Shown here in pieces: positions 1-52,639 of a stretch of DNA of 52,639 bases. Origin of the DNA: a virus (lineage: Duplodnaviria; Caudoviricetes); IMG/VR virus record IMGVR_UViG_3300017740_000007, positions 1 through 52,639 of that record; one strand, 5' to 3'. The number at the start of each line of letters is the position of its first letter. Position 1 is the first letter of the stretch. A program made the translations under genes and the position numbers. The notes beneath the pieces are model-generated. The model was not told the DNA's origin and did not search any database. It worked only from the letters and a program-made list of their open reading frames with translations.

Positions 1-38
1 ACTACACTACCTCCGAACCATTCAACAATTTTTTTCAT
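1..38 (-). CDS. 5' fragment of an ORF downstream of the amidase (MKKIVEWFGGSV...), possibly a holin; runs off the window
   Basis: ATG at 38 overlaps the amidase 3' end; lysis context; only 12 codons visible. Confidence 0.35.
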   Translation of the reverse strand, partial: MKKIVEWFGGSV

Positions 39-459
39 ATTCCATTTCGCTTATGTACCTATACTCTTCGGTAGCATCAAAACTTGGACAAGCTTTATTA
101 GCAAAATCTCTATGACCGTGCACGACACTATCAGTATGTATGGCTTTTAAAGTTAGTAATAAAGACTCAAGACTGTCCACTTGCTCTTGAGTTCTAGTAT
201 CTTTTGGTGTTTTGCCGTCAGACTCAACCCCCCCAATATAACAAATTCCCAAACTGCTTCTATTGTACTGTTTACAATGAGCACCGGGAACATTATCTTC
301 TCTACCTTTTTTAATTGTACCGTCTAGGTAAATGACGTAATGGTATCCTACATCTCTCCAACCTCTTCCGTTAACGTGCCAATCTTTTATTGTATCTATT
401 GTAATGTGTTGACCTTCACGAGTTGCAGAGCAATGTACTATGAGTTTATCAATCTTCAT
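22..459 (-). CDS. N-acetylmuramoyl-L-alanine amidase endolysin (T7 lysozyme/Amidase_2-like)
   Basis: Motifs IVHCSAT, GWRDVGYHY, GAHC, GICYIGG, GHRD, KACPSFD. Confidence 0.92.
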   Translation of the reverse strand: MKIDKLIVHCSATREGQHITIDTIKDWHVNGRGWRDVGYHYVIYLDGTIKKGREDNVPGAHCKQYNRSSLGICYIGGVESDGKTPKDTRTQEQVDSLESLLLTLKAIHTDSVVHGHRDFANKACPSFDATEEYRYISEMEYEKNC

Positions 460-613
460 TTTTCTTTTTAGATTCTTTGTTTAGCAGGTACCACCTTTGT
501 GCCGTATACCCTACTGACAATATTAACAAAGTAATCTTTAATATCATATCTATATGCGACATCGAAATCGCAAGGGTACTTATATTCAATAAGTACATTT
601 TAATGTCACCCAT
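449..613 (-). CDS. Putative holin / small membrane protein, 54 aa (not in ORF track)
   Basis: Manual translation MGDIKMYLLNISTLAISMSHIDMILKITLLILSVGYTAQRWYLLNKESKKKNED: hydrophobic core, basic tail, overlaps the amidase start. Confidence 0.6.
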   Translation of the reverse strand: MGDIKMYLLNISTLAISMSHIDMILKITLLILSVGYTAQRWYLLNKESKKKNED

Positions 614-734
614 CCAATTATTTATCATTACTAATGTAGTTATACATTATCGTTACGTCATCTGCCATTGTAGATGATTGTGTCCAAAATGTTTTCATAT
701 TCTTATCGATATAGCTATTCCTAATGTCTGCATA

Positions 735-1241
735 TTACCAAAGTGCTACAATGTTTTTTGCATCTGTATTAGTTGACCATACTTGTTTTACTTGAATAGG
801 TACAAATCCTACAGGCATATTTTTAAAGGTAACCTTAGTCCCTGTAATTAACGTAACAGTTAAATCTCCTGCATCCCCTACATATAATACACAACCATTA
901 TTAGCATCGTGTACTCCACTATACATAACACTAGCAGGATAAATAATATAACTATTACCTACGTTTAGCATAATGTTTGCATTTAAAGTAAGTTGGTCAG
1001 GGGTGTCAACAGATACAACTGTAGCGGCAGTTCCTAAAGTCATATTATATACTATGTCTCCGGGTTTCACACCTTTTCTTATAAAATCTGCAAGTCCATT
1101 TTTGTCAATTAATTTATCAACTTCTACTAGAGTAGTTGAACCTTCGATTTCATTTTCTTTTAATACGGGGTATGGGACATTAGCAACGTCTGAAGGTAAT
1201 ACACCTAATGCTTTATATCCTTGTAATTTTTGATAACTCAT
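735..1241 (-). CDS. Putative virion-associated beta-rich protein
   Basis: C-terminus LYVGDAGDLTV...GFVPIQVKQVWSTNTDA.NIVALW resembles a common small phage protein family. Confidence 0.55.
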   Translation of the reverse strand: MSYQKLQGYKALGVLPSDVANVPYPVLKENEIEGSTTLVEVDKLIDKNGLADFIRKGVKPGDIVYNMTLGTAATVVSVDTPDQLTLNANIMLNVGNSYIIYPASVMYSGVHDANNGCVLYVGDAGDLTVTLITGTKVTFKNMPVGFVPIQVKQVWSTNTDAKNIVALW

Positions 1242-1246
1242 ATCTA

Positions 1247-1402
1247 TTATTTTTTATAAGGAAATTTGTCGTTCAACATTCTTTTCCTTTTTCCACACCC
1301 ACAGTCTTTATTTAATGCTTTTGCTCCTGCATCAACAATTTTTTTGATTCCGGTTGCAGTTGTTATTTTCTCTATTGTATCTCCTAAACCTTTTGATTTC
1401 AT
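1247..1402 (-). CDS. Small basic phage protein, 51 aa (MKSKGLGDTIEKITTATGIKK...DCGCGKRK)
   Basis: Manual translation; ATGA overlap with the upstream ORF. Confidence 0.7.
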   Translation of the reverse strand: MKSKGLGDTIEKITTATGIKKIVDAGAKALNKDCGCGKRKRMLNDKFPYKK

Positions 1403-1548
1403 TTTGATTCTTTTTTACACATACATTGTGCGACAGGACATTCGTTTACGTCAATGATTAATTTTGAAATTAACCAATTCCATTTACAACAAAGTTTACA
1501 CCAAACCTTTTGCATCCACATTCCTAACCTTACCAATAACTTACCCAT
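1399..1548 (-). CDS. Small Cys/Trp-rich protein, 49 aa
   Basis: Manual translation MGKLLVRLGMWMQKVWCKLCCKWNW...; fills the gap in the operon exactly. Confidence 0.55.
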   Translation of the reverse strand: MGKLLVRLGMWMQKVWCKLCCKWNWLISKLIIDVNECPVAQCMCKKESK

Positions 1549-1549
1549 C

Positions 1550-1750
1550 TTAAAAGTTATGTTTTACAACTTTAAGATTGTTGTTATGGTAACATCCTTG
1601 TGCAGAAGACTTGTTTCCTGAGTATGCTCTTTTACCTGAAGCTTTCTCCATCCCTTTAGATTCATCTCTACGAGATTTTAGTGATTGAGACTTCTTTCCG
1701 TTTCTTGCTCCTAAAGACTCATTGAGTCTTGAATTATATCCTTGTTTCAT
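1550..1750 (-). CDS. Small basic protein
   Basis: ORF track; promoter box at 1771-1778 just upstream. Confidence 0.65.
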   Translation of the reverse strand: MKQGYNSRLNESLGARNGKKSQSLKSRRDESKGMEKASGKRAYSGNKSSAQGCYHNNNLKVVKHNF

Positions 1751-1778
1751 TTTTAAATATTTTTATTCTACAAATATA

Positions 1779-2072
1779 CTAATATTTTCCTTGTCTATTT
1801 TTTGGTGAAGATTTTGTAGAACCACCCTTACCTGCCCATAGTTTTTTACAACTCCAATACCTAGCGGTTAGTTTAGACTTAGCAGTTCCGCACTTATGTC
1901 TAGCCTTAAAAGACTTTCTTGCAGCAGAAGAATAATTGTGACCGTAACCCTTTGCTCCAAAATGAATTAGCTTTTCTTTTCCATTCTCACAAGCCTTAAC
2001 CATTTTCTTTTTTCCGGGTCTCGTACTCGGTCTTACCGAATTACACTTCATATTTTTTTTACTTACTGCCAT
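1779..2072 (-). CDS. Basic phage protein of unknown function
   Basis: KKKMVK..IHFGAKGY...RKSFKARH..C...ARYWS pattern recurrent in aquatic viruses. Confidence 0.7.
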   Translation of the reverse strand: MAVSKKNMKCNSVRPSTRPGKKKMVKACENGKEKLIHFGAKGYGHNYSSAARKSFKARHKCGTAKSKLTARYWSCKKLWAGKGGSTKSSPKNRQGKY

Positions 2073-2182
2073 CTCTTTTATTTAATGAAGCCATTAGTTT
2101 TTTTAATTCTTTATAATTTTTCACCCAATCACTAGGAAGTCGGTTTCTATTATATTGGTCTACAAACCAAGCATTATCTCTT

Positions 2183-2455
2183 TTATCTTCTTTTTTTACT
2201 ATGTGCTGCACTTTTAATTAACCTTTCTTCCATTTTAGCAACCTTTATTTTAAGGTTGGTGTTTTCTATAATTAGTTCTTCTATCTTTAATTCTAATGAA
2301 TCAATCTTATCTTTCAACTCTGTAATTATCTTTAAAGATAATTTGTCAAGCTTATCTCCTTCTCTTTCATTTTGGTCCATCTTCTTTTTTATAATCGACC
2401 ATATTTCTTTTACACCGAAAGCAGATAATAATGCTATGAGTAATCCGTCTTCCAC
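2183..2455 (-). CDS. Membrane-anchored coiled-coil protein
   Basis: N-terminal hydrophobic helix followed by heptad repeats; GTG start overlaps the upstream TAG. Confidence 0.65.
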   Translation of the reverse strand: MEDGLLIALLSAFGVKEIWSIIKKKMDQNEREGDKLDKLSLKIITELKDKIDSLELKIEELIIENTNLKIKVAKMEERLIKSAAHSKKRR

Positions 2456-2697
2456 TATGCGTTTCTAACCTTTGCTTTCTTGGTATTAGATACGAATTGC
2501 TTAGAGAACCCTCCTTCTCTTTTTTTCTTTCTAGCAGTAGCTGCTCTTTCAGATTTACTTAATGATTTAGCTTTAGCTAATGGTAAACATCTGTCAGGAT
2601 TTTTTTTATTTTTACTTGTACCACAAGCACCTAAGATTGAACCATCAGTTCCAATCCTTACCCACTTCTGCTCTCTCCACTTCTTTAACTCACCCAT
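2455..2697 (-). CDS. Basic phage protein (DUF5872-like)
   Basis: LKKWREQKWV...RCLPLAKAKSLSKSERAATARKK. Confidence 0.6.
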   Translation of the reverse strand: MGELKKWREQKWVRIGTDGSILGACGTSKNKKNPDRCLPLAKAKSLSKSERAATARKKKREGGFSKQFVSNTKKAKVRNA

Positions 2698-2855
2698 TAC
2701 TTCTTTTTTCCTTTTGCACCCTTAGCATAGTTAGGGTCTTTACAATATTTACTTGCTGCCATATTAGCATAAGCAGATGGATATTTATCAAAAGTTCTTT
2801 TTGCCCAAGCTATACCTTTAGAACAAATCTTATTTCTTTTTTTTAATTTACTCAT
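2697..2855 (-). CDS. Small basic protein with YPSAYAN motif, 52 aa
   Basis: Manual translation; stop/start overlaps on both sides. Confidence 0.65.
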   Translation of the reverse strand: MSKLKKRNKICSKGIAWAKRTFDKYPSAYANMAASKYCKDPNYAKGAKGKKK

Positions 2856-2974
2856 CTTCCTTGTCCTCTATATTTTTTCTTATACTTGACTTGACCTTTA
2901 CTAGCATTCTTATTATGAGAATGAGATTTTCTTTTAGTCTTAGTATATGTTGATACGTTAGCTTTTCTAGCCAT
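2852..2974 (-). CDS. Very basic 40-aa peptide (...KYKKKYRGQGR)
   Basis: Manual translation; TAATG and ATGA overlaps. Confidence 0.6.
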   Translation of the reverse strand: MARKANVSTYTKTKRKSHSHNKNASKGQVKYKKKYRGQGR

Positions 2975-3102
2975 TACTTTTTATTTCCGCATTTAACATA
3001 TATACTATTTGCAATTTGTTTGTTAGATGGTAATCCAAATTTTTCAGGTTTACCCTTCATAACTTTGTTTGCTGCCGTAAAGTATGGTTTTAAATTTTTC
3101 AT
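2974..3102 (-). CDS. Small basic protein, 42 aa
   Basis: Manual translation MKNLKPYFTAANKVMKGKP...; TAATG overlaps on both sides. Confidence 0.55.
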   Translation of the reverse strand: MKNLKPYFTAANKVMKGKPEKFGLPSNKQIANSIYVKCGNKK

Positions 3103-3407
3103 TATGCTCTGTAGCTTCTGCCTTTTTTCTTTCTTGCCATACGAGTTCTTGTCTTACCTAAACCTGTTCCTCCAAATGCTAACTTACTACCGCTTGAAGT
3201 TCTTCTCTCTCCATTTGGTTTCTTTTCCCATTTAACTACATCGTTATTTTTGAAAGTACTTAAATCTGTAGTAGCCTTCTTAAGTTTCTCTGCTCTTGCT
3301 TTTGCTTTTTCAGCATTAGTCTTTTTATCAGACTCAGCAGCTTTATCTATCTTGGCTTTAGCTTGACAGTCTTTTAGTTTTTTTCCGGTTAATCCTTCAC
3401 AACTCAT
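3102..3407 (-). CDS. Lys-rich protein
   Basis: ORF track; first gene after the promoter at 3436-3443. Confidence 0.65.
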   Translation of the reverse strand: MSCEGLTGKKLKDCQAKAKIDKAAESDKKTNAEKAKARAEKLKKATTDLSTFKNNDVVKWEKKPNGERRTSSGSKLAFGGTGLGKTRTRMARKKKGRSYRA

Positions 3408-3424
3408 ATCGAAATATTTATTAT

Positions 3425-3443
3425 TATCTTTGCTACAAAGATA
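3425..3443. promoter_or_regulatory. Overlapping opposite-strand Bacteroidota -7 promoter elements (TATCTTTG cta CAAAGATA)
   Basis: Two TAnnTTTG boxes forming an inverted repeat between divergent ORFs 3407(-) and 3458(+). Confidence 0.7.
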
Positions 3444-3457
3444 TTAAATTTAATTGA

Positions 3458-3889
3458 ATGCCTGATTACTTGAAATATTGGAAGGTTGTTCGATATTACA
3501 TTAAGTCAAAATACGATTTAACTACCGCAGATTTAGATATGCTTATGTTTCTCAAGTCTGAGAAATACTTTAGCAAAGATGACTTTGATGAGTTCAATGA
3601 ACTACTTAGTTGGGATAAGAATAGGTTTGAAAGTTTAAGAGAGAGGGGATGGATAGAAGTGTTTAGAAAACGACACGGTAAAAAGAAAGCTATATACCAA
3701 CTCTCATATAAAGCAGCTAGAGTTATATCATCCGTTTATAAAAAACTAGAGGGTGAGGAAATATCTGAATCTAAATCAAACAATCCTCTCTTCCTAAAAA
3801 ACATAGGGTATATGGATACCGTGTTTAGGAATTATATAAAAAAGTTAAACAAGGCTATAAGACAACAACGACATCTCTCTCAGAAATAA
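3458..3889 (+). CDS. Putative winged-helix (MarR-like) DNA-binding protein
   Basis: LTTADLDMLMFL...LRERGWIE...IYQLS pattern; lone plus-strand gene in a minus-strand block. Confidence 0.55.
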   Translation: MPDYLKYWKVVRYYIKSKYDLTTADLDMLMFLKSEKYFSKDDFDEFNELLSWDKNRFESLRERGWIEVFRKRHGKKKAIYQLSYKAARVISSVYKKLEGEEISESKSNNPLFLKNIGYMDTVFRNYIKKLNKAIRQQRHLSQK

Positions 3890-4112
3890 CCGTATAGGTT
3901 TCTTCTTTAATTATCAATGTGTAACCTGCTCTTGAATCATAAAATATAATATCATCTGAATCAATAACACTTACATCAGTTCCGGGTGCTATTACTTTAC
4001 CTTTCTTATATCTAATGTTACTTGTGTCTTCCGCAGAAAGTAATAGACCTGATTCAGTCTTTACTTCTTCTTTGATTTCTTTTATTAAGATGTACTTACC
4101 TATTGGCTTCAT
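3855..4112 (-). CDS. groES: Co-chaperonin GroES (phage-encoded)
   Basis: MKPIGKYILI, KTESGLLL, GKVIAPG, ISERDVVVVL. Confidence 0.9.
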   Translation of the reverse strand: MKPIGKYILIKEIKEEVKTESGLLLSAEDTSNIRYKKGKVIAPGTDVSVIDSDDIIFYDSRAGYTLIIKEETYTVISERDVVVVL

Positions 4113-4257
4113 TATGTGTTCTCTGTTTTTTAGTTAGGTACTTATCTTCTTTTAAGTCCTTAATATAGAATCCTTTATTTTTTAACAACTTGATTGCTTT
4201 CTCAATCTTTCGTTGTTCTTGTCTATAGTGTTCAAATATTTGATTATAAATTGGCAT
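4096..4257 (-). CDS. Hypothetical 53-aa protein between groEL and groES
   Basis: Manual translation MPIYNQIFEHYRQEQRKIEKAIKLLKNKGF... Confidence 0.55.
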   Translation of the reverse strand: MPIYNQIFEHYRQEQRKIEKAIKLLKNKGFYIKDLKEDKYLTKKQRTHNEANR

Positions 4258-4272
4258 TGTATTAGTTTTAAA

Positions 4273-5868
4273 TTAATTTTTATCCTCGTAAGTCCTAGCC
4301 ATAGTTATAATAGCATTGGTAGAAAGAATTGTTACTGCTACAGACACTGCGTTCTGCAATGCCGACTTAGTTACTTTTAACGGGTCAATAACACCCAACT
4401 TATACATATCTCCCCACTTGCCTTCTTTTACATCGAACCCATTGTTGTATCCGATTTTGTTTATTTCAACAGAAGCCTCATATTGACCTTCATATTTTAT
4501 TCCTGCGTTCTCCCATATTTGTTTTAAAGGAGCACGAAGTGCTCTCGCTAAAATTTGTTTAGCTACAGTATCATCACCTATATTATAGGATTCCTGCATT
4601 AAAGCTGAACCACCACCCGGAAGTATACCTTCTTCTAAAGCTGAGCGTACTGCACATACTGCATCATCAATCCTATCATAAAGTTCTTTTTGTTCTAGGT
4701 CAGTTTGACCTCCAACATAAATAACACCTACACCACCTGTGAGTGTTGCAATCCTTGATAGTATAAACTCTGCATTGTTTTTATCTGATTCTCTTTTGTG
4801 TGCTTCTTTTAATTCTTTAATTCTTTTATAGATTTCGCCATCTCCAATAACATCATCTTTAATGATGACGGTTGAGTCACGACCAACTATCACCTTAGCA
4901 CAGTGACCCAAATCTTCTAACGTCATCAAGCTTAAATCATCACCGGTCTTTTCACTATAGTAAGTGGCACCAACACTTAAAGCAATGTCTTGCATTAGTT
5001 CGTGTTGTTTGTATCCAAATGATGGGGGTCCAATAGTACAAAGCTTTAATCCGTTCTTCATTACATTCGCAGCTAGAGTGTTTGTTACATTAGCTGAGGT
5101 TGGTGCAATAATTAATAATCTTTTGTTTTCTGAGATTACAGGTTTTAAAACATTCTCTATGTGTAGTAGGTTTTCAATAGGTGCATCACTAACTAGGATA
5201 TAACAATCTTCTAGTATACACTCATCTTTCTTTTGGTTGTTTACAAACAAAGGTGATTCATAACCTCTTTCAACCTTTAGTCCATTTGTAGATTCATAAT
5301 ATGTTTCTGATGTTTGAGACCTATCAATAGTAACCAATCCGTTTATACCTACCTTTTTATATACGTCTGATATAATAGCACCCAACTCTTTATCGTTGTT
5401 TGCTGATATAGTAGCAACGTCTTTTAATTTTTTTTGTGTAACTTTTGTCGATTTCTTTTTTAAGTTATCGCATACAGTTTCTGTTAGAGAAACTAATTCT
5501 CTTAATACTGATGTTTTATTTTCAGTTATAAGTTCTGCACCTGCTTTGACTAAAGCTTCTGTAAGAACAATTGCAGTTGTGGTTCCATCACCTGCTGAGG
5601 TTGCAGTTCTTTCTGCTGCCTCTTTCATCATCTTCACCGCAAGGTGCTCGGTGGGGTCTATAAGTGCAACTGACTTTGCAACTGTTACTCCGTCTTTAGT
5701 AACTGTTATTCCGTGTGTGTGTTGTGGGGATTCTATTAGAACGGTTTGACCGGCAGGTCCTAGTGTAGACTTTACTGCAGAAGATAATGTTTCAATTCCT
5801 TTGTATAATTTCTTTCTACCCTCTTCATCGAACAATAAGTTCTTTGGAGTATATCCTATATTAGACAT
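4273..5868 (-). CDS. groEL: Chaperonin GroEL (phage-encoded)
   Basis: VKSTLGP, VTKDGVTVAK, AGDGTTTA, EEGILPGGG, GVIDPLKV. Confidence 0.96.
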   Translation of the reverse strand: MSNIGYTPKNLLFDEEGRKKLYKGIETLSSAVKSTLGPAGQTVLIESPQHTHGITVTKDGVTVAKSVALIDPTEHLAVKMMKEAAERTATSAGDGTTTAIVLTEALVKAGAELITENKTSVLRELVSLTETVCDNLKKKSTKVTQKKLKDVATISANNDKELGAIISDVYKKVGINGLVTIDRSQTSETYYESTNGLKVERGYESPLFVNNQKKDECILEDCYILVSDAPIENLLHIENVLKPVISENKRLLIIAPTSANVTNTLAANVMKNGLKLCTIGPPSFGYKQHELMQDIALSVGATYYSEKTGDDLSLMTLEDLGHCAKVIVGRDSTVIIKDDVIGDGEIYKRIKELKEAHKRESDKNNAEFILSRIATLTGGVGVIYVGGQTDLEQKELYDRIDDAVCAVRSALEEGILPGGGSALMQESYNIGDDTVAKQILARALRAPLKQIWENAGIKYEGQYEASVEINKIGYNNGFDVKEGKWGDMYKLGVIDPLKVTKSALQNAVSVAVTILSTNAIITMARTYEDKN

Positions 5869-5891
5869 ATTGTATTTAATTTAAGTTTGCT

Positions 5892-5899
5892 CAAAGATA
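5892..5899 (-). promoter_or_regulatory. -7 promoter element for the groEL operon
   Basis: TATCTTTG on the minus strand, about 24 nt before the ATG. Confidence 0.65.
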
Positions 5900-6132
5900 C
5901 GAATTTATTTTATCTTAGCCTTATTATTCTTTATGTTTAACTTTCGTCTAAATTACAATATTGCAATAATTCTCTTTCTATATAGTAGTAGTAGTAGTAT
6001 TGAGACTTTAATATACTCTATCTATGATAGACTATTTTTTAACATTTCAACATAAAAAAAGATAAAGTATTAGTAATCAGTAAGTTAGAAAAAATAAAAT
6101 AACATATAAAATAACATTGATATGTTGAATAT

Positions 6133-6206
6133 GCACCTATAGCTTAATTGGATAAAGCAACTGCCTTCTAAGCAGTAGAGTCTAGGTTCGAGTCCTAGTA
6201 GGTGTA
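6133..6206 (+). tRNA. tRNA-Arg (anticodon TCT); CCA not encoded
   Basis: Acceptor GCACCTA/TAGGTGT, D arm GCTT/AAGC, anticodon arm ACTGC-CTTCTAA-GCAGT, T arm CTAGG-TTCGAGT-CCTAG. Confidence 0.95.
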
Positions 6207-6207
6207 C

Positions 6208-6237
6208 AAAAAAAAAGAGACGGTAATCAGCCGTCTC
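6208..6237 (-). terminator. Intrinsic terminator after ORF 6269-6463
   Basis: GAGACGG/CCGTCTC stem followed by a T-run on the minus strand. Confidence 0.75.
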
Positions 6238-6268
6238 CTTCCCTATCAATCAATCAAATCAAAATCAA

Positions 6269-6463
6269 CTACATTCTGTAGAAGCCTTTTCTGCCTTCAG
6301 CTAATTCAATTCCGTCTGCCATCATATCAACCTTCTTGGCTCTTCTAAATGACTTCTTTAATTGTGCTGCTTGAGCAATCCCTGTGATTCCGTCAGGTCT
6401 ATCGTTTATAAGTCTACCGTCTTTAACTCGTAGACCCCCCATACTTTGAAATTTCATTTTCAT
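6269..6463 (-). CDS. Hypothetical protein
   Basis: ORF flanked by a promoter box (6481-6488) and a terminator. Confidence 0.7.
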   Translation of the reverse strand: MKMKFQSMGGLRVKDGRLINDRPDGITGIAQAAQLKKSFRRAKKVDMMADGIELAEGRKGFYRM

Positions 6464-6651
6464 ATCTAATGCGTTTTGTACAAAGATACAAAAAATTTTA
6501 TCAGTTATATAGAACCATCAGGTAATATATAGTGCACGGCTGCGGCACCCCATTTGGAAACCGATATTTTTTTGGCAAACCGATTTCGTTTTTCTCGGTG
6601 CGGTCAGATTTTTTTAGCTTTTTGTTTGACTACCTGTCTACCTGTAGCGGC

Positions 6652-6683
6652 AACAGGGAACGAGTCACTGCTCGTTCTCTGTT
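6652..6683. other. 13-bp stem hairpin in the strand-switch region
   Basis: AACAGGGAACGAG-tcactg-CTCGTTCTCTGTT with one G-T pair. Confidence 0.7.
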
Positions 6684-6736
6684 ATACGTTTACCTTCCCC
6701 TAATCTCTAGCTATTTAGCTACGTTCTAAGCTACGT

Positions 6737-6752
6737 TTGTCTTCAAAGACAC
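6737..6752. repeat. 16-bp palindrome copy 1 (one mismatch)
   Basis: TTGTCTTCAAAGACAC, intergenic. Confidence 0.85.
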
Positions 6753-6917
6753 TTTTATAAACTAAAAAAGAAAACTTAATCTCTCAGAGAGTTAAGGTTG
6801 TGTCTGTGCGAAGATTTTAGTACTTAAACAAAACTTAGTAATTGTACGAGAATTTGACCGCCAACAGAGAGAACAAAAACTTTCTTAAGAATTAGACAAT
6901 AATTAAACTAAATTTAG

Positions 6918-6925
6918 TATATTTG
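6918..6925 (+). promoter_or_regulatory. First early promoter, -7 element
   Basis: TATATTTG upstream of ORF 7010. Confidence 0.65.
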
Positions 6926-7009
6926 TCTCAGAAAGGGGAGTTAAAAACAAGAGAAAACAACCCTAAGTCGCTGAGAGTCAGCGAGTTAAGTAACTAAAAA
7001 TCAAATAAA

Positions 7010-7654
7010 ATGAGTGAATTACTAAGTATCGAGTCAGCATTTCTGAATAGTTCGGAAATTAAGACTGCTCTTAATCTCACTGAAGTGAGACGAGTGCAAA
7101 GGAGCATAAACAATGCACACAAAACTAAATTCAATCACACTACGAAGTTATCGAAGTTGGTTGGGAATGCAGTTCGTTGGTTTGAATCTGAAGAGGGACA
7201 AGAGAAAATGCGTGAAGAGGGAATCGAATGGAGCAAAGCCGAATTCGGTCAGAAGACTTTCGGATATCAGAAATCGTTTTTCTACAAGCTAGTGAAAGTA
7301 GCTAACCTAGATGAAAGAATTCTAGATGCATTTAACCAAAAATGTGATGAGATTGGAACAGATGCAAATCGTTCAATTGCGGGTCTTCTTGAATTCTCAA
7401 GAAACATTGACCTTGATGCTATCGAAGTATCAGAGGATGCTACAGAAGAAGAAATTGCTCAAGCCGAGCAAGATGTTATCGAGTCTACTGAAGTTGAGCA
7501 AGAGAGACCAAATTTCTTGTTCGTAATGACTTACAAGAATCCTCAAGGAAATATCCTATCGGTTAGAATTGATGATAGCGGTAATGTTAGAGGAAATAAC
7601 CTAGAAGAAATTGCAAATGCAATTGAATTCTTACAACAATCAATTAATCAATAA
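7010..7654 (+). CDS. First early protein, possible HTH DNA-binding protein with acidic linker
   Basis: KAEFGQKTFGYQKSFFYKLVKVA is HTH-like; function not recognised. Confidence 0.6.
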   Translation: MSELLSIESAFLNSSEIKTALNLTEVRRVQRSINNAHKTKFNHTTKLSKLVGNAVRWFESEEGQEKMREEGIEWSKAEFGQKTFGYQKSFFYKLVKVANLDERILDAFNQKCDEIGTDANRSIAGLLEFSRNIDLDAIEVSEDATEEEIAQAEQDVIESTEVEQERPNFLFVMTYKNPQGNILSVRIDDSGNVRGNNLEEIANAIEFLQQSINQ

Positions 7655-7657
7655 TCA

Positions 7658-7673
7658 GTGTCTTCAAAGACAC
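7658..7673. repeat. 16-bp palindrome copy 2
   Basis: GTGTCTTCAAAGACAC, intergenic. Confidence 0.95.
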
Positions 7674-7690
7674 AAAAAACCACAGATAAA

Positions 7691-8638
7691 ATGATAAACG
7701 AAATCACATACACAAATTCAAACGAATCTCAGAGAGGAAGAATGTCTCGTTACCATTCTTCTCCTCAGCCAAGAGAGATGCACAAAGGTGCTAAGAATAC
7801 TGATATCGCAAATCTAAAGACTACCAAGAAACGTAATCTTTTAGTAGATGAGAATGGAGACCACAAGTCTAAGTTCACTATCGGTATTGAAGTTGAAAAG
7901 AACAGATTAAGTTCTAGAGCAGTGACTGAATATCCTTTGTTCAAAGGATTTGAAAGAGATAGTTCTTGCGGTTATGAAGCTATAACTAATATCTTACCAT
8001 TGCTACCTAGCGGTAAATGGAGAAACAAAGTTTTCAATATGATGTTTGAAGCTAGAAAAATTATTGAAGACCAATACTCTCCAAGTGACTACAGATGTGG
8101 TGGTCACGTTACATTAGGTGTTGAGGGAATGAATGGTCAACAGATTATGAAAGCAATCAGAAAGAATTGTGGAATACTACATTCTTTATTCTTTAAAAGA
8201 CTTAAGAATGGATATTGCAAGAACAATCTAACAATGCTACCATACGATGAAGAAATGATGAATGGTGGTGGTAGATACCAATTCTGTTTAGATAAAGGTA
8301 ATCTAATCGAGTTTAGAGTTGTATCTCGTTTTCAATCGGTAAAGCAAATGATGAGAAGATACGAGTTGTTCTACGAGTTACTTGACTTTTCAATTAACAA
8401 TCCAAATGGAAACCACAATACTTTTCTTAAGAAAATTACACCAATCATTAAGTCTATGTACAATGGCGATATGGACAAGGTAAACGAAAAACTTGAGTTG
8501 GCTAAGACATTTAGAAAGATGATATTAACCAACAAAGTAAGTAGACCAATTATTGACTATGTTGACCCAATGAGAAGACTTGATGCACAGAAGTGGTACG
8601 ACAGAGAGTTACTCAGAAATGGGTACAGAGCAATCTAA
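7691..8638 (+). CDS. Putative amidoligase (COOH-NH2 ligase, Amidoligase_2-like)
   Basis: FTIGIEVE, DSS..YE, CGGHV, IEFR motifs; ATG 7691 preferred over the GTG inside the palindrome. Confidence 0.75.
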   Translation: MINEITYTNSNESQRGRMSRYHSSPQPREMHKGAKNTDIANLKTTKKRNLLVDENGDHKSKFTIGIEVEKNRLSSRAVTEYPLFKGFERDSSCGYEAITNILPLLPSGKWRNKVFNMMFEARKIIEDQYSPSDYRCGGHVTLGVEGMNGQQIMKAIRKNCGILHSLFFKRLKNGYCKNNLTMLPYDEEMMNGGGRYQFCLDKGNLIEFRVVSRFQSVKQMMRRYELFYELLDFSINNPNGNHNTFLKKITPIIKSMYNGDMDKVNEKLELAKTFRKMILTNKVSRPIIDYVDPMRRLDAQKWYDRELLRNGYRAI

Positions 8639-8651
8639 TCTAAAAGGGGTA

Positions 8652-8667
8652 GTGTCTTTAAAGACAC
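8652..8667. repeat. 16-bp palindrome copy 3, within an extended hairpin 8645-8674
   Basis: AGGGGTA-GTGTCTTTAAAGACAC-TACTCCT. Confidence 0.95.
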
Positions 8668-8673
8668 TACTCC

Positions 8674-8724
8674 TCTGTCTGAGGATGAGTGTCCTCACTG
8701 ATGAGTTCAAAAGAACGAAACAGA
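8674..8724 (+). ncRNA. Type III hammerhead ribozyme; predicted cleavage after C8679
   Basis: TCTG-TC | stem I TGAGGAT-gagt-GTCCTCA | CTGATGA | stem II GTTC-aaaa-GAAC | GAAA-CAGA; all core nucleotides and three stems present. Confidence 0.93.
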
Positions 8725-8752
8725 AACATTAATTAATTTAAATTCAATCAAG

Positions 8753-8989
8753 ATGAAAAATCAAATCAGAAATTATGCAGAAACAATTGTTTATGTATCA
8801 GTAACCTTAGGAGTCTTCTCAATGGTAGGTAGACTATTAGTCCACATTCTTTTTAACGATGCTAGAATGCTATTACAAAGCGTGAGTGGAGCAGTATCAA
8901 TGCTAGTTGTATGTGCGTTCTTATTGTTCTGTATGTATGCGACAAGTCTACTTATTATAGCTGACATAAAAGAGAGACACAATGCATAG
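8753..8989 (+). CDS. Two-TM membrane protein
   Basis: Two hydrophobic segments; first ORF after the ribozyme. Confidence 0.7.
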   Translation: MKNQIRNYAETIVYVSVTLGVFSMVGRLLVHILFNDARMLLQSVSGAVSMLVVCAFLLFCMYATSLLIIADIKERHNA

Positions 8990-9152
8990 TGAGAGACAAC
9001 ACTACTACAAAGTTAGATATGCAGGTAAGCTAATTAAAGTCTTACCTGCACATTCTAAATGGGAAGCAATCGACAGAATTTACAATGAAAACATTGGAAG
9101 ATACAAGTGGATTGTAAGAGAAAAATTTACCGCAGTTAAATCTAAAAATTAA
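8982..9152 (+). CDS. Hypothetical 56-aa protein
   Basis: Manual translation MHSERQHYYKVRYAGKLIKVLPAHSKWEAIDR... Confidence 0.55.
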   Translation: MHSERQHYYKVRYAGKLIKVLPAHSKWEAIDRIYNENIGRYKWIVREKFTAVKSKN

Positions 9153-9156
9153 AATT

Positions 9157-9513
9157 ATGTATAAAGTAACATTACAATTCGATACACATAAGATAACTTA
9201 TGGAACGAACAGAGGGCAGTGGGTCTTAACTAAAGAGTTCAATGACCTGAAACACTGCAACAATTTCATAGACTATATATGCCGAACCAAAGGTTATAGC
9301 TTAGATGAATTATGGTACGAATCAGGATACCCTTTTAAAGAGGGAGATGATTATTGGACAATCGAAAGCGGAACGAAGTTGGTGCGGTCTTGTTGGGATG
9401 ACCAATCAGAAGAATTGTTTGACCCGAACAAAATATATTTCACTAGCGAAAAAAGAGCAGAGGAATATAAAGAGAGTATGAAAGATGTAACAATCATAAA
9501 TCTAAGACAATGA
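9157..9513 (+). CDS. Hypothetical protein
   Basis: ORF track, operon context. Confidence 0.7.
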   Translation: MYKVTLQFDTHKITYGTNRGQWVLTKEFNDLKHCNNFIDYICRTKGYSLDELWYESGYPFKEGDDYWTIESGTKLVRSCWDDQSEELFDPNKIYFTSEKRAEEYKESMKDVTIINLRQ

Positions 9514-10028
9514 AAAAATTAATATTTATATCAGCATTATCTGTGGTTGGATATGTGGGTAGTGATGTGTCTTCAAAGACACTAACTATCCAAGCAGAAG
9601 AAGTTCAAAAGACAGACTCTGTTCTAGTGGTAAGGGAGGAAGTAGTTCCTCCCAAGCCATTGGCGATAGACACATTGCTAGTTGCAATGATGTATGTAGA
9701 ATCTAGACTAGACTCAACGGCATATGCAAAGAATGAAAATGCCGTAGGAGTTTTGCAGATAAGACCAATAATGGTTAGAGAAGTAAACAGAGTTCTAAAA
9801 AAGATGGACAAGGAAGAAAGATATACATTAAAAGACAGATGGAGTTTAGTGAAGTCAGTCGAGATGTTTAATATAATCCGAGACTATCATCACAAAGACT
9901 CAAGCTATGAAACCATAGCAAGATGTTGGAATGGTGGAAGGAGAGGTGATAGAAAAAAATCTACACTTGTGTATTGGGAACGAGTTCAAATACAAATAAA
10001 TAATATCAATCAAATTTTAAATAAATAG
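9510..10028 (+). CDS. Secreted lysozyme-fold protein (SLT/destabilase-like)
   Basis: Signal-like N-terminus; MYVES, AVGVLQI, ARCWNGG. Confidence 0.75.
   Translation: MKKLIFISALSVVGYVGSDVSSKTLTIQAEEVQKTDSVLVVREEVVPPKPLAIDTLLVAMMYVESRLDSTAYAKNENAVGVLQIRPIMVREVNRVLKKMDKEERYTLKDRWSLVKSVEMFNIIRDYHHKDSSYETIARCWNGGRRGDRKKSTLVYWERVQIQINNINQILNK
9567..9582. repeat. 16-bp palindrome copy 4 (inside CDS, VSSKT)
   Basis: GTGTCTTCAAAGACAC. Confidence 0.95.
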
Positions 10029-10030
10029 TT

Positions 10031-10330
10031 ATGACAAACAAAGAACAAATAATCAAAGAGTTAAAAAGAAGAATGCAGATAGCTAGAGACACTCAAGCTA
10101 TTGGCAGAGAGAAATACCTAGCAACATTAATACAAGGTGTGCAGAATGAATTCAAACCTGCGTATGACGATGAGGGAAAAAAGTTTAGCACCTGCTTTGA
10201 CAGTATGGAAGTAAGCGGAAACTTTTCAATGCAGTTGAGTTGGTGGAATAATTTTGCAGACTATGTGCAAGAACATAGAAACACTTGCTACAACAATGCT
10301 TGTGAATACGCAGATGAAAAAGAAATATAA
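10031..10330 (+). CDS. Hypothetical protein
   Basis: ORF track. Confidence 0.7.
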   Translation: MTNKEQIIKELKRRMQIARDTQAIGREKYLATLIQGVQNEFKPAYDDEGKKFSTCFDSMEVSGNFSMQLSWWNNFADYVQEHRNTCYNNACEYADEKEI

Positions 10331-10338
10331 GATTAGAC

Positions 10339-10369
10339 TTGCGTATGTCTAAATTTAGTCTTATATTTG
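10339..10369 (+). promoter_or_regulatory. Bacteroidota-type promoter
   Basis: TTG-N20-TATATTTG. Confidence 0.7.
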
Positions 10370-10395
10370 TCCAATCAATTATTAATCAGAGGTCT

Positions 10396-10411
10396 GTGTC
10401 TTCAAAGACAC
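10396..10411. repeat. 16-bp palindrome copy 5 (in the 5' leader of the GATase gene)
   Basis: GTGTCTTCAAAGACAC. Confidence 0.95.
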
Positions 10412-10432
10412 TCCTCACAAATCAAATCAAAT

Positions 10433-11506
10433 ATGTGCGTAATTATTATTAAGCAGAAAAACAATGTGATGACTGAAGAAATAGCCAAGACATCATCACG
10501 AATCAATCCTCACGGATTGGGAATTATTTGGCTAGACACTTTTGAAGTAGAGTATTACAAATCAAAAGACTATCGTAAACTACTAACCAAGCGACCATTC
10601 ATTGCACACTTTCGTTATGCAACAAAAGGTAAAGTCAACAAAGCCAACACGCATCCATTCATATGTGGTAACAACAAAGATGAATACCTAATGCACAATG
10701 GTACTATCAAAGGTATGGGTACAGATGAATGTTGTGATAGTAAAGAGTTAGCTTGTCACTTAGGTAGTCTTAATCGTAGAGATTGGAAAAAAGAATTGGA
10801 GCAATATGACTCACGATTTGTTTCAGTCAATGTTCGTACTCGTTCATTTCAAATCTACAACAGAAACCTATATACTTATAGGGATGGAATCTGGTATTCA
10901 AAAGCCAATGTATTACAAGACAATCTTATCGCAGTGTATGGTACACTAAAGAAAGGTTTCGGTAACTACTATTCATACCTAACTAATGCAAAGCATTTAG
11001 GTAGAGGTAAGACTCAAGACAAGTATCCTTTGTTGGTTGAGGGGTTACCTTATATGGTAGACAAAAAAGGTGTGGGTCACAATGTGGTGGTTGATGTGTT
11101 CAAGGTTAGCGATATGCAACTAAAGAATATTGACCAACTTGAAGGACACCCACGTTGGTACAAGCGAAAGCAAATACCAATCAAGTTAAAGAATCGTACT
11201 CTTAATTGTTGGTTGTACTTTAATCCAAAGGATGTAACAAACAAAGAGTATCACGAATCTTTTGAAAGAACTATTCAGCCAAGAAAATTATTTACGTTTG
11301 AAGATGTTCAGCCAAGTTATGATACCACTGAGTATCACGAGGCAATTGATATAGGTTGGGATGACAATGACTTTCCAACAGACCAAACACCTACCTGCGT
11401 AGATTGTTTCAATGACTTGGAACACGATGCATTCCACAACTATTACTGCTCATCTTGTGGTGGTTGGTTTAAAGAAGATGAGGTTTTAAAATTTAATCAA
11501 GACTAA
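10433..11506 (+). CDS. Class II glutamine amidotransferase fused to gamma-glutamylcyclotransferase (AIG2/GGCT-like), with C-terminal Zn ribbon
   Basis: Start reassigned to MCVIII (Ntn Cys2); NPHGLG, HFRYAT, NTHPF, HNGTI; then VYGTLKKG...LEGHP.WYKR; CxxC...CxxC at the end. Confidence 0.85.
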   Translation: MCVIIIKQKNNVMTEEIAKTSSRINPHGLGIIWLDTFEVEYYKSKDYRKLLTKRPFIAHFRYATKGKVNKANTHPFICGNNKDEYLMHNGTIKGMGTDECCDSKELACHLGSLNRRDWKKELEQYDSRFVSVNVRTRSFQIYNRNLYTYRDGIWYSKANVLQDNLIAVYGTLKKGFGNYYSYLTNAKHLGRGKTQDKYPLLVEGLPYMVDKKGVGHNVVVDVFKVSDMQLKNIDQLEGHPRWYKRKQIPIKLKNRTLNCWLYFNPKDVTNKEYHESFERTIQPRKLFTFEDVQPSYDTTEYHEAIDIGWDDNDFPTDQTPTCVDCFNDLEHDAFHNYYCSSCGGWFKEDEVLKFNQD

Positions 11507-11519
11507 TAATTATAAATCA

Positions 11520-11540
11520 GAGGGGTGGAATCCACCCCTC
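11520..11540. other. Perfect GC-rich inverted repeat without U-tract
   Basis: GAGGGGTGGA-A-TCCACCCCTC. Confidence 0.75.
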
Positions 11541-11556
11541 ATAATATCAAATCAAA

Positions 11557-11817
11557 ATGAAAGTAAAAGTTCAAAACAGAAGTGTTTATCACAAATTCGC
11601 AGAAGTAGAAGTAGAAGTTCCTAATGATGTAGAGGACATTCAAGAATGGCTCATTGAAAATGAGCAGACATATATATATGAAATGGATGCTAGTATTAAT
11701 GAGAGTAAGTATGAATTTGGAAGTGGGGTAGATGATTATAAAGGAATGAATGAGTCTGAATCAAGCTCTGAATGGAGATATGAATGCGAAGAAAAAAAGA
11801 TAGGTGGACACCTATAA
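11557..11817 (+). CDS. Acidic hypothetical protein
   Basis: ORF track; AATCA-type leader. Confidence 0.7.
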   Translation: MKVKVQNRSVYHKFAEVEVEVPNDVEDIQEWLIENEQTYIYEMDASINESKYEFGSGVDDYKGMNESESSSEWRYECEEKKIGGHL

Positions 11818-11842
11818 TATTAATCAATTAAAATAAAATAAA

Positions 11843-12082
11843 ATGGCAGACTTAAAAGAAATATCAAGCGAAGACTTGAGACAAGAACTACAATTAAGAG
11901 GTTATCAAACAGATAACCTTTGGCACACAGAAGATGTAATGCAGAACTATGACTGCGAGTCAGAAGTAGCAATGGAAATATTGGAGTTAGCAATGAACAA
12001 TCAGTGGGTAATTGAAAACATATTTACAATCGTTGACCAATATGCTGAAGACGATTTTAATTTAAAAAATAAAAACCAATGA
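11843..12082 (+). CDS. Acidic hypothetical protein
   Basis: ORF track. Confidence 0.7.
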   Translation: MADLKEISSEDLRQELQLRGYQTDNLWHTEDVMQNYDCESEVAMEILELAMNNQWVIENIFTIVDQYAEDDFNLKNKNQ

Positions 12083-12390
12083 TATATATAACTAAGAAAG
12101 ACCACTTTGTGTGGTTAGATGTGACTAGAAAATGTAAGTCGTTTAATTCTGTATTAGAACTAAACCAAGCACACGAACTTTATGCGGTTAGTGATGATGA
12201 TGTAGACTCTTTAATTGAAGATGTAGATATGGTGCCTAGACTTGTAAAGAGAGGATACAGAATCTGTATTGAAGTTGGACACCTACCAAAAAAATACCAT
12301 CCTAGAAAAACTTGGGATGGTACTAGCAAGAAGTTAATTGATGGGTATTGGTATGTGAAATTAGCAGATATAAAATTAGGTAATGTCTAA
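12079..12390 (+). CDS. Hypothetical protein
   Basis: ORF track; ATGA-type overlap. Confidence 0.7.
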   Translation: MIYITKKDHFVWLDVTRKCKSFNSVLELNQAHELYAVSDDDVDSLIEDVDMVPRLVKRGYRICIEVGHLPKKYHPRKTWDGTSKKLIDGYWYVKLADIKLGNV

Positions 12391-12429
12391 ATATTTTATT
12401 ACTTTAGTACAAATAAAAATCAAATCAAA

Positions 12430-12672
12430 ATGGCAAGACTAATTAAATCAAGCGGGGAGGTTCTACCGAATGTAGATATCTCCTCTCTCAAAAAAATGCA
12501 GGACTTAGTGCAAGGATATATAGAGTTTGTATATCTCAAAGACAATAAAGTTTTAATTGTAAACGAAGAAGGACTGTTAAATAATCTCCCACAAAATAAA
12601 CAAGCAAGTAATATCTATGGTCATCGAGTAGTGGGCGATGCAGTAGTATGTGATATTACGGAACTTAAATAA
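12430..12672 (+). CDS. DUF3846-like protein
   Basis: LKKMQDLVQGYIE...IVNEEG...LPQN..AS....VVGDAVV. Confidence 0.75.
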   Translation: MARLIKSSGEVLPNVDISSLKKMQDLVQGYIEFVYLKDNKVLIVNEEGLLNNLPQNKQASNIYGHRVVGDAVVCDITELK

Positions 12673-12678
12673 TAACTT

Positions 12679-13053
12679 ATGAAGAATATGATTCACTTAC
12701 AACGTGAGCATCTCATCAGTCTAAAGCTAGACGGAGGGAGCAAAGAACACATTCAAAAAGTACAACAAGCTATGGACAATGGCTCGTATGGACACAAGGA
12801 ATTCAAGCTAACTAGAAAGAAGATGAAGCCATCAGAATTTTTAAATATGTTTGGTAATCCTCCAAAGATTGAAGATAGTTGTGTTGAAGTTTATTTATAT
12901 ATAGGTCTAAACTTTATTCAAAAACTACAACCGAATAAAGAAAAGAAAGAATATAAATATTTATGGCACAACGAGGAAAAATCTAAACTCACCAAGAAAC
13001 TTGACACCACAGAAAAAGGTATGTGTGAAGTTATCTTTGATAAAAAATATTAA
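12679..13053 (+). CDS. Hypothetical protein
   Basis: ORF track. Confidence 0.65.
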   Translation: MKNMIHLQREHLISLKLDGGSKEHIQKVQQAMDNGSYGHKEFKLTRKKMKPSEFLNMFGNPPKIEDSCVEVYLYIGLNFIQKLQPNKEKKEYKYLWHNEEKSKLTKKLDTTEKGMCEVIFDKKY

Positions 13054-13057
13054 TATT

Positions 13058-13318
13058 ATGACAATCAATTTTAAATCATTTCAGGACTCAGGTCAGATTC
13101 AGGACATAAAAGGTGTGGAGCATATAGAAAGACTGCATCGTTTAACAACGGATGTAATCTTATATGTATCCAATCATTATGTAGAGATGCTGAGTGATGG
13201 TAATTTTTTATACCGCCCATCAGGTAAAGGTCAAGGCAAGAGGTCTAAGGTTCTTGCTAATGTAGAGAGATACATATATTTTAATTTAATTTATGGCAAA
13301 GACAGAAGAACTAATTAA
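13058..13318 (+). CDS. Hypothetical protein
   Basis: ATG 13058 preferred; TATCTTTG at 13032-13039. Confidence 0.6.
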   Translation: MTINFKSFQDSGQIQDIKGVEHIERLHRLTTDVILYVSNHYVEMLSDGNFLYRPSGKGQGKRSKVLANVERYIYFNLIYGKDRRTN

Positions 13319-13586
13319 AGAAGTAGGCAGAGAAGTAGTAATGCTATTGCTTGAAAAGAACAAAGCATATGGCGACACTGCAAACAAGCCACCTAAAATC
13401 TTCAGTAAACTTTCAGCGAAGGAAGGAATACTTGCAAGGATAGATGATAAGTTAAGCAGGATAAAAACTGTGGGTATCAATGATAAAACAGAAGACACCC
13501 TGCTCGACTTGATTGGATATCTAATTCTATATAGAGTGCAGTGCAAGAAAGAAGAAGTGTCTTTAAAGACACAAGAAAAAGGTTAG
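13293..13586 (+). CDS. Nucleotide-modification-associated (DUF1599/Nmad1-like) protein
   Basis: EKNKAYGD, RIDDKLSRI, EDTLLDLIGY. Confidence 0.75.
   Translation: MAKTEELIKEVGREVVMLLLEKNKAYGDTANKPPKIFSKLSAKEGILARIDDKLSRIKTVGINDKTEDTLLDLIGYLILYRVQCKKEEVSLKTQEKG
13557..13572. repeat. 16-bp palindrome copy 6 (CDS 3' end, VSLKT)
   Basis: GTGTCTTTAAAGACAC. Confidence 0.95.
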
Positions 13587-13659
13587 ACGAAATTTGGAAA
13601 AGTAATATACTTTTATTACATTTACAGTCTAATATTAATCAATTAAAATCAAATCAATT

Positions 13660-13866
13660 ATGTCAAAAATGAAAGAAATCTTTCAGGAAGAAAGAGAACT
13701 TAGTTCGCACCAAGATGAATTCTTGGATGCTGAGTGGGAACAAGAAGTAGTTTCTACTCACAACAGACAAAGACAAATGTTAAACGAAATCTTTGAAGCT
13801 TGGGGAGAAATCTTTGGGGTCAAGGAAATTAAATCAAAATCAAATAATGAAGACGAAAATTTTTAA
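13660..13866 (+). CDS. Acidic hypothetical protein
   Basis: ORF track; AATCA-type leader. Confidence 0.65.
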   Translation: MSKMKEIFQEERELSSHQDEFLDAEWEQEVVSTHNRQRQMLNEIFEAWGEIFGVKEIKSKSNNEDENF

Positions 13867-14143
13867 CTTATATGTAGACAGAGTTTGCTTTCTATTTGGA
13901 ATAGATAAAGAAACTTTGTTTACTAAAACCAAACGTAGAGATGTAGTAGATGCTAGGCATTTGTTATATTATCTTTGTCATCAAAGACCAATGAGGTTAG
14001 TATACATTCAAGAGTATATGGCAGAGAACGGGTACGTTATTAATCATTCATCAATTCATCACGGGATAGCACAAGTAAAAAACAAGGTGGAAAATGATGT
14101 GGATTATGTAACCGCAATAAATGAAGTAGTAGATGAAGTATAA
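13847..14143 (+). CDS. DnaA C-terminal (domain IV)-like HTH protein
   Basis: KTKRRDVVDARHLLYYLC...NHSSIHHGI; ATG 13847 follows an AATCA-type leader. Confidence 0.75.
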   Translation: MKTKIFNLYVDRVCFLFGIDKETLFTKTKRRDVVDARHLLYYLCHQRPMRLVYIQEYMAENGYVINHSSIHHGIAQVKNKVENDVDYVTAINEVVDEV

Positions 14144-14582
14144 TTTGGATGACATATATAATCAATCTTTAGAAGATACTTATGCTATACAACTAGATGG
14201 AGATGGATACGAATCTCGAATGGTGTATGGAACTAAGATTATCAAAGATAAATTAGATGGTAGCATTCAGATATTAAATACTGCTAGAGGTGGTGATTAT
14301 TATTCTCACCTGAACTCAGAGCAGATGAATAATTTTTTAGAAAAAGGTTGGAGATACGGAGTATTTGTCTTATCTTTGTCTAACTATCGTTCAAAGCTAG
14401 ATATCATTGAGCAACGAATCAAACAGTTTATTAATGATAAGAAGTCTGAGAAGCAGATACTACAATTAAAATCAAGCAGGGACAGAATCCTTGCAAAATA
14501 TAGTGTAATCAATTTTAAATTAAATCAATTAAATTATGGCAACAAAGTCAACAACAACGAAGAAGAAGCAGACAACATTTGA
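14133..14582 (+). CDS. Hypothetical protein
   Basis: ORF track. Confidence 0.65.
   Translation: MKYNLDDIYNQSLEDTYAIQLDGDGYESRMVYGTKIIKDKLDGSIQILNTARGGDYYSHLNSEQMNNFLEKGWRYGVFVLSLSNYRSKLDIIEQRIKQFINDKKSEKQILQLKSSRDRILAKYSVINFKLNQLNYGNKVNNNEEEADNI
14348..14378 (+). promoter_or_regulatory. Internal promoter upstream of the recombination genes
   Basis: TTG-N20-TATCTTTG. Confidence 0.5.
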
Positions 14583-15180
14583 GAAGCTATCTTCAATCAA
14601 CGTAAACAAATACGTTGAGAAAAAAGCGGGACTAACTTATTTATCTTGGGCATATGCTTGGGCAGAAACTAAGAAGCATTGTCCTGATGCTAGATATGAA
14701 ATTCTAGAAACAACTTATGATGACTCAATAGGTTTTATGTGTAACACACAAGTAACTATCGAAGGAGAAACTTTAGCTATGTGGTTACCCGTAATGGATA
14801 GTAAGAATCAGTCTATGAAAAAGCATAAGTATTCTTATACAACTAGGTACGGAGAGAAAGAAGTTTCCGCAGCAACTACATTTGATATTAATAAAACAAT
14901 GATGAGATGCTTAGTTAAGAATCTTGCAATGTTTGGATTAGGAATTTATATCTATGCAGGAGAAGATATGCCTATTGAAGAAGAAAAGGTTGTGTCTTCA
15001 AAGACACCTACTGCTAGTGGTAAACCTAATTTAGAAGTAGGAGATGCAAAGTGGGAGGCAATGGCTAACTTTTGTGTAGCTAATAAGTCACTAGGTTATA
15101 AGAAGTTATGTGATAAGATTGGTACTAAGTACACATTGAGTGCAGGAGTTAAGAACGAAATCAAAAACCTAATCAAATGA
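14536..15180 (+). CDS. Sak/Rad52-like single-strand annealing protein (DUF1071)
   Basis: LTYLSWAYAW, MWLPVMD, INKTMMRCLVKNLAMFGLGIYIYAGED. Confidence 0.88.
   Translation: MATKSTTTKKKQTTFEKLSSINVNKYVEKKAGLTYLSWAYAWAETKKHCPDARYEILETTYDDSIGFMCNTQVTIEGETLAMWLPVMDSKNQSMKKHKYSYTTRYGEKEVSAATTFDINKTMMRCLVKNLAMFGLGIYIYAGEDMPIEEEKVVSSKTPTASGKPNLEVGDAKWEAMANFCVANKSLGYKKLCDKIGTKYTLSAGVKNEIKNLIK
14992..15007. repeat. 16-bp palindrome copy 7 (inside CDS linker, VSSKT)
   Basis: GTGTCTTCAAAGACAC. Confidence 0.95.
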
Positions 15181-15899
15181 AAGAGGTAATTGAGAAACTA
15201 AAAGATGACACCCAATACTATGGGGAGTTTGGTAAGCAGTTCTTATCTAATTCAGACATCGGCACACTACTAAAGAATCCTAAAGAGTTTGGGTTACCAC
15301 AAGATGATAACGTAAACTTTCACAAAGGAAGATACTTTCATCAACTAATACTAGAACCTGAGAAGGCAGAAGAAACTAAGTTTGTTGATGTGTCATCGAG
15401 AAACACGAAGGCATACAAAGAACAAGCGACTAATGGTATTATAATGTTGGAGAAGGAAGGTCAGGAGATTCGTGATTGTGTTCAAGCAATGATGGAAAAC
15501 CTACCATTCTTTGAAGGCATTCGTCAGGCAGGTAATGAGTATGAGGTACCTGCTATCGCAGACATTAAGGGAATGAAGTGGAAAGGAAAGGCTGATATAG
15601 TTTGTACCGATAAGCTGATTGACCTGAAAACTACGGGTTCAATCTCAGATTTTAAATGGTCAGCACGAAAGTATAATTACGACAGTCAATGTTATATATA
15701 CCAACAACTATTTGGTAAGCCGTTAGTGTTCTATGTTGTGGACAAGACAAGTAAACAACTAGGTATCTTTAGACCATCAAAAGAATTTGTAGAACGTGGC
15801 GAACAAAAAGTTATACAAGCTATTGAAGTTCACAGAAAGTTTTTTGGAGAGAATCCAACGTATGATATAAATGAATATTATGTTGAAGAGACTCTTTAA
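15177..15899 (+). CDS. RecE/exonuclease VIII-like PD-(D/E)XK nuclease
   Basis: LSNSDI, GRYFH..ILEP, KGKAD, IDLKTT, YNYDSQCYIY. Confidence 0.85.
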   Translation: MKEVIEKLKDDTQYYGEFGKQFLSNSDIGTLLKNPKEFGLPQDDNVNFHKGRYFHQLILEPEKAEETKFVDVSSRNTKAYKEQATNGIIMLEKEGQEIRDCVQAMMENLPFFEGIRQAGNEYEVPAIADIKGMKWKGKADIVCTDKLIDLKTTGSISDFKWSARKYNYDSQCYIYQQLFGKPLVFYVVDKTSKQLGIFRPSKEFVERGEQKVIQAIEVHRKFFGENPTYDINEYYVEETL

Positions 15900-16026
15900 T
15901 AAAGTAAGTAAAAGGCAAGTGTTATGGTTTCAAGTTCCAATGAACTGTAAGACTCGCAGAGAAAAGGATTACCTTATCTCAGATTTATTAAATCAATTGG
16001 AACAAAAAATTAAAATCAATAAATAA
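15880..16026 (+). CDS. Hypothetical 48-aa protein
   Basis: Manual translation; TAATG overlap with ORF 16026. Confidence 0.5.
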   Translation: MLKRLFNKVSKRQVLWFQVPMNCKTRREKDYLISDLLNQLEQKIKINK

Positions 16027-16301
16027 TGGCAGAAGAAAAAATTTTTGCAGATGGTTTCTCATTTAAGAGAAACGAAAACGCACCCGAGTTTGTGGTGGGT
16101 AAGCAATCCATCAAGGTGGATGAAGCAATTGCATTCTTAAAGAAGTATGCAAAGAATGGTTGGGTAAACCTAGATATTAAACAATCAAAAGGAGGCAACT
16201 ACTATTGTGAGTTAGATACTTGGGAAGCTAAACCTAAAGCCGCAGCACCTGCAGCAGCAGTCGCAGCAGACACCGCAAGTGGCGAAGACTTACCATTCTA
16301 G
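16026..16301 (+). CDS. Putative single-stranded DNA-binding protein
   Basis: Ala-rich linker, acidic EDLPF C-terminus, next to recombinase and exonuclease. Confidence 0.7.
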   Translation: MAEEKIFADGFSFKRNENAPEFVVGKQSIKVDEAIAFLKKYAKNGWVNLDIKQSKGGNYYCELDTWEAKPKAAAPAAAVAADTASGEDLPF

Positions 16302-16316
16302 TGTCTTTAAAGACAC
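16301..16316. repeat. 16-bp palindrome copy 8 (overlaps the SSB stop codon)
   Basis: GTGTCTTTAAAGACAC. Confidence 0.95.
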
Positions 16317-16337
16317 AGATTGTTTGTGTGTGTGAAG

Positions 16338-16365
16338 GAGGGAGATTAAGTTCTCCCTCTTTTTT
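16338..16365 (+). terminator. Intrinsic terminator
   Basis: GAGGGAGA-ttaagt-TCTCCCTC-TTTTTT. Confidence 0.85.
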
Positions 16366-16533
16366 ATACCAACAATGTTATTATGAAAGCTTTTATACTT
16401 TCTATCTACTTTATTTTTATATATAATATTTTTTTATTTTCTTTACATTATAAGAAAAAAAACAACATATCAACATTTAGTACTGATAATCAACGAGTTA
16501 CAAAAATCAAATCAACATTAAATCAACAGACAG

Positions 16534-18945
16534 ATGACAGAAAAGGTTACAATATTCAAAAACATTAAAGAAACAGAGACTCCATTTCATAAAGAAGTGG
16601 GTGTTGTACTAGATAGAATCAAGGATGGTGCAACAAAGAACTTAGTTAAATCAATACGGATGACTAAGGATAAATCAGAACGCAATGAACTAAAGAAAAG
16701 ATTACCTGCGATTTGTTTTAGTGGAACATTCACAAAAAGAAAAGACAATGCTATACAAGAACACTCAGGTATTATTTGTTTGGACTTTGACGGCTACGAA
16801 AAAAAGAAATTACTTTTAGAACATAAAGAAAGATTAACTAAAGACCCATACACTTTTTCAGTTTTTATTTCGCCATCAGGTAATGGACTTAAGGTGTTGG
16901 TAAAGATACCTGCCAATACAGAAAACCATATCAACTATTTTAATTCACTCCAAAAATATTATGACTCCCCTTACTTTGATAAGATGTGTAAGAATGTATC
17001 AAGAGTTTGTTATGAATCATATGACCCATTACTTTACACGAACAAAGTATCACAACTGTGGGATACAGTAGCTGAACCTGAATACACTGAGGTAGATAAA
17101 TACAACGACCCTCCAACAATACCAATCTCAGATGAGAATAAAATTGTAGAGATACTTGTCAAGTGGTGGGAGAAAAAATACCCAATGATTGAAGGTCAAC
17201 GTAATCAGAACTGTTATGTATTGGCTATGGCATTCAATGATTATGGAATAAACAAATCGTTGGCAGGTTATATACTTAATAGATATGTCACTAAAGATTT
17301 TAATCAAAATGAAATCAACAGAACAATAGACTCTGCATATATAAATACTCAAAACTTTGGCACTAAGTATTACGAAGATGAAGAAAGACTTCAATCAATT
17401 AAGGATAAGTTTAGAAAGGGTATATCAAAAAAAGAAATACGCAGCCAACTAAGTGATGCAGGTATGGATGCAGAAGCGATAGATGGTGTAGTAAATAAAA
17501 TAGAAAAGGAACAAGCAAAGAAAACCTTTTGGGAAAAGAATGAAAAGGGAACCATAAAGATTGTACACTTCTCTTTTAAAAAGTTTTTAGAAGACAATGG
17601 TTTCTATAAGTATTGCCCTGAAGGTGGTAAGAACTATGTATTTGTTAAGGTTACTAATAACCTAATAGACCACACATCAGAAAAAGAAATCAAGGACTAT
17701 GTATTAAATTATTTACAAGACATTGATGACTTAAGTGTATACAATTACTTCGCAGACCAAGTTAGATTTTTTAGAGAAGAATTTCTAACCCTATTAAATA
17801 CCATAGATATTTATTTCATTGAAGACACAAAAGATTCTGCTTACTTATACTATCAGAACTGTGCAGTTAAGATAACTAAAGATTTAATTGAACCTATAGA
17901 CTATTTAGATTTAGGAGGTTATGTTTGGTCTGACCATATCATATCTAGAAAATTTAAAATATGTGATGAGTACAAGTGTGACTATTCTATATTTATTGGA
18001 AACATTTGTGGTAATGATAATGACAGGGTAAAGACTATGGAAAGCACCATAGGATTTATGATGCACGGGTATAAAAATTTATCTTATTGTCCGGCTATCA
18101 TTCTTAATGATGAGATTATATCAGACAATCCTGAGGGTGGCACGGGTAAAGGTTTGTTTATGAATGCACTTAGTCAAATGAAAAAGTTAGTAGTCATAGA
18201 TGGTAAAGCTTTTGCTTTTGAGAAATCATTTCCATATCAATTAGTATCAGCAGATACACAGATACTTTGTTTTGATGATGTGAAGAAGCACTTTGATTTT
18301 GAAAGATTGTTTAGTGTAGTAACTGAAGGATTAACATTAGAGAAGAAGAACAAGGATGCAATCAAGATACCATTTAGTAAGTCTCCTAAAATTGCTATCA
18401 CAACTAACTATGCTATCAAGGGTTCAGGTAATTCTTTTGAACGTAGAAAGTGGGAGGTAGAACTTCATCAACACTATACCAAAAACTTTACACCACTTGA
18501 TGAATTTGATAAGCACTTTTTTGCTGATTGGAATGAAGATGATTGGTGTTTGTTTGACAACTATATGACTTCTTGTTTACAAAATTATTTAACAACAGGT
18601 CTTGTTAAGAGTAAGTTTGTTAACCTTAAGATTAGACAACTGTCTGCTTCAACTTCACACGATTTTATAGAATGGTGTGGACTAATTGAAGGTCATCAAA
18701 AGAATAACAAACTCGTACTTGATTCTAGATTATCAATGCAAGATTTATACTTTGACTTTATTGGAGAGTATCCTGACTATGGACCAAAAGCTAAGATGAC
18801 TATTAGTAGAACAAGATTTTATAAATGGTTAATTCAATATGGTTCATACATAACCAACAAGCAACCATTGGAAGGGAGAGATATGAATGGAAGATGGTTT
18901 GAGATGCAGACACCTAAGTCAAGTCAAAGCACTATGAACCTATGA
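16534..18945 (+). CDS. Primase-helicase (VirE-N/BT4734-like primase, PriCT, P-loop helicase)
   Basis: KKRLPAICFSG, CLDFD, FISPSGNGLK, EGQRN, Walker A GGTGKG, FDDV, TTNY. Confidence 0.85.
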   Translation: MTEKVTIFKNIKETETPFHKEVGVVLDRIKDGATKNLVKSIRMTKDKSERNELKKRLPAICFSGTFTKRKDNAIQEHSGIICLDFDGYEKKKLLLEHKERLTKDPYTFSVFISPSGNGLKVLVKIPANTENHINYFNSLQKYYDSPYFDKMCKNVSRVCYESYDPLLYTNKVSQLWDTVAEPEYTEVDKYNDPPTIPISDENKIVEILVKWWEKKYPMIEGQRNQNCYVLAMAFNDYGINKSLAGYILNRYVTKDFNQNEINRTIDSAYINTQNFGTKYYEDEERLQSIKDKFRKGISKKEIRSQLSDAGMDAEAIDGVVNKIEKEQAKKTFWEKNEKGTIKIVHFSFKKFLEDNGFYKYCPEGGKNYVFVKVTNNLIDHTSEKEIKDYVLNYLQDIDDLSVYNYFADQVRFFREEFLTLLNTIDIYFIEDTKDSAYLYYQNCAVKITKDLIEPIDYLDLGGYVWSDHIISRKFKICDEYKCDYSIFIGNICGNDNDRVKTMESTIGFMMHGYKNLSYCPAIILNDEIISDNPEGGTGKGLFMNALSQMKKLVVIDGKAFAFEKSFPYQLVSADTQILCFDDVKKHFDFERLFSVVTEGLTLEKKNKDAIKIPFSKSPKIAITTNYAIKGSGNSFERRKWEVELHQHYTKNFTPLDEFDKHFFADWNEDDWCLFDNYMTSCLQNYLTTGLVKSKFVNLKIRQLSASTSHDFIEWCGLIEGHQKNNKLVLDSRLSMQDLYFDFIGEYPDYGPKAKMTISRTRFYKWLIQYGSYITNKQPLEGRDMNGRWFEMQTPKSSQSTMNL

Positions 18946-19175
18946 CAGAAAAGCATCTGCACATAGCAATGATTAATTCTTTTAGTGTAATAGTATTAGA
19001 TTACGATTGGGAAGAAATCATTGATGGGAAGACTCCTTACTTTGCACACAATGTTGCAAGAAGAATTCCTAGTAAAAGAGAATTAGAAAATATATTAAAA
19101 TACTTTATTGAAATAGAAGACTACAAAAGATGTGCATCGTTACAAAGATATATGAAGGAAGACCTGAAGAAGTAA
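18942..19175 (+). CDS. Hypothetical protein with UVR-like C-terminal motif
   Basis: YFIEIEDYKRCASLQ. Confidence 0.6.
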   Translation: MTEKHLHIAMINSFSVIVLDYDWEEIIDGKTPYFAHNVARRIPSKRELENILKYFIEIEDYKRCASLQRYMKEDLKK

Positions 19176-20617
19176 CTGAAAGAGTTTCAGGTTATTCAGA
19201 TGAAATGATGTATCGTCAATGTAAATTGTTACACGATATTATTTTTAAAACCAAACTTGTAAAACAAGGAAGGGGTAAGAAAGCAGTGATGGTAGAAAGA
19301 AGGATGTATGAAATAGATGCTATCGTGGAGCACAAAGCAAAGGTTAGTCTTGAATATTATAAAAACAGAATGGCGATACCAAGTAAAATTAAATTTAGAG
19401 AATACCAAAAGAAAATTATTGTACAAGGAGCAGAACATCTAATTAAAAACGGATTTGTTTATTTAGCTATGGAAGTTAGAACGGGCAAGACCTTAACAAG
19501 TTTAGGAATGTGTCGTCTTTTAAAAGACACAAAGGTTTTGTTTGTTACAAAGAAGAAAGCTATTAGCAGCATAGAATCTGATTATGATTTATTAAATGCA
19601 GAGTTTAGTATAACAATAATAAATTATGAATCACTCCATAAAATAACAGACAGAGATTTTGATACCATTATATTAGATGAAGCACACAGTATGGGTGCCT
19701 TTCCTAAACCAAGCAAGAGAGCCAAGCAGGTAAAGGAAATGCTTGTAGCACATAATCCAAAAGTTATATTGCTATCAGGTACACCAACACCTGAATCATA
19801 TAGTCAGATGTTTCATCAGGTATATGGAATTAAGAATAATCCTTTTAGAGACTATGTAAACTTTTATAAATTTTCTAAACGATATGTAAACGTAAAGCAG
19901 AGAAAGATAAATGGTTTGTATATAAATGATTATCACGATGGACTACAATCTATACTTGATGAAATGAAACCACATACTATTGCTTACTCACAAAAGGAGG
20001 CAGGGTTTAAAGTAGACACAAGGGAGCACACACTAGAGGTGGAACTTGAACCAATAAGCTATAAGCTTACGGCTCAATTGAAAAAAACTTTAGTAGTAGA
20101 AGGAAAAGATGAAGTCATACTTGGTGATACACCGGTGAAATTAATGATGAAGCTGCATCAGTTATACTCCGGAACAATAAAGTTTGAATCAGGTAACTCA
20201 ACTGTATTGGATTATAGTAAAGCAAAATTTATTAAAGAAAAATTCAAGGGTAAGAAGATTGGAATCTTTTATAAATTCAAAGAAGAATTAAATGCTTTGA
20301 AAAAAATCTTTGGAGATAATTTAACAACAGAACTTAGTGTCTTTGAAGACACAAATAAATCTATAGCTTTACAAATTGTATCAGGTCGTGAGGGTATCTC
20401 CTTACGAAAAGCAGATGCTCTTGTATATTATAATATAGATTTTTCTGCTACATCATATTGGCAAAGCAGAGACAGAATGACAACTAAAGATAGACTAGAG
20501 TCAGACGTTTATTGGGTTTTCTCTAAAGGAGGAATTGAAAAAGATATTTACAAAGCAGTCTCCAAGAAGAAGGACTATACTGTGAATCATTTTAAAAAGG
20601 ATTTGTTATCTTTGTGA
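19130..20617 (+). CDS. SNF2-family helicase
   Basis: FREYQ, VRTGKT, INYESL, LDEAH, LSGTP, GREGISL. Confidence 0.88.
   Translation: MCIVTKIYEGRPEEVTERVSGYSDEMMYRQCKLLHDIIFKTKLVKQGRGKKAVMVERRMYEIDAIVEHKAKVSLEYYKNRMAIPSKIKFREYQKKIIVQGAEHLIKNGFVYLAMEVRTGKTLTSLGMCRLLKDTKVLFVTKKKAISSIESDYDLLNAEFSITIINYESLHKITDRDFDTIILDEAHSMGAFPKPSKRAKQVKEMLVAHNPKVILLSGTPTPESYSQMFHQVYGIKNNPFRDYVNFYKFSKRYVNVKQRKINGLYINDYHDGLQSILDEMKPHTIAYSQKEAGFKVDTREHTLEVELEPISYKLTAQLKKTLVVEGKDEVILGDTPVKLMMKLHQLYSGTIKFESGNSTVLDYSKAKFIKEKFKGKKIGIFYKFKEELNALKKIFGDNLTTELSVFEDTNKSIALQIVSGREGISLRKADALVYYNIDFSATSYWQSRDRMTTKDRLESDVYWVFSKGGIEKDIYKAVSKKKDYTVNHFKKDLLSL
20337..20352. repeat. 16-bp palindrome copy 9 (inside helicase, SVFEDT)
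   Basis: GTGTCTTTGAAGACAC. Confidence 0.95.
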
Positions 20618-20618
20618 T

Positions 20619-20825
20619 ATGAGGTTTGTAAGGTTCACACTAATATGGATTAGTCAAAACCTAGCTATACCTTTTTGGGTGGTTGGTCATATTCACTTGT
20701 CGGTTCATACCTTTCACGACTTGACAGAAATCATATCATCAGTGGGTATGAATGTGATAGTGGCTATAGGATTTTATTTAGATTATAAACGTGACCGAAC
20801 AACAGATACAAGCGAAAAGAATTAA
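20619..20825 (+). CDS. Small membrane protein
   Basis: Two hydrophobic stretches. Confidence 0.55.
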   Translation: MRFVRFTLIWISQNLAIPFWVVGHIHLSVHTFHDLTEIISSVGMNVIVAIGFYLDYKRDRTTDTSEKN

Positions 20826-21030
20826 GCAGTTAGAAGCTGAGGGTTATTATGTTTTAAAATTAGTTAAGACTAATAAGAATGGAATCCCTGACATCCTAGC
20901 AATACCTCCTGATAGTAAGGTTTTGTTTAGTGAAGTTAAAACACCAAAAGGAAAAGTATCTAAACTACAAGAATATAGATTAAAAGAACTAGAAGGATAT
21001 GGTTTTAGCACTGAAGTATACCGAGGATAA
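20791..21030 (+). CDS. VRR-NUC domain nuclease
   Basis: TEQQIQ, GIPD, EVKTPKGKVSKLQ. Confidence 0.85.
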   Translation: MTEQQIQAKRIKQLEAEGYYVLKLVKTNKNGIPDILAIPPDSKVLFSEVKTPKGKVSKLQEYRLKELEGYGFSTEVYRG

Positions 21031-21406
21031 GTTACCTTACGAAATAGATGATTGGTTCTTCCAACAACTAAGTGACTATTCTTTATCAGATGCATCCTTA
21101 ATAGTAGCACAGGCTCTTGCGGTATTAAAAGAACTCCCTACAAAAAATGGATGGAGTCAAGAAGTAGCAGGTGTTATTACTGACAAAGGAACAGAGCCTA
21201 TATTTTTTGTGATAGAATATTTGAAACAAGAAGATGACAGACCAATACTAATAGATATAAATGAAATTGAAGTAGATGAATACTTAGACTTTATAATAGA
21301 AAACAAATCAATCAAATCATACATAGATGAATCAAGAGTTAGAGACCTTATACTTAAAGGTGGAACAGTTCAGCCACTTAAAAGAAATAATAAAAACAAT
21401 TCTTAA
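20999..21406 (+). CDS. Hypothetical protein
   Basis: ORF track. Confidence 0.6.
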   Translation: MVLALKYTEDKLPYEIDDWFFQQLSDYSLSDASLIVAQALAVLKELPTKNGWSQEVAGVITDKGTEPIFFVIEYLKQEDDRPILIDINEIEVDEYLDFIIENKSIKSYIDESRVRDLILKGGTVQPLKRNNKNNS

Positions 21407-21878
21407 CGTAGACGTTAAGAAAGATAGGAATAGAATGCAGCATACAGTCAATTGTAAAATGATATATGCTAATGTACTTAGAGAATGTGGTTATGGGTGC
21501 AGTGTTATTTCTAAATCAATCTTAATGAACCACGCAACTATCCTCCATTACTTTAAAACATTTCCTTTCTACATAAAAACAGATGTAGTTCTTCGTAATA
21601 ATTATGAAAGAATTAAATCAGAGTTTAATAAAGAGTATGACCCTGTTTATTATTTGTCAGAAAATGAACTAAAAAACGAAGTTTTTTCTTTGAAAATTAA
21701 AAATAAAGATTTATCTTCGGATTTGGAGACGTGCCAATCTAGACTCACCGAACTGATAAACAAAGAGGGTAGGCTTGAAGACATCTTTAAGATGATAGAT
21801 GAGAGGACAAGACCCGGTACAGAGGACCACGTTCTAAAAAAATTAAATCACTTTTTCAATGGTGTATACACAAAATGA
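21327..21878 (+). CDS. DnaA-C-like HTH protein with coiled coil
   Basis: ISKSILMNHATILHYFK. Confidence 0.6.
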   Translation: MNQELETLYLKVEQFSHLKEIIKTILNVDVKKDRNRMQHTVNCKMIYANVLRECGYGCSVISKSILMNHATILHYFKTFPFYIKTDVVLRNNYERIKSEFNKEYDPVYYLSENELKNEVFSLKIKNKDLSSDLETCQSRLTELINKEGRLEDIFKMIDERTRPGTEDHVLKKLNHFFNGVYTK

Positions 21879-22113
21879 AATAGACAAAATACTAGCCTAT
21901 AAAACTTGGTCAGATAAAAAAAAGCAAGACCAACTTTTAAGAATGGATTGTTCTATGTATTGTCATCTTGGAATAGATTCCAATAAAAAGGAAAGAGAAG
22001 AGGTAACGAAAGTTTCTCGTAAAATTTATACTGCAATTAAATCTATTAATCATAATATGGGAACATTGTTTTTACAAACAATGGATAAGAATGTAACCAA
22101 AGAACCTTTATAG
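21859..22113 (+). CDS. Hypothetical protein
   Basis: ORF track. Confidence 0.65.
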   Translation: MVYTQNEIDKILAYKTWSDKKKQDQLLRMDCSMYCHLGIDSNKKEREEVTKVSRKIYTAIKSINHNMGTLFLQTMDKNVTKEPL

Positions 22114-22116
22114 GAA

Positions 22117-22308
22117 ATGCAAGAGCCGTCAGCGTATGACAAAGAACGTATAACACACATCAATCATTTGATGGAAGCAATACACGGCTCTACTAATGAG
22201 ATTTATGAAGCACTAATTGACAGAGACTTTGTTATCTTAAAGAAGGAAATAAAAGAACTTCAAGACATCCTTAAGGACATATCTATTTCTATAGAGGATG
22301 ACATATGA
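22117..22308 (+). CDS. Hypothetical protein
   Basis: ORF track. Confidence 0.6.
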   Translation: MQEPSAYDKERITHINHLMEAIHGSTNEIYEALIDRDFVILKKEIKELQDILKDISISIEDDI

Positions 22309-22735
22309 TTACAAGCAGTTTGCTAATGAGCAGCAGTTATTTGATTTTATAAAAGACAATTTTATAAACGACCTGAACCCTAGTGAATATTCCACATCAA
22401 GATATGATTGTTTTTCTGAGCGATATCAAATGGATATTGAACTTAAGTGTAGAAGAAAACATTATGAAGGTTTAATTATAGAGAAAGGAAAGTATGATGC
22501 TCTGATGCATCGTTGTAAAACATACGGGACAATACCGGTATATATTAACTCCACACCTGAAGGTGTTTGGGGATTTTATTTGCAACAGTTTGATTTAGTA
22601 TGGGAACACAGAGACTTACCTAAACAAACAGATTTTTCTAGACGAGAAAAAATATCTAAAGAAATAAGTTATCTACCTGTATTAGAAGGAATAGATTTAC
22701 TTTCTCTTCTTGACAAGCCTTCTCCTAGCCTTTAA
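22298..22735 (+). CDS. PD-(D/E)XK-type nuclease-like protein
   Basis: SRYDC...IELKCR...IEKGKYD. Confidence 0.65.
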   Translation: MTYDYKQFANEQQLFDFIKDNFINDLNPSEYSTSRYDCFSERYQMDIELKCRRKHYEGLIIEKGKYDALMHRCKTYGTIPVYINSTPEGVWGFYLQQFDLVWEHRDLPKQTDFSRREKISKEISYLPVLEGIDLLSLLDKPSPSL

Positions 22736-22849
22736 AGGTTTTACTCTTTCAGGTAAGTACTTACTCTTACCATAAGAATCCCACTCTTTAGCCATATCAG
22801 GATTGTTTGCATACATCCATCTTCTTTGTGCTTTACTTTTAAACGGCAT
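22697..22849 (-). CDS. Small basic peptide, 50 aa (MPFKSKAQRRWMYANNP...)
   Basis: Manual translation; motif recurrent in phages. Confidence 0.65.
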   Translation of the reverse strand: MPFKSKAQRRWMYANNPDMAKEWDSYGKSKYLPERVKPLKARRRLVKKRK

Positions 22850-22858
22850 ATATTTTAT

Positions 22859-25800
22859 TTAGTTTCCAAATTTTTGACTACCAAAGGTATCCTTACCTTT
22901 CTTCTTTCTTTTCTTTTTACCAAAGCCATCACCACTACCAAAGCTTCCTGAACCAAATGAAGAGCCTGATGTGTAATTCATTTCTTTATCTTTCAGTAAT
23001 CTATTTAATTCAGCTTCTCTTCTTTTCTGTTCTTTCTTTTGTTGTTCAGATTCATAGTCAGGAGAGTTAGGACCAAAGGTGTCATACCATAATCTATAGT
23101 TATATCTTTTCATTTCGCTTCTTGAACTATAGTTGCCAAGCTTTTCTTTTTCTATAGCAGCAGCCTTTCTTTCCTGTGCTTGTTTCTTATTCATCTCACC
23201 ATATAAACTTCTCAACACCAAACGTCTTACATCTTTATACATTGGTATGAATCCTGAGTTACCTAATAATTCAAGAGGTAGTCTATACATTAACTCATCT
23301 TCTTGTCTTTCCTGTGCTTCAACAGTTTTCTTTGGAGCAGACGTAGCTTTCTTAACAATAAAGTCTGCGGTCTTAACTGCAGGTCCTAAAGAAGCTGCCA
23401 TATTAGTTAGTATATCTCCAAGAGATGAACCTCTTCCATCTTTATTTTTAGGTACAACTTGATAAGATAAACCATCTTTATACACATCGTATTCTCCGTC
23501 TCTTAAGAAGTCTAAGAATTCTTTATTGAACTCTTCAATACCCATATTGAGTATGGCTTTAGTTGCATTACCAAAGTCTCTACCTACAATTAACCCTAAC
23601 ATTGATGAAGCAACTGCTTGTCCAAGTTTCTTCTCTAAATCTTTTGGCTCTTCTTCTTCTCCTGCAATACTTGCAAGTGCCTCACCTAATACTTGTGCCA
23701 TCATAGTATACATAATCATACGAGTAGTTGAACCTGCAAGTAGTGCGGCTCCTTTACGTTTACTTAAATGACCTCGACCAATTGCATTAACAATACCTGT
23801 TCTTGCAGTTACAAATTCATATATTAAGAATGTAGTCATAAAGGTATTGAATGCATTGAATGCAGTTTTGAAACCACTATCCCCCGGCTTTCTCGTTCCT
23901 TTTAATATTCCTAAAAATGGATTAGCAGTAGAACCTGTCATTACAGAAGTTTCGTCAGCAACCTCTGTTGCTTTAGCTAAAGCTTCTGCATTGTCTGCCA
24001 TATACTTAGAATCATTTGCTGCAATCTTATCCATATCAGGTTCTATACCTGTTATCTTTTTAAACTCACTTGCAAAAGAACCAAACCACATAGGTCTCAT
24101 TACAATCTTATCAGGTGTTGATATTAATCCATCGGCTAATGTAGCCACACCACTCTGATATTTTTTACCTGACCTATTCCAAATTTGTACAAGTTTATTT
24201 TTAAATCTACCCATTGCTCTACCGCCCTTGATACCTTCTGACTCCTTCATTATATTGGTATCAATCATTCTACCTGACATATCTTCATTAGGATATATAC
24301 GGTTAGTCTGTTTACTTTTAAGATTCTCCATAGCTTTTGGAGCGGCATCACTATTTAAAAACTTAACACCAAACTTAGAGCCTTTAACAAAAGCAACAGG
24401 ATTAGTTATCATTGCAAAAGCTGCGTTAGAAGTAAGTTCCGCAATCCACCTAGTACTACTTGCAAGTATAGCACGATACCCGTTTTTCTTTAACCAATTC
24501 ATTGCTTCTTCTGCAATAGTGGTTTGTTGGTATGCAGTGGTTAGCATATTTTCTACAACCTCTTCATAAGCATCTCTAATAGCATTGAACTTTTCTCTAT
24601 CTTTAGAATCCATTCTAGCCTTATCACCTTTCAATCTTTGTTCCGCTACATTTAAAGTTCTTCTTGCGGTTCTAATTGGTTCAGTCATATGGAAATCTAA
24701 CAACACTCCTTTTGCTCCTCTAGTAGCTGATGCATACACATCAAAGTTTAAAGCCGACACAACACCTTCTCTCTTGATTAAAGACTTTGCTTTAGTAGAA
24801 CCTCTCAAACCATTCATATATTGTTGTATAAATGATTCATTACTGTTAGGGTCTAGACCTCTATCTGTTACAACATTTAAGTGTACATAATTATTTCTTG
24901 GTTTAATTCCTGTACCTCTAATAATAGATGCAGTCTGAACTGCCATTGGACCTAGTTCTGAATTTACTTCTTGTATAACCTTAATAGAATTTTTCTCTGC
25001 TTCATTAAAACTATTATAAAGTTTCTCTAGATTTATTTCTCCCGTTTCTTTATCAGTAAACTTTTCTAAAATCTCTGCTAACATTTCAGAGTCTTGTTGA
25101 CTGAAGGTGGTTTTATCTGTATCAATAGCTTCAATAGTCTTTTTAATATATGCTGCAGCTTGATGTCTTGTCTCAGGGTTACCCAAGTTAGAATCGTGCT
25201 CAAGTTGAATCATATAAACCATCTGCTTAAACTTAGACATCAAAGTCTTGTTTGGATTTTGTTTAAATGATTTAGCAACCGCAGCCTCGGCAGCATCTAT
25301 CTTACCTCTAAGTCTTTTAAACTGTGACGTAAATAATTCTTTTGCTTTTGCTGATGGATTAAATAAAGTATTAAATATAGGTTTTGATTTAAAGTTACCG
25401 AACACTTGGTCAACATAGAACAATGGGTTTCTTCTAATGGCTTCTAGAACAGAACCTTTTCTAGTGAATATACTTTTAAACTTAGCATACATTTTAGTTA
25501 CAGGAAGTAGCTTAGAACCGCTTATTCCACCGGCAAGTTCTTTACCCTTTAACTGTGCATCCATCTTCTCATTCATTACCTGAACAAGATGTGGTGTGTA
25601 GCCATTGTTTATATTATTGTATAGTTTATCTATTTGTTTTAAATCCTCAAGTGAAAGATTCTCTATAGCTTCAATGTTATTGATTAAACTTTCAAACATC
25701 GCAGCAACCTTTCTTTCAAACTTACTAGGAAGTTCAGAGATTTTTAAAGCAGGTAGTTTCTTTATGTTAGCTATAACCTCTTGTCTTTCAGCTTCTATTT

Positions 25801-28800
25801 CTGCTTCTGTCTTTTCAACCTTTTGTTTCTTAGGAAGTATTTCATTCTTATACTTTTGCATTACCTCTAAGTCTATCTCATCAATGATACCATCATTAAG
25901 CATAGCCTTAATTGTTTTAGCGTAATCAACCTTACCGTCTTTATCAACAACTTTATTTTCAAATGCAGAATATTTTTCCTGTAGTTCAGGAACTTTAGAG
26001 TACTCTACATCAACCGCTTCTAATATTCTTTCTGTAATTTTTTCAACCTCAGCTACTGCAGATGGATTTAGAATTGCTTTCCTTTCTCCAAACTCTGTAA
26101 CTAAATCTATATACTCTTGGAATACAGACTCAGGAATCAATGAAGCTTTCATAGAAAAGATTCTATTTAACTGTGTATTAATAGCATCAGCAATACCTAT
26201 TTTAGTTCTTACGTTTTTTAATGCTTGTTTACGTTGCTTGTTTGCTACTGCAACTTCTTGTGCGTAATTAGCATTCTTAAATACTCTACGCATATATTCA
26301 ACAAAACTGTCAATAGATGCCTCACTTAACATATTAACCTTAGTAAACCTTTTTATAATAGCCGATGCTTGTTTAGAAGTTATCTTGCCCTGTTGAGCCA
26401 TCTCTCCTATTTGTTGTGCTAGTTGTCTACTCGCTTCAACAAATGCTTGTATAGCATTTTTTGCTCCACGATTTAAAGATTTAATCTGTTCTGCTAAAGC
26501 TTGTTTCTCTGTAAGAGTAATTGTTTTAGGATTTATTTTACCAAACAATAATCGTTTTGCAGACGGAGCCTTCTTTTCTTTTTGCCCAAATCTTTTTCTT
26601 AACTCACGAATCATCTTCTCTCTTTGAACGTCAGTTGAGTCTTTATAAAGTCTTGTACCTTTTAAATATTCTAAAGCTGCATTAAATATTTTAGTTGGAC
26701 TTGTACTTTCTTTTGTATTTCTAGCCTTAACCTTTTCTACAATACCATCTATTTCTCCCATCACCCTATCAAAACCTTTAGCAAACTTCTCGCTTACTTT
26801 TGATTTTTGATTTGCTTTAGGTCCTGCTTTTTCAAAAGCTACTACTATATCTTCTTGTGCTACACCTCTTCTATTAAGAACAGTTCTAATTGCAACCTCT
26901 GATATTCCTTGTCCTCTTGCATCTTTTATAAATGCAGCAACATCATCACCCAAAGAAAATCTCGGCATCATACCTTGAGATTCTTTAGCTGCATCAAACT
27001 TTATTTTTGATTTTGCATCAACTGCTTTACCTGCAAATAAATCAGCAAGACCTGTATTAATAAAGTCTTCTAAAGACATTGACTCTATTTCTTTTGTCTT
27101 AAGACCTTCAAGCGTAGTAAATTTTTCTTTAATATATTTAAAGGTGGCATTCATCCACTCTTTAAACCTAGACTTCTTTGCAGCATTAACAATAGTCTCT
27201 CCTTTATTAGCCATCATTTCTACCAATGCTTCTTCTCTAGCTAATTTGTTGTCGCCATATTTTTCTATAGCTGCTTTTAATTCAGGAGTTCCCTCAATTA
27301 ATTTTAATCCTCTTTCTAAAAGTTTAGTCCCCTTTCTTCCACTAGCCTTTGACCTTAAGAAGTCAATCCATATATGTCCGAACTCGTGAATAGGTGTACC
27401 TAAAGAAGCTTGGTCAGGATTTATAAATACTTTACCATCCTTAGTCATACCAAGAATAGTCTTTCCTTTTGAAACCTTGGTTCTAACACCCGGTTCTTTT
27501 AGCATAGCATCAAACTCCTGTTGTGTAGCCACTACTGTAACACCCGGAAATGCAAATCTAAACTTAGCAGCCAACTGTTGCATATCAGTTATACCTTCAG
27601 TTTGAACTGATGCACCCTGAAAAGCATTGTCACTAGGAGCGGTTCCCATAGTTTGAGAAGCAACATTTCTTTGTGAAGGTAATCTCCCTTTCTTATCTTT
27701 TTTAAATACTCTATTTGATTTTACTTTCCACTCAGGGAATACATCCATTCCACTTGTTGGATTTTTAATAAGCTTAATCAATCTTCCTTTAGGACCTGAA
27801 CCGTAGTTAGGATGGTCTATATCTATAACACCACCATCTAATACATCAATACCAACAATTGAAACCACGTCTCCTTTATTGGTTTTCATCATAGAGGGTT
27901 CGCCTATTGCTTGGTAAATATTTTTAGCTAAAAAGTTTTCTGCTCCCTTACCATCTGTACCGTTATACAATGCGTTTAACATTCGGTTTGATATACTACC
28001 ATCTTTACTTTTTTGTACAGACTTAGTTGTCTCAGGAGAAGTAATAAAGCCAAACAATTCTGCTCTCTCATCAAGAGTTAATGTGTTCTTGACATCTCCT
28101 TTTGCTCTAGCATTTGCATCTGCTACAACCTCATCCATCAACTGACCTAGTGTGTTAATGTTTTTATCTTCAATAAACTGTATTAGCTTAGAGGTTTTAC
28201 CAAACTTACCTGCCTTATTATTTAAATCTGAAACAAGTTCTAGTAAAGCTGCTCTTTGATTTTCTTGAGATTGAGCATTAATTTCAGGTGATAGGTATCT
28301 GTAAACAAGTTCGTTTGAATTTACTGCATCATTACCCATACGAACAATAGCCATTGGTATATGTCCTTTAGGTAATCTTCCTTCATCCCACAACCTATCA
28401 AATAAATCTTTATTCTTTTGATATAATTTTACTGCATTATCATACTGACCTTGTGATTTATCTTTAGCAACACCTGCCCAAGCCGCTTTAACTTTAGCTA
28501 ACGCATTAAACATTAGACCACCTTTAGCATTCATATCGTTGCCTCTTGAGTCTTTTATAGTTCCACCTGCAGCTATATCTGATACACCTGTAATCATAGG
28601 TATACCATTAAACTCTTCGATAGTTCCAACCATATCATCTTGGCTTTCAAAACCAAGGTCATTTATTTCGTCTTCGTTTAGATTAGTAGAAGAATTACTA
28701 TCCTCAAAAGGATTAACTGTTGTTGTAGTTTCACCTGTAGGATTTGTGAAGTTTACTTCAGCTTCATCCATTTGATTCATTTCTTCTGTGATTGCTTCTG

Positions 28801-30778
28801 AATTTGAGGGGTCAGCAACAAAAGCAGACTCTCCTTCTTCTGCAACACTAAATCTAGTTTCACCTTCTAGGTTACCCTCTAAATTATCTATATCTTGCTG
28901 AAGTATTTGAGATGCTCTTTCATCAACCATTTCATTGGTCAATTCGTATTCTTTAATACCTTGTTCAGCCATCTCATTTTCCATTTGCTCAATGGCTCTG
29001 TCTTGTAATTCTAATTTTTCATCAGGAGATAAAGCATTATATTCTTCTATACTTGATTTAACTGATTCAGCTACATCAGATACAACTTGTTCTGTTTCAG
29101 CAGCCGCTTCATCAGCTAGTTGGTTTTCTTGTAAGTCTACTATTTGTTTTTTTAAATCAGCAATTTTTTTCTTACCCGTTACTGTACCTAATACTCTACC
29201 CTCTAGTTCTTGAACCTGTCTTTCTAAATCTACAATAGCATCCACCGTTGGACCGTTTAGGTCAGGGTTTGCCGCCATAACAGATTCCTTAGTTCTACCT
29301 GCTAGAATTTTATCTTGTAATTTTTGTGCTCTACCTTCAAAGTCATTATCTATTTGTATTTTAAAATTAGGAGCGGTTAATTGCTCATAAGTCATACCAT
29401 CAATAACTTTATCTATTTCTTCTACAGTAGCTTTCTTTCCGTTAATTTTATATTTAGGGTTTTGATATCTAACTGCAATTAAATCCTTTACAGAACCCGG
29501 TGCTTCAGCAATACCTTCTAGTAGTATCTCACCGGTATCAAATTCTTGTCCTTGCTCACCGTATATATTAGTAGCTGCAATACCTGCGGTTTCACCAATA
29601 GAACCACCTACTGATTCAACTCCCATAGCACGACCAATTGCTTTTCTTTTTAATGCTCTTGATGCAGATTTAGTTCCTGCGGCACCTGCTTTTGTAAGTA
29701 ATGGTTTTGCTACCTTACCACCTAATCTACCTGTTAATGCATCTATAGTACCGATTGCCATACCTCTTGCGATGGCATCAAATCTTAGTTCATCAACAAC
29801 CTCTTCATTAGATAGTAATTCTCTTACGTTATCTGCAGTTAATTCTTTTCCTTGAACTTCAAGTCTTTCTTTTAATAACTCTCCATAAGTTAAACCTGTT
29901 TCTAAAACTGTACTAGCTGCGGCAAAAGCATAAGGTAAACTAGCTGCGGCACCTGCAACTGCACCCGGTGCTGCTCCAACACCACCTGCTAATGCACCTG
30001 TACCTGCACCATAAGCAGTACCTGCTGCAATAACTGCACCTCCTGCTGCTGCTGAATCTTCATTAGCCATAGCCGAAAAAGAACTAGCTAATACTTCAGG
30101 AATAACACTAGGGTTTAATACGAGTCCCTTTATTGTTCCCCATACACCCTTACCTTCTTCTTCATAAATTCTTTGATAATCTTGCATTTCATCAGAAGGA
30201 CCTAATTGAGTAGCCTTTTGACTTTTAGCTATAAATTCTTGTATGTCTTCATAGGTAGCAGAAGTACCACCCATAAGTAAATCGTTACCACTTTCTGCAA
30301 TCTGACCATTTTGAAAACCGGCATCAATTGAACGAGCCATATCATCAATAAAATCTCCTACACCTACAGGACTAATAGCATCTATACCCCTTAGTATATC
30401 GCCAAATGTTCCTTGAAAGTAATCAACCTCCTCAGAAACGGGAGACGGTGAAGTTGTAGCATTTGATGTGCCATCCGAAAAACTTGAAACGAAATCCGGA
30501 GAATCTTTTTTTTTTAATGAGCCTTGCTCAACATAAGATTTAAATTCCTCTACACCATAGCGGTTTACTAAATCTCCTTCAGAGTAAACTTTACCATTAG
30601 GTGTTTCATAAAAATGACCACCATCTTGAAAATTTAATTCAGGTGTTTCTTCTTCTACAAATTCAGTTAACTGCCCTTCGTTTACAAGTTGGTCAAACCC
30701 TTCATCACCATATCTTTCTAGTGCTTCTGATTGACTAATCTTATAACCATTGGGTGTTACATAAAAAATTTCATCCAT
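22859..30778 (-). CDS. Giant internal virion/ejection protein with zincin-like metallopeptidase motif (polyvalent-type)
   Basis: 2639 aa; GKVFINP...TPIHEFGHIW...EEALVE; Gly/Ala-rich hydrophobic segment near the N-terminus; last gene of the ejection cluster. Confidence 0.75.
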   Translation of the reverse strand: MDEIFYVTPNGYKISQSEALERYGDEGFDQLVNEGQLTEFVEEETPELNFQDGGHFYETPNGKVYSEGDLVNRYGVEEFKSYVEQGSLKKKDSPDFVSSFSDGTSNATTSPSPVSEEVDYFQGTFGDILRGIDAISPVGVGDFIDDMARSIDAGFQNGQIAESGNDLLMGGTSATYEDIQEFIAKSQKATQLGPSDEMQDYQRIYEEEGKGVWGTIKGLVLNPSVIPEVLASSFSAMANEDSAAAGGAVIAAGTAYGAGTGALAGGVGAAPGAVAGAAASLPYAFAAASTVLETGLTYGELLKERLEVQGKELTADNVRELLSNEEVVDELRFDAIARGMAIGTIDALTGRLGGKVAKPLLTKAGAAGTKSASRALKRKAIGRAMGVESVGGSIGETAGIAATNIYGEQGQEFDTGEILLEGIAEAPGSVKDLIAVRYQNPKYKINGKKATVEEIDKVIDGMTYEQLTAPNFKIQIDNDFEGRAQKLQDKILAGRTKESVMAANPDLNGPTVDAIVDLERQVQELEGRVLGTVTGKKKIADLKKQIVDLQENQLADEAAAETEQVVSDVAESVKSSIEEYNALSPDEKLELQDRAIEQMENEMAEQGIKEYELTNEMVDERASQILQQDIDNLEGNLEGETRFSVAEEGESAFVADPSNSEAITEEMNQMDEAEVNFTNPTGETTTTVNPFEDSNSSTNLNEDEINDLGFESQDDMVGTIEEFNGIPMITGVSDIAAGGTIKDSRGNDMNAKGGLMFNALAKVKAAWAGVAKDKSQGQYDNAVKLYQKNKDLFDRLWDEGRLPKGHIPMAIVRMGNDAVNSNELVYRYLSPEINAQSQENQRAALLELVSDLNNKAGKFGKTSKLIQFIEDKNINTLGQLMDEVVADANARAKGDVKNTLTLDERAELFGFITSPETTKSVQKSKDGSISNRMLNALYNGTDGKGAENFLAKNIYQAIGEPSMMKTNKGDVVSIVGIDVLDGGVIDIDHPNYGSGPKGRLIKLIKNPTSGMDVFPEWKVKSNRVFKKDKKGRLPSQRNVASQTMGTAPSDNAFQGASVQTEGITDMQQLAAKFRFAFPGVTVVATQQEFDAMLKEPGVRTKVSKGKTILGMTKDGKVFINPDQASLGTPIHEFGHIWIDFLRSKASGRKGTKLLERGLKLIEGTPELKAAIEKYGDNKLAREEALVEMMANKGETIVNAAKKSRFKEWMNATFKYIKEKFTTLEGLKTKEIESMSLEDFINTGLADLFAGKAVDAKSKIKFDAAKESQGMMPRFSLGDDVAAFIKDARGQGISEVAIRTVLNRRGVAQEDIVVAFEKAGPKANQKSKVSEKFAKGFDRVMGEIDGIVEKVKARNTKESTSPTKIFNAALEYLKGTRLYKDSTDVQREKMIRELRKRFGQKEKKAPSAKRLLFGKINPKTITLTEKQALAEQIKSLNRGAKNAIQAFVEASRQLAQQIGEMAQQGKITSKQASAIIKRFTKVNMLSEASIDSFVEYMRRVFKNANYAQEVAVANKQRKQALKNVRTKIGIADAINTQLNRIFSMKASLIPESVFQEYIDLVTEFGERKAILNPSAVAEVEKITERILEAVDVEYSKVPELQEKYSAFENKVVDKDGKVDYAKTIKAMLNDGIIDEIDLEVMQKYKNEILPKKQKVEKTEAEIEAERQEVIANIKKLPALKISELPSKFERKVAAMFESLINNIEAIENLSLEDLKQIDKLYNNINNGYTPHLVQVMNEKMDAQLKGKELAGGISGSKLLPVTKMYAKFKSIFTRKGSVLEAIRRNPLFYVDQVFGNFKSKPIFNTLFNPSAKAKELFTSQFKRLRGKIDAAEAAVAKSFKQNPNKTLMSKFKQMVYMIQLEHDSNLGNPETRHQAAAYIKKTIEAIDTDKTTFSQQDSEMLAEILEKFTDKETGEINLEKLYNSFNEAEKNSIKVIQEVNSELGPMAVQTASIIRGTGIKPRNNYVHLNVVTDRGLDPNSNESFIQQYMNGLRGSTKAKSLIKREGVVSALNFDVYASATRGAKGVLLDFHMTEPIRTARRTLNVAEQRLKGDKARMDSKDREKFNAIRDAYEEVVENMLTTAYQQTTIAEEAMNWLKKNGYRAILASSTRWIAELTSNAAFAMITNPVAFVKGSKFGVKFLNSDAAPKAMENLKSKQTNRIYPNEDMSGRMIDTNIMKESEGIKGGRAMGRFKNKLVQIWNRSGKKYQSGVATLADGLISTPDKIVMRPMWFGSFASEFKKITGIEPDMDKIAANDSKYMADNAEALAKATEVADETSVMTGSTANPFLGILKGTRKPGDSGFKTAFNAFNTFMTTFLIYEFVTARTGIVNAIGRGHLSKRKGAALLAGSTTRMIMYTMMAQVLGEALASIAGEEEEPKDLEKKLGQAVASSMLGLIVGRDFGNATKAILNMGIEEFNKEFLDFLRDGEYDVYKDGLSYQVVPKNKDGRGSSLGDILTNMAASLGPAVKTADFIVKKATSAPKKTVEAQERQEDELMYRLPLELLGNSGFIPMYKDVRRLVLRSLYGEMNKKQAQERKAAAIEKEKLGNYSSRSEMKRYNYRLWYDTFGPNSPDYESEQQKKEQKRREAELNRLLKDKEMNYTSGSSFGSGSFGSGDGFGKKKRKKKGKDTFGSQKFGN

Positions 30779-30790
30779 AGTTCTTTTCTA

Positions 30791-32791
30791 TTAACAATTG
30801 ACCTGTAGTCCTGTTGCAAGTTCTTCTTTCTTACCATTAACACAAGGACCATACTTACCTTGACCACCTGTAAACTTTTGGTCTCTTGCTAGGGTTTCTA
30901 TTTGCTTAGTTTGTTTCAACACATAAGTCAACCACTTCTCAAATCTTTGTTCTTCTTCTAGTGCATTAGAATCTATATTAATATCTGAATCTAAATCAAA
31001 CTCCGCAGGATATTCTGCATTACCTTTCCAACCATCTATAGTTACACGGGTATTATCCGTTGTTCCAATTCCTGTCGCTACCGCTTTAAGACCATACTTA
31101 CTATATCTATCATTTAAAGCTTTAGCTACTTTTTTATCACTTTGGTCTAAGAATGGTTCCTCAGTACCCATACTGCCCGTAACCTTAGGGAATCCTTTTT
31201 TAATGAATGAACTCACCTCTGTGTCAAATCTTCCTTGGTTACCTTGTCTGTTTGCTCCTGATTCTCCGAAGTCTGTGTTAAGAGGCTTACTGTTACCGTC
31301 AGCATCTTTAATAAATCCTCCTGCATTTAATGCTTTTGTAGGGTCATCAAGACCTGTAATCTCATTACCTAGTATTGCCCAATCTTCATCACTAATATCC
31401 TCAGTGAAATCAATTCTTCTATTTTTAACAGGGTCAGTATATACAAACTCTATAGACAATCCATCAGTTGATGGGTTAACACCAATCAATCCTGCCGCTT
31501 TACCTTCCGCAGTACCAATTAAAGATTCAAAAGAAGCAACTCTTTCGTCAGCCGTTTGACCTTTAATAGAGTTCCAAGTTCTTTGAATATTTTCTTTAGC
31601 TTTATCCTCTCTTTTATCATCTCTAACATCTTTAGGTGCATATGTAGGAGCATTGTAATCTTTAGGTGCAGCTTTGTATTCTTCTGTTTTATCTAACTGC
31701 ATACGAAGCTGAACTTTCATTGCCTCTTCTGCTTTAGCTTGTTGCTCATCGGTAAGTTCTGCTTCAAGCTTACCGTTGTTATTTACCATTAATACCTTCA
31801 GAGGGTCTGCTGCGGCTTCCTTAGGGTCCATTGTTGGAGTATACCCATCACCTTGCAAGAAATCTACAAGCACTGATGCTGCAGAGTTGTCTCCAATACC
31901 TAATTGACTCTTAACAAAACTGTCTTCTGCTTTTTCATACATAGACATAACCTTTACATCTTCAGGTTTGATTCCTGCTTTTTTAGCAATCACTGCAATT
32001 TGTGCATCAGTTAGGTCTGCTAATGAACCAAAGCCTTCTCTTTTTGTAATATCTGAAACCTCGGTCACTAAACCATTGGCTCTATATCCACCCATTTTTC
32101 GTTGAACTTCTTTATCTACACCTAATGATTTGGCATATTCATCAACTGTACCTATTACATCATACTTGGTGTAAGTTCCTTTAATTCTGTTCTCTAAGTT
32201 TTGAACAGTCATTAAGTTATTTTCGTCAGGTATTCTTGGACCATTCGGATTGTTAGGGTCAGGTATCATTTTAGCCATAGACATAATACCTGTTTGTGGA
32301 TTTATAATAAGTTTACTGTCTTGGAAATTTCCAAAGCCTTCAACTAATCCCATAGACCAATTCTGTATTTCTGAAGCTTGTTCTCCAACAGGAAGGTTGG
32401 AGTTATTCATAGCCATTTTTCTTTTGTACTCAGCATTATAATTTTCAAACAAACTAAAAGCTTGGTCAGTTCCATCAACTAAATTTTGTCTAGTAATGGT
32501 ATATTGTCTTGGGTCTAATTGTCCTGATTTTAAAAGAGTTTCCTGCATCAACATAACCTCTTGCAAATCAGCACCTGCATTTAAAGCGAATTCATTTAAC
32601 TGTGTATTTTCTCCTTGAGGTATATTGTTTAATACCTTTTGCATTTCACGAGTAGCTGCATCAATTGCACCTTTTTTCTCCTCACGAACTCTGTTTTCTT
32701 CTTTAAGAGTATTAGTTAAATTAGAACCTACTTCTGCCCAATTTATATTATCCTCTGCTTTTCTTTCAACGTATTTATATGCTGTTGCCAT
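30791..32791 (-). CDS. Putative internal virion/ejection protein
   Basis: Position; helical composition. Confidence 0.6.
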   Translation of the reverse strand: MATAYKYVERKAEDNINWAEVGSNLTNTLKEENRVREEKKGAIDAATREMQKVLNNIPQGENTQLNEFALNAGADLQEVMLMQETLLKSGQLDPRQYTITRQNLVDGTDQAFSLFENYNAEYKRKMAMNNSNLPVGEQASEIQNWSMGLVEGFGNFQDSKLIINPQTGIMSMAKMIPDPNNPNGPRIPDENNLMTVQNLENRIKGTYTKYDVIGTVDEYAKSLGVDKEVQRKMGGYRANGLVTEVSDITKREGFGSLADLTDAQIAVIAKKAGIKPEDVKVMSMYEKAEDSFVKSQLGIGDNSAASVLVDFLQGDGYTPTMDPKEAAADPLKVLMVNNNGKLEAELTDEQQAKAEEAMKVQLRMQLDKTEEYKAAPKDYNAPTYAPKDVRDDKREDKAKENIQRTWNSIKGQTADERVASFESLIGTAEGKAAGLIGVNPSTDGLSIEFVYTDPVKNRRIDFTEDISDEDWAILGNEITGLDDPTKALNAGGFIKDADGNSKPLNTDFGESGANRQGNQGRFDTEVSSFIKKGFPKVTGSMGTEEPFLDQSDKKVAKALNDRYSKYGLKAVATGIGTTDNTRVTIDGWKGNAEYPAEFDLDSDINIDSNALEEEQRFEKWLTYVLKQTKQIETLARDQKFTGGQGKYGPCVNGKKEELATGLQVNC

Positions 32792-32800
32792 ATTATAATT

Positions 32801-33661
32801 TTATTCAGGTAGGTAATTAAAGAAATCCAATCCGTTTCTACCACCGGTACCTTGCATATACTGATTATAATTTTGAGAATATTGTTTGTTATTAAACAAC
32901 ATTGCTTCTTGTTGTGGATTTAGTTCTCTTTTAAATTGTCTAAATTGTTTGTTGGACATATTAGCAACTGAACCTAAATCTAAATTAGTAAATCCGGCAC
33001 CACCGGCTTCACCCATACTTTTAGATACACCACCATTTTTACCCATTACATTTCCAAACTTATCAAATTGTGCTTGGTCCATTTGCATACCACCAACTGC
33101 TGCTTTTTGTGCTGATTGGTTTTGCTTATATAAAGGAACCATAGATACTGCTTGACCTATAGTAGAAACCGCACTCTGTATACCTTGGTTTTTTGCTGCT
33201 TGTGCTGCTCTTTGAGCATCTGCTGCTTTCTGTTGATTACCCGCAACTTCTTCTAAGTCTAAAGCCACATCTAAATCTCTAAGTCTTGAGTCTTCTTCTA
33301 CAATTGCAGCTTCAATATTGGTTAATTCATCACCCATTGCGGCACGAGTTTGTGCTTGTCCTGCTTGTTGTGCGGCAAGAACTCTACCTGCAGTAGCTGC
33401 TCCACCTCTATCGCTTTCTACACCTGCTTCTAAAGCTTGTGCACCTGCGGCTAGGTTAGCTTCTCTCTCAAGTTCGTAACCTTCTTTTTTAATGGACATT
33501 TGTTCTGCAAAGTTAACTTCTAGTTTTCCTCTCGCTGCTTCCATTGCAGCATCAGCTTCTGCTTCTGCTTGAGCCTGAAGCTTTTTTTGCTGACCTGCTT
33601 GAGCAAACGACAAACCTGTTGATATTGCTCCAATTGCTAATCCTGCTATTGCTGCTGACAT
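32801..33661 (-). CDS. Putative ejection (pilot) protein
   Basis: Ala/Gly/Gln-rich with hydrophobic N-terminus. Confidence 0.65.
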   Translation of the reverse strand: MSAAIAGLAIGAISTGLSFAQAGQQKKLQAQAEAEADAAMEAARGKLEVNFAEQMSIKKEGYELEREANLAAGAQALEAGVESDRGGAATAGRVLAAQQAGQAQTRAAMGDELTNIEAAIVEEDSRLRDLDVALDLEEVAGNQQKAADAQRAAQAAKNQGIQSAVSTIGQAVSMVPLYKQNQSAQKAAVGGMQMDQAQFDKFGNVMGKNGGVSKSMGEAGGAGFTNLDLGSVANMSNKQFRQFKRELNPQQEAMLFNNKQYSQNYNQYMQGTGGRNGLDFFNYLPE

Positions 33662-34164
33662 AATTTTTTATTTTTTTTAATTACAGATGTAGGTAACTCA
33701 TTGAAATCTTCAGTAAACAATTCTTTTTCAGCTTCCTCCACTGTTTTTGCATCTGTTCTATATGTACATACCCATACACAATCTTCGTGCATATAAGCAA
33801 CTCTCTGTGTTCCTACTTCTGTTTGCACCACCATCGGTGCTTTTATTCTTTTTACCTCTGCCTTATCTGTTAAAATAGACATCTCACCACTTAAAAAAAA
33901 TGATGGATGATTTACTTTATGTATAAAGCTTAAAACCAACATTCCTTTAGGCATAAAAATTTCCCTAGTATAAATACCATCTTTAATATGGTGTTTAAGC
34001 GGCATAGCTTCTTGCATCTCAGGAGTGTGGTGCTTTACAGTTTCTTCAATTGAAAGCAATTGTCCTTTGAATTCATTAATCTTTTCCCACAATACTCCTC
34101 TGTTTTGACCAATAGTTTCCAAAACAGATTCAGGATTAGACTGTACTATTTGAACTTCATCCAT
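33646..34164 (-). CDS. Cupin-like protein
   Basis: LKHHIKDGIYTREIFMPKG...IHKVNH; promoter box at 34172-34179. Confidence 0.7.
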   Translation of the reverse strand: MDEVQIVQSNPESVLETIGQNRGVLWEKINEFKGQLLSIEETVKHHTPEMQEAMPLKHHIKDGIYTREIFMPKGMLVLSFIHKVNHPSFFLSGEMSILTDKAEVKRIKAPMVVQTEVGTQRVAYMHEDCVWVCTYRTDAKTVEEAEKELFTEDFNELPTSVIKKNKKLCQQQ

Positions 34165-34185
34165 ATTGTAGCAAAGATACTAATT

Positions 34186-34995
34186 TTAAGGGAATGATTT
34201 CATTACTTCAGACTCAACTGAAAATAACTCTATTTTACTTGTATTGTCGTTTGTTAAAGTAAATACACTATAGTGCCCTAAAATACCGTGAGATTCTGCA
34301 ACAGAATTTTTAATATATAAGATATACTCAGTTGTAGTTGGTGCAGGTACGGCTCCTACTATGGTATTATCCACAACTATTTCGTTTATACCTGCAGGTA
34401 AATTTACATTTATAGCAGTTACTTGACCTAAAAGAGAAGGGTTAGGATTTCCAAAGTAAACCATATCTCCAACAGAAATTATATTCCCTAAGTATACACC
34501 TGTTATAAAAGAAACAGTAGTTTCGTTTCCTGCAACAACTATATTTTGACTAGAACCAATACCATTTAAAGACCTTAATGCATACTGATTAGGATTTGCA
34601 GGAGATGTAAATGATTGTCCTGAGTTTCTAATAAAAGCATAAAAGTCTCCCTCTTTCTTTTCAAAGTAACTTGCTTCTATAAATCCTGTGTCTTGTTGGT
34701 CACTTGTTATGATTGCTCCCCAAGCATCATCTCCTTCTAAATTAATAGTTTTAAATAATTTATTATGTAAAGGTTCTTCATTAAAAACTGACTGCAATTT
34801 AGATGGGTAATTCACACCATAATATTGGTTCCTAGTTTCGTTAGTGTTATGACGGTAAAGATTACCCCTGTAAAACGTATAGAAGTAACTATTCATTCCC
34901 ATCATAAAATCAGGAACGTAAGAATAAAACGAAGGGAATCCTCCAACTCCCGGGTCGTATGATATAGTATAAGTACAATTATTTTGAGCAGCCAT
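34186..34995 (-). CDS. Tail protein resembling the C-terminal part of stabilization/nozzle proteins
   Basis: TISYD...FPSFYSYVPD, KLFKTINLEGD, EKKEG, IELFSVESEVMKS. Confidence 0.6.
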   Translation of the reverse strand: MAAQNNCTYTISYDPGVGGFPSFYSYVPDFMMGMNSYFYTFYRGNLYRHNTNETRNQYYGVNYPSKLQSVFNEEPLHNKLFKTINLEGDDAWGAIITSDQQDTGFIEASYFEKKEGDFYAFIRNSGQSFTSPANPNQYALRSLNGIGSSQNIVVAGNETTVSFITGVYLGNIISVGDMVYFGNPNPSLLGQVTAINVNLPAGINEIVVDNTIVGAVPAPTTTEYILYIKNSVAESHGILGHYSVFTLTNDNTSKIELFSVESEVMKSFP

Positions 34996-35006
34996 ATATT
35001 AATTTT

Positions 35007-36182
35007 TTAAGGACAAGGTGGACAATGAACAGTGTCGTCACAAGCGTAAGCAACACCGGATTGAATTATTGAATCAAAGGTAGCACTATTTATTAAAGCC
35101 TGTACCGTTGCACATTTCTCTCCTCCTGAACCTGTTGCACCTTCTTTAAACTGAACAACATCACCTACACTAAATCCTCCGTATGTAGAATTTGATGCAG
35201 TCCATACATCTCCGTCACAACATTCTTGTAATCTATATCCATTAGGAACACAAGTTCCTGTGTTTATTACAACACCATTTTGAATTTGAATCCAAGGATG
35301 TGGTTCGCCTACTAAGTTTATAAATCCATCTGAAGCAGGTGTAACACCATTTTCATCAATAAATATCATATCATATAATGCAGGGTTTGTTGCAGTTCCA
35401 TTTATTGGAACGTGGTAATAACTTTGAGAAGGATTTAAATTACACTGTAAATCCCCTGTTGTAGTGCTTCCTTGAAAGCTAGTAAGTGCAGTAGGACACT
35501 GTACTCCTATATTCCATCCCGTTGAACCACAAGGTCCATAAACCTGTACCTGCATAATACTTGGAGAAGGAGTTGGTTTTGGTATTACCATCATACAATT
35601 ATTCGGAGCATTAGTTGTTAATTGATTACCTGTAGAGGTGATAGTAATAATTTGTTGGTTTCCTGTAGGAACAAATGCACCACCTATGTATTCGTCTTCA
35701 TTTAAAGTATAAGTACCTTCTATTGCTCCCGGAGTACCACCATTACAATTTGTTTGACTACCAATTCTACCAACAAAAGTTGGAACAGTTAAATCAGGAA
35801 CACCTGCATTGTTTGCTTGTAATACACCTTCAGTTGCTGAAACTAATTTATTATAGCTTGAACTATCATATGTTACTATGATACCATCAGGAATTGAAGC
35901 AGGATTAAATGTGACTATTGCGGCTCCTGTGTCAGTACTTGTTCCACCTAAGTCAATGTCAACAATAAATACACCTTGGTCTCCTGATGCAGCTATAGTT
36001 CCATCACAAGGTTGAGCACAAGTCCCACAAGTTTGTGCAGGAAGTAAAACACAATTTAATAATTGTCTGCTTACAACACCATCTGAATAAAATCCATCTG
36101 CCGCACAAGTAGTTAAGTCAGCATCATCAAATACAGATGTTGAGTTTGTTAGTGTTGTTCCGTCTAAATAGTATGTAGCCAT
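35007..36182 (-). CDS. Cys-rich virion surface/fibre-like protein
   Basis: Thr/Gly/Cys-rich; AADGFYSDG motif. Confidence 0.6.
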   Translation of the reverse strand: MATYYLDGTTLTNSTSVFDDADLTTCAADGFYSDGVVSRQLLNCVLLPAQTCGTCAQPCDGTIAASGDQGVFIVDIDLGGTSTDTGAAIVTFNPASIPDGIIVTYDSSSYNKLVSATEGVLQANNAGVPDLTVPTFVGRIGSQTNCNGGTPGAIEGTYTLNEDEYIGGAFVPTGNQQIITITSTGNQLTTNAPNNCMMVIPKPTPSPSIMQVQVYGPCGSTGWNIGVQCPTALTSFQGSTTTGDLQCNLNPSQSYYHVPINGTATNPALYDMIFIDENGVTPASDGFINLVGEPHPWIQIQNGVVINTGTCVPNGYRLQECCDGDVWTASNSTYGGFSVGDVVQFKEGATGSGGEKCATVQALINSATFDSIIQSGVAYACDDTVHCPPCP

Positions 36183-36198
36183 AATTTAATTTTATATT

Positions 36199-39100
36199 TT
36201 AACAAGACCCATTAGTCCCTATTGAATTTAATCCCGGATTAACTGTTCCTGTTTGTGCACATATTGTTTCTTGGTCATATCCTCCTACACCACCTATTGC
36301 TCCACCTGCTGAAGTTCCATCACACGCAGTGTATGAAAAACTTTGTGCTTGTGGTGAAGATGTAGATAATGTATATGATGTACAACTAACTCCACTTGGG
36401 TCAGGGATATTACAATGAGTTGTGTCACCACAAACATATGATACACCTGTTCCATAAAGTGTTCCGGTAGGAGTTAAAACAGATGGTGCTAAAATTTCAC
36501 CACATCTAATTGTTCCACCTACAGTGCTTTGATATTGAACCACATCCCCAACACTGTAAAGACTATTAGTGTCTTCAATAATTACAAGGTTACCGGTATC
36601 ACAATCAGAAAGTCCCCAAATAGTAGCCGAAGGACCTGACCCTTCACAAGAACAACAAGCTTCTGTTGGAGATGCTCCATAACACAAATCTAATGGTGTA
36701 CTTGTTCTAAAGTCCCAAATTAAATATAAATATTGTCCTTGGTTTGGCATTGTAAAGTCCGCATAATATGCAGTATTACCATTTGCCGGTGGGTTTATTG
36801 GTGTAGCCTGTGAAGATGCCGCTAACAATGCGAGAATGTCTGCAGGATTATTACCATATAATGTATCTGTTCTTAAATACTTAAAGTCATCTTGAACAGG
36901 ATTAAATACATAGTCATCTGCTCCAAGAAGATTAGAGTACATAGAAACAGTAGAGCCATTAGTTGGTATAACACCACCTCCTTGTGGTCCTGTTATATCT
37001 TCATATAAAGAAACAATAGGATAAGTACCACCTATCATTGTAACTTCTTCAGATTGAAGAGGAGATATAAAAGGTCCATCAACCCAACGATATTCATCGT
37101 GTATACTTAAACCTGTATCAGCATCACTATTTAAGTGTACCAATTTAATTGTAATTATCTCAGCTTGAGGACAATTAACAGTTAATGTAATAGAAGCATA
37201 ACCCGATGTTTGTATTGTTATCTGTGCTTCTTGATTTAAGATTAAGTTTTTATTAAAACTTAAAGTGCCTCCTGTAGAAACATTTCCTGTAGTAACATTC
37301 TGTAAACCATATTCAGCATCAATTTTAAAAGTTCCTACTAAAGAAGAAGAATCTACCGTATAGTCAATATCAACTGTCCCTATAGTTTCACCTACATCAA
37401 CGCAATATGTAAACACTTCTTTTTGAGTTTGTAAAAGAACTTGTTGTGTTATACCACATTGAGTACAATCAATCTCTAAAGGAATTTCTGTACAATTAGA
37501 TGCTAATACAAACTCATTCATATAAGTATCGTACCCTCCTAATTTTTGAGTAAACAAACTATCATTAAATAAATCTCTAAACCAAGGTCTCATACCTTCT
37601 GCAGATATGGCTTTTAATCTTTCGTTTTGTGCTGAGGTTCCTGTAAGTTGCAAAACAACTCCTCGTTTACCATCAGTAAAATATTTGTCAGGTCCATATT
37701 GAGCAAAGCTTTCAGGGTTATGGCTTATACCATACTCTTCTATCCTAGCTATTTGTGTTCCTAAAACTTCAGGTACAGAGGTTAATGCACTTCCACCTGC
37801 AGCATCTGAAAGCAAATTCTTTCCTGATAATACATAAGATATTTTATCTTCTTGTAATGTAAGTATATCTGTCTCTCTTGCAAATAATTTTTGAACAGGT
37901 CCAAATGATTGTTCTAAAGCTTTAAAGTTTAGTAACCCTGCATTAAACTCGTTTAGTTTGTTTACGTTAGATTCTGCATTATATACACCACTATAAGTTA
38001 TATCGGCAAACCTATGCTCTTCTTTGTAGGTTTGAGCGGTAGTTGTAAATGCTCTGTTACCCAATACCATTTCTTTACCAATAATAGAATCTTGAATTCT
38101 ATAACTTTCAACTCCATTTCCAAATGAAAAACAATTAAAGAATGCAGTTTTTATAATAGCAGGAGAGTTTGTTGCAATATCTTGGTCTTGCTTATTTCCA
38201 GAATGTTCACCGGTAGCAGTGTTGATTGCATAAGATTGAGATGACTCATACCACAAATCAGGAGAAGCATCTTTTGGTAATGTTTCAAATACAGTTAATC
38301 CACTTGCTCTAATTACCTCAATATCAACTCTACATCTAGATTCCTTTTTACTACCACCATATCCCTTCGATGCTTTAAAAACAAAATATGTTCTTCCTCC
38401 GGATTGATAAAAGTTTGAGTAAACATTACCAACGCTACAAGGTCTATTACCTGCAGACTGATAGTTATTACTATAATTAGGACCGTCAACTCCTGTACCG
38501 TCATCATTTGCTAAACCTGATAAAGCACCGGCAATATTATCTCCTTCAAACCAATTTTTAAAATTACTATATTCCTGAGAAGCGGTAAAAGTTGTATCAA
38601 CTTGCCATAGTTTTTTAGGAACATTTCCAAATAAAGAATCTATGTTACCCCTTCTGTAACTTCTAAGTTTTATATTAACTTTAGTACCTGCAGGTAAACT
38701 GTAATCTATATAACTACCGGGGTTGTTTGGGTCTTCTGTATCTACAGGGTAGTTAATAGACCTACAACCACTTCCGTTATTATTTTTTTCTCCATAAGCA
38801 ACAACCGGTAAATCTCCTACCTCAGTAGAAAAATTATTCGCTCTTAGTTTCATATAAGTACCGGCAGGTACAGGGATATCGTTTCCATTAACATCAATCG
38901 GAGCAGGGTCCAAAAAGTCTTTTGTTTTGGCATCTTTTTCAAGAACCGTTGTATATGTACAACTATCTCTTGGACCTTGAGTGTCTACTTTTACAATTAA
39001 TTCATCACCAAGTTCTATTTTTTGTGAGTTCTGACCTTCTAATAAAAAGTAATCTGCTCCACTAGCAGGGTCTCTGAAAAAGAACTGTGAATATATTGTA

Positions 39101-41043
39101 TTGTATTGCTCCTTATCAGGCTTTATACAAAACTTATATCTAGTTGCCCAAGATGGTGCAAGTTGTGATGTTGGTATATTTACACTAATTGTATTTTTAA
39201 ATTCTGATGAAGAACAAGGAATATGCACATTATTATTTAAACTAACTTGTGCTGAAGATGCTCTATTAAATTCATCCATATAAACAATACCAACCTCATA
39301 TCCTCTGTTACTATGTAGACTTGATGGGTCTCCTAATTCTTGGTATACCGCATCTACTAAGTTTATTTTATAGTACTCCCATACTGTTTGTGTTATAGCC
39401 ACACCTGTAGGGTCGTCTACAAAAGACATAGCTAAAAGCTGAAGCTTTATGCTAGTTGAACCCGGAGAAGCAATAATTTCTATAGGTTGACCTGTAGCAC
39501 TTATACCACTTTCGTATTTAAATAATCCTGATAATTCATTTGAGATAACACAATTAAACAAGTCAGTTAATGTTGTACCATTACAAGAATTGGCAACTGT
39601 TTGAATGTTAGTTGTAACACCAACCTTCTCAGCAAAATCTACCGAAGTAGCTAAATCATATACTGAATTGAAGTCTGTTGGTAGTATATATGTAAATTCT
39701 ATATCTTGCTCTTGTGTTGTATCAGCAGGGAATGGTGCTTGTCCTGTCCAACTGTTGTGTTCAAACCTTATCAATATATTTAACGTAGCACCCTGTATTA
39801 AGTCTAATCCATCTAAATTTACTTCAACAACACTATTCTGTATTGCTTGAGCACCATTAATACTATAGTTTCCCTGTACAGTTAAACCTTCTAAGTCAGT
39901 TCTACCTATTGATTCTTGATTTGTACCTACAGTATATTCAAACTTAGTTGGTACCGACTCTCTCGATAAATCATATTGCTCATAATAATTACCATACATT
40001 AATCTGTTACCCATCATTGTTTGAGCCTGTGCTAAATGCGGTACATTATCATATAGTCTCAAAATTTCTGACGAAGGCAGAATAGTAAATATCTTACTGT
40101 TGTTAAAATTAAAATTGTATTCTGTATTATCAGCTAATCCTACATCTTCCTTGTTTAATGATTCAATAACTTTAATTATTGAACTATTCATATCTTTAAA
40201 AAGTATATCTACTTCCTTTACTAAAGGACCACCTGAATTATATCTTATTGTAGCAGCATTAGTACTATTTAACATACCTGAATTTAATGCCGTACTGATA
40301 TCATATTTAAATGTATTAGGTATAAAGCTAGGTTCTGAAAATTGTGACGTTGCTGAATACTCACCATCAGCATATTTATATCTGTATGCAAAACAAATAA
40401 ACCTATCTTCTAAAAAGTTATCTTGACTTGAAGTTGCTACAGGGGTTACCAAAGGTACTTCTGAAGGTGGTTTTTTAATAACCATAATCTCTTCAGCAGA
40501 AAATGTATCTAGTGATGCGACAGGATTTGGGTAATTTTTAGTTACATTTATTTGTCTTGGTGGATTATAATTATCTGTCCAATACAATAAATTTTCAATT
40601 TTATTTACTCCTGTAATTAAGTAATCAGAATTAAAGTTTAATGTGGTTTTAGTTTGTGTTGTATCTAGTGGGTCGCCAATACTAATAACGTGGTATCTTA
40701 ATAGTAAAGTCTGTGCATTGTATGAAACAATTAAATCAACTACACCTGTTAATGTTCCGGGTCCACCAAAATTAGGGTCGTGAACAAACCAATACATAGT
40801 TTCAAAAGCACCATCTTCAAAAGCACCAATACATTTAGCTTGATTGCTTAAATTATCATTTAAATACTTTAGAGAGGTTAATTGTTCGTTACCCTTAGAG
40901 TTCTCTATTACACCTATTTCAGAGCCTTCAGTAGAACCCATACGAACATTAAGTGCATCAACGTACTGCCCTTGAGGGACAAGACGTTCATCCACCATTT
41001 TATTCATTTTCCCTTGAGTAAAATTTCTTGTCGTAGTAGCCAT
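36199..41043 (-). CDS. Tail stabilization/nozzle protein with Cys-rich C-terminal extension
   Basis: GKMNKMVDERLVP.GQYVDALN, LYWTDNYNPPRQIN, FAYRYKY, GNRLMYGNY, YGISHNPESF. Confidence 0.75.
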   Translation of the reverse strand: MATTTRNFTQGKMNKMVDERLVPQGQYVDALNVRMGSTEGSEIGVIENSKGNEQLTSLKYLNDNLSNQAKCIGAFEDGAFETMYWFVHDPNFGGPGTLTGVVDLIVSYNAQTLLLRYHVISIGDPLDTTQTKTTLNFNSDYLITGVNKIENLLYWTDNYNPPRQINVTKNYPNPVASLDTFSAEEIMVIKKPPSEVPLVTPVATSSQDNFLEDRFICFAYRYKYADGEYSATSQFSEPSFIPNTFKYDISTALNSGMLNSTNAATIRYNSGGPLVKEVDILFKDMNSSIIKVIESLNKEDVGLADNTEYNFNFNNSKIFTILPSSEILRLYDNVPHLAQAQTMMGNRLMYGNYYEQYDLSRESVPTKFEYTVGTNQESIGRTDLEGLTVQGNYSINGAQAIQNSVVEVNLDGLDLIQGATLNILIRFEHNSWTGQAPFPADTTQEQDIEFTYILPTDFNSVYDLATSVDFAEKVGVTTNIQTVANSCNGTTLTDLFNCVISNELSGLFKYESGISATGQPIEIIASPGSTSIKLQLLAMSFVDDPTGVAITQTVWEYYKINLVDAVYQELGDPSSLHSNRGYEVGIVYMDEFNRASSAQVSLNNNVHIPCSSSEFKNTISVNIPTSQLAPSWATRYKFCIKPDKEQYNTIYSQFFFRDPASGADYFLLEGQNSQKIELGDELIVKVDTQGPRDSCTYTTVLEKDAKTKDFLDPAPIDVNGNDIPVPAGTYMKLRANNFSTEVGDLPVVAYGEKNNNGSGCRSINYPVDTEDPNNPGSYIDYSLPAGTKVNIKLRSYRRGNIDSLFGNVPKKLWQVDTTFTASQEYSNFKNWFEGDNIAGALSGLANDDGTGVDGPNYSNNYQSAGNRPCSVGNVYSNFYQSGGRTYFVFKASKGYGGSKKESRCRVDIEVIRASGLTVFETLPKDASPDLWYESSQSYAINTATGEHSGNKQDQDIATNSPAIIKTAFFNCFSFGNGVESYRIQDSIIGKEMVLGNRAFTTTAQTYKEEHRFADITYSGVYNAESNVNKLNEFNAGLLNFKALEQSFGPVQKLFARETDILTLQEDKISYVLSGKNLLSDAAGGSALTSVPEVLGTQIARIEEYGISHNPESFAQYGPDKYFTDGKRGVVLQLTGTSAQNERLKAISAEGMRPWFRDLFNDSLFTQKLGGYDTYMNEFVLASNCTEIPLEIDCTQCGITQQVLLQTQKEVFTYCVDVGETIGTVDIDYTVDSSSLVGTFKIDAEYGLQNVTTGNVSTGGTLSFNKNLILNQEAQITIQTSGYASITLTVNCPQAEIITIKLVHLNSDADTGLSIHDEYRWVDGPFISPLQSEEVTMIGGTYPIVSLYEDITGPQGGGVIPTNGSTVSMYSNLLGADDYVFNPVQDDFKYLRTDTLYGNNPADILALLAASSQATPINPPANGNTAYYADFTMPNQGQYLYLIWDFRTSTPLDLCYGASPTEACCSCEGSGPSATIWGLSDCDTGNLVIIEDTNSLYSVGDVVQYQSTVGGTIRCGEILAPSVLTPTGTLYGTGVSYVCGDTTHCNIPDPSGVSCTSYTLSTSSPQAQSFSYTACDGTSAGGAIGGVGGYDQETICAQTGTVNPGLNSIGTNGSC

Positions 41044-41044
41044 A

Positions 41045-41968
41045 TTATTTAATCCACTTATCTCTACCCCTCATATTCATTAAAAGTCTTCCGGGGTGTA
41101 TATTACTTATTCTGATTTTTGCGTTTCTAAGCAATGCTGATTTACGCTTTCTCAGTCTATTTACGATGTACTCTTGTACACCAACTTTAGAACCAAGTAT
41201 TGCAAACTCAATTGCGGCATAGATATAATCTTCAAATAATTTATTTACAGTAACTAAACTATCGTTACCATTTTCCATACCATCTGATACATATTCTAAC
41301 ACACAGAGTTCTCCTGACATTCCTGAACTAAAGTTAATAACACCACCCTTTGGATTAATCTTAAAGGTAGGATTAGCGTTGGCAGTCTCCGTATTTAATC
41401 CGTAGTGAGCACCAATACCATACTCAAAAAACCATTCACCGTCACAAAAATATCCTTCTTTACCATTGTAAGGGGAATTTGCATTTAGATAAATAGACCT
41501 TTTACCACCATAAATTCTATCATAATCTAAATCTGAATGTTGAGGTTTTAATGCGTTGCCATCTATATCAAAAAGAATTCTACAATCACTATCTTGTAAA
41601 TATGCAGAAGACCAATTGGTTTGTATGTTCTCACTTAATGGATATAACAATCCATCTTTATACATAGAAATCCTCACCCAATTAACGTAGTCATTAGGTA
41701 AGACATATCTTAGTGTATCACATACGCTTAATTCTAAAATTTTAATTTCTTTAAAAGCATCATAGTTTAATTCCTGTATCGCTCTTTTTGCGTGGAATAA
41801 TACTTTGTACCTTTCTTCGTTGTTTACAATACTATGGTTTCCTGTATACATCAACATAAAATTGTTGACAATATCTTCTAATGAAACATATTGATATGAA
41901 CCCCAATTAGCATCTTCAGGATTTGCACCGCCATTTTCATAATATTGATAATCGTTTATATATGCCAT
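41045..41968 (-). CDS. Structural protein (head-tail connector/ring)
   Basis: Position; LPNDYVNWVRIS. Confidence 0.65.
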   Translation of the reverse strand: MAYINDYQYYENGGANPEDANWGSYQYVSLEDIVNNFMLMYTGNHSIVNNEERYKVLFHAKRAIQELNYDAFKEIKILELSVCDTLRYVLPNDYVNWVRISMYKDGLLYPLSENIQTNWSSAYLQDSDCRILFDIDGNALKPQHSDLDYDRIYGGKRSIYLNANSPYNGKEGYFCDGEWFFEYGIGAHYGLNTETANANPTFKINPKGGVINFSSGMSGELCVLEYVSDGMENGNDSLVTVNKLFEDYIYAAIEFAILGSKVGVQEYIVNRLRKRKSALLRNAKIRISNIHPGRLLMNMRGRDKWIK

Positions 41969-41970
41969 AA

Positions 41971-42927
41971 TTATTTTTCTTGTTGTTCGCTTTGTGCTTC
42001 TTCACTTCCTGCAAATTGAACTGCTTGAATCTCTCTAATACTCATTCCGGCATATTGAAGTATCTTCATAACTAAATTTACTTCGTCATCATTTGGTAGT
42101 TCAAAGTCTTGATAATCAACTGCAGTCTCATCAAATGCAGGTTCTCCGTTAGTTAAAGTAACATATGTCCATTTAGGTGTAAAAGGAAATCTTATATATT
42201 GAGAAACCAATTGCCCAACATTACTTACTGTATCAGGATATATTTCAACAGTCAATCCGTTTTGAGTATATGCAGGATATGTTAAATTAGGCTTAGTCAA
42301 TATTGAATTATTAAGCATTGTTATCTTAGTATGTGTAACTTTTTCAGCTTCCTTTATATCTCCTTTTTTATAAATAGAATATAAAAGCGGTTGTACGTTA
42401 ATGTTGTTACCACTTGTTTGAATAGTAGTGTCATTTAGTATATTCAGAACAGTATAATTATAAGTTACTCCGGCTATAGTTATTCCAACAATATCTCCTA
42501 TAGAAATACCATCTGTTGTAAATGTAGCCGAACCGTCAACAATAGCATTTTGACCACCCACAACTCCATCAGTTGTTCCTGATACTATTAGATTATTATG
42601 TACTAAGTTTTTATTAATTAAATAATAATCATTATTTGTCGTTGTTAAAGATGGTAAAAAATAATTGTTCCCACCCGCATTTAACAAAGGTAACGTAACA
42701 GAAAAAGTATCAATAACTTCTTCCAATCCCTTTGTTATATCTGCATATCCTGTTCCTGACTGTCTTGCATTTTCTTTCTGCAACTGATAGTTGTATGAAT
42801 AAAAATATGTTTCAAATAAATCTAACTGTGCTTGTTTTGCAAACAAGTTAAAATCTGACGGAGAAATATATCCGTAATTATTTTTATTCAGGATGGACAT
42901 CACTGTTTGTCTTACTGAATTTATCAT
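41971..42927 (-). CDS. Structural protein (adaptor/ring)
   Basis: LNKNNYGYISPSDFNLFAKQAQ; ATG 42927 preferred because the TTG at 42945 lies in the promoter box 42943-42950. Confidence 0.65.
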   Translation of the reverse strand: MINSVRQTVMSILNKNNYGYISPSDFNLFAKQAQLDLFETYFYSYNYQLQKENARQSGTGYADITKGLEEVIDTFSVTLPLLNAGGNNYFLPSLTTTNNDYYLINKNLVHNNLIVSGTTDGVVGGQNAIVDGSATFTTDGISIGDIVGITIAGVTYNYTVLNILNDTTIQTSGNNINVQPLLYSIYKKGDIKEAEKVTHTKITMLNNSILTKPNLTYPAYTQNGLTVEIYPDTVSNVGQLVSQYIRFPFTPKWTYVTLTNGEPAFDETAVDYQDFELPNDDEVNLVMKILQYAGMSIREIQAVQFAGSEEAQSEQQEK

Positions 42928-42953
42928 CTGTAATCTTTTGTACAAAGATAACT

Positions 42954-42987
42954 AAAAAAAAAAGACCCCTTCAAAATGAAGAGGTCT
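42954..42987 (-). terminator. Intrinsic terminator
   Basis: AGACCTCTTC/GAAGGGGTCT stem followed by a T-run on the minus strand. Confidence 0.75.
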
Positions 42988-43012
42988 CGCTTTTAGTTAG
43001 GTAGATTTAAGT

Positions 43013-43324
43013 TTAAGGATTGACTTCAATACAAGTAATACACTGAAAATCTAAACTCTTAAGGCTTACGTCTGAATAATCTCCTTCAAACACAACCTTT
43101 GAAATCGGTTTCATCCAATTTGTTGTGGCAGCTATAAAAAGAGCCTCATTAACAACTTCTTGAAAACCACTTGTCAAATCACTTCCTTTAACTTCGATTC
43201 TATAATTTGAACCTTTTAACTGAATGTACGCTAGTTGACTTGTTGCTACTTGGACATTTAAAATAGCATCACAAGCTACAAGTTCTTTTCCGGTTTCAGT
43301 TTCAAATTCTAAATACTTTAACAT
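43013..43324 (-). CDS. Hypothetical protein
   Basis: ORF track. Confidence 0.65.
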   Translation of the reverse strand: MLKYLEFETETGKELVACDAILNVQVATSQLAYIQLKGSNYRIEVKGSDLTSGFQEVVNEALFIAATTNWMKPISKVVFEGDYSDVSLKSLDFQCITCIEVNP

Positions 43325-43345
43325 AATAAATAATTTAAGGTTAGT

Positions 43346-43373
43346 AAAAAAACCTACACCTTCGTGGTGTAAG
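43346..43373 (-). terminator. Terminator-like hairpin
   Basis: CTTACACC-acgaa-GGTGTAGG-TTTTTTT on the minus strand. Confidence 0.65.
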
Positions 43374-43401
43374 CACTAAACCACAAAGATACAATATTAT
43401 A

Positions 43402-44148
43402 TTATAGTGTTTCGAGGTGTTTAAGTACGTCAATACCTTCGTCTGATTGTAAATAAGAAACAACTAAATCTAAACCATCAGCACCGAATGGTACATTAAG
43501 CATTTTAGTTTTATTAGTTGGGGTGTTATACCATACTTCCTTTTTACTTTTTCTATAAGCTAAATGCCCTTTATCAAAGAATGATTGTACCATACCCATA
43601 ATCTTTAATTCAGGGTCGCTACAAATATCTAGAAAATCTTGAGGATTGTTCTTAGCAAAAACTAAAACATCTCTTTTCATTTCTGCAGTAGTTAGTTTAT
43701 CTACATTCGTATTAAACAAAACTCTACATACATTCTCTAATTGCTCAAGAGATAGTTTCTTAGCTTCGACTAAAGCATCTGCTTCAATCATAAGTTGGTC
43801 TACTACTTGTGCAGCATCTTTAGATTTATCTACCTCAACAAACTTAGTTCCGTTTAAAGGATGATAATGTAGAAATTGTTGAAGTACTTGGTTTTCTTTT
43901 CTAACAAACAAAAATCCATCTTCAAATATTACAGGCTCTAGCAAAGCATTACCATCTTGCTTATCAACAAAAGGTGACTTTTGATTTCTAGCATATCTAA
44001 GTTCACGGTTTGTACCTGTGCTCTCATCAAAATGTAATAAAGGAAATCTTCTTGAATGTTTTATTGGTAGCATAAAGGAAAGAGGTGCTACATCTCTTGT
44101 TAGTTTATACTGCTTATCAACGTAAACAGTTGTCGTCTTTTTTTTCAT
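43402..44148 (-). CDS. Phage protein following the capsid gene
   Basis: RELRYARNQKSPF, IFEDGFL; position. Confidence 0.65.
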   Translation of the reverse strand: MKKKTTTVYVDKQYKLTRDVAPLSFMLPIKHSRRFPLLHFDESTGTNRELRYARNQKSPFVDKQDGNALLEPVIFEDGFLFVRKENQVLQQFLHYHPLNGTKFVEVDKSKDAAQVVDQLMIEADALVEAKKLSLEQLENVCRVLFNTNVDKLTTAEMKRDVLVFAKNNPQDFLDICSDPELKIMGMVQSFFDKGHLAYRKSKKEVWYNTPTNKTKMLNVPFGADGLDLVVSYLQSDEGIDVLKHLETL

Positions 44149-44172
44149 TGTATTAAATTTAAATTAAAGTTT

Positions 44173-44203
44173 AAAAAAAGGGAGTGTCTTTGAAGACACT
44201 CCC
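44173..44203 (-). terminator. Capsid gene terminator built on 16-bp palindrome copy 10 (44184-44199)
   Basis: GGGA-GTGTCTTCAAAGACAC-TCCC-TTTTTTT on the minus strand. Confidence 0.88.
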
Positions 44204-44218
44204 CTATTAAATATCTGC

Positions 44219-45658
44219 TTACTCTTGGAATAAGAAGAAGTTGTTTGCACCTAAAGTACATACTGCTCTTTCAGATAGGAAGTGAACCTCCATAGCATCT
44301 AAGCTAGAAGTTTCTGCTCCACCTGCAGAACCTGTAATCCAAGTCTTGTAACGTCTGTCTTCAGTTTCTGAAGCTCTATATCTAACGTGCAAGAATGGTC
44401 TCTTAGCATTTTTACCAAGGATTTGGTCATATACTGAAGTAGAACCTGCAGGAACTAAAAGTCCATTAACTCTACCTGACCCTGCACCTGTAGGTAATCC
44501 ACCTCTCATTGTTGGGTCATTCAAATATTTCCAATCAGACTTATAGAAGTCATAACCTCTTCTAAATCCTGTGAATCCTAAGTTAAGTGCCATTTCTTTC
44601 TCATTGTCAAAAAGACCATAAGATACACCACCTGCTGCATTAGATGACTGCTGAGAAAGCATATCGTCAATGTCGAAAGAGAAATCTCTATCTACAAATA
44701 CAACATTCTCTTCAATAGCACCTTGCTTATCAAGTCTTGAAATGATAGAATCCCAATCAGCTAAAATAGTTGGGTTTCCTCCACCCCAAATGTTTCCTCT
44801 TTGCTCTACTGCGTAGAAGATACCATCTGAACCTTTGTTACCTACCATCTCAGCACCTGCTACTGCTTGAGTAGCTGCACCTGAAGTATTACCTGCAGGA
44901 ACTGCTTCAATCATTGCAGTCTCTAGATAGTCGTCAAATCTCAATCTAGTTTCGTGCTCAGACTTCATATACCATAGGTATCCATTTGCTCCATTTTCAG
45001 TTGTTACTTCAACCCATCCAATCTGTGCCATATCAGAACCTGATACTGCATATTTATCTTTAATGATAATTGGAGAGTTTTCAAAGATGAAGTCATCAGC
45101 TTCTAGAGAATCTTCCATTCCTACTGTTCCTTTTCTGAATTCAGAACCGTAGATGAACATTGTAAACTCAAGACCTGCTCCTGCTACCGGTATTCCATTG
45201 TTGTCATAGAATGCAACACTTACTACTTTAGTAGCATAATCAACTTTAGTTACTACTGCTTTAGCTGAACCACCACCTGCATTATCAGAGATATATACAG
45301 TTTGTCCTTTTCTAATAGCGATACTATTACTAGCACCGAAAGCAGGGACACCTGCATCTCCAATAGTGAAGTCAGCTTCGTCAGCATTAATTAATGCCGC
45401 AGTTGTACACTTTACATATTTAGTATGCAATCTTCCTTGTTCTGCCCATTTGATAAGGTCAGAGTTAGATGGCATTTCTGCACCTACCATTCTTAGGAAG
45501 GATGCGATTGTTCTATTACCATATCTTTCAAATTCTTTTTCATAAGTATCAGGTAGATACTGATTCAAGAAATCAAAATTGGTAATGTAGTTAGACTTCA
45601 ACGGCACTCTTTGTGCACTTGGTTGTAAGTCAAAACCGGGTACGTTTAATACACTCAT
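44219..45658 (-). CDS. Major capsid protein
   Basis: 479 aa after the scaffold; biased codons; WAEQGRLH, LNLGFTGFRRGYDFYK; followed by a strong terminator. Confidence 0.85.
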   Translation of the reverse strand: MSVLNVPGFDLQPSAQRVPLKSNYITNFDFLNQYLPDTYEKEFERYGNRTIASFLRMVGAEMPSNSDLIKWAEQGRLHTKYVKCTTAALINADEADFTIGDAGVPAFGASNSIAIRKGQTVYISDNAGGGSAKAVVTKVDYATKVVSVAFYDNNGIPVAGAGLEFTMFIYGSEFRKGTVGMEDSLEADDFIFENSPIIIKDKYAVSGSDMAQIGWVEVTTENGANGYLWYMKSEHETRLRFDDYLETAMIEAVPAGNTSGAATQAVAGAEMVGNKGSDGIFYAVEQRGNIWGGGNPTILADWDSIISRLDKQGAIEENVVFVDRDFSFDIDDMLSQQSSNAAGGVSYGLFDNEKEMALNLGFTGFRRGYDFYKSDWKYLNDPTMRGGLPTGAGSGRVNGLLVPAGSTSVYDQILGKNAKRPFLHVRYRASETEDRRYKTWITGSAGGAETSSLDAMEVHFLSERAVCTLGANNFFLFQE

Positions 45659-45683
45659 TTTTTAATTTTTTAGTTTAACAATT

Positions 45684-46835
45684 TTACTTTTTATTACTCC
45701 TAATCTTTAAACCCCTACCGTGGTCGGTGTTTATAGATTTTATTTGCATACCTGATTTTGTGCTTCCAACTTCCGGAGCGGTACGAGTAGTCATATTTAC
45801 ATTTTTCAACTTTCTCATTTGCTCATCTGCTGCTGCAGATTTGCCCTGCTCATAAAAGAATTTAGCAAACTTCTCAGGATGCATTGCCATTGCTAGTGAC
45901 CTGTGGTAACCTTCTGCGTTTTTAAGAGAACCATCTGACTCCTGATACTTTTCAATAAAAGTACTAGGATTAGAATGAACTTTTAACAACTCATCTGCAT
46001 CACCGGGTGAAAAGTAAACTTTGTTATCGTCTAGCGTAAACTCAAAACCTTTGAACTCACTGAATACATTGTTTGTTTTTTCTAGATAAACTTCCCTCGC
46101 TCTTGAGTTCCGTTCACCGATTGTCTTCGCTTCAGCTATATATTGCTTATATGCCTTGTATTCGTCTGTTTCAGATTCAGGAATAGAATCCCTTTTCGAC
46201 TCGAGAGGGACCTTATATAACTCCTGTTGCTTGACAAAAAAATCTTTGGCTTTAGCAATAGTTTTTTTCTTTGCTAATTTAATTTTTCTAATTTGCTTTT
46301 CATCATCAACATCTTCATCGTATTGATAATCTTCCATAAGTTCTGTGATGTCTTCAGCATCAAGACCTTTTTCAGTTGCAGTTAGATATTCTCTTAGCAA
46401 TCTATCGGGTTCCATTTCATCATAGTTCTTTTGCATTTTTGCAAAGTCCTCGAATCCACGACCCGTTTCTTTTTTGTATTTAAGATACTTAGCTACATCT
46501 TCAGGAAGAGGTTTCTCCTCTCTCTGTTGATTTAACTCGTCAAGAGATTTATACTCTTTACCGTATCTATTTCCAATATATTTAAGAACGTCATCCTCAC
46601 TTAACTCTGAGGATTGAGTTTTAATTTCTTCTTGTGGAACTTGCTTCTTCTCAGCTTCAGGTTCCGGTTTTTTTTCTTCTGTTGTAGTTTCTACTTTAGT
46701 AGACTCAACAACCTTATCTTCTGCTACAGGAGGTTGTCCTGTTGTTGACTCCTGATGTTTGTCTAACAATTCTTGTTCAACTTGTTGTACAGACTTTTCT
46801 TCAGTCGCTCCGACTTCTTTTACTTTTATTTCCAT
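45684..46835 (-). CDS. Scaffolding protein
   Basis: Acidic low-complexity N-terminus; FYEQGK; between portal and capsid; promoter box at 46859-46866. Confidence 0.7.
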   Translation of the reverse strand: MEIKVKEVGATEEKSVQQVEQELLDKHQESTTGQPPVAEDKVVESTKVETTTEEKKPEPEAEKKQVPQEEIKTQSSELSEDDVLKYIGNRYGKEYKSLDELNQQREEKPLPEDVAKYLKYKKETGRGFEDFAKMQKNYDEMEPDRLLREYLTATEKGLDAEDITELMEDYQYDEDVDDEKQIRKIKLAKKKTIAKAKDFFVKQQELYKVPLESKRDSIPESETDEYKAYKQYIAEAKTIGERNSRAREVYLEKTNNVFSEFKGFEFTLDDNKVYFSPGDADELLKVHSNPSTFIEKYQESDGSLKNAEGYHRSLAMAMHPEKFAKFFYEQGKSAAADEQMRKLKNVNMTTRTAPEVGSTKSGMQIKSINTDHGRGLKIRSNKK

Positions 46836-46894
46836 ATTTTATTAAATTTAATTTTATACAAAGTTACACAAAAAATAATATACTTTTAGACAAC

Positions 46895-49330
46895 TTATCT
46901 CGGGTTGAACTCAGCTAAATCAAAGCCATCCAAACTATCTTCATTAGATTCAAAATTCATTGGTGGAAGATTGTTCTTACGTTGATTGATTAATTTAGAT
47001 TGTTCAGAATTAGCTTGAGATATACGTTCAGACTTTGCTTTTTCTCTTTGGTCTTCTCTAGACTGTAAGCCTTGAGCATCCATCTGTCTTAATTGCATAT
47101 TTATTGCAAACTCTTCTTGCATTAATTGTGACTTCAACATTGCTTCTTGTTTCATTTTTTCTATTTCAAAAGCAATATCTCCTTGTCTAAATTGTAATTT
47201 AGCTTGAGTTTCCATTTGCAACTTTTGCTGATTAGCTTGTATAGTCATTTCTTGTTGCTTAATCATTTGTTGAGATTTCATAGCTTGTTGTTGCATAGCC
47301 ATCTTCTCTTCTCTTTCTTGCTTAGAAATACGCTTCATTTTCAAAAGCTGATTAGCAAGTTTCATATTTTTTATTTCACGAATATCAATTGCATCTTCAA
47401 GATTAATATCTCCTTTAGATAAAGCCATTTGAATATTTTGTTCTAATTGTGCTTTTTGTTCTTCATCAGGTGATAGTTCAATAAATATTCCAAAATCATA
47501 AATATATAAGTCAGAGATATCTCCAAGTATAGATACGTTGTATTTACCTATTTGATTTATAAACTCTTCTTTAAAGTCAGCATACTGTAAAATATCTGCT
47601 ACTCTATAAGTTATAGCTTCAGATAAACTTTTATAAATATATAAACCTGCTTGTAGTATATGTCTTGTAGCTACATTAGAATTTAATGCCGCCATTTTTT
47701 GTAATCCAACTAAAGAGTTTGAATCAGGCATACTCGCATCTCTTGCCTCATTAAGACCTGTTACAGTTCTAATTTGGTTTAAATAATGATTATAATTAGT
47801 TATAAGCATTTGTGTTTTAGATGCTCCTGAATTTGAAGTCAATTCTTTAATAGGAACTTTACCTTGGTTATAATCACCATCTTGAGTATAACTTCTACCT
47901 ATTACACTACCTGTTTGAAAATATAATCTTAAAGCATCTTCAGGATTATATGCGTTTCCGTTTCCTAAATCAACTTCACCCAATCCATCGGCATCAATAA
48001 ATACACCATCAGGCACAACTCTAGATATAACTTGTTGTAGTTTTAAATGTGTGATTTGAATCAAGTCTGCAAAAGGAACCATACGTCTAACTAAAGACTC
48101 AATTACTCCTTTGTACATTCTTGGTGCATTAGCTACATAATTAGGTATAGCGTGTTGTGTTGCAGATTGTGGTCTAACCATATTCTCCATTAGCTTCCAC
48201 TGTAAAAGAATATTAGTTCCCATAACCATAACACCTTCATACCATACATCAATAGTTTTTGACTCTTTTGTAAAGTTACCTTCATCCATCATTTCATCAG
48301 GTGGATTGAAATTATCATCTTTTTCAATCATACTTACATTACCATTATCTTTTACTTTTCTTTTATAAACAACTTTTTTTGTTGTTTTATAATTAAAGTA
48401 CATAACGGTTGCAGTATCTTTATAAAAGATATCGTTTTGATATGCTTGTGCATTATTATAATAATCATACCAACTCTGAGAATATTGAGATATCTCATCT
48501 AAATCTTCATTAGTTAAAGTTGGGTCAATCTTTTTTAATTCTATAATAGGAAGAGTTTTAATCTCACCCCAATAAAAACAATCTCTAAAGTAAGGGTCTT
48601 CAGTATAACTATATACTATATTAGCAGGGTCTACATAACTAATCTTTACTCCATCTCCGGGTAAAAACTCGTGCTTCGCAACTGCTAAACCTAGAACAGT
48701 CATATCATAATCTAACCTCTTTCTTGTGTCATCATATTTATTAGCTTCAAACAAAGTACTAATTGCTTCTTCTTCAGCTATTTCTATTGCAGGTTTATAA
48801 TTTAATTGCATATACAACTTCAACTCTTCATCAGAATTCGGAAGTTCTTCAGGCTCTACTGTAAAAGGATTTGCTCCGGTTTTCTTTTGTATAGTTTCAA
48901 GCATAGGTTTTGCGACCATTTGTCCCTCAACCATCTGTTGGTACTTGCTTCTTTTAGATTGTGATAATGCATCTTGAGCAAAAGCTTTAGGTACAAATTC
49001 TCTGCTCTGCATTCCGTTTACTACAATATCAACAAACTTAGGCAATACAGGTACAGGTGTCCAATCTAAATTTAGATAAGACAAATCACCATCTATTGCT
49101 AATTCATTTTTGTATTTAGCTACTGACTGTTCTCCTCTTGCGTATAATCTGAGTCTATGGAAGTCTCTCCATTGATTATAATACCTACAACTATTTCCGT
49201 CTCTTTTAAACCATTCGTACTGAATAGCTTGTCCGATTTGTAAACCAAATTCGTCAGTAGCTTTTTCTGAATCTGAAACAAATTGACTAGGAAATCCTGT
49301 AGATGATATGTTAATGTCTACTTTCTTCAT
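46895..49330 (-). CDS. Portal protein
   Basis: 811 aa after the terminase; LRLYARGEQS, PKFVDIVVNG, TGLNEAR; Gln-rich coiled-coil tail. Confidence 0.85.
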   Translation of the reverse strand: MKKVDINISSTGFPSQFVSDSEKATDEFGLQIGQAIQYEWFKRDGNSCRYYNQWRDFHRLRLYARGEQSVAKYKNELAIDGDLSYLNLDWTPVPVLPKFVDIVVNGMQSREFVPKAFAQDALSQSKRSKYQQMVEGQMVAKPMLETIQKKTGANPFTVEPEELPNSDEELKLYMQLNYKPAIEIAEEEAISTLFEANKYDDTRKRLDYDMTVLGLAVAKHEFLPGDGVKISYVDPANIVYSYTEDPYFRDCFYWGEIKTLPIIELKKIDPTLTNEDLDEISQYSQSWYDYYNNAQAYQNDIFYKDTATVMYFNYKTTKKVVYKRKVKDNGNVSMIEKDDNFNPPDEMMDEGNFTKESKTIDVWYEGVMVMGTNILLQWKLMENMVRPQSATQHAIPNYVANAPRMYKGVIESLVRRMVPFADLIQITHLKLQQVISRVVPDGVFIDADGLGEVDLGNGNAYNPEDALRLYFQTGSVIGRSYTQDGDYNQGKVPIKELTSNSGASKTQMLITNYNHYLNQIRTVTGLNEARDASMPDSNSLVGLQKMAALNSNVATRHILQAGLYIYKSLSEAITYRVADILQYADFKEEFINQIGKYNVSILGDISDLYIYDFGIFIELSPDEEQKAQLEQNIQMALSKGDINLEDAIDIREIKNMKLANQLLKMKRISKQEREEKMAMQQQAMKSQQMIKQQEMTIQANQQKLQMETQAKLQFRQGDIAFEIEKMKQEAMLKSQLMQEEFAINMQLRQMDAQGLQSREDQREKAKSERISQANSEQSKLINQRKNNLPPMNFESNEDSLDGFDLAEFNPR

Positions 49331-51555
49331 CTAATAATTTCGCTTATTGTACCTTTATTACTATACCTTGCAAAGTTAACCTTTATTTTTGAAACTTTTT
49401 GCTGAGGTATATATAGGTGTTTCTGACAAGCCATAATCGCTAACCCCGAGGAAATACTAGCATCAAACTTAGTTCTATTACTTATGTCAAATTTTGCCCA
49501 ATCTTCTAAAGTTCTTGTAAAAATGCAATCACCCATTTCATTATTTTCTTTCATTCCTATGTTTGCATCTATGTAAGATTCTATTGCAGAAGCGTGTGCT
49601 TGTTTTACTGCTTCACTTGAATTAGGAATACCACCTAATTCTTTTTCAGTCTTTGATAATTTATTATAGTGTTTGTCAGGTCTATTTAAACAAAAATTTC
49701 TATATCCTCTATTTTTAAAATGATATAGCAATCTAGGTTTATTATTCTCTATAAGTATTGGCATACCATAAAACACACAAGCTTTTAATACATCTTCAAA
49801 AAATATTTCTGCCGTTTGAGGTCTAGCAACATATTCTAAAAAAAACTCATTACTTGGAGCATCATCCATATTAAACATAGTTAAACCGTGCAAGGCTCCA
49901 TTAGAACCTCCACCACCTACAGTTCCTGATATATCATAACTATCACATCCGAATGCACCTATATGTTTATTGCCCGGTGTTTTTTTACCATTAATACTTT
50001 CTACTCTGTTTTGTAGATTTTTTGATGGAGTCCAAGATACATAAAACCTACCTCTTTGATTTGGAGTAAACTCAACCTTAGAATCTTTTATTCCATTTTT
50101 CCAAACTAAATCTCCTCTTGTTAAATGATGGTCTATTATTAAAGAATCATTGTAATCTATTTGCTGATATATTTTGGTAAGATTAAATATAGATTGCTTA
50201 CTCTCATCTCTAAATGCGTGTGATTCACTTCTAGGAAATTGTCTATAAAATTCATTTAATGCATCAGGGTCTTTCTTTAATGAATCCACTTCATTATCCC
50301 AATAGTCTACTGCTCCTTGATATATTGTTTCTCCATCAATTCCTTCAACACCTTGTTCGGGATTTTTAAAAACAGGCATTCCATACCTATCTATAAACCC
50401 CTCCATATTCCATTCCATAGGGATGAAAAGTGAATACATACCGCTTTTGGTTTGACCATTGGCATTTCTGTTTAATACATTAGAATTATTGTATAAATTT
50501 TTAAAGTTGTCACCACCCTTATCTAAAGCATTTGATGTAGAACCCATCATACATTTACCAATAATTTTACTACCAAGACGTAGACAGGTTTTAGTTACTC
50601 TCCAATTATTTAAAATATTATTAGGCTTTATCCATTTACCACTTTCATCGTGAACTAATAGTAAAAGTTTTTCACCATCGTAAGAGTTGTCATCTGTGTT
50701 CTTCCAATCTATTGTAGTATCTAATCCATACAACTCATCATTGGTTGTATCGTACATATTTTTTTTAGTTATCTTTGCAGCCGGAATTCTAAAAGCTAGT
50801 TCTGTTTTAGGTTTATCCATACCATCCATAATAGGTTTAAAGAAAAATGGTAGTCTACTATTTATTGGAACAACCTTATCTGTAAACATTTTTTTTGCAT
50901 CAGAACCTGTCTTAGACAGTATACCAACTCTAGAATCTTTAGCTAGAGTTCCGGTATTTACACATTCAGAAGATGACATAAAAGAAAATCCTGAACGTCT
51001 TATCTTTAAATAAATCATTCCGAAACTTCTTGTGTCAGCTTTACAAGCTTCCCAAAAAATAAACAATAATCTATTAGCTTCTCTAAAATCAGGATAACCA
51101 ACATCAATAGATGTCCACTGTAAATACATATAATGTGCTCCTGTTATATAGGTAGGAATACCGTTTGACATATACCATAAACCTTGTTCTCTTCTATCAA
51201 ACTCTTCCTCTATATAATCAACCCACCTATCTTTAAACTCTGAGGACATTTCATTCCACTGAAATATTGATTGAATCTTTGATAAAGCTTTAGGCAGTTC
51301 TTGTCTTTCCCAATACTGTTCTTCTTTTTTTGAGTGTCTTTGAAGACACTTTTTTGGTTCTAATGGAAGTGCTATACTTAGTCCTTGAATAGAAATTATG
51401 TTTCCTATTTGTCCGCTTTTAGAAATGACAATAAAATCATATTTAGAATTGTATCCATATTTCCACGTTTTAGCCTTGTTCTTAGACGTTAAAACATTTT
51501 TAGGTACAATACCTTCAAGTACTTTATATAATTTATTTAGACCTTCTTTCTGCAA
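49327..51555 (-). CDS. terL: Terminase large subunit
   Basis: LKIRRSGFS, HDESGKW, GSTSN, FGCDSYD, IENNK. Confidence 0.88.
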   Translation of the reverse strand: MQKEGLNKLYKVLEGIVPKNVLTSKNKAKTWKYGYNSKYDFIVISKSGQIGNIISIQGLSIALPLEPKKCLQRHSKKEEQYWERQELPKALSKIQSIFQWNEMSSEFKDRWVDYIEEEFDRREQGLWYMSNGIPTYITGAHYMYLQWTSIDVGYPDFREANRLLFIFWEACKADTRSFGMIYLKIRRSGFSFMSSSECVNTGTLAKDSRVGILSKTGSDAKKMFTDKVVPINSRLPFFFKPIMDGMDKPKTELAFRIPAAKITKKNMYDTTNDELYGLDTTIDWKNTDDNSYDGEKLLLLVHDESGKWIKPNNILNNWRVTKTCLRLGSKIIGKCMMGSTSNALDKGGDNFKNLYNNSNVLNRNANGQTKSGMYSLFIPMEWNMEGFIDRYGMPVFKNPEQGVEGIDGETIYQGAVDYWDNEVDSLKKDPDALNEFYRQFPRSESHAFRDESKQSIFNLTKIYQQIDYNDSLIIDHHLTRGDLVWKNGIKDSKVEFTPNQRGRFYVSWTPSKNLQNRVESINGKKTPGNKHIGAFGCDSYDISGTVGGGGSNGALHGLTMFNMDDAPSNEFFLEYVARPQTAEIFFEDVLKACVFYGMPILIENNKPRLLYHFKNRGYRNFCLNRPDKHYNKLSKTEKELGGIPNSSEAVKQAHASAIESYIDANIGMKENNEMGDCIFTRTLEDWAKFDISNRTKFDASISSGLAIMACQKHLYIPQQKVSKIKVNFARYSNKGTISEIIR
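51334..51349. repeat. 16-bp palindrome copy 11 (inside terminase, CLQRH)
   Basis: GTGTCTTTGAAGACAC. Confidence 0.95.
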
Positions 51556-51814
51556 ATCCTTGTTTTGTATCTGTTTTTTTGGCTCCCCTTTCTAATGACT
51601 CAATAGCTTCCTTCTCCGATTCTATTCTATTTAATATTTCAAAAGCATCAAAGATTGCTAACTTTTTTGTAGCTGCTGCATTTTTTAATCTATCAGCAGA
51701 TAAGTCATCTTCAGGGTCGTGTTTAATAATTGCTTCCTTCGCCACCTTTATCAGTTGTTCCACTGCCCTGTGACCTGCTTCTATTATTTTTAATTTTATT
51801 TCTTTTGATTTCAT
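51533..51814 (-). CDS. Probable terminase small subunit
   Basis: Small helical protein immediately upstream of terL. Confidence 0.5.
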   Translation of the reverse strand: MKSKEIKLKIIEAGHRAVEQLIKVAKEAIIKHDPEDDLSADRLKNAAATKKLAIFDAFEILNRIESEKEAIESLERGAKKTDTKQGFAERRSK

Positions 51815-51916
51815 TTTTAAATCTTTTCTTTTTTCTTATTGGAATAGGTGAGCCATCGTGCTCATTCCATTCGTCTTCCCAAAAAATATAACTCATATGT
51901 AATAAAGATATAGTTC

Positions 51917-52480
51917 TCAAAGTATCATTGTTATTTGATGGTCAAACATTCTGTATAGTTTTTCTCCATCAATATTAAACTCATATTCACTTTCAGGTTT
52001 GTAACACACTTTAACTCCTTTTGTAACCCCTTTAGATTTTAAATATTCATTAGGATATTTTACAATTCCAATTAAAGGTTCTTCGCTTAATGGTTTATAA
52101 ATATAAGAATCTTCTACCGGTGCAGGTTTAATAAAACAATATCTATCTATTGCATTCCACTCTACACCATTATGATATGCATAGTATTGTTCTTCATCTA
52201 TAAAAAATAAATCATCTTTAAAATAACTTTTGCCACTTTGAACTTTTCCCTGCATATCATTATAATATTTAAAAACATTATGATGTACAAGTAATTTATC
52301 TCCTTTCTCTATAGGTCCATTATAATCAAGAGGAAGTTCTATAACCTCAGCTTGTCTATTAGAAAACCTATGGTCCTCCTGTGACGTACTGATTATAAAA
52401 TCAATATTCCCGTAAGTCTTTGTGTTATCGTATCTTTTACCCTTTAAAGGCTTTACAATAAAAGAAGTTGGTGAATTCAT
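51917..52480 (-). CDS. Tandem GroES-like protein
   Basis: FIVKP...AEVIELP...IEKGDKLLVH and FIKP...GIVKY...GVKVCY...IDGEKLYRM. Confidence 0.6.
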   Translation of the reverse strand: MNSPTSFIVKPLKGKRYDNTKTYGNIDFIISTSQEDHRFSNRQAEVIELPLDYNGPIEKGDKLLVHHNVFKYYNDMQGKVQSGKSYFKDDLFFIDEEQYYAYHNGVEWNAIDRYCFIKPAPVEDSYIYKPLSEEPLIGIVKYPNEYLKSKGVTKGVKVCYKPESEYEFNIDGEKLYRMFDHQITMIL

Positions 52481-52488
52481 AATTTAAT

Positions 52489-52639
52489 TTATGAGCCACA
52501 ACCAAAACAATCTATGTGTGAATCAGTTGGCTTGACTCCATTTAATTTCATTTTAATATTATGGATTTTATCTGCAAGTTCCATTTCTTGCTCGAATGTT
52601 AGATTGGGTTGCTTCTTTTGTTCTGTATAAATTTCAAGT
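52489..52639 (-). CDS. 3' part of a small protein ending IDCFGCGS
   Basis: Open frame from the window edge to TAA at 52489-52491. Confidence 0.55.
   Translation of the reverse strand, partial: LEIYTEQKKQPNLTFEQEMELADKIHNIKMKLNGVKPTDSHIDCFGCGS

What the first reader, a model, noticed from the sequence alone, without database searches (positions are those of the whole stretch)
8645..8752. Type III hammerhead ribozyme fused to a palindrome hairpin inside the early operon
Seen: a full hammerhead core (GUC cleavage triplet 8677-8679, CUGAUGA 8698-8704, GAAA 8717-8720) with stems I, II and III intact. It starts at the last base of a long hairpin (8645-8674) built on the 16-bp palindrome, which begins a few nt after the amidoligase stop. 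Established: hammerheads occur in phage and bacterial DNA, mostly without known function. Inference: cleavage after C8679 would leave the amidoligase mRNA with a 3' hairpin and cyclic phosphate, and give the downstream membrane-protein/lysozyme-like mRNA a structured 5'-OH end. This would be protein-free operon processing, possibly coupled to whatever recognises the palindrome.
Basis: partly seen in the sequence, partly recalled or inferred. Interest (0 to 1): 0.85.

Follow-up and report, generated by a model that had tools for sequence, protein, structure and literature searches.

The report
Phage hammerhead ribozyme with protective hairpin
A genuine, evolutionarily conserved self-cleaving hammerhead RNA sits between two genes of a marine phage, always preceded by a stable hairpin, and most likely cuts the phage's long early message into separately stable pieces.

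Summary
Window 8672-8726 (+) is a complete type III hammerhead: Rfam RF00008 gives 47.5 bits, 1 bit under the curated cut-off, with whole-window E 2e-7. All core residues are present, and C8679 is the cleavage residue. A 13-bp hairpin (8645-8674) abuts stem III.

It is not a chance motif. In 24 of 28 related roughly 60-kb phage contigs the same ribozyme occurs 1-3 times, always on the coding strand in tight intercistronic gaps. Across 15 distinct sequences, 99.6% of cells pair and 10 of 15 pairs change on both sides.

New here: in 106 distinct viral hammerheads of this subtype, a stable hairpin ends within 3 nt of stem III in 71%. Random windows give 9%, and the ribozyme's 3' side gives 4%. 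Hairpin sequences vary (64 distinct). The 16-nt palindrome is used only in the window's own phage family.

So the hairpin matters as structure.

Best reading: self-cleavage punctuates the early operon mRNA. The hairpin caps the otherwise naked 3' end that a type III ribozyme leaves. Cleavage itself is untested.

Phage hammerheads and the processing idea date from 2011, so this is a new variant of a known kind.

The parts
7658..8638 (+). Upstream cistron, 326 aa from the listed GTG. That GTG is the first base of another palindrome copy, so an in-frame ATG at 7691 is the likelier start. The stop is TAA at 8636-8638.
   Evidence: No Pfam or PHROG hit. Homologues in 28 viral contigs. Weak Amidoligase_2 lead.
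8645..8674 (+). 13-bp hairpin with loop UUAA, flush with stem III. After cleavage it would sit 5 nt from the new 3' end.
   Evidence: Fold (MFE -35.5 kcal/mol for 8636-8760, z -5.0). A conserved flush hairpin occurs in relatives and in 71% of 106 viral hammerheads, against 9% of random windows.
8652..8667 (.). 16-nt palindrome core of the hairpin. It is one of 11 copies in the window.
8674..8679 (+). Stem III 5' strand (8674-8678) and C17 (8679). The predicted scissile bond lies between 8679 and 8680.
8680..8697 (+). Stem I (8680-8686 / 8691-8697) with loop GAGU. G8687 and U8690 in the loop are invariant in 15 sequences, as is U8686 (paired with G8691 at the top of stem I).
   Evidence: All 6 modelled pairs show changes on both sides.
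8698..8704 (+). Catalytic core CUGAUGA (C3-A9).
   Evidence: Invariant except position 7.
8705..8716 (+). Stem II (8705-8708 / 8713-8716) with loop AAAA. The last three A (8710-8712) are invariant.
8717..8724 (+). Core GAAA (8717-8720) and the stem III 3' strand (8720-8724).
8725..8752 (+). A/U-rich 28-nt leader without a Shine-Dalgarno-like run. It would remain attached to the ribozyme scaffold on the 3' product.
   Evidence: The gap from ribozyme to ATG is 15-45 nt in 25 modules.
8753..8989 (+). Downstream cistron: a 78-aa protein with two hydrophobic segments.
   Evidence: Homologous small membrane ORFs follow the ribozyme in most close relatives.

Best explanation
8672-8726 encodes a catalytically competent type III hammerhead ribozyme in the sense strand of a polycistronic (probably early) phage transcript.

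Proposed steps:
1. As the RNA is made, it cuts itself after C8679.
2. The upstream product carries the 326-aa enzyme-like cistron. It ends in a 13-bp hairpin plus a 5-nt tail with a 2',3'-cyclic phosphate.
3. The downstream product starts with a 5'-OH on the folded ribozyme scaffold. A 28-nt A/U-rich leader and a small membrane-protein gene follow.

A type III ribozyme stays entirely on the 3' product, so the 5' product would otherwise be left unprotected. I propose that the flush hairpin is the second half of a two-part 'cut-and-cap' module that shields the new 3' end from 3'-5' exonucleases. It may also keep terminating ribosomes and upstream sequence away from the ribozyme fold. The net effect would be to uncouple the stability and translation of neighbouring cistrons without a protein nuclease.

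Shown: the motif, its conservation and covariation, its sense-strand intercistronic placement, and the hairpin association.
Inferred: cleavage in vivo, the protective role of the hairpin, and the effect on expression.
For: (1) Motif. All core positions and three helices are present. Whole-window E is 2.1e-7.

(2) Selection. On 15 distinct sequences, 99.6% of cells pair. 10 of 15 pairs change on both sides (64 cells). The covariation score is 0.744 against 0.225 in shuffles (0 of 500 reach it) and at most 0.154 when partners are slid. The core is invariant.

(3) Distribution. 24 of 28 related records, and 12 of 15 that are at least 90% complete, carry 1-3 copies. There are 33 full-length hits in the window plus 28 loci, all on the gene strand.

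(4) Placement. From the upstream stop to stem III is 21-54 nt, from the ribozyme to the next ATG 15-45 nt. Copies follow the 326-aa ORF, the GATase/GGACT ORF or a roughly 195-aa ORF.

(5) Wider set. The subtype pattern matched at least 119 viral stretches. Of 130 hits, I used the 121 scoring 40.4 bits or more. 83 lie on the strand of the flanking open frames, 3 on the opposite strand and 14 are unclear. Loci carry up to 5 copies, never on both strands.

(6) Hairpin. A flush 5' hairpin of -8 kcal/mol or better occurs in 71% of 106 distinct modules, against 9% of 600 random windows. By side it is 75 of 105 on the 5' side and 4 of 105 on the 3' side. There are 64 distinct hairpin sequences. In other phage groups 25 of 48 have such a hairpin, none with the palindrome.

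(7) Literature. Perreault 2011 (PMC3088659, passages) showed in vitro and in vivo cleavage of prophage hammerhead arrays and proposed processing of long phage transcripts. It also noted a halovirus transcript 5' end mapped within 3 nt of a hammerhead site. The RiboJ hammerhead insulator raised downstream transcript about twofold and protein 2-10 fold in E. coli (PMC6206723, abstract).
Against: - No cleavage assay or end mapping exists for this RNA.
- The Rfam score is 1 bit below the curated threshold.
- One RNA-library contig (X17, 8606-8832) bridges the predicted site, so uncleaved RNA or contaminating DNA exists there.
- 3 complete relatives and 1 fragment lack the ribozyme, and GenBank relative MW202828.1 has only a hairpin at the junction. 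The ribozyme is therefore dispensable.
- 29% of modules have no flush hairpin at my threshold. These include the cultured Elemovirus candidate and L006/L007/L015.
- In Bacillus the 5'-OH product of the glmS ribozyme is degraded rather than protected (recalled knowledge; the paper is listed in the references of PMC6765202). The effect on the downstream gene could therefore be negative.
- Which nucleases the unknown Bacteroidota-type host has was not examined.
Confidence: 0.7

Rival explanations
1. The ribozyme is active but serves to down-regulate. Cleavage exposes the downstream message, through its 5'-OH, or the upstream message to decay. This would set polarity in the operon, much as glmS self-cleavage does, rather than stabilise the pieces.
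For: Reviews state that processing could give transcripts with different stabilities in either direction, and that the roles of bacterial hammerheads are 'largely elusive' (PMC6765202, passages). Downstream genes are small accessory ORFs of varying identity.
Against: The flush GC-rich hairpin on the 5' product is hard to explain if that product is meant to decay. The 3' product keeps the compact ribozyme fold at its 5' end. RiboJ raises expression in E. coli.
Confidence: 0.15
2. The hairpin's main job is kinetic or structural help for the ribozyme. It could stack coaxially on the short 5-bp stem III and insulate the fold from upstream coding RNA and terminating ribosomes. End protection would be secondary.
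For: The hairpin ends 0-3 nt from stem III. Stem III has only 5 pairs here. The stop codon lies 7 nt before the hairpin.
Against: 29% of modules manage without such a hairpin. The synthetic RiboJ places its extra hairpin on the other side of the ribozyme (recalled knowledge). This reading does not exclude the protective role, and both may hold.
Confidence: 0.1
3. Pairs of ribozymes excise gene-length RNAs whose 5'-OH and cyclic-phosphate ends are ligated into circles or spliced. The single copy in this window would be a remnant of such an arrangement.
For: Relatives carry 2-3 ribozymes 1-3 kb apart, and other viral loci carry up to 5. Perreault 2011 raised the possibility.
Against: The window and 15 of the 24 ribozyme-bearing relatives have one copy only. 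Perreault 2011 reports that neither spliced nor circular products were detected. The one joint seen in RNA contigs is an opposite-strand joint elsewhere, at 9923/10284.
Confidence: 0.03
4. The motif is a chance match or a decaying, functionless hitch-hiker, and its adjacency to the palindrome is coincidental.
For: The score is just below Rfam's gathering threshold. The ribozyme is absent from some relatives.
Against: E-values run from 2e-7 to 5e-11. Compensatory changes occur with an invariant core. Placement is syntenic. Hairpin enrichment is one-sided.
Confidence: 0.02

Closest known systems
Hammerhead ribozyme, type III (Rfam RF00008)
   Same: Identical core, three-helix junction, GUC site, stems I and II capped and stem III open.
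   Different: It is DNA-encoded in a tailed phage rather than carried in a viroid-like circular RNA. A 2026 paper states that type III is typical of infectious circRNAs, while type I is the usual DNA-encoded form in bacteria and phages (PMC13725137, passage). Stem II has a 4-nt NAAA loop where the Rfam consensus has 8 nt. The score is 1 bit under the family threshold.
Hammerhead arrays flanking genes in prophages and phages (Perreault et al. 2011, PMC3088659)
   Same: The ribozymes are intercistronic and on the sense strand, with several per operon in relatives. The proposed role is the same: cutting long phage transcripts into gene-length mRNAs.
   Different: The main text of that paper does not contain the words terminator, stem-loop or exonuclease (supplements not seen). 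The flush 5' hairpin and its one-sidedness are therefore, as far as I could check, not described. The host group is also different: marine Flavobacteriia-type podophages related to Elemovirus.
RNase III processing sites between phage T7 genes (recalled textbook knowledge, not checked in a call)
   Same: Intercistronic cuts in a long phage transcript leave a hairpin at the 3' end of the upstream mRNA.
   Different: Here the nuclease is the RNA itself. The ends are 2',3'-cyclic phosphate and 5'-OH instead of 3'-OH and 5'-phosphate.
RiboJ synthetic insulator (hammerhead plus added hairpin; PMC6206723)
   Same: It is a type III-style hammerhead combined with one extra hairpin, used to give the downstream gene a defined 5' end. 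It raises transcript and protein levels (abstract).
   Different: In RiboJ the extra hairpin lies 3' of the ribozyme (recalled). Here it lies 5', and the 3' side is bare (4 of 105).
Repetitive extragenic palindromes (REP) as mRNA 3' stabilisers (recalled knowledge)
   Same: A short palindrome is repeated many times and enriched between genes. It forms hairpins that could block 3' exonucleases.
   Different: It is a phage-borne repeat with a strictly conserved 16-nt core. Copies also occur inside genes, and some copies carry a U tract like intrinsic terminators.

Membership tests
Hammerhead ribozyme | Core C3-U4-G5-A6-N7-G8-A9 | tested here: met
   CUGAUGA at 8698-8704. Invariant except N7 in 15 sequences.
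Hammerhead ribozyme | Core G12-A13-A14, with A15.1 paired to U16.1 | tested here: met
   GAAA at 8717-8720. A8720-U8678 is present in 15 of 15 sequences.
Hammerhead ribozyme | Cleavage triplet N-U-H, where H is not G | tested here: met
   GUC at 8677-8679. In the wider set: GUC 72, GUA 21, GUU 6, AUC 2, and 5 other or misaligned, of 106.
Hammerhead ribozyme | Three helices around the core, supported by covariation | tested here: met
   99.6% of cells pair and 10 of 15 pairs change on both sides. Slid controls pair at only 38-50%.
Hammerhead ribozyme | Type III topology: stems I and II closed, stem III open | tested here: met
Hammerhead ribozyme | Score at or above Rfam's gathering threshold for RF00008 | tested here: not met
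   47.5 bits against 48.5. This is a curated annotation threshold and not a structural feature. The shortfall comes from the shorter stem II loop (alignment).
Hammerhead ribozyme | Loop 1 - loop 2 tertiary contact that allows fast cleavage at low Mg2+ | tested here: inconclusive
   G8687 and U8690 in loop 1, U8686 at the top of stem I, and A8710-8712 in loop 2 are invariant. This fits a constrained contact, but no covariation is possible and no 3D model was made.
Hammerhead ribozyme | Site-specific self-cleavage giving 2',3'-cyclic phosphate and 5'-OH ends | not testable with these tools
   RNA-library contigs cannot show ends.
Intrinsic (rho-independent) terminator, considered for the hairpin 8645-8674 | GC-rich hairpin followed directly by a U tract | tested here: not met
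   The hairpin is followed by the ribozyme with no U run, and the terminator scan did not list it. Other copies of the palindrome do carry a U tract, for example 44184-44199 read on the minus strand.

The most novel reading that the evidence does not exclude
Marine Bacteroidota-type phages use a modular 'RNA punctuation' system at cistron boundaries. A sequence-independent capping hairpin plus a type III hammerhead is one interchangeable cassette. At the very same junction, relatives that lack the ribozyme carry other structured RNAs instead: a tRNA-like acceptor/T-arm element in L014 and L017, and an unclassified conserved hairpin in L009 and L016. These could be alternative processing signals, for example for RNase P, or a new ribozyme. 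In the window's family, the strictly conserved 16-nt palindrome would additionally recruit a phage or host factor to these caps.
Probability: 0.3. Interest if true: 0.75.

Novelty: new variant of a known kind. Interest (0 to 1): 0.55.

Why it matters
What the hundreds of hammerheads in bacteria and phages do is still called 'largely elusive' (PMC6765202).

The one-sided, sequence-independent hairpin next to a type III ribozyme is a concrete design rule. It fits, and makes testable, the mRNA-processing hypothesis: cut, then cap the product that the ribozyme leaves bare.

The ribozyme is missed by standard annotation by 1 bit, so this widespread viral subtype is probably under-counted.

A related candidate sits in 68 records of cultured Flavobacterium phages. 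This gives a tractable phage-host pair for end mapping.

The natural module is also a ready-made part for insulating both neighbours in synthetic operons.

Tried and rejected
- Expression evidence. Four RNA-library runs hold parts of the region, but all are assembled contigs. X15 and X16, possibly one data set filed twice, have a 433-nt contig starting at 8698, 18 nt 3' of the site. X17 has a contig at 8606-8832 bridging the site. Contigs cannot show RNA ends or exclude DNA, so this counts neither for nor against cleavage.
- Similarity searches. Megablast and blastn of the locus against the phage collection found nothing. Only protein-level links were found, to Elemovirus and to MW202828.1.
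- Gene labels. Pfam and PHROGs gave nothing for the flanking ORFs.
- Sigma-70 promoter scan. 51 sites were found against 45 expected, which is uninformative. These phages probably infect Bacteroidota, whose promoters the scan does not model.
- Unclassified L009/L016 element. There was no Rfam hit at E up to 0.5. A two-part pattern found only the same two contigs. Of the first 80 loci listed from at least 116 exact matches to its 14-mer tail, only those two had the element, plus one evident chance match. I could not build a model from two sequences.
- tRNA-like element in L014/L017. Only weak partial matches appeared: tRNA-Sec at E 1.4 and the mascRNA T-arm at E 2.2. It remains a lead.
- Rejected idea: that the hairpin is an intrinsic terminator. 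It has no U tract.
- Rejected idea: that palindrome recognition is needed for the ribozyme.
- Literature. No paper in the library holds both 'hammerhead' and 'Flavobacterium phage'. Searches found no description of a hairpin-hammerhead module in phages. Supplements, for example those of Perreault 2011, and papers outside the library, for example the 2011 JBC human-microbiome hammerhead paper that I recall, were not seen and may bear on this.

Full report
**What is there**

The window is a 52,639-bp IMG/VR virus contig, estimated 88% complete. Between the stop of a 326-aa ORF (TAA 8636-8638) and the ATG of a 78-aa ORF (8753) lie two abutting RNA structures on the + strand.

The first is a 13-bp hairpin at 8645-8674 with loop UUAA, built around the palindrome at 8652-8667.

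The second is a complete type III hammerhead:
- stem III at 8674-8678 / 8720-8724
- GUC at 8677-8679
- stem I at 8680-8686 / 8691-8697
- CUGAUGA at 8698-8704
- stem II at 8705-8708 / 8713-8716, with a G-C closing pair
- GAAA at 8717-8720

RNAfold recovers the hairpin, stem I and stem II. The MFE is -35.5 kcal/mol and z is -5.0 against 200 shuffles.

Infernal aligns 8672-8726 end to end with Rfam Hammerhead_3 at 47.5 bits. That is one bit below the 48.5-bit gathering score, so a default scan reports only the tRNA. The E-value is 2.1e-7 for the whole window against all families. It is the only hammerhead in the window.

**Is it more than chance?**

Yes. The upstream ORF has homologues in 28 other viral contigs at 51-99% identity.

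I built a covariance model from 15 distinct sequences. It finds 33 full-length matches of 57-81 bits in the window plus those 28 loci, all on the gene strand. Four loci have none.

In the whole records, 24 of 28 carry 1-3 copies, and 12 of the 15 that are at least 90% complete do so.

On the 15-sequence alignment, 99.6% of cells form standard pairs. 10 of 15 pairs change on both sides, in 64 cells. The covariation score is 0.744 against 0.225 in shuffles (0 of 500 reach it) and at most 0.154 when partners are slid. All six stem I pairs covary, while the catalytic core is invariant. The alignment was made from sequences picked by a motif finder, which favours pairing. The slid controls and the both-sided changes are the stronger evidence.

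**Context**

The phage is an uncultured relative of Flavobacterium podophages of the genus Elemovirus:
- its primase is 39% identical over 40% of its length to the Elemovirus primase
- it shares the same GroEL, early-operon and giant-structural-protein layout
- one GenBank metagenomic relative is MW202828.1

Its DNA is near-identical in 14 DNA runs from marine, seawater and viral metagenomes.

Leaders before genes are A-rich with no Shine-Dalgarno run. That fits a Bacteroidota host, which is an inference.

The ribozyme modules sit in tight gaps. From the stop codon to stem III is 21-54 nt, essentially all hairpin. From the ribozyme to the next ATG is 15-45 nt. They follow the 326-aa ORF, the GATase/GGACT ORF (confirmed by tblastn) or a roughly 195-aa ORF. 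They precede small ORFs of 41-98 aa. The one after the 326-aa ORF is usually a two-segment membrane protein.

**The hairpin**

In the family, nearly every ribozyme has a stable hairpin ending 0-1 nt before stem III. Most use the palindrome, but some have unrelated sequences (L008, L018, L010, L021, L025, L028). L006, L007 and L015 have only a weak one.

I then scanned IMG/VR for the subtype's core/stem II pattern. These held 130 model matches, of which I used the 121 scoring 40.4 bits or more.

Among 106 distinct modules:
- 71% have a hairpin of -8 kcal/mol or better ending within 3 nt of stem III, against 9% of 600 random 45-nt windows from the same loci.
- The enrichment is one-sided: 75 of 105 on the 5' side against 4 of 105 on the 3' side.
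- There are 64 distinct hairpin sequences.

Loci with window-like proteins (27 of 80) hold 58 modules, of which 50 have a hairpin and 49 the palindrome. The other loci hold 48 modules, of which 25 have a hairpin and none the palindrome.

So the ribozyme is associated with a flush 5' hairpin of no fixed sequence, and the palindrome is just this family's favourite hairpin. Ribozymes lie on the strand of the flanking open frames in 83 cases, the opposite strand in 3, and 14 are unclear. Loci hold up to five copies, never on both strands.

**The palindrome itself**

It has 11 copies in the window against 0.01 expected. It occurs 9-19 times in each of five complete relatives, with an almost invariant 16-nt core even where proteins are only 50-60% identical.

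In the window, 7 of 11 copies fall in the roughly 8.5% of sequence that my crude ORF call leaves non-coding. Intergenic copies are often lengthened by complementary flanks of varying sequence. Some are followed by a U tract like intrinsic terminators, for example 44184-44199 read on the minus strand.

Copies also sit inside genes at conserved places. Those at 9567 and 14992 are read in the same frame.

MW202828.1 has a related palindromic hairpin, and no ribozyme, at the same junction. Whether the motif is read as DNA by a dimeric binding protein, as RNA, or both is open.

**Mechanism**

In a type III hammerhead the whole scaffold stays on the 3' product, which follows from the topology. The downstream mRNA therefore begins with a 5'-OH on a compact fold. 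The upstream mRNA would end in only five unpaired nucleotides with a cyclic phosphate.

A flush hairpin supplies the 3' stem-loop that bacterial mRNAs normally get from a terminator. That role for terminator hairpins is established general knowledge of 3'-exonuclease blockage, which I recall rather than checked.

This explains why the hairpin is on the 5' side only, why its sequence is free, and why it is GC-rich.

I therefore read the pair as a cut-and-cap module that punctuates the operon transcript. It is analogous to RNase III sites in T7 (recalled) and to the synthetic RiboJ insulator, which raised transcript about twofold and protein 2-10 fold (PMC6206723, abstract).

Perreault et al. 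2011 had already proposed that prophage hammerheads cut long transcripts into gene-length mRNAs, and showed cleavage of such arrays (PMC3088659, passages). Their main text does not mention a terminator, stem-loop or exonuclease.

Rivals are given in the Rival explanations section:
- destabilising cleavage
- a purely structural helper hairpin
- RNA circle formation
- chance

**Evidence against and limits**

- No cleavage data exist for this RNA.
- RNA-library contigs are uninformative, and one of them bridges the site.
- The ribozyme is dispensable in some relatives.
- 29% of modules lack a flush hairpin at my threshold.
- The -8 kcal/mol and 3-nt criteria are my own choices.
- Sequences within a family are related, so the counts are not independent events.

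**Novelty**

Phage hammerheads and the processing hypothesis are known. A recent paper notes that DNA-encoded hammerheads of bacteria and phages are usually type I, and that type III is typical of circular RNAs (PMC13725137, passage).

Four things appear to be new:
- a widespread type III subtype in marine phages
- its one-sided hairpin partner
- the family-specific palindrome
- the presence of other structured RNAs at the same junction in relatives that lack the ribozyme

I could not see supplements, or papers outside the library. My verdict is a new variant of a known kind, of moderate interest.

Noticed in passing
window 6737, 7658, 8652, 9567, 10396, 13557, 14992, 16301, 20337, 44184, 51334 (each 16 nt): A 16-nt palindrome occurs 11 times against 0.01 expected. 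It is almost invariant in five complete relatives, at 9-19 copies each. It is enriched between genes but also conserved inside genes. The copies at 9567 and 14992 are read in one frame. Some copies carry a U tract like terminators. What reads it, and whether as DNA or RNA, is unknown.
   Followed up: partly
L014:3905-3955 and L017:3918-3965 (same junction as the window's ribozyme): Relatives without the ribozyme have the palindrome followed by an acceptor-like stem enclosing a canonical T-arm (T-loop motif GGTTCGAGTCC). This tRNA-like element could be an RNase P/Z processing signal. Rfam gives only weak partial matches (tRNA-Sec E 1.4, mascRNA T-arm E 2.2).
   Followed up: partly
L009:3955-4010 and L016:3985-4035: Two other ribozyme-less relatives carry, at the same junction, a long hairpin with a conserved apical loop and an identical 18-nt 3' segment, while the stem sequences differ. 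There was no Rfam match at E up to 0.5, and it was found only in these two contigs. It is an unclassified structured RNA.
   Followed up: partly
L006, L007, L015 (4020-4074); L010:3985-4038 and 6481-6535; L013; L021:6652-6707; L024:6342-6397: A hammerhead sub-variant has U opposite U at the 10.1/11.1 position next to the core, instead of G-C. It usually comes with a GUA cleavage triplet. It recurs with covarying stem I in several contigs. L004 has U instead of A at core position 9. Such variants are normally expected to be slow.
   Followed up: no
L031:10143-10199 (MT497078.1 28912-28968, minus strand): Cultured Flavobacterium phage vB_FspP_elemoE_10-3D has a type III hammerhead candidate 15 nt before the first gene of its rightward operon. 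It has a GUA site, a CUGAAGA core, and scores 36-37 bits at E about 1e-7. It has no flush hairpin. The 111-nt region is at least 99% identical in 68 Flavobacterium phage records, and the listed matches show no RNA feature annotated there.
   Followed up: partly
window 11520-11540: After the GATase/GGACT ORF the window has a 9-bp GC-rich hairpin and then the next gene's leader. Relatives L010, L021, L023 and L024 have a hairpin plus hammerhead at this junction. This suggests that the ribozyme is gained or lost next to pre-existing intercistronic hairpins.
   Followed up: partly
window 10367-11506 and 7658-8638: A fused class-II glutamine amidotransferase / gamma-glutamyl cyclotransferase (GGACT) protein lies near a 326-aa protein that has only a weak Amidoligase_2 lead. 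This may be a phage peptide or metabolite-modifying gene set. The ribozymes in this family sit at the 3' ends of exactly these enzyme genes.
   Followed up: no
window 4273-5868 (-), 6133-6207 (+), 22859-30778 (-), 36199-41043 (-): The window also holds a phage GroEL-like chaperonin (Cpn60, E 3e-55) and a tRNA-Arg(TCT). Two giant ORFs of 2639 and 1614 aa have no Pfam family above threshold.
   Followed up: no
window 9923/10284: One RNA-library contig (run X17) joins 9923 to 10284 on opposite strands. It may be an assembly artefact or a rearranged variant.
   Followed up: no
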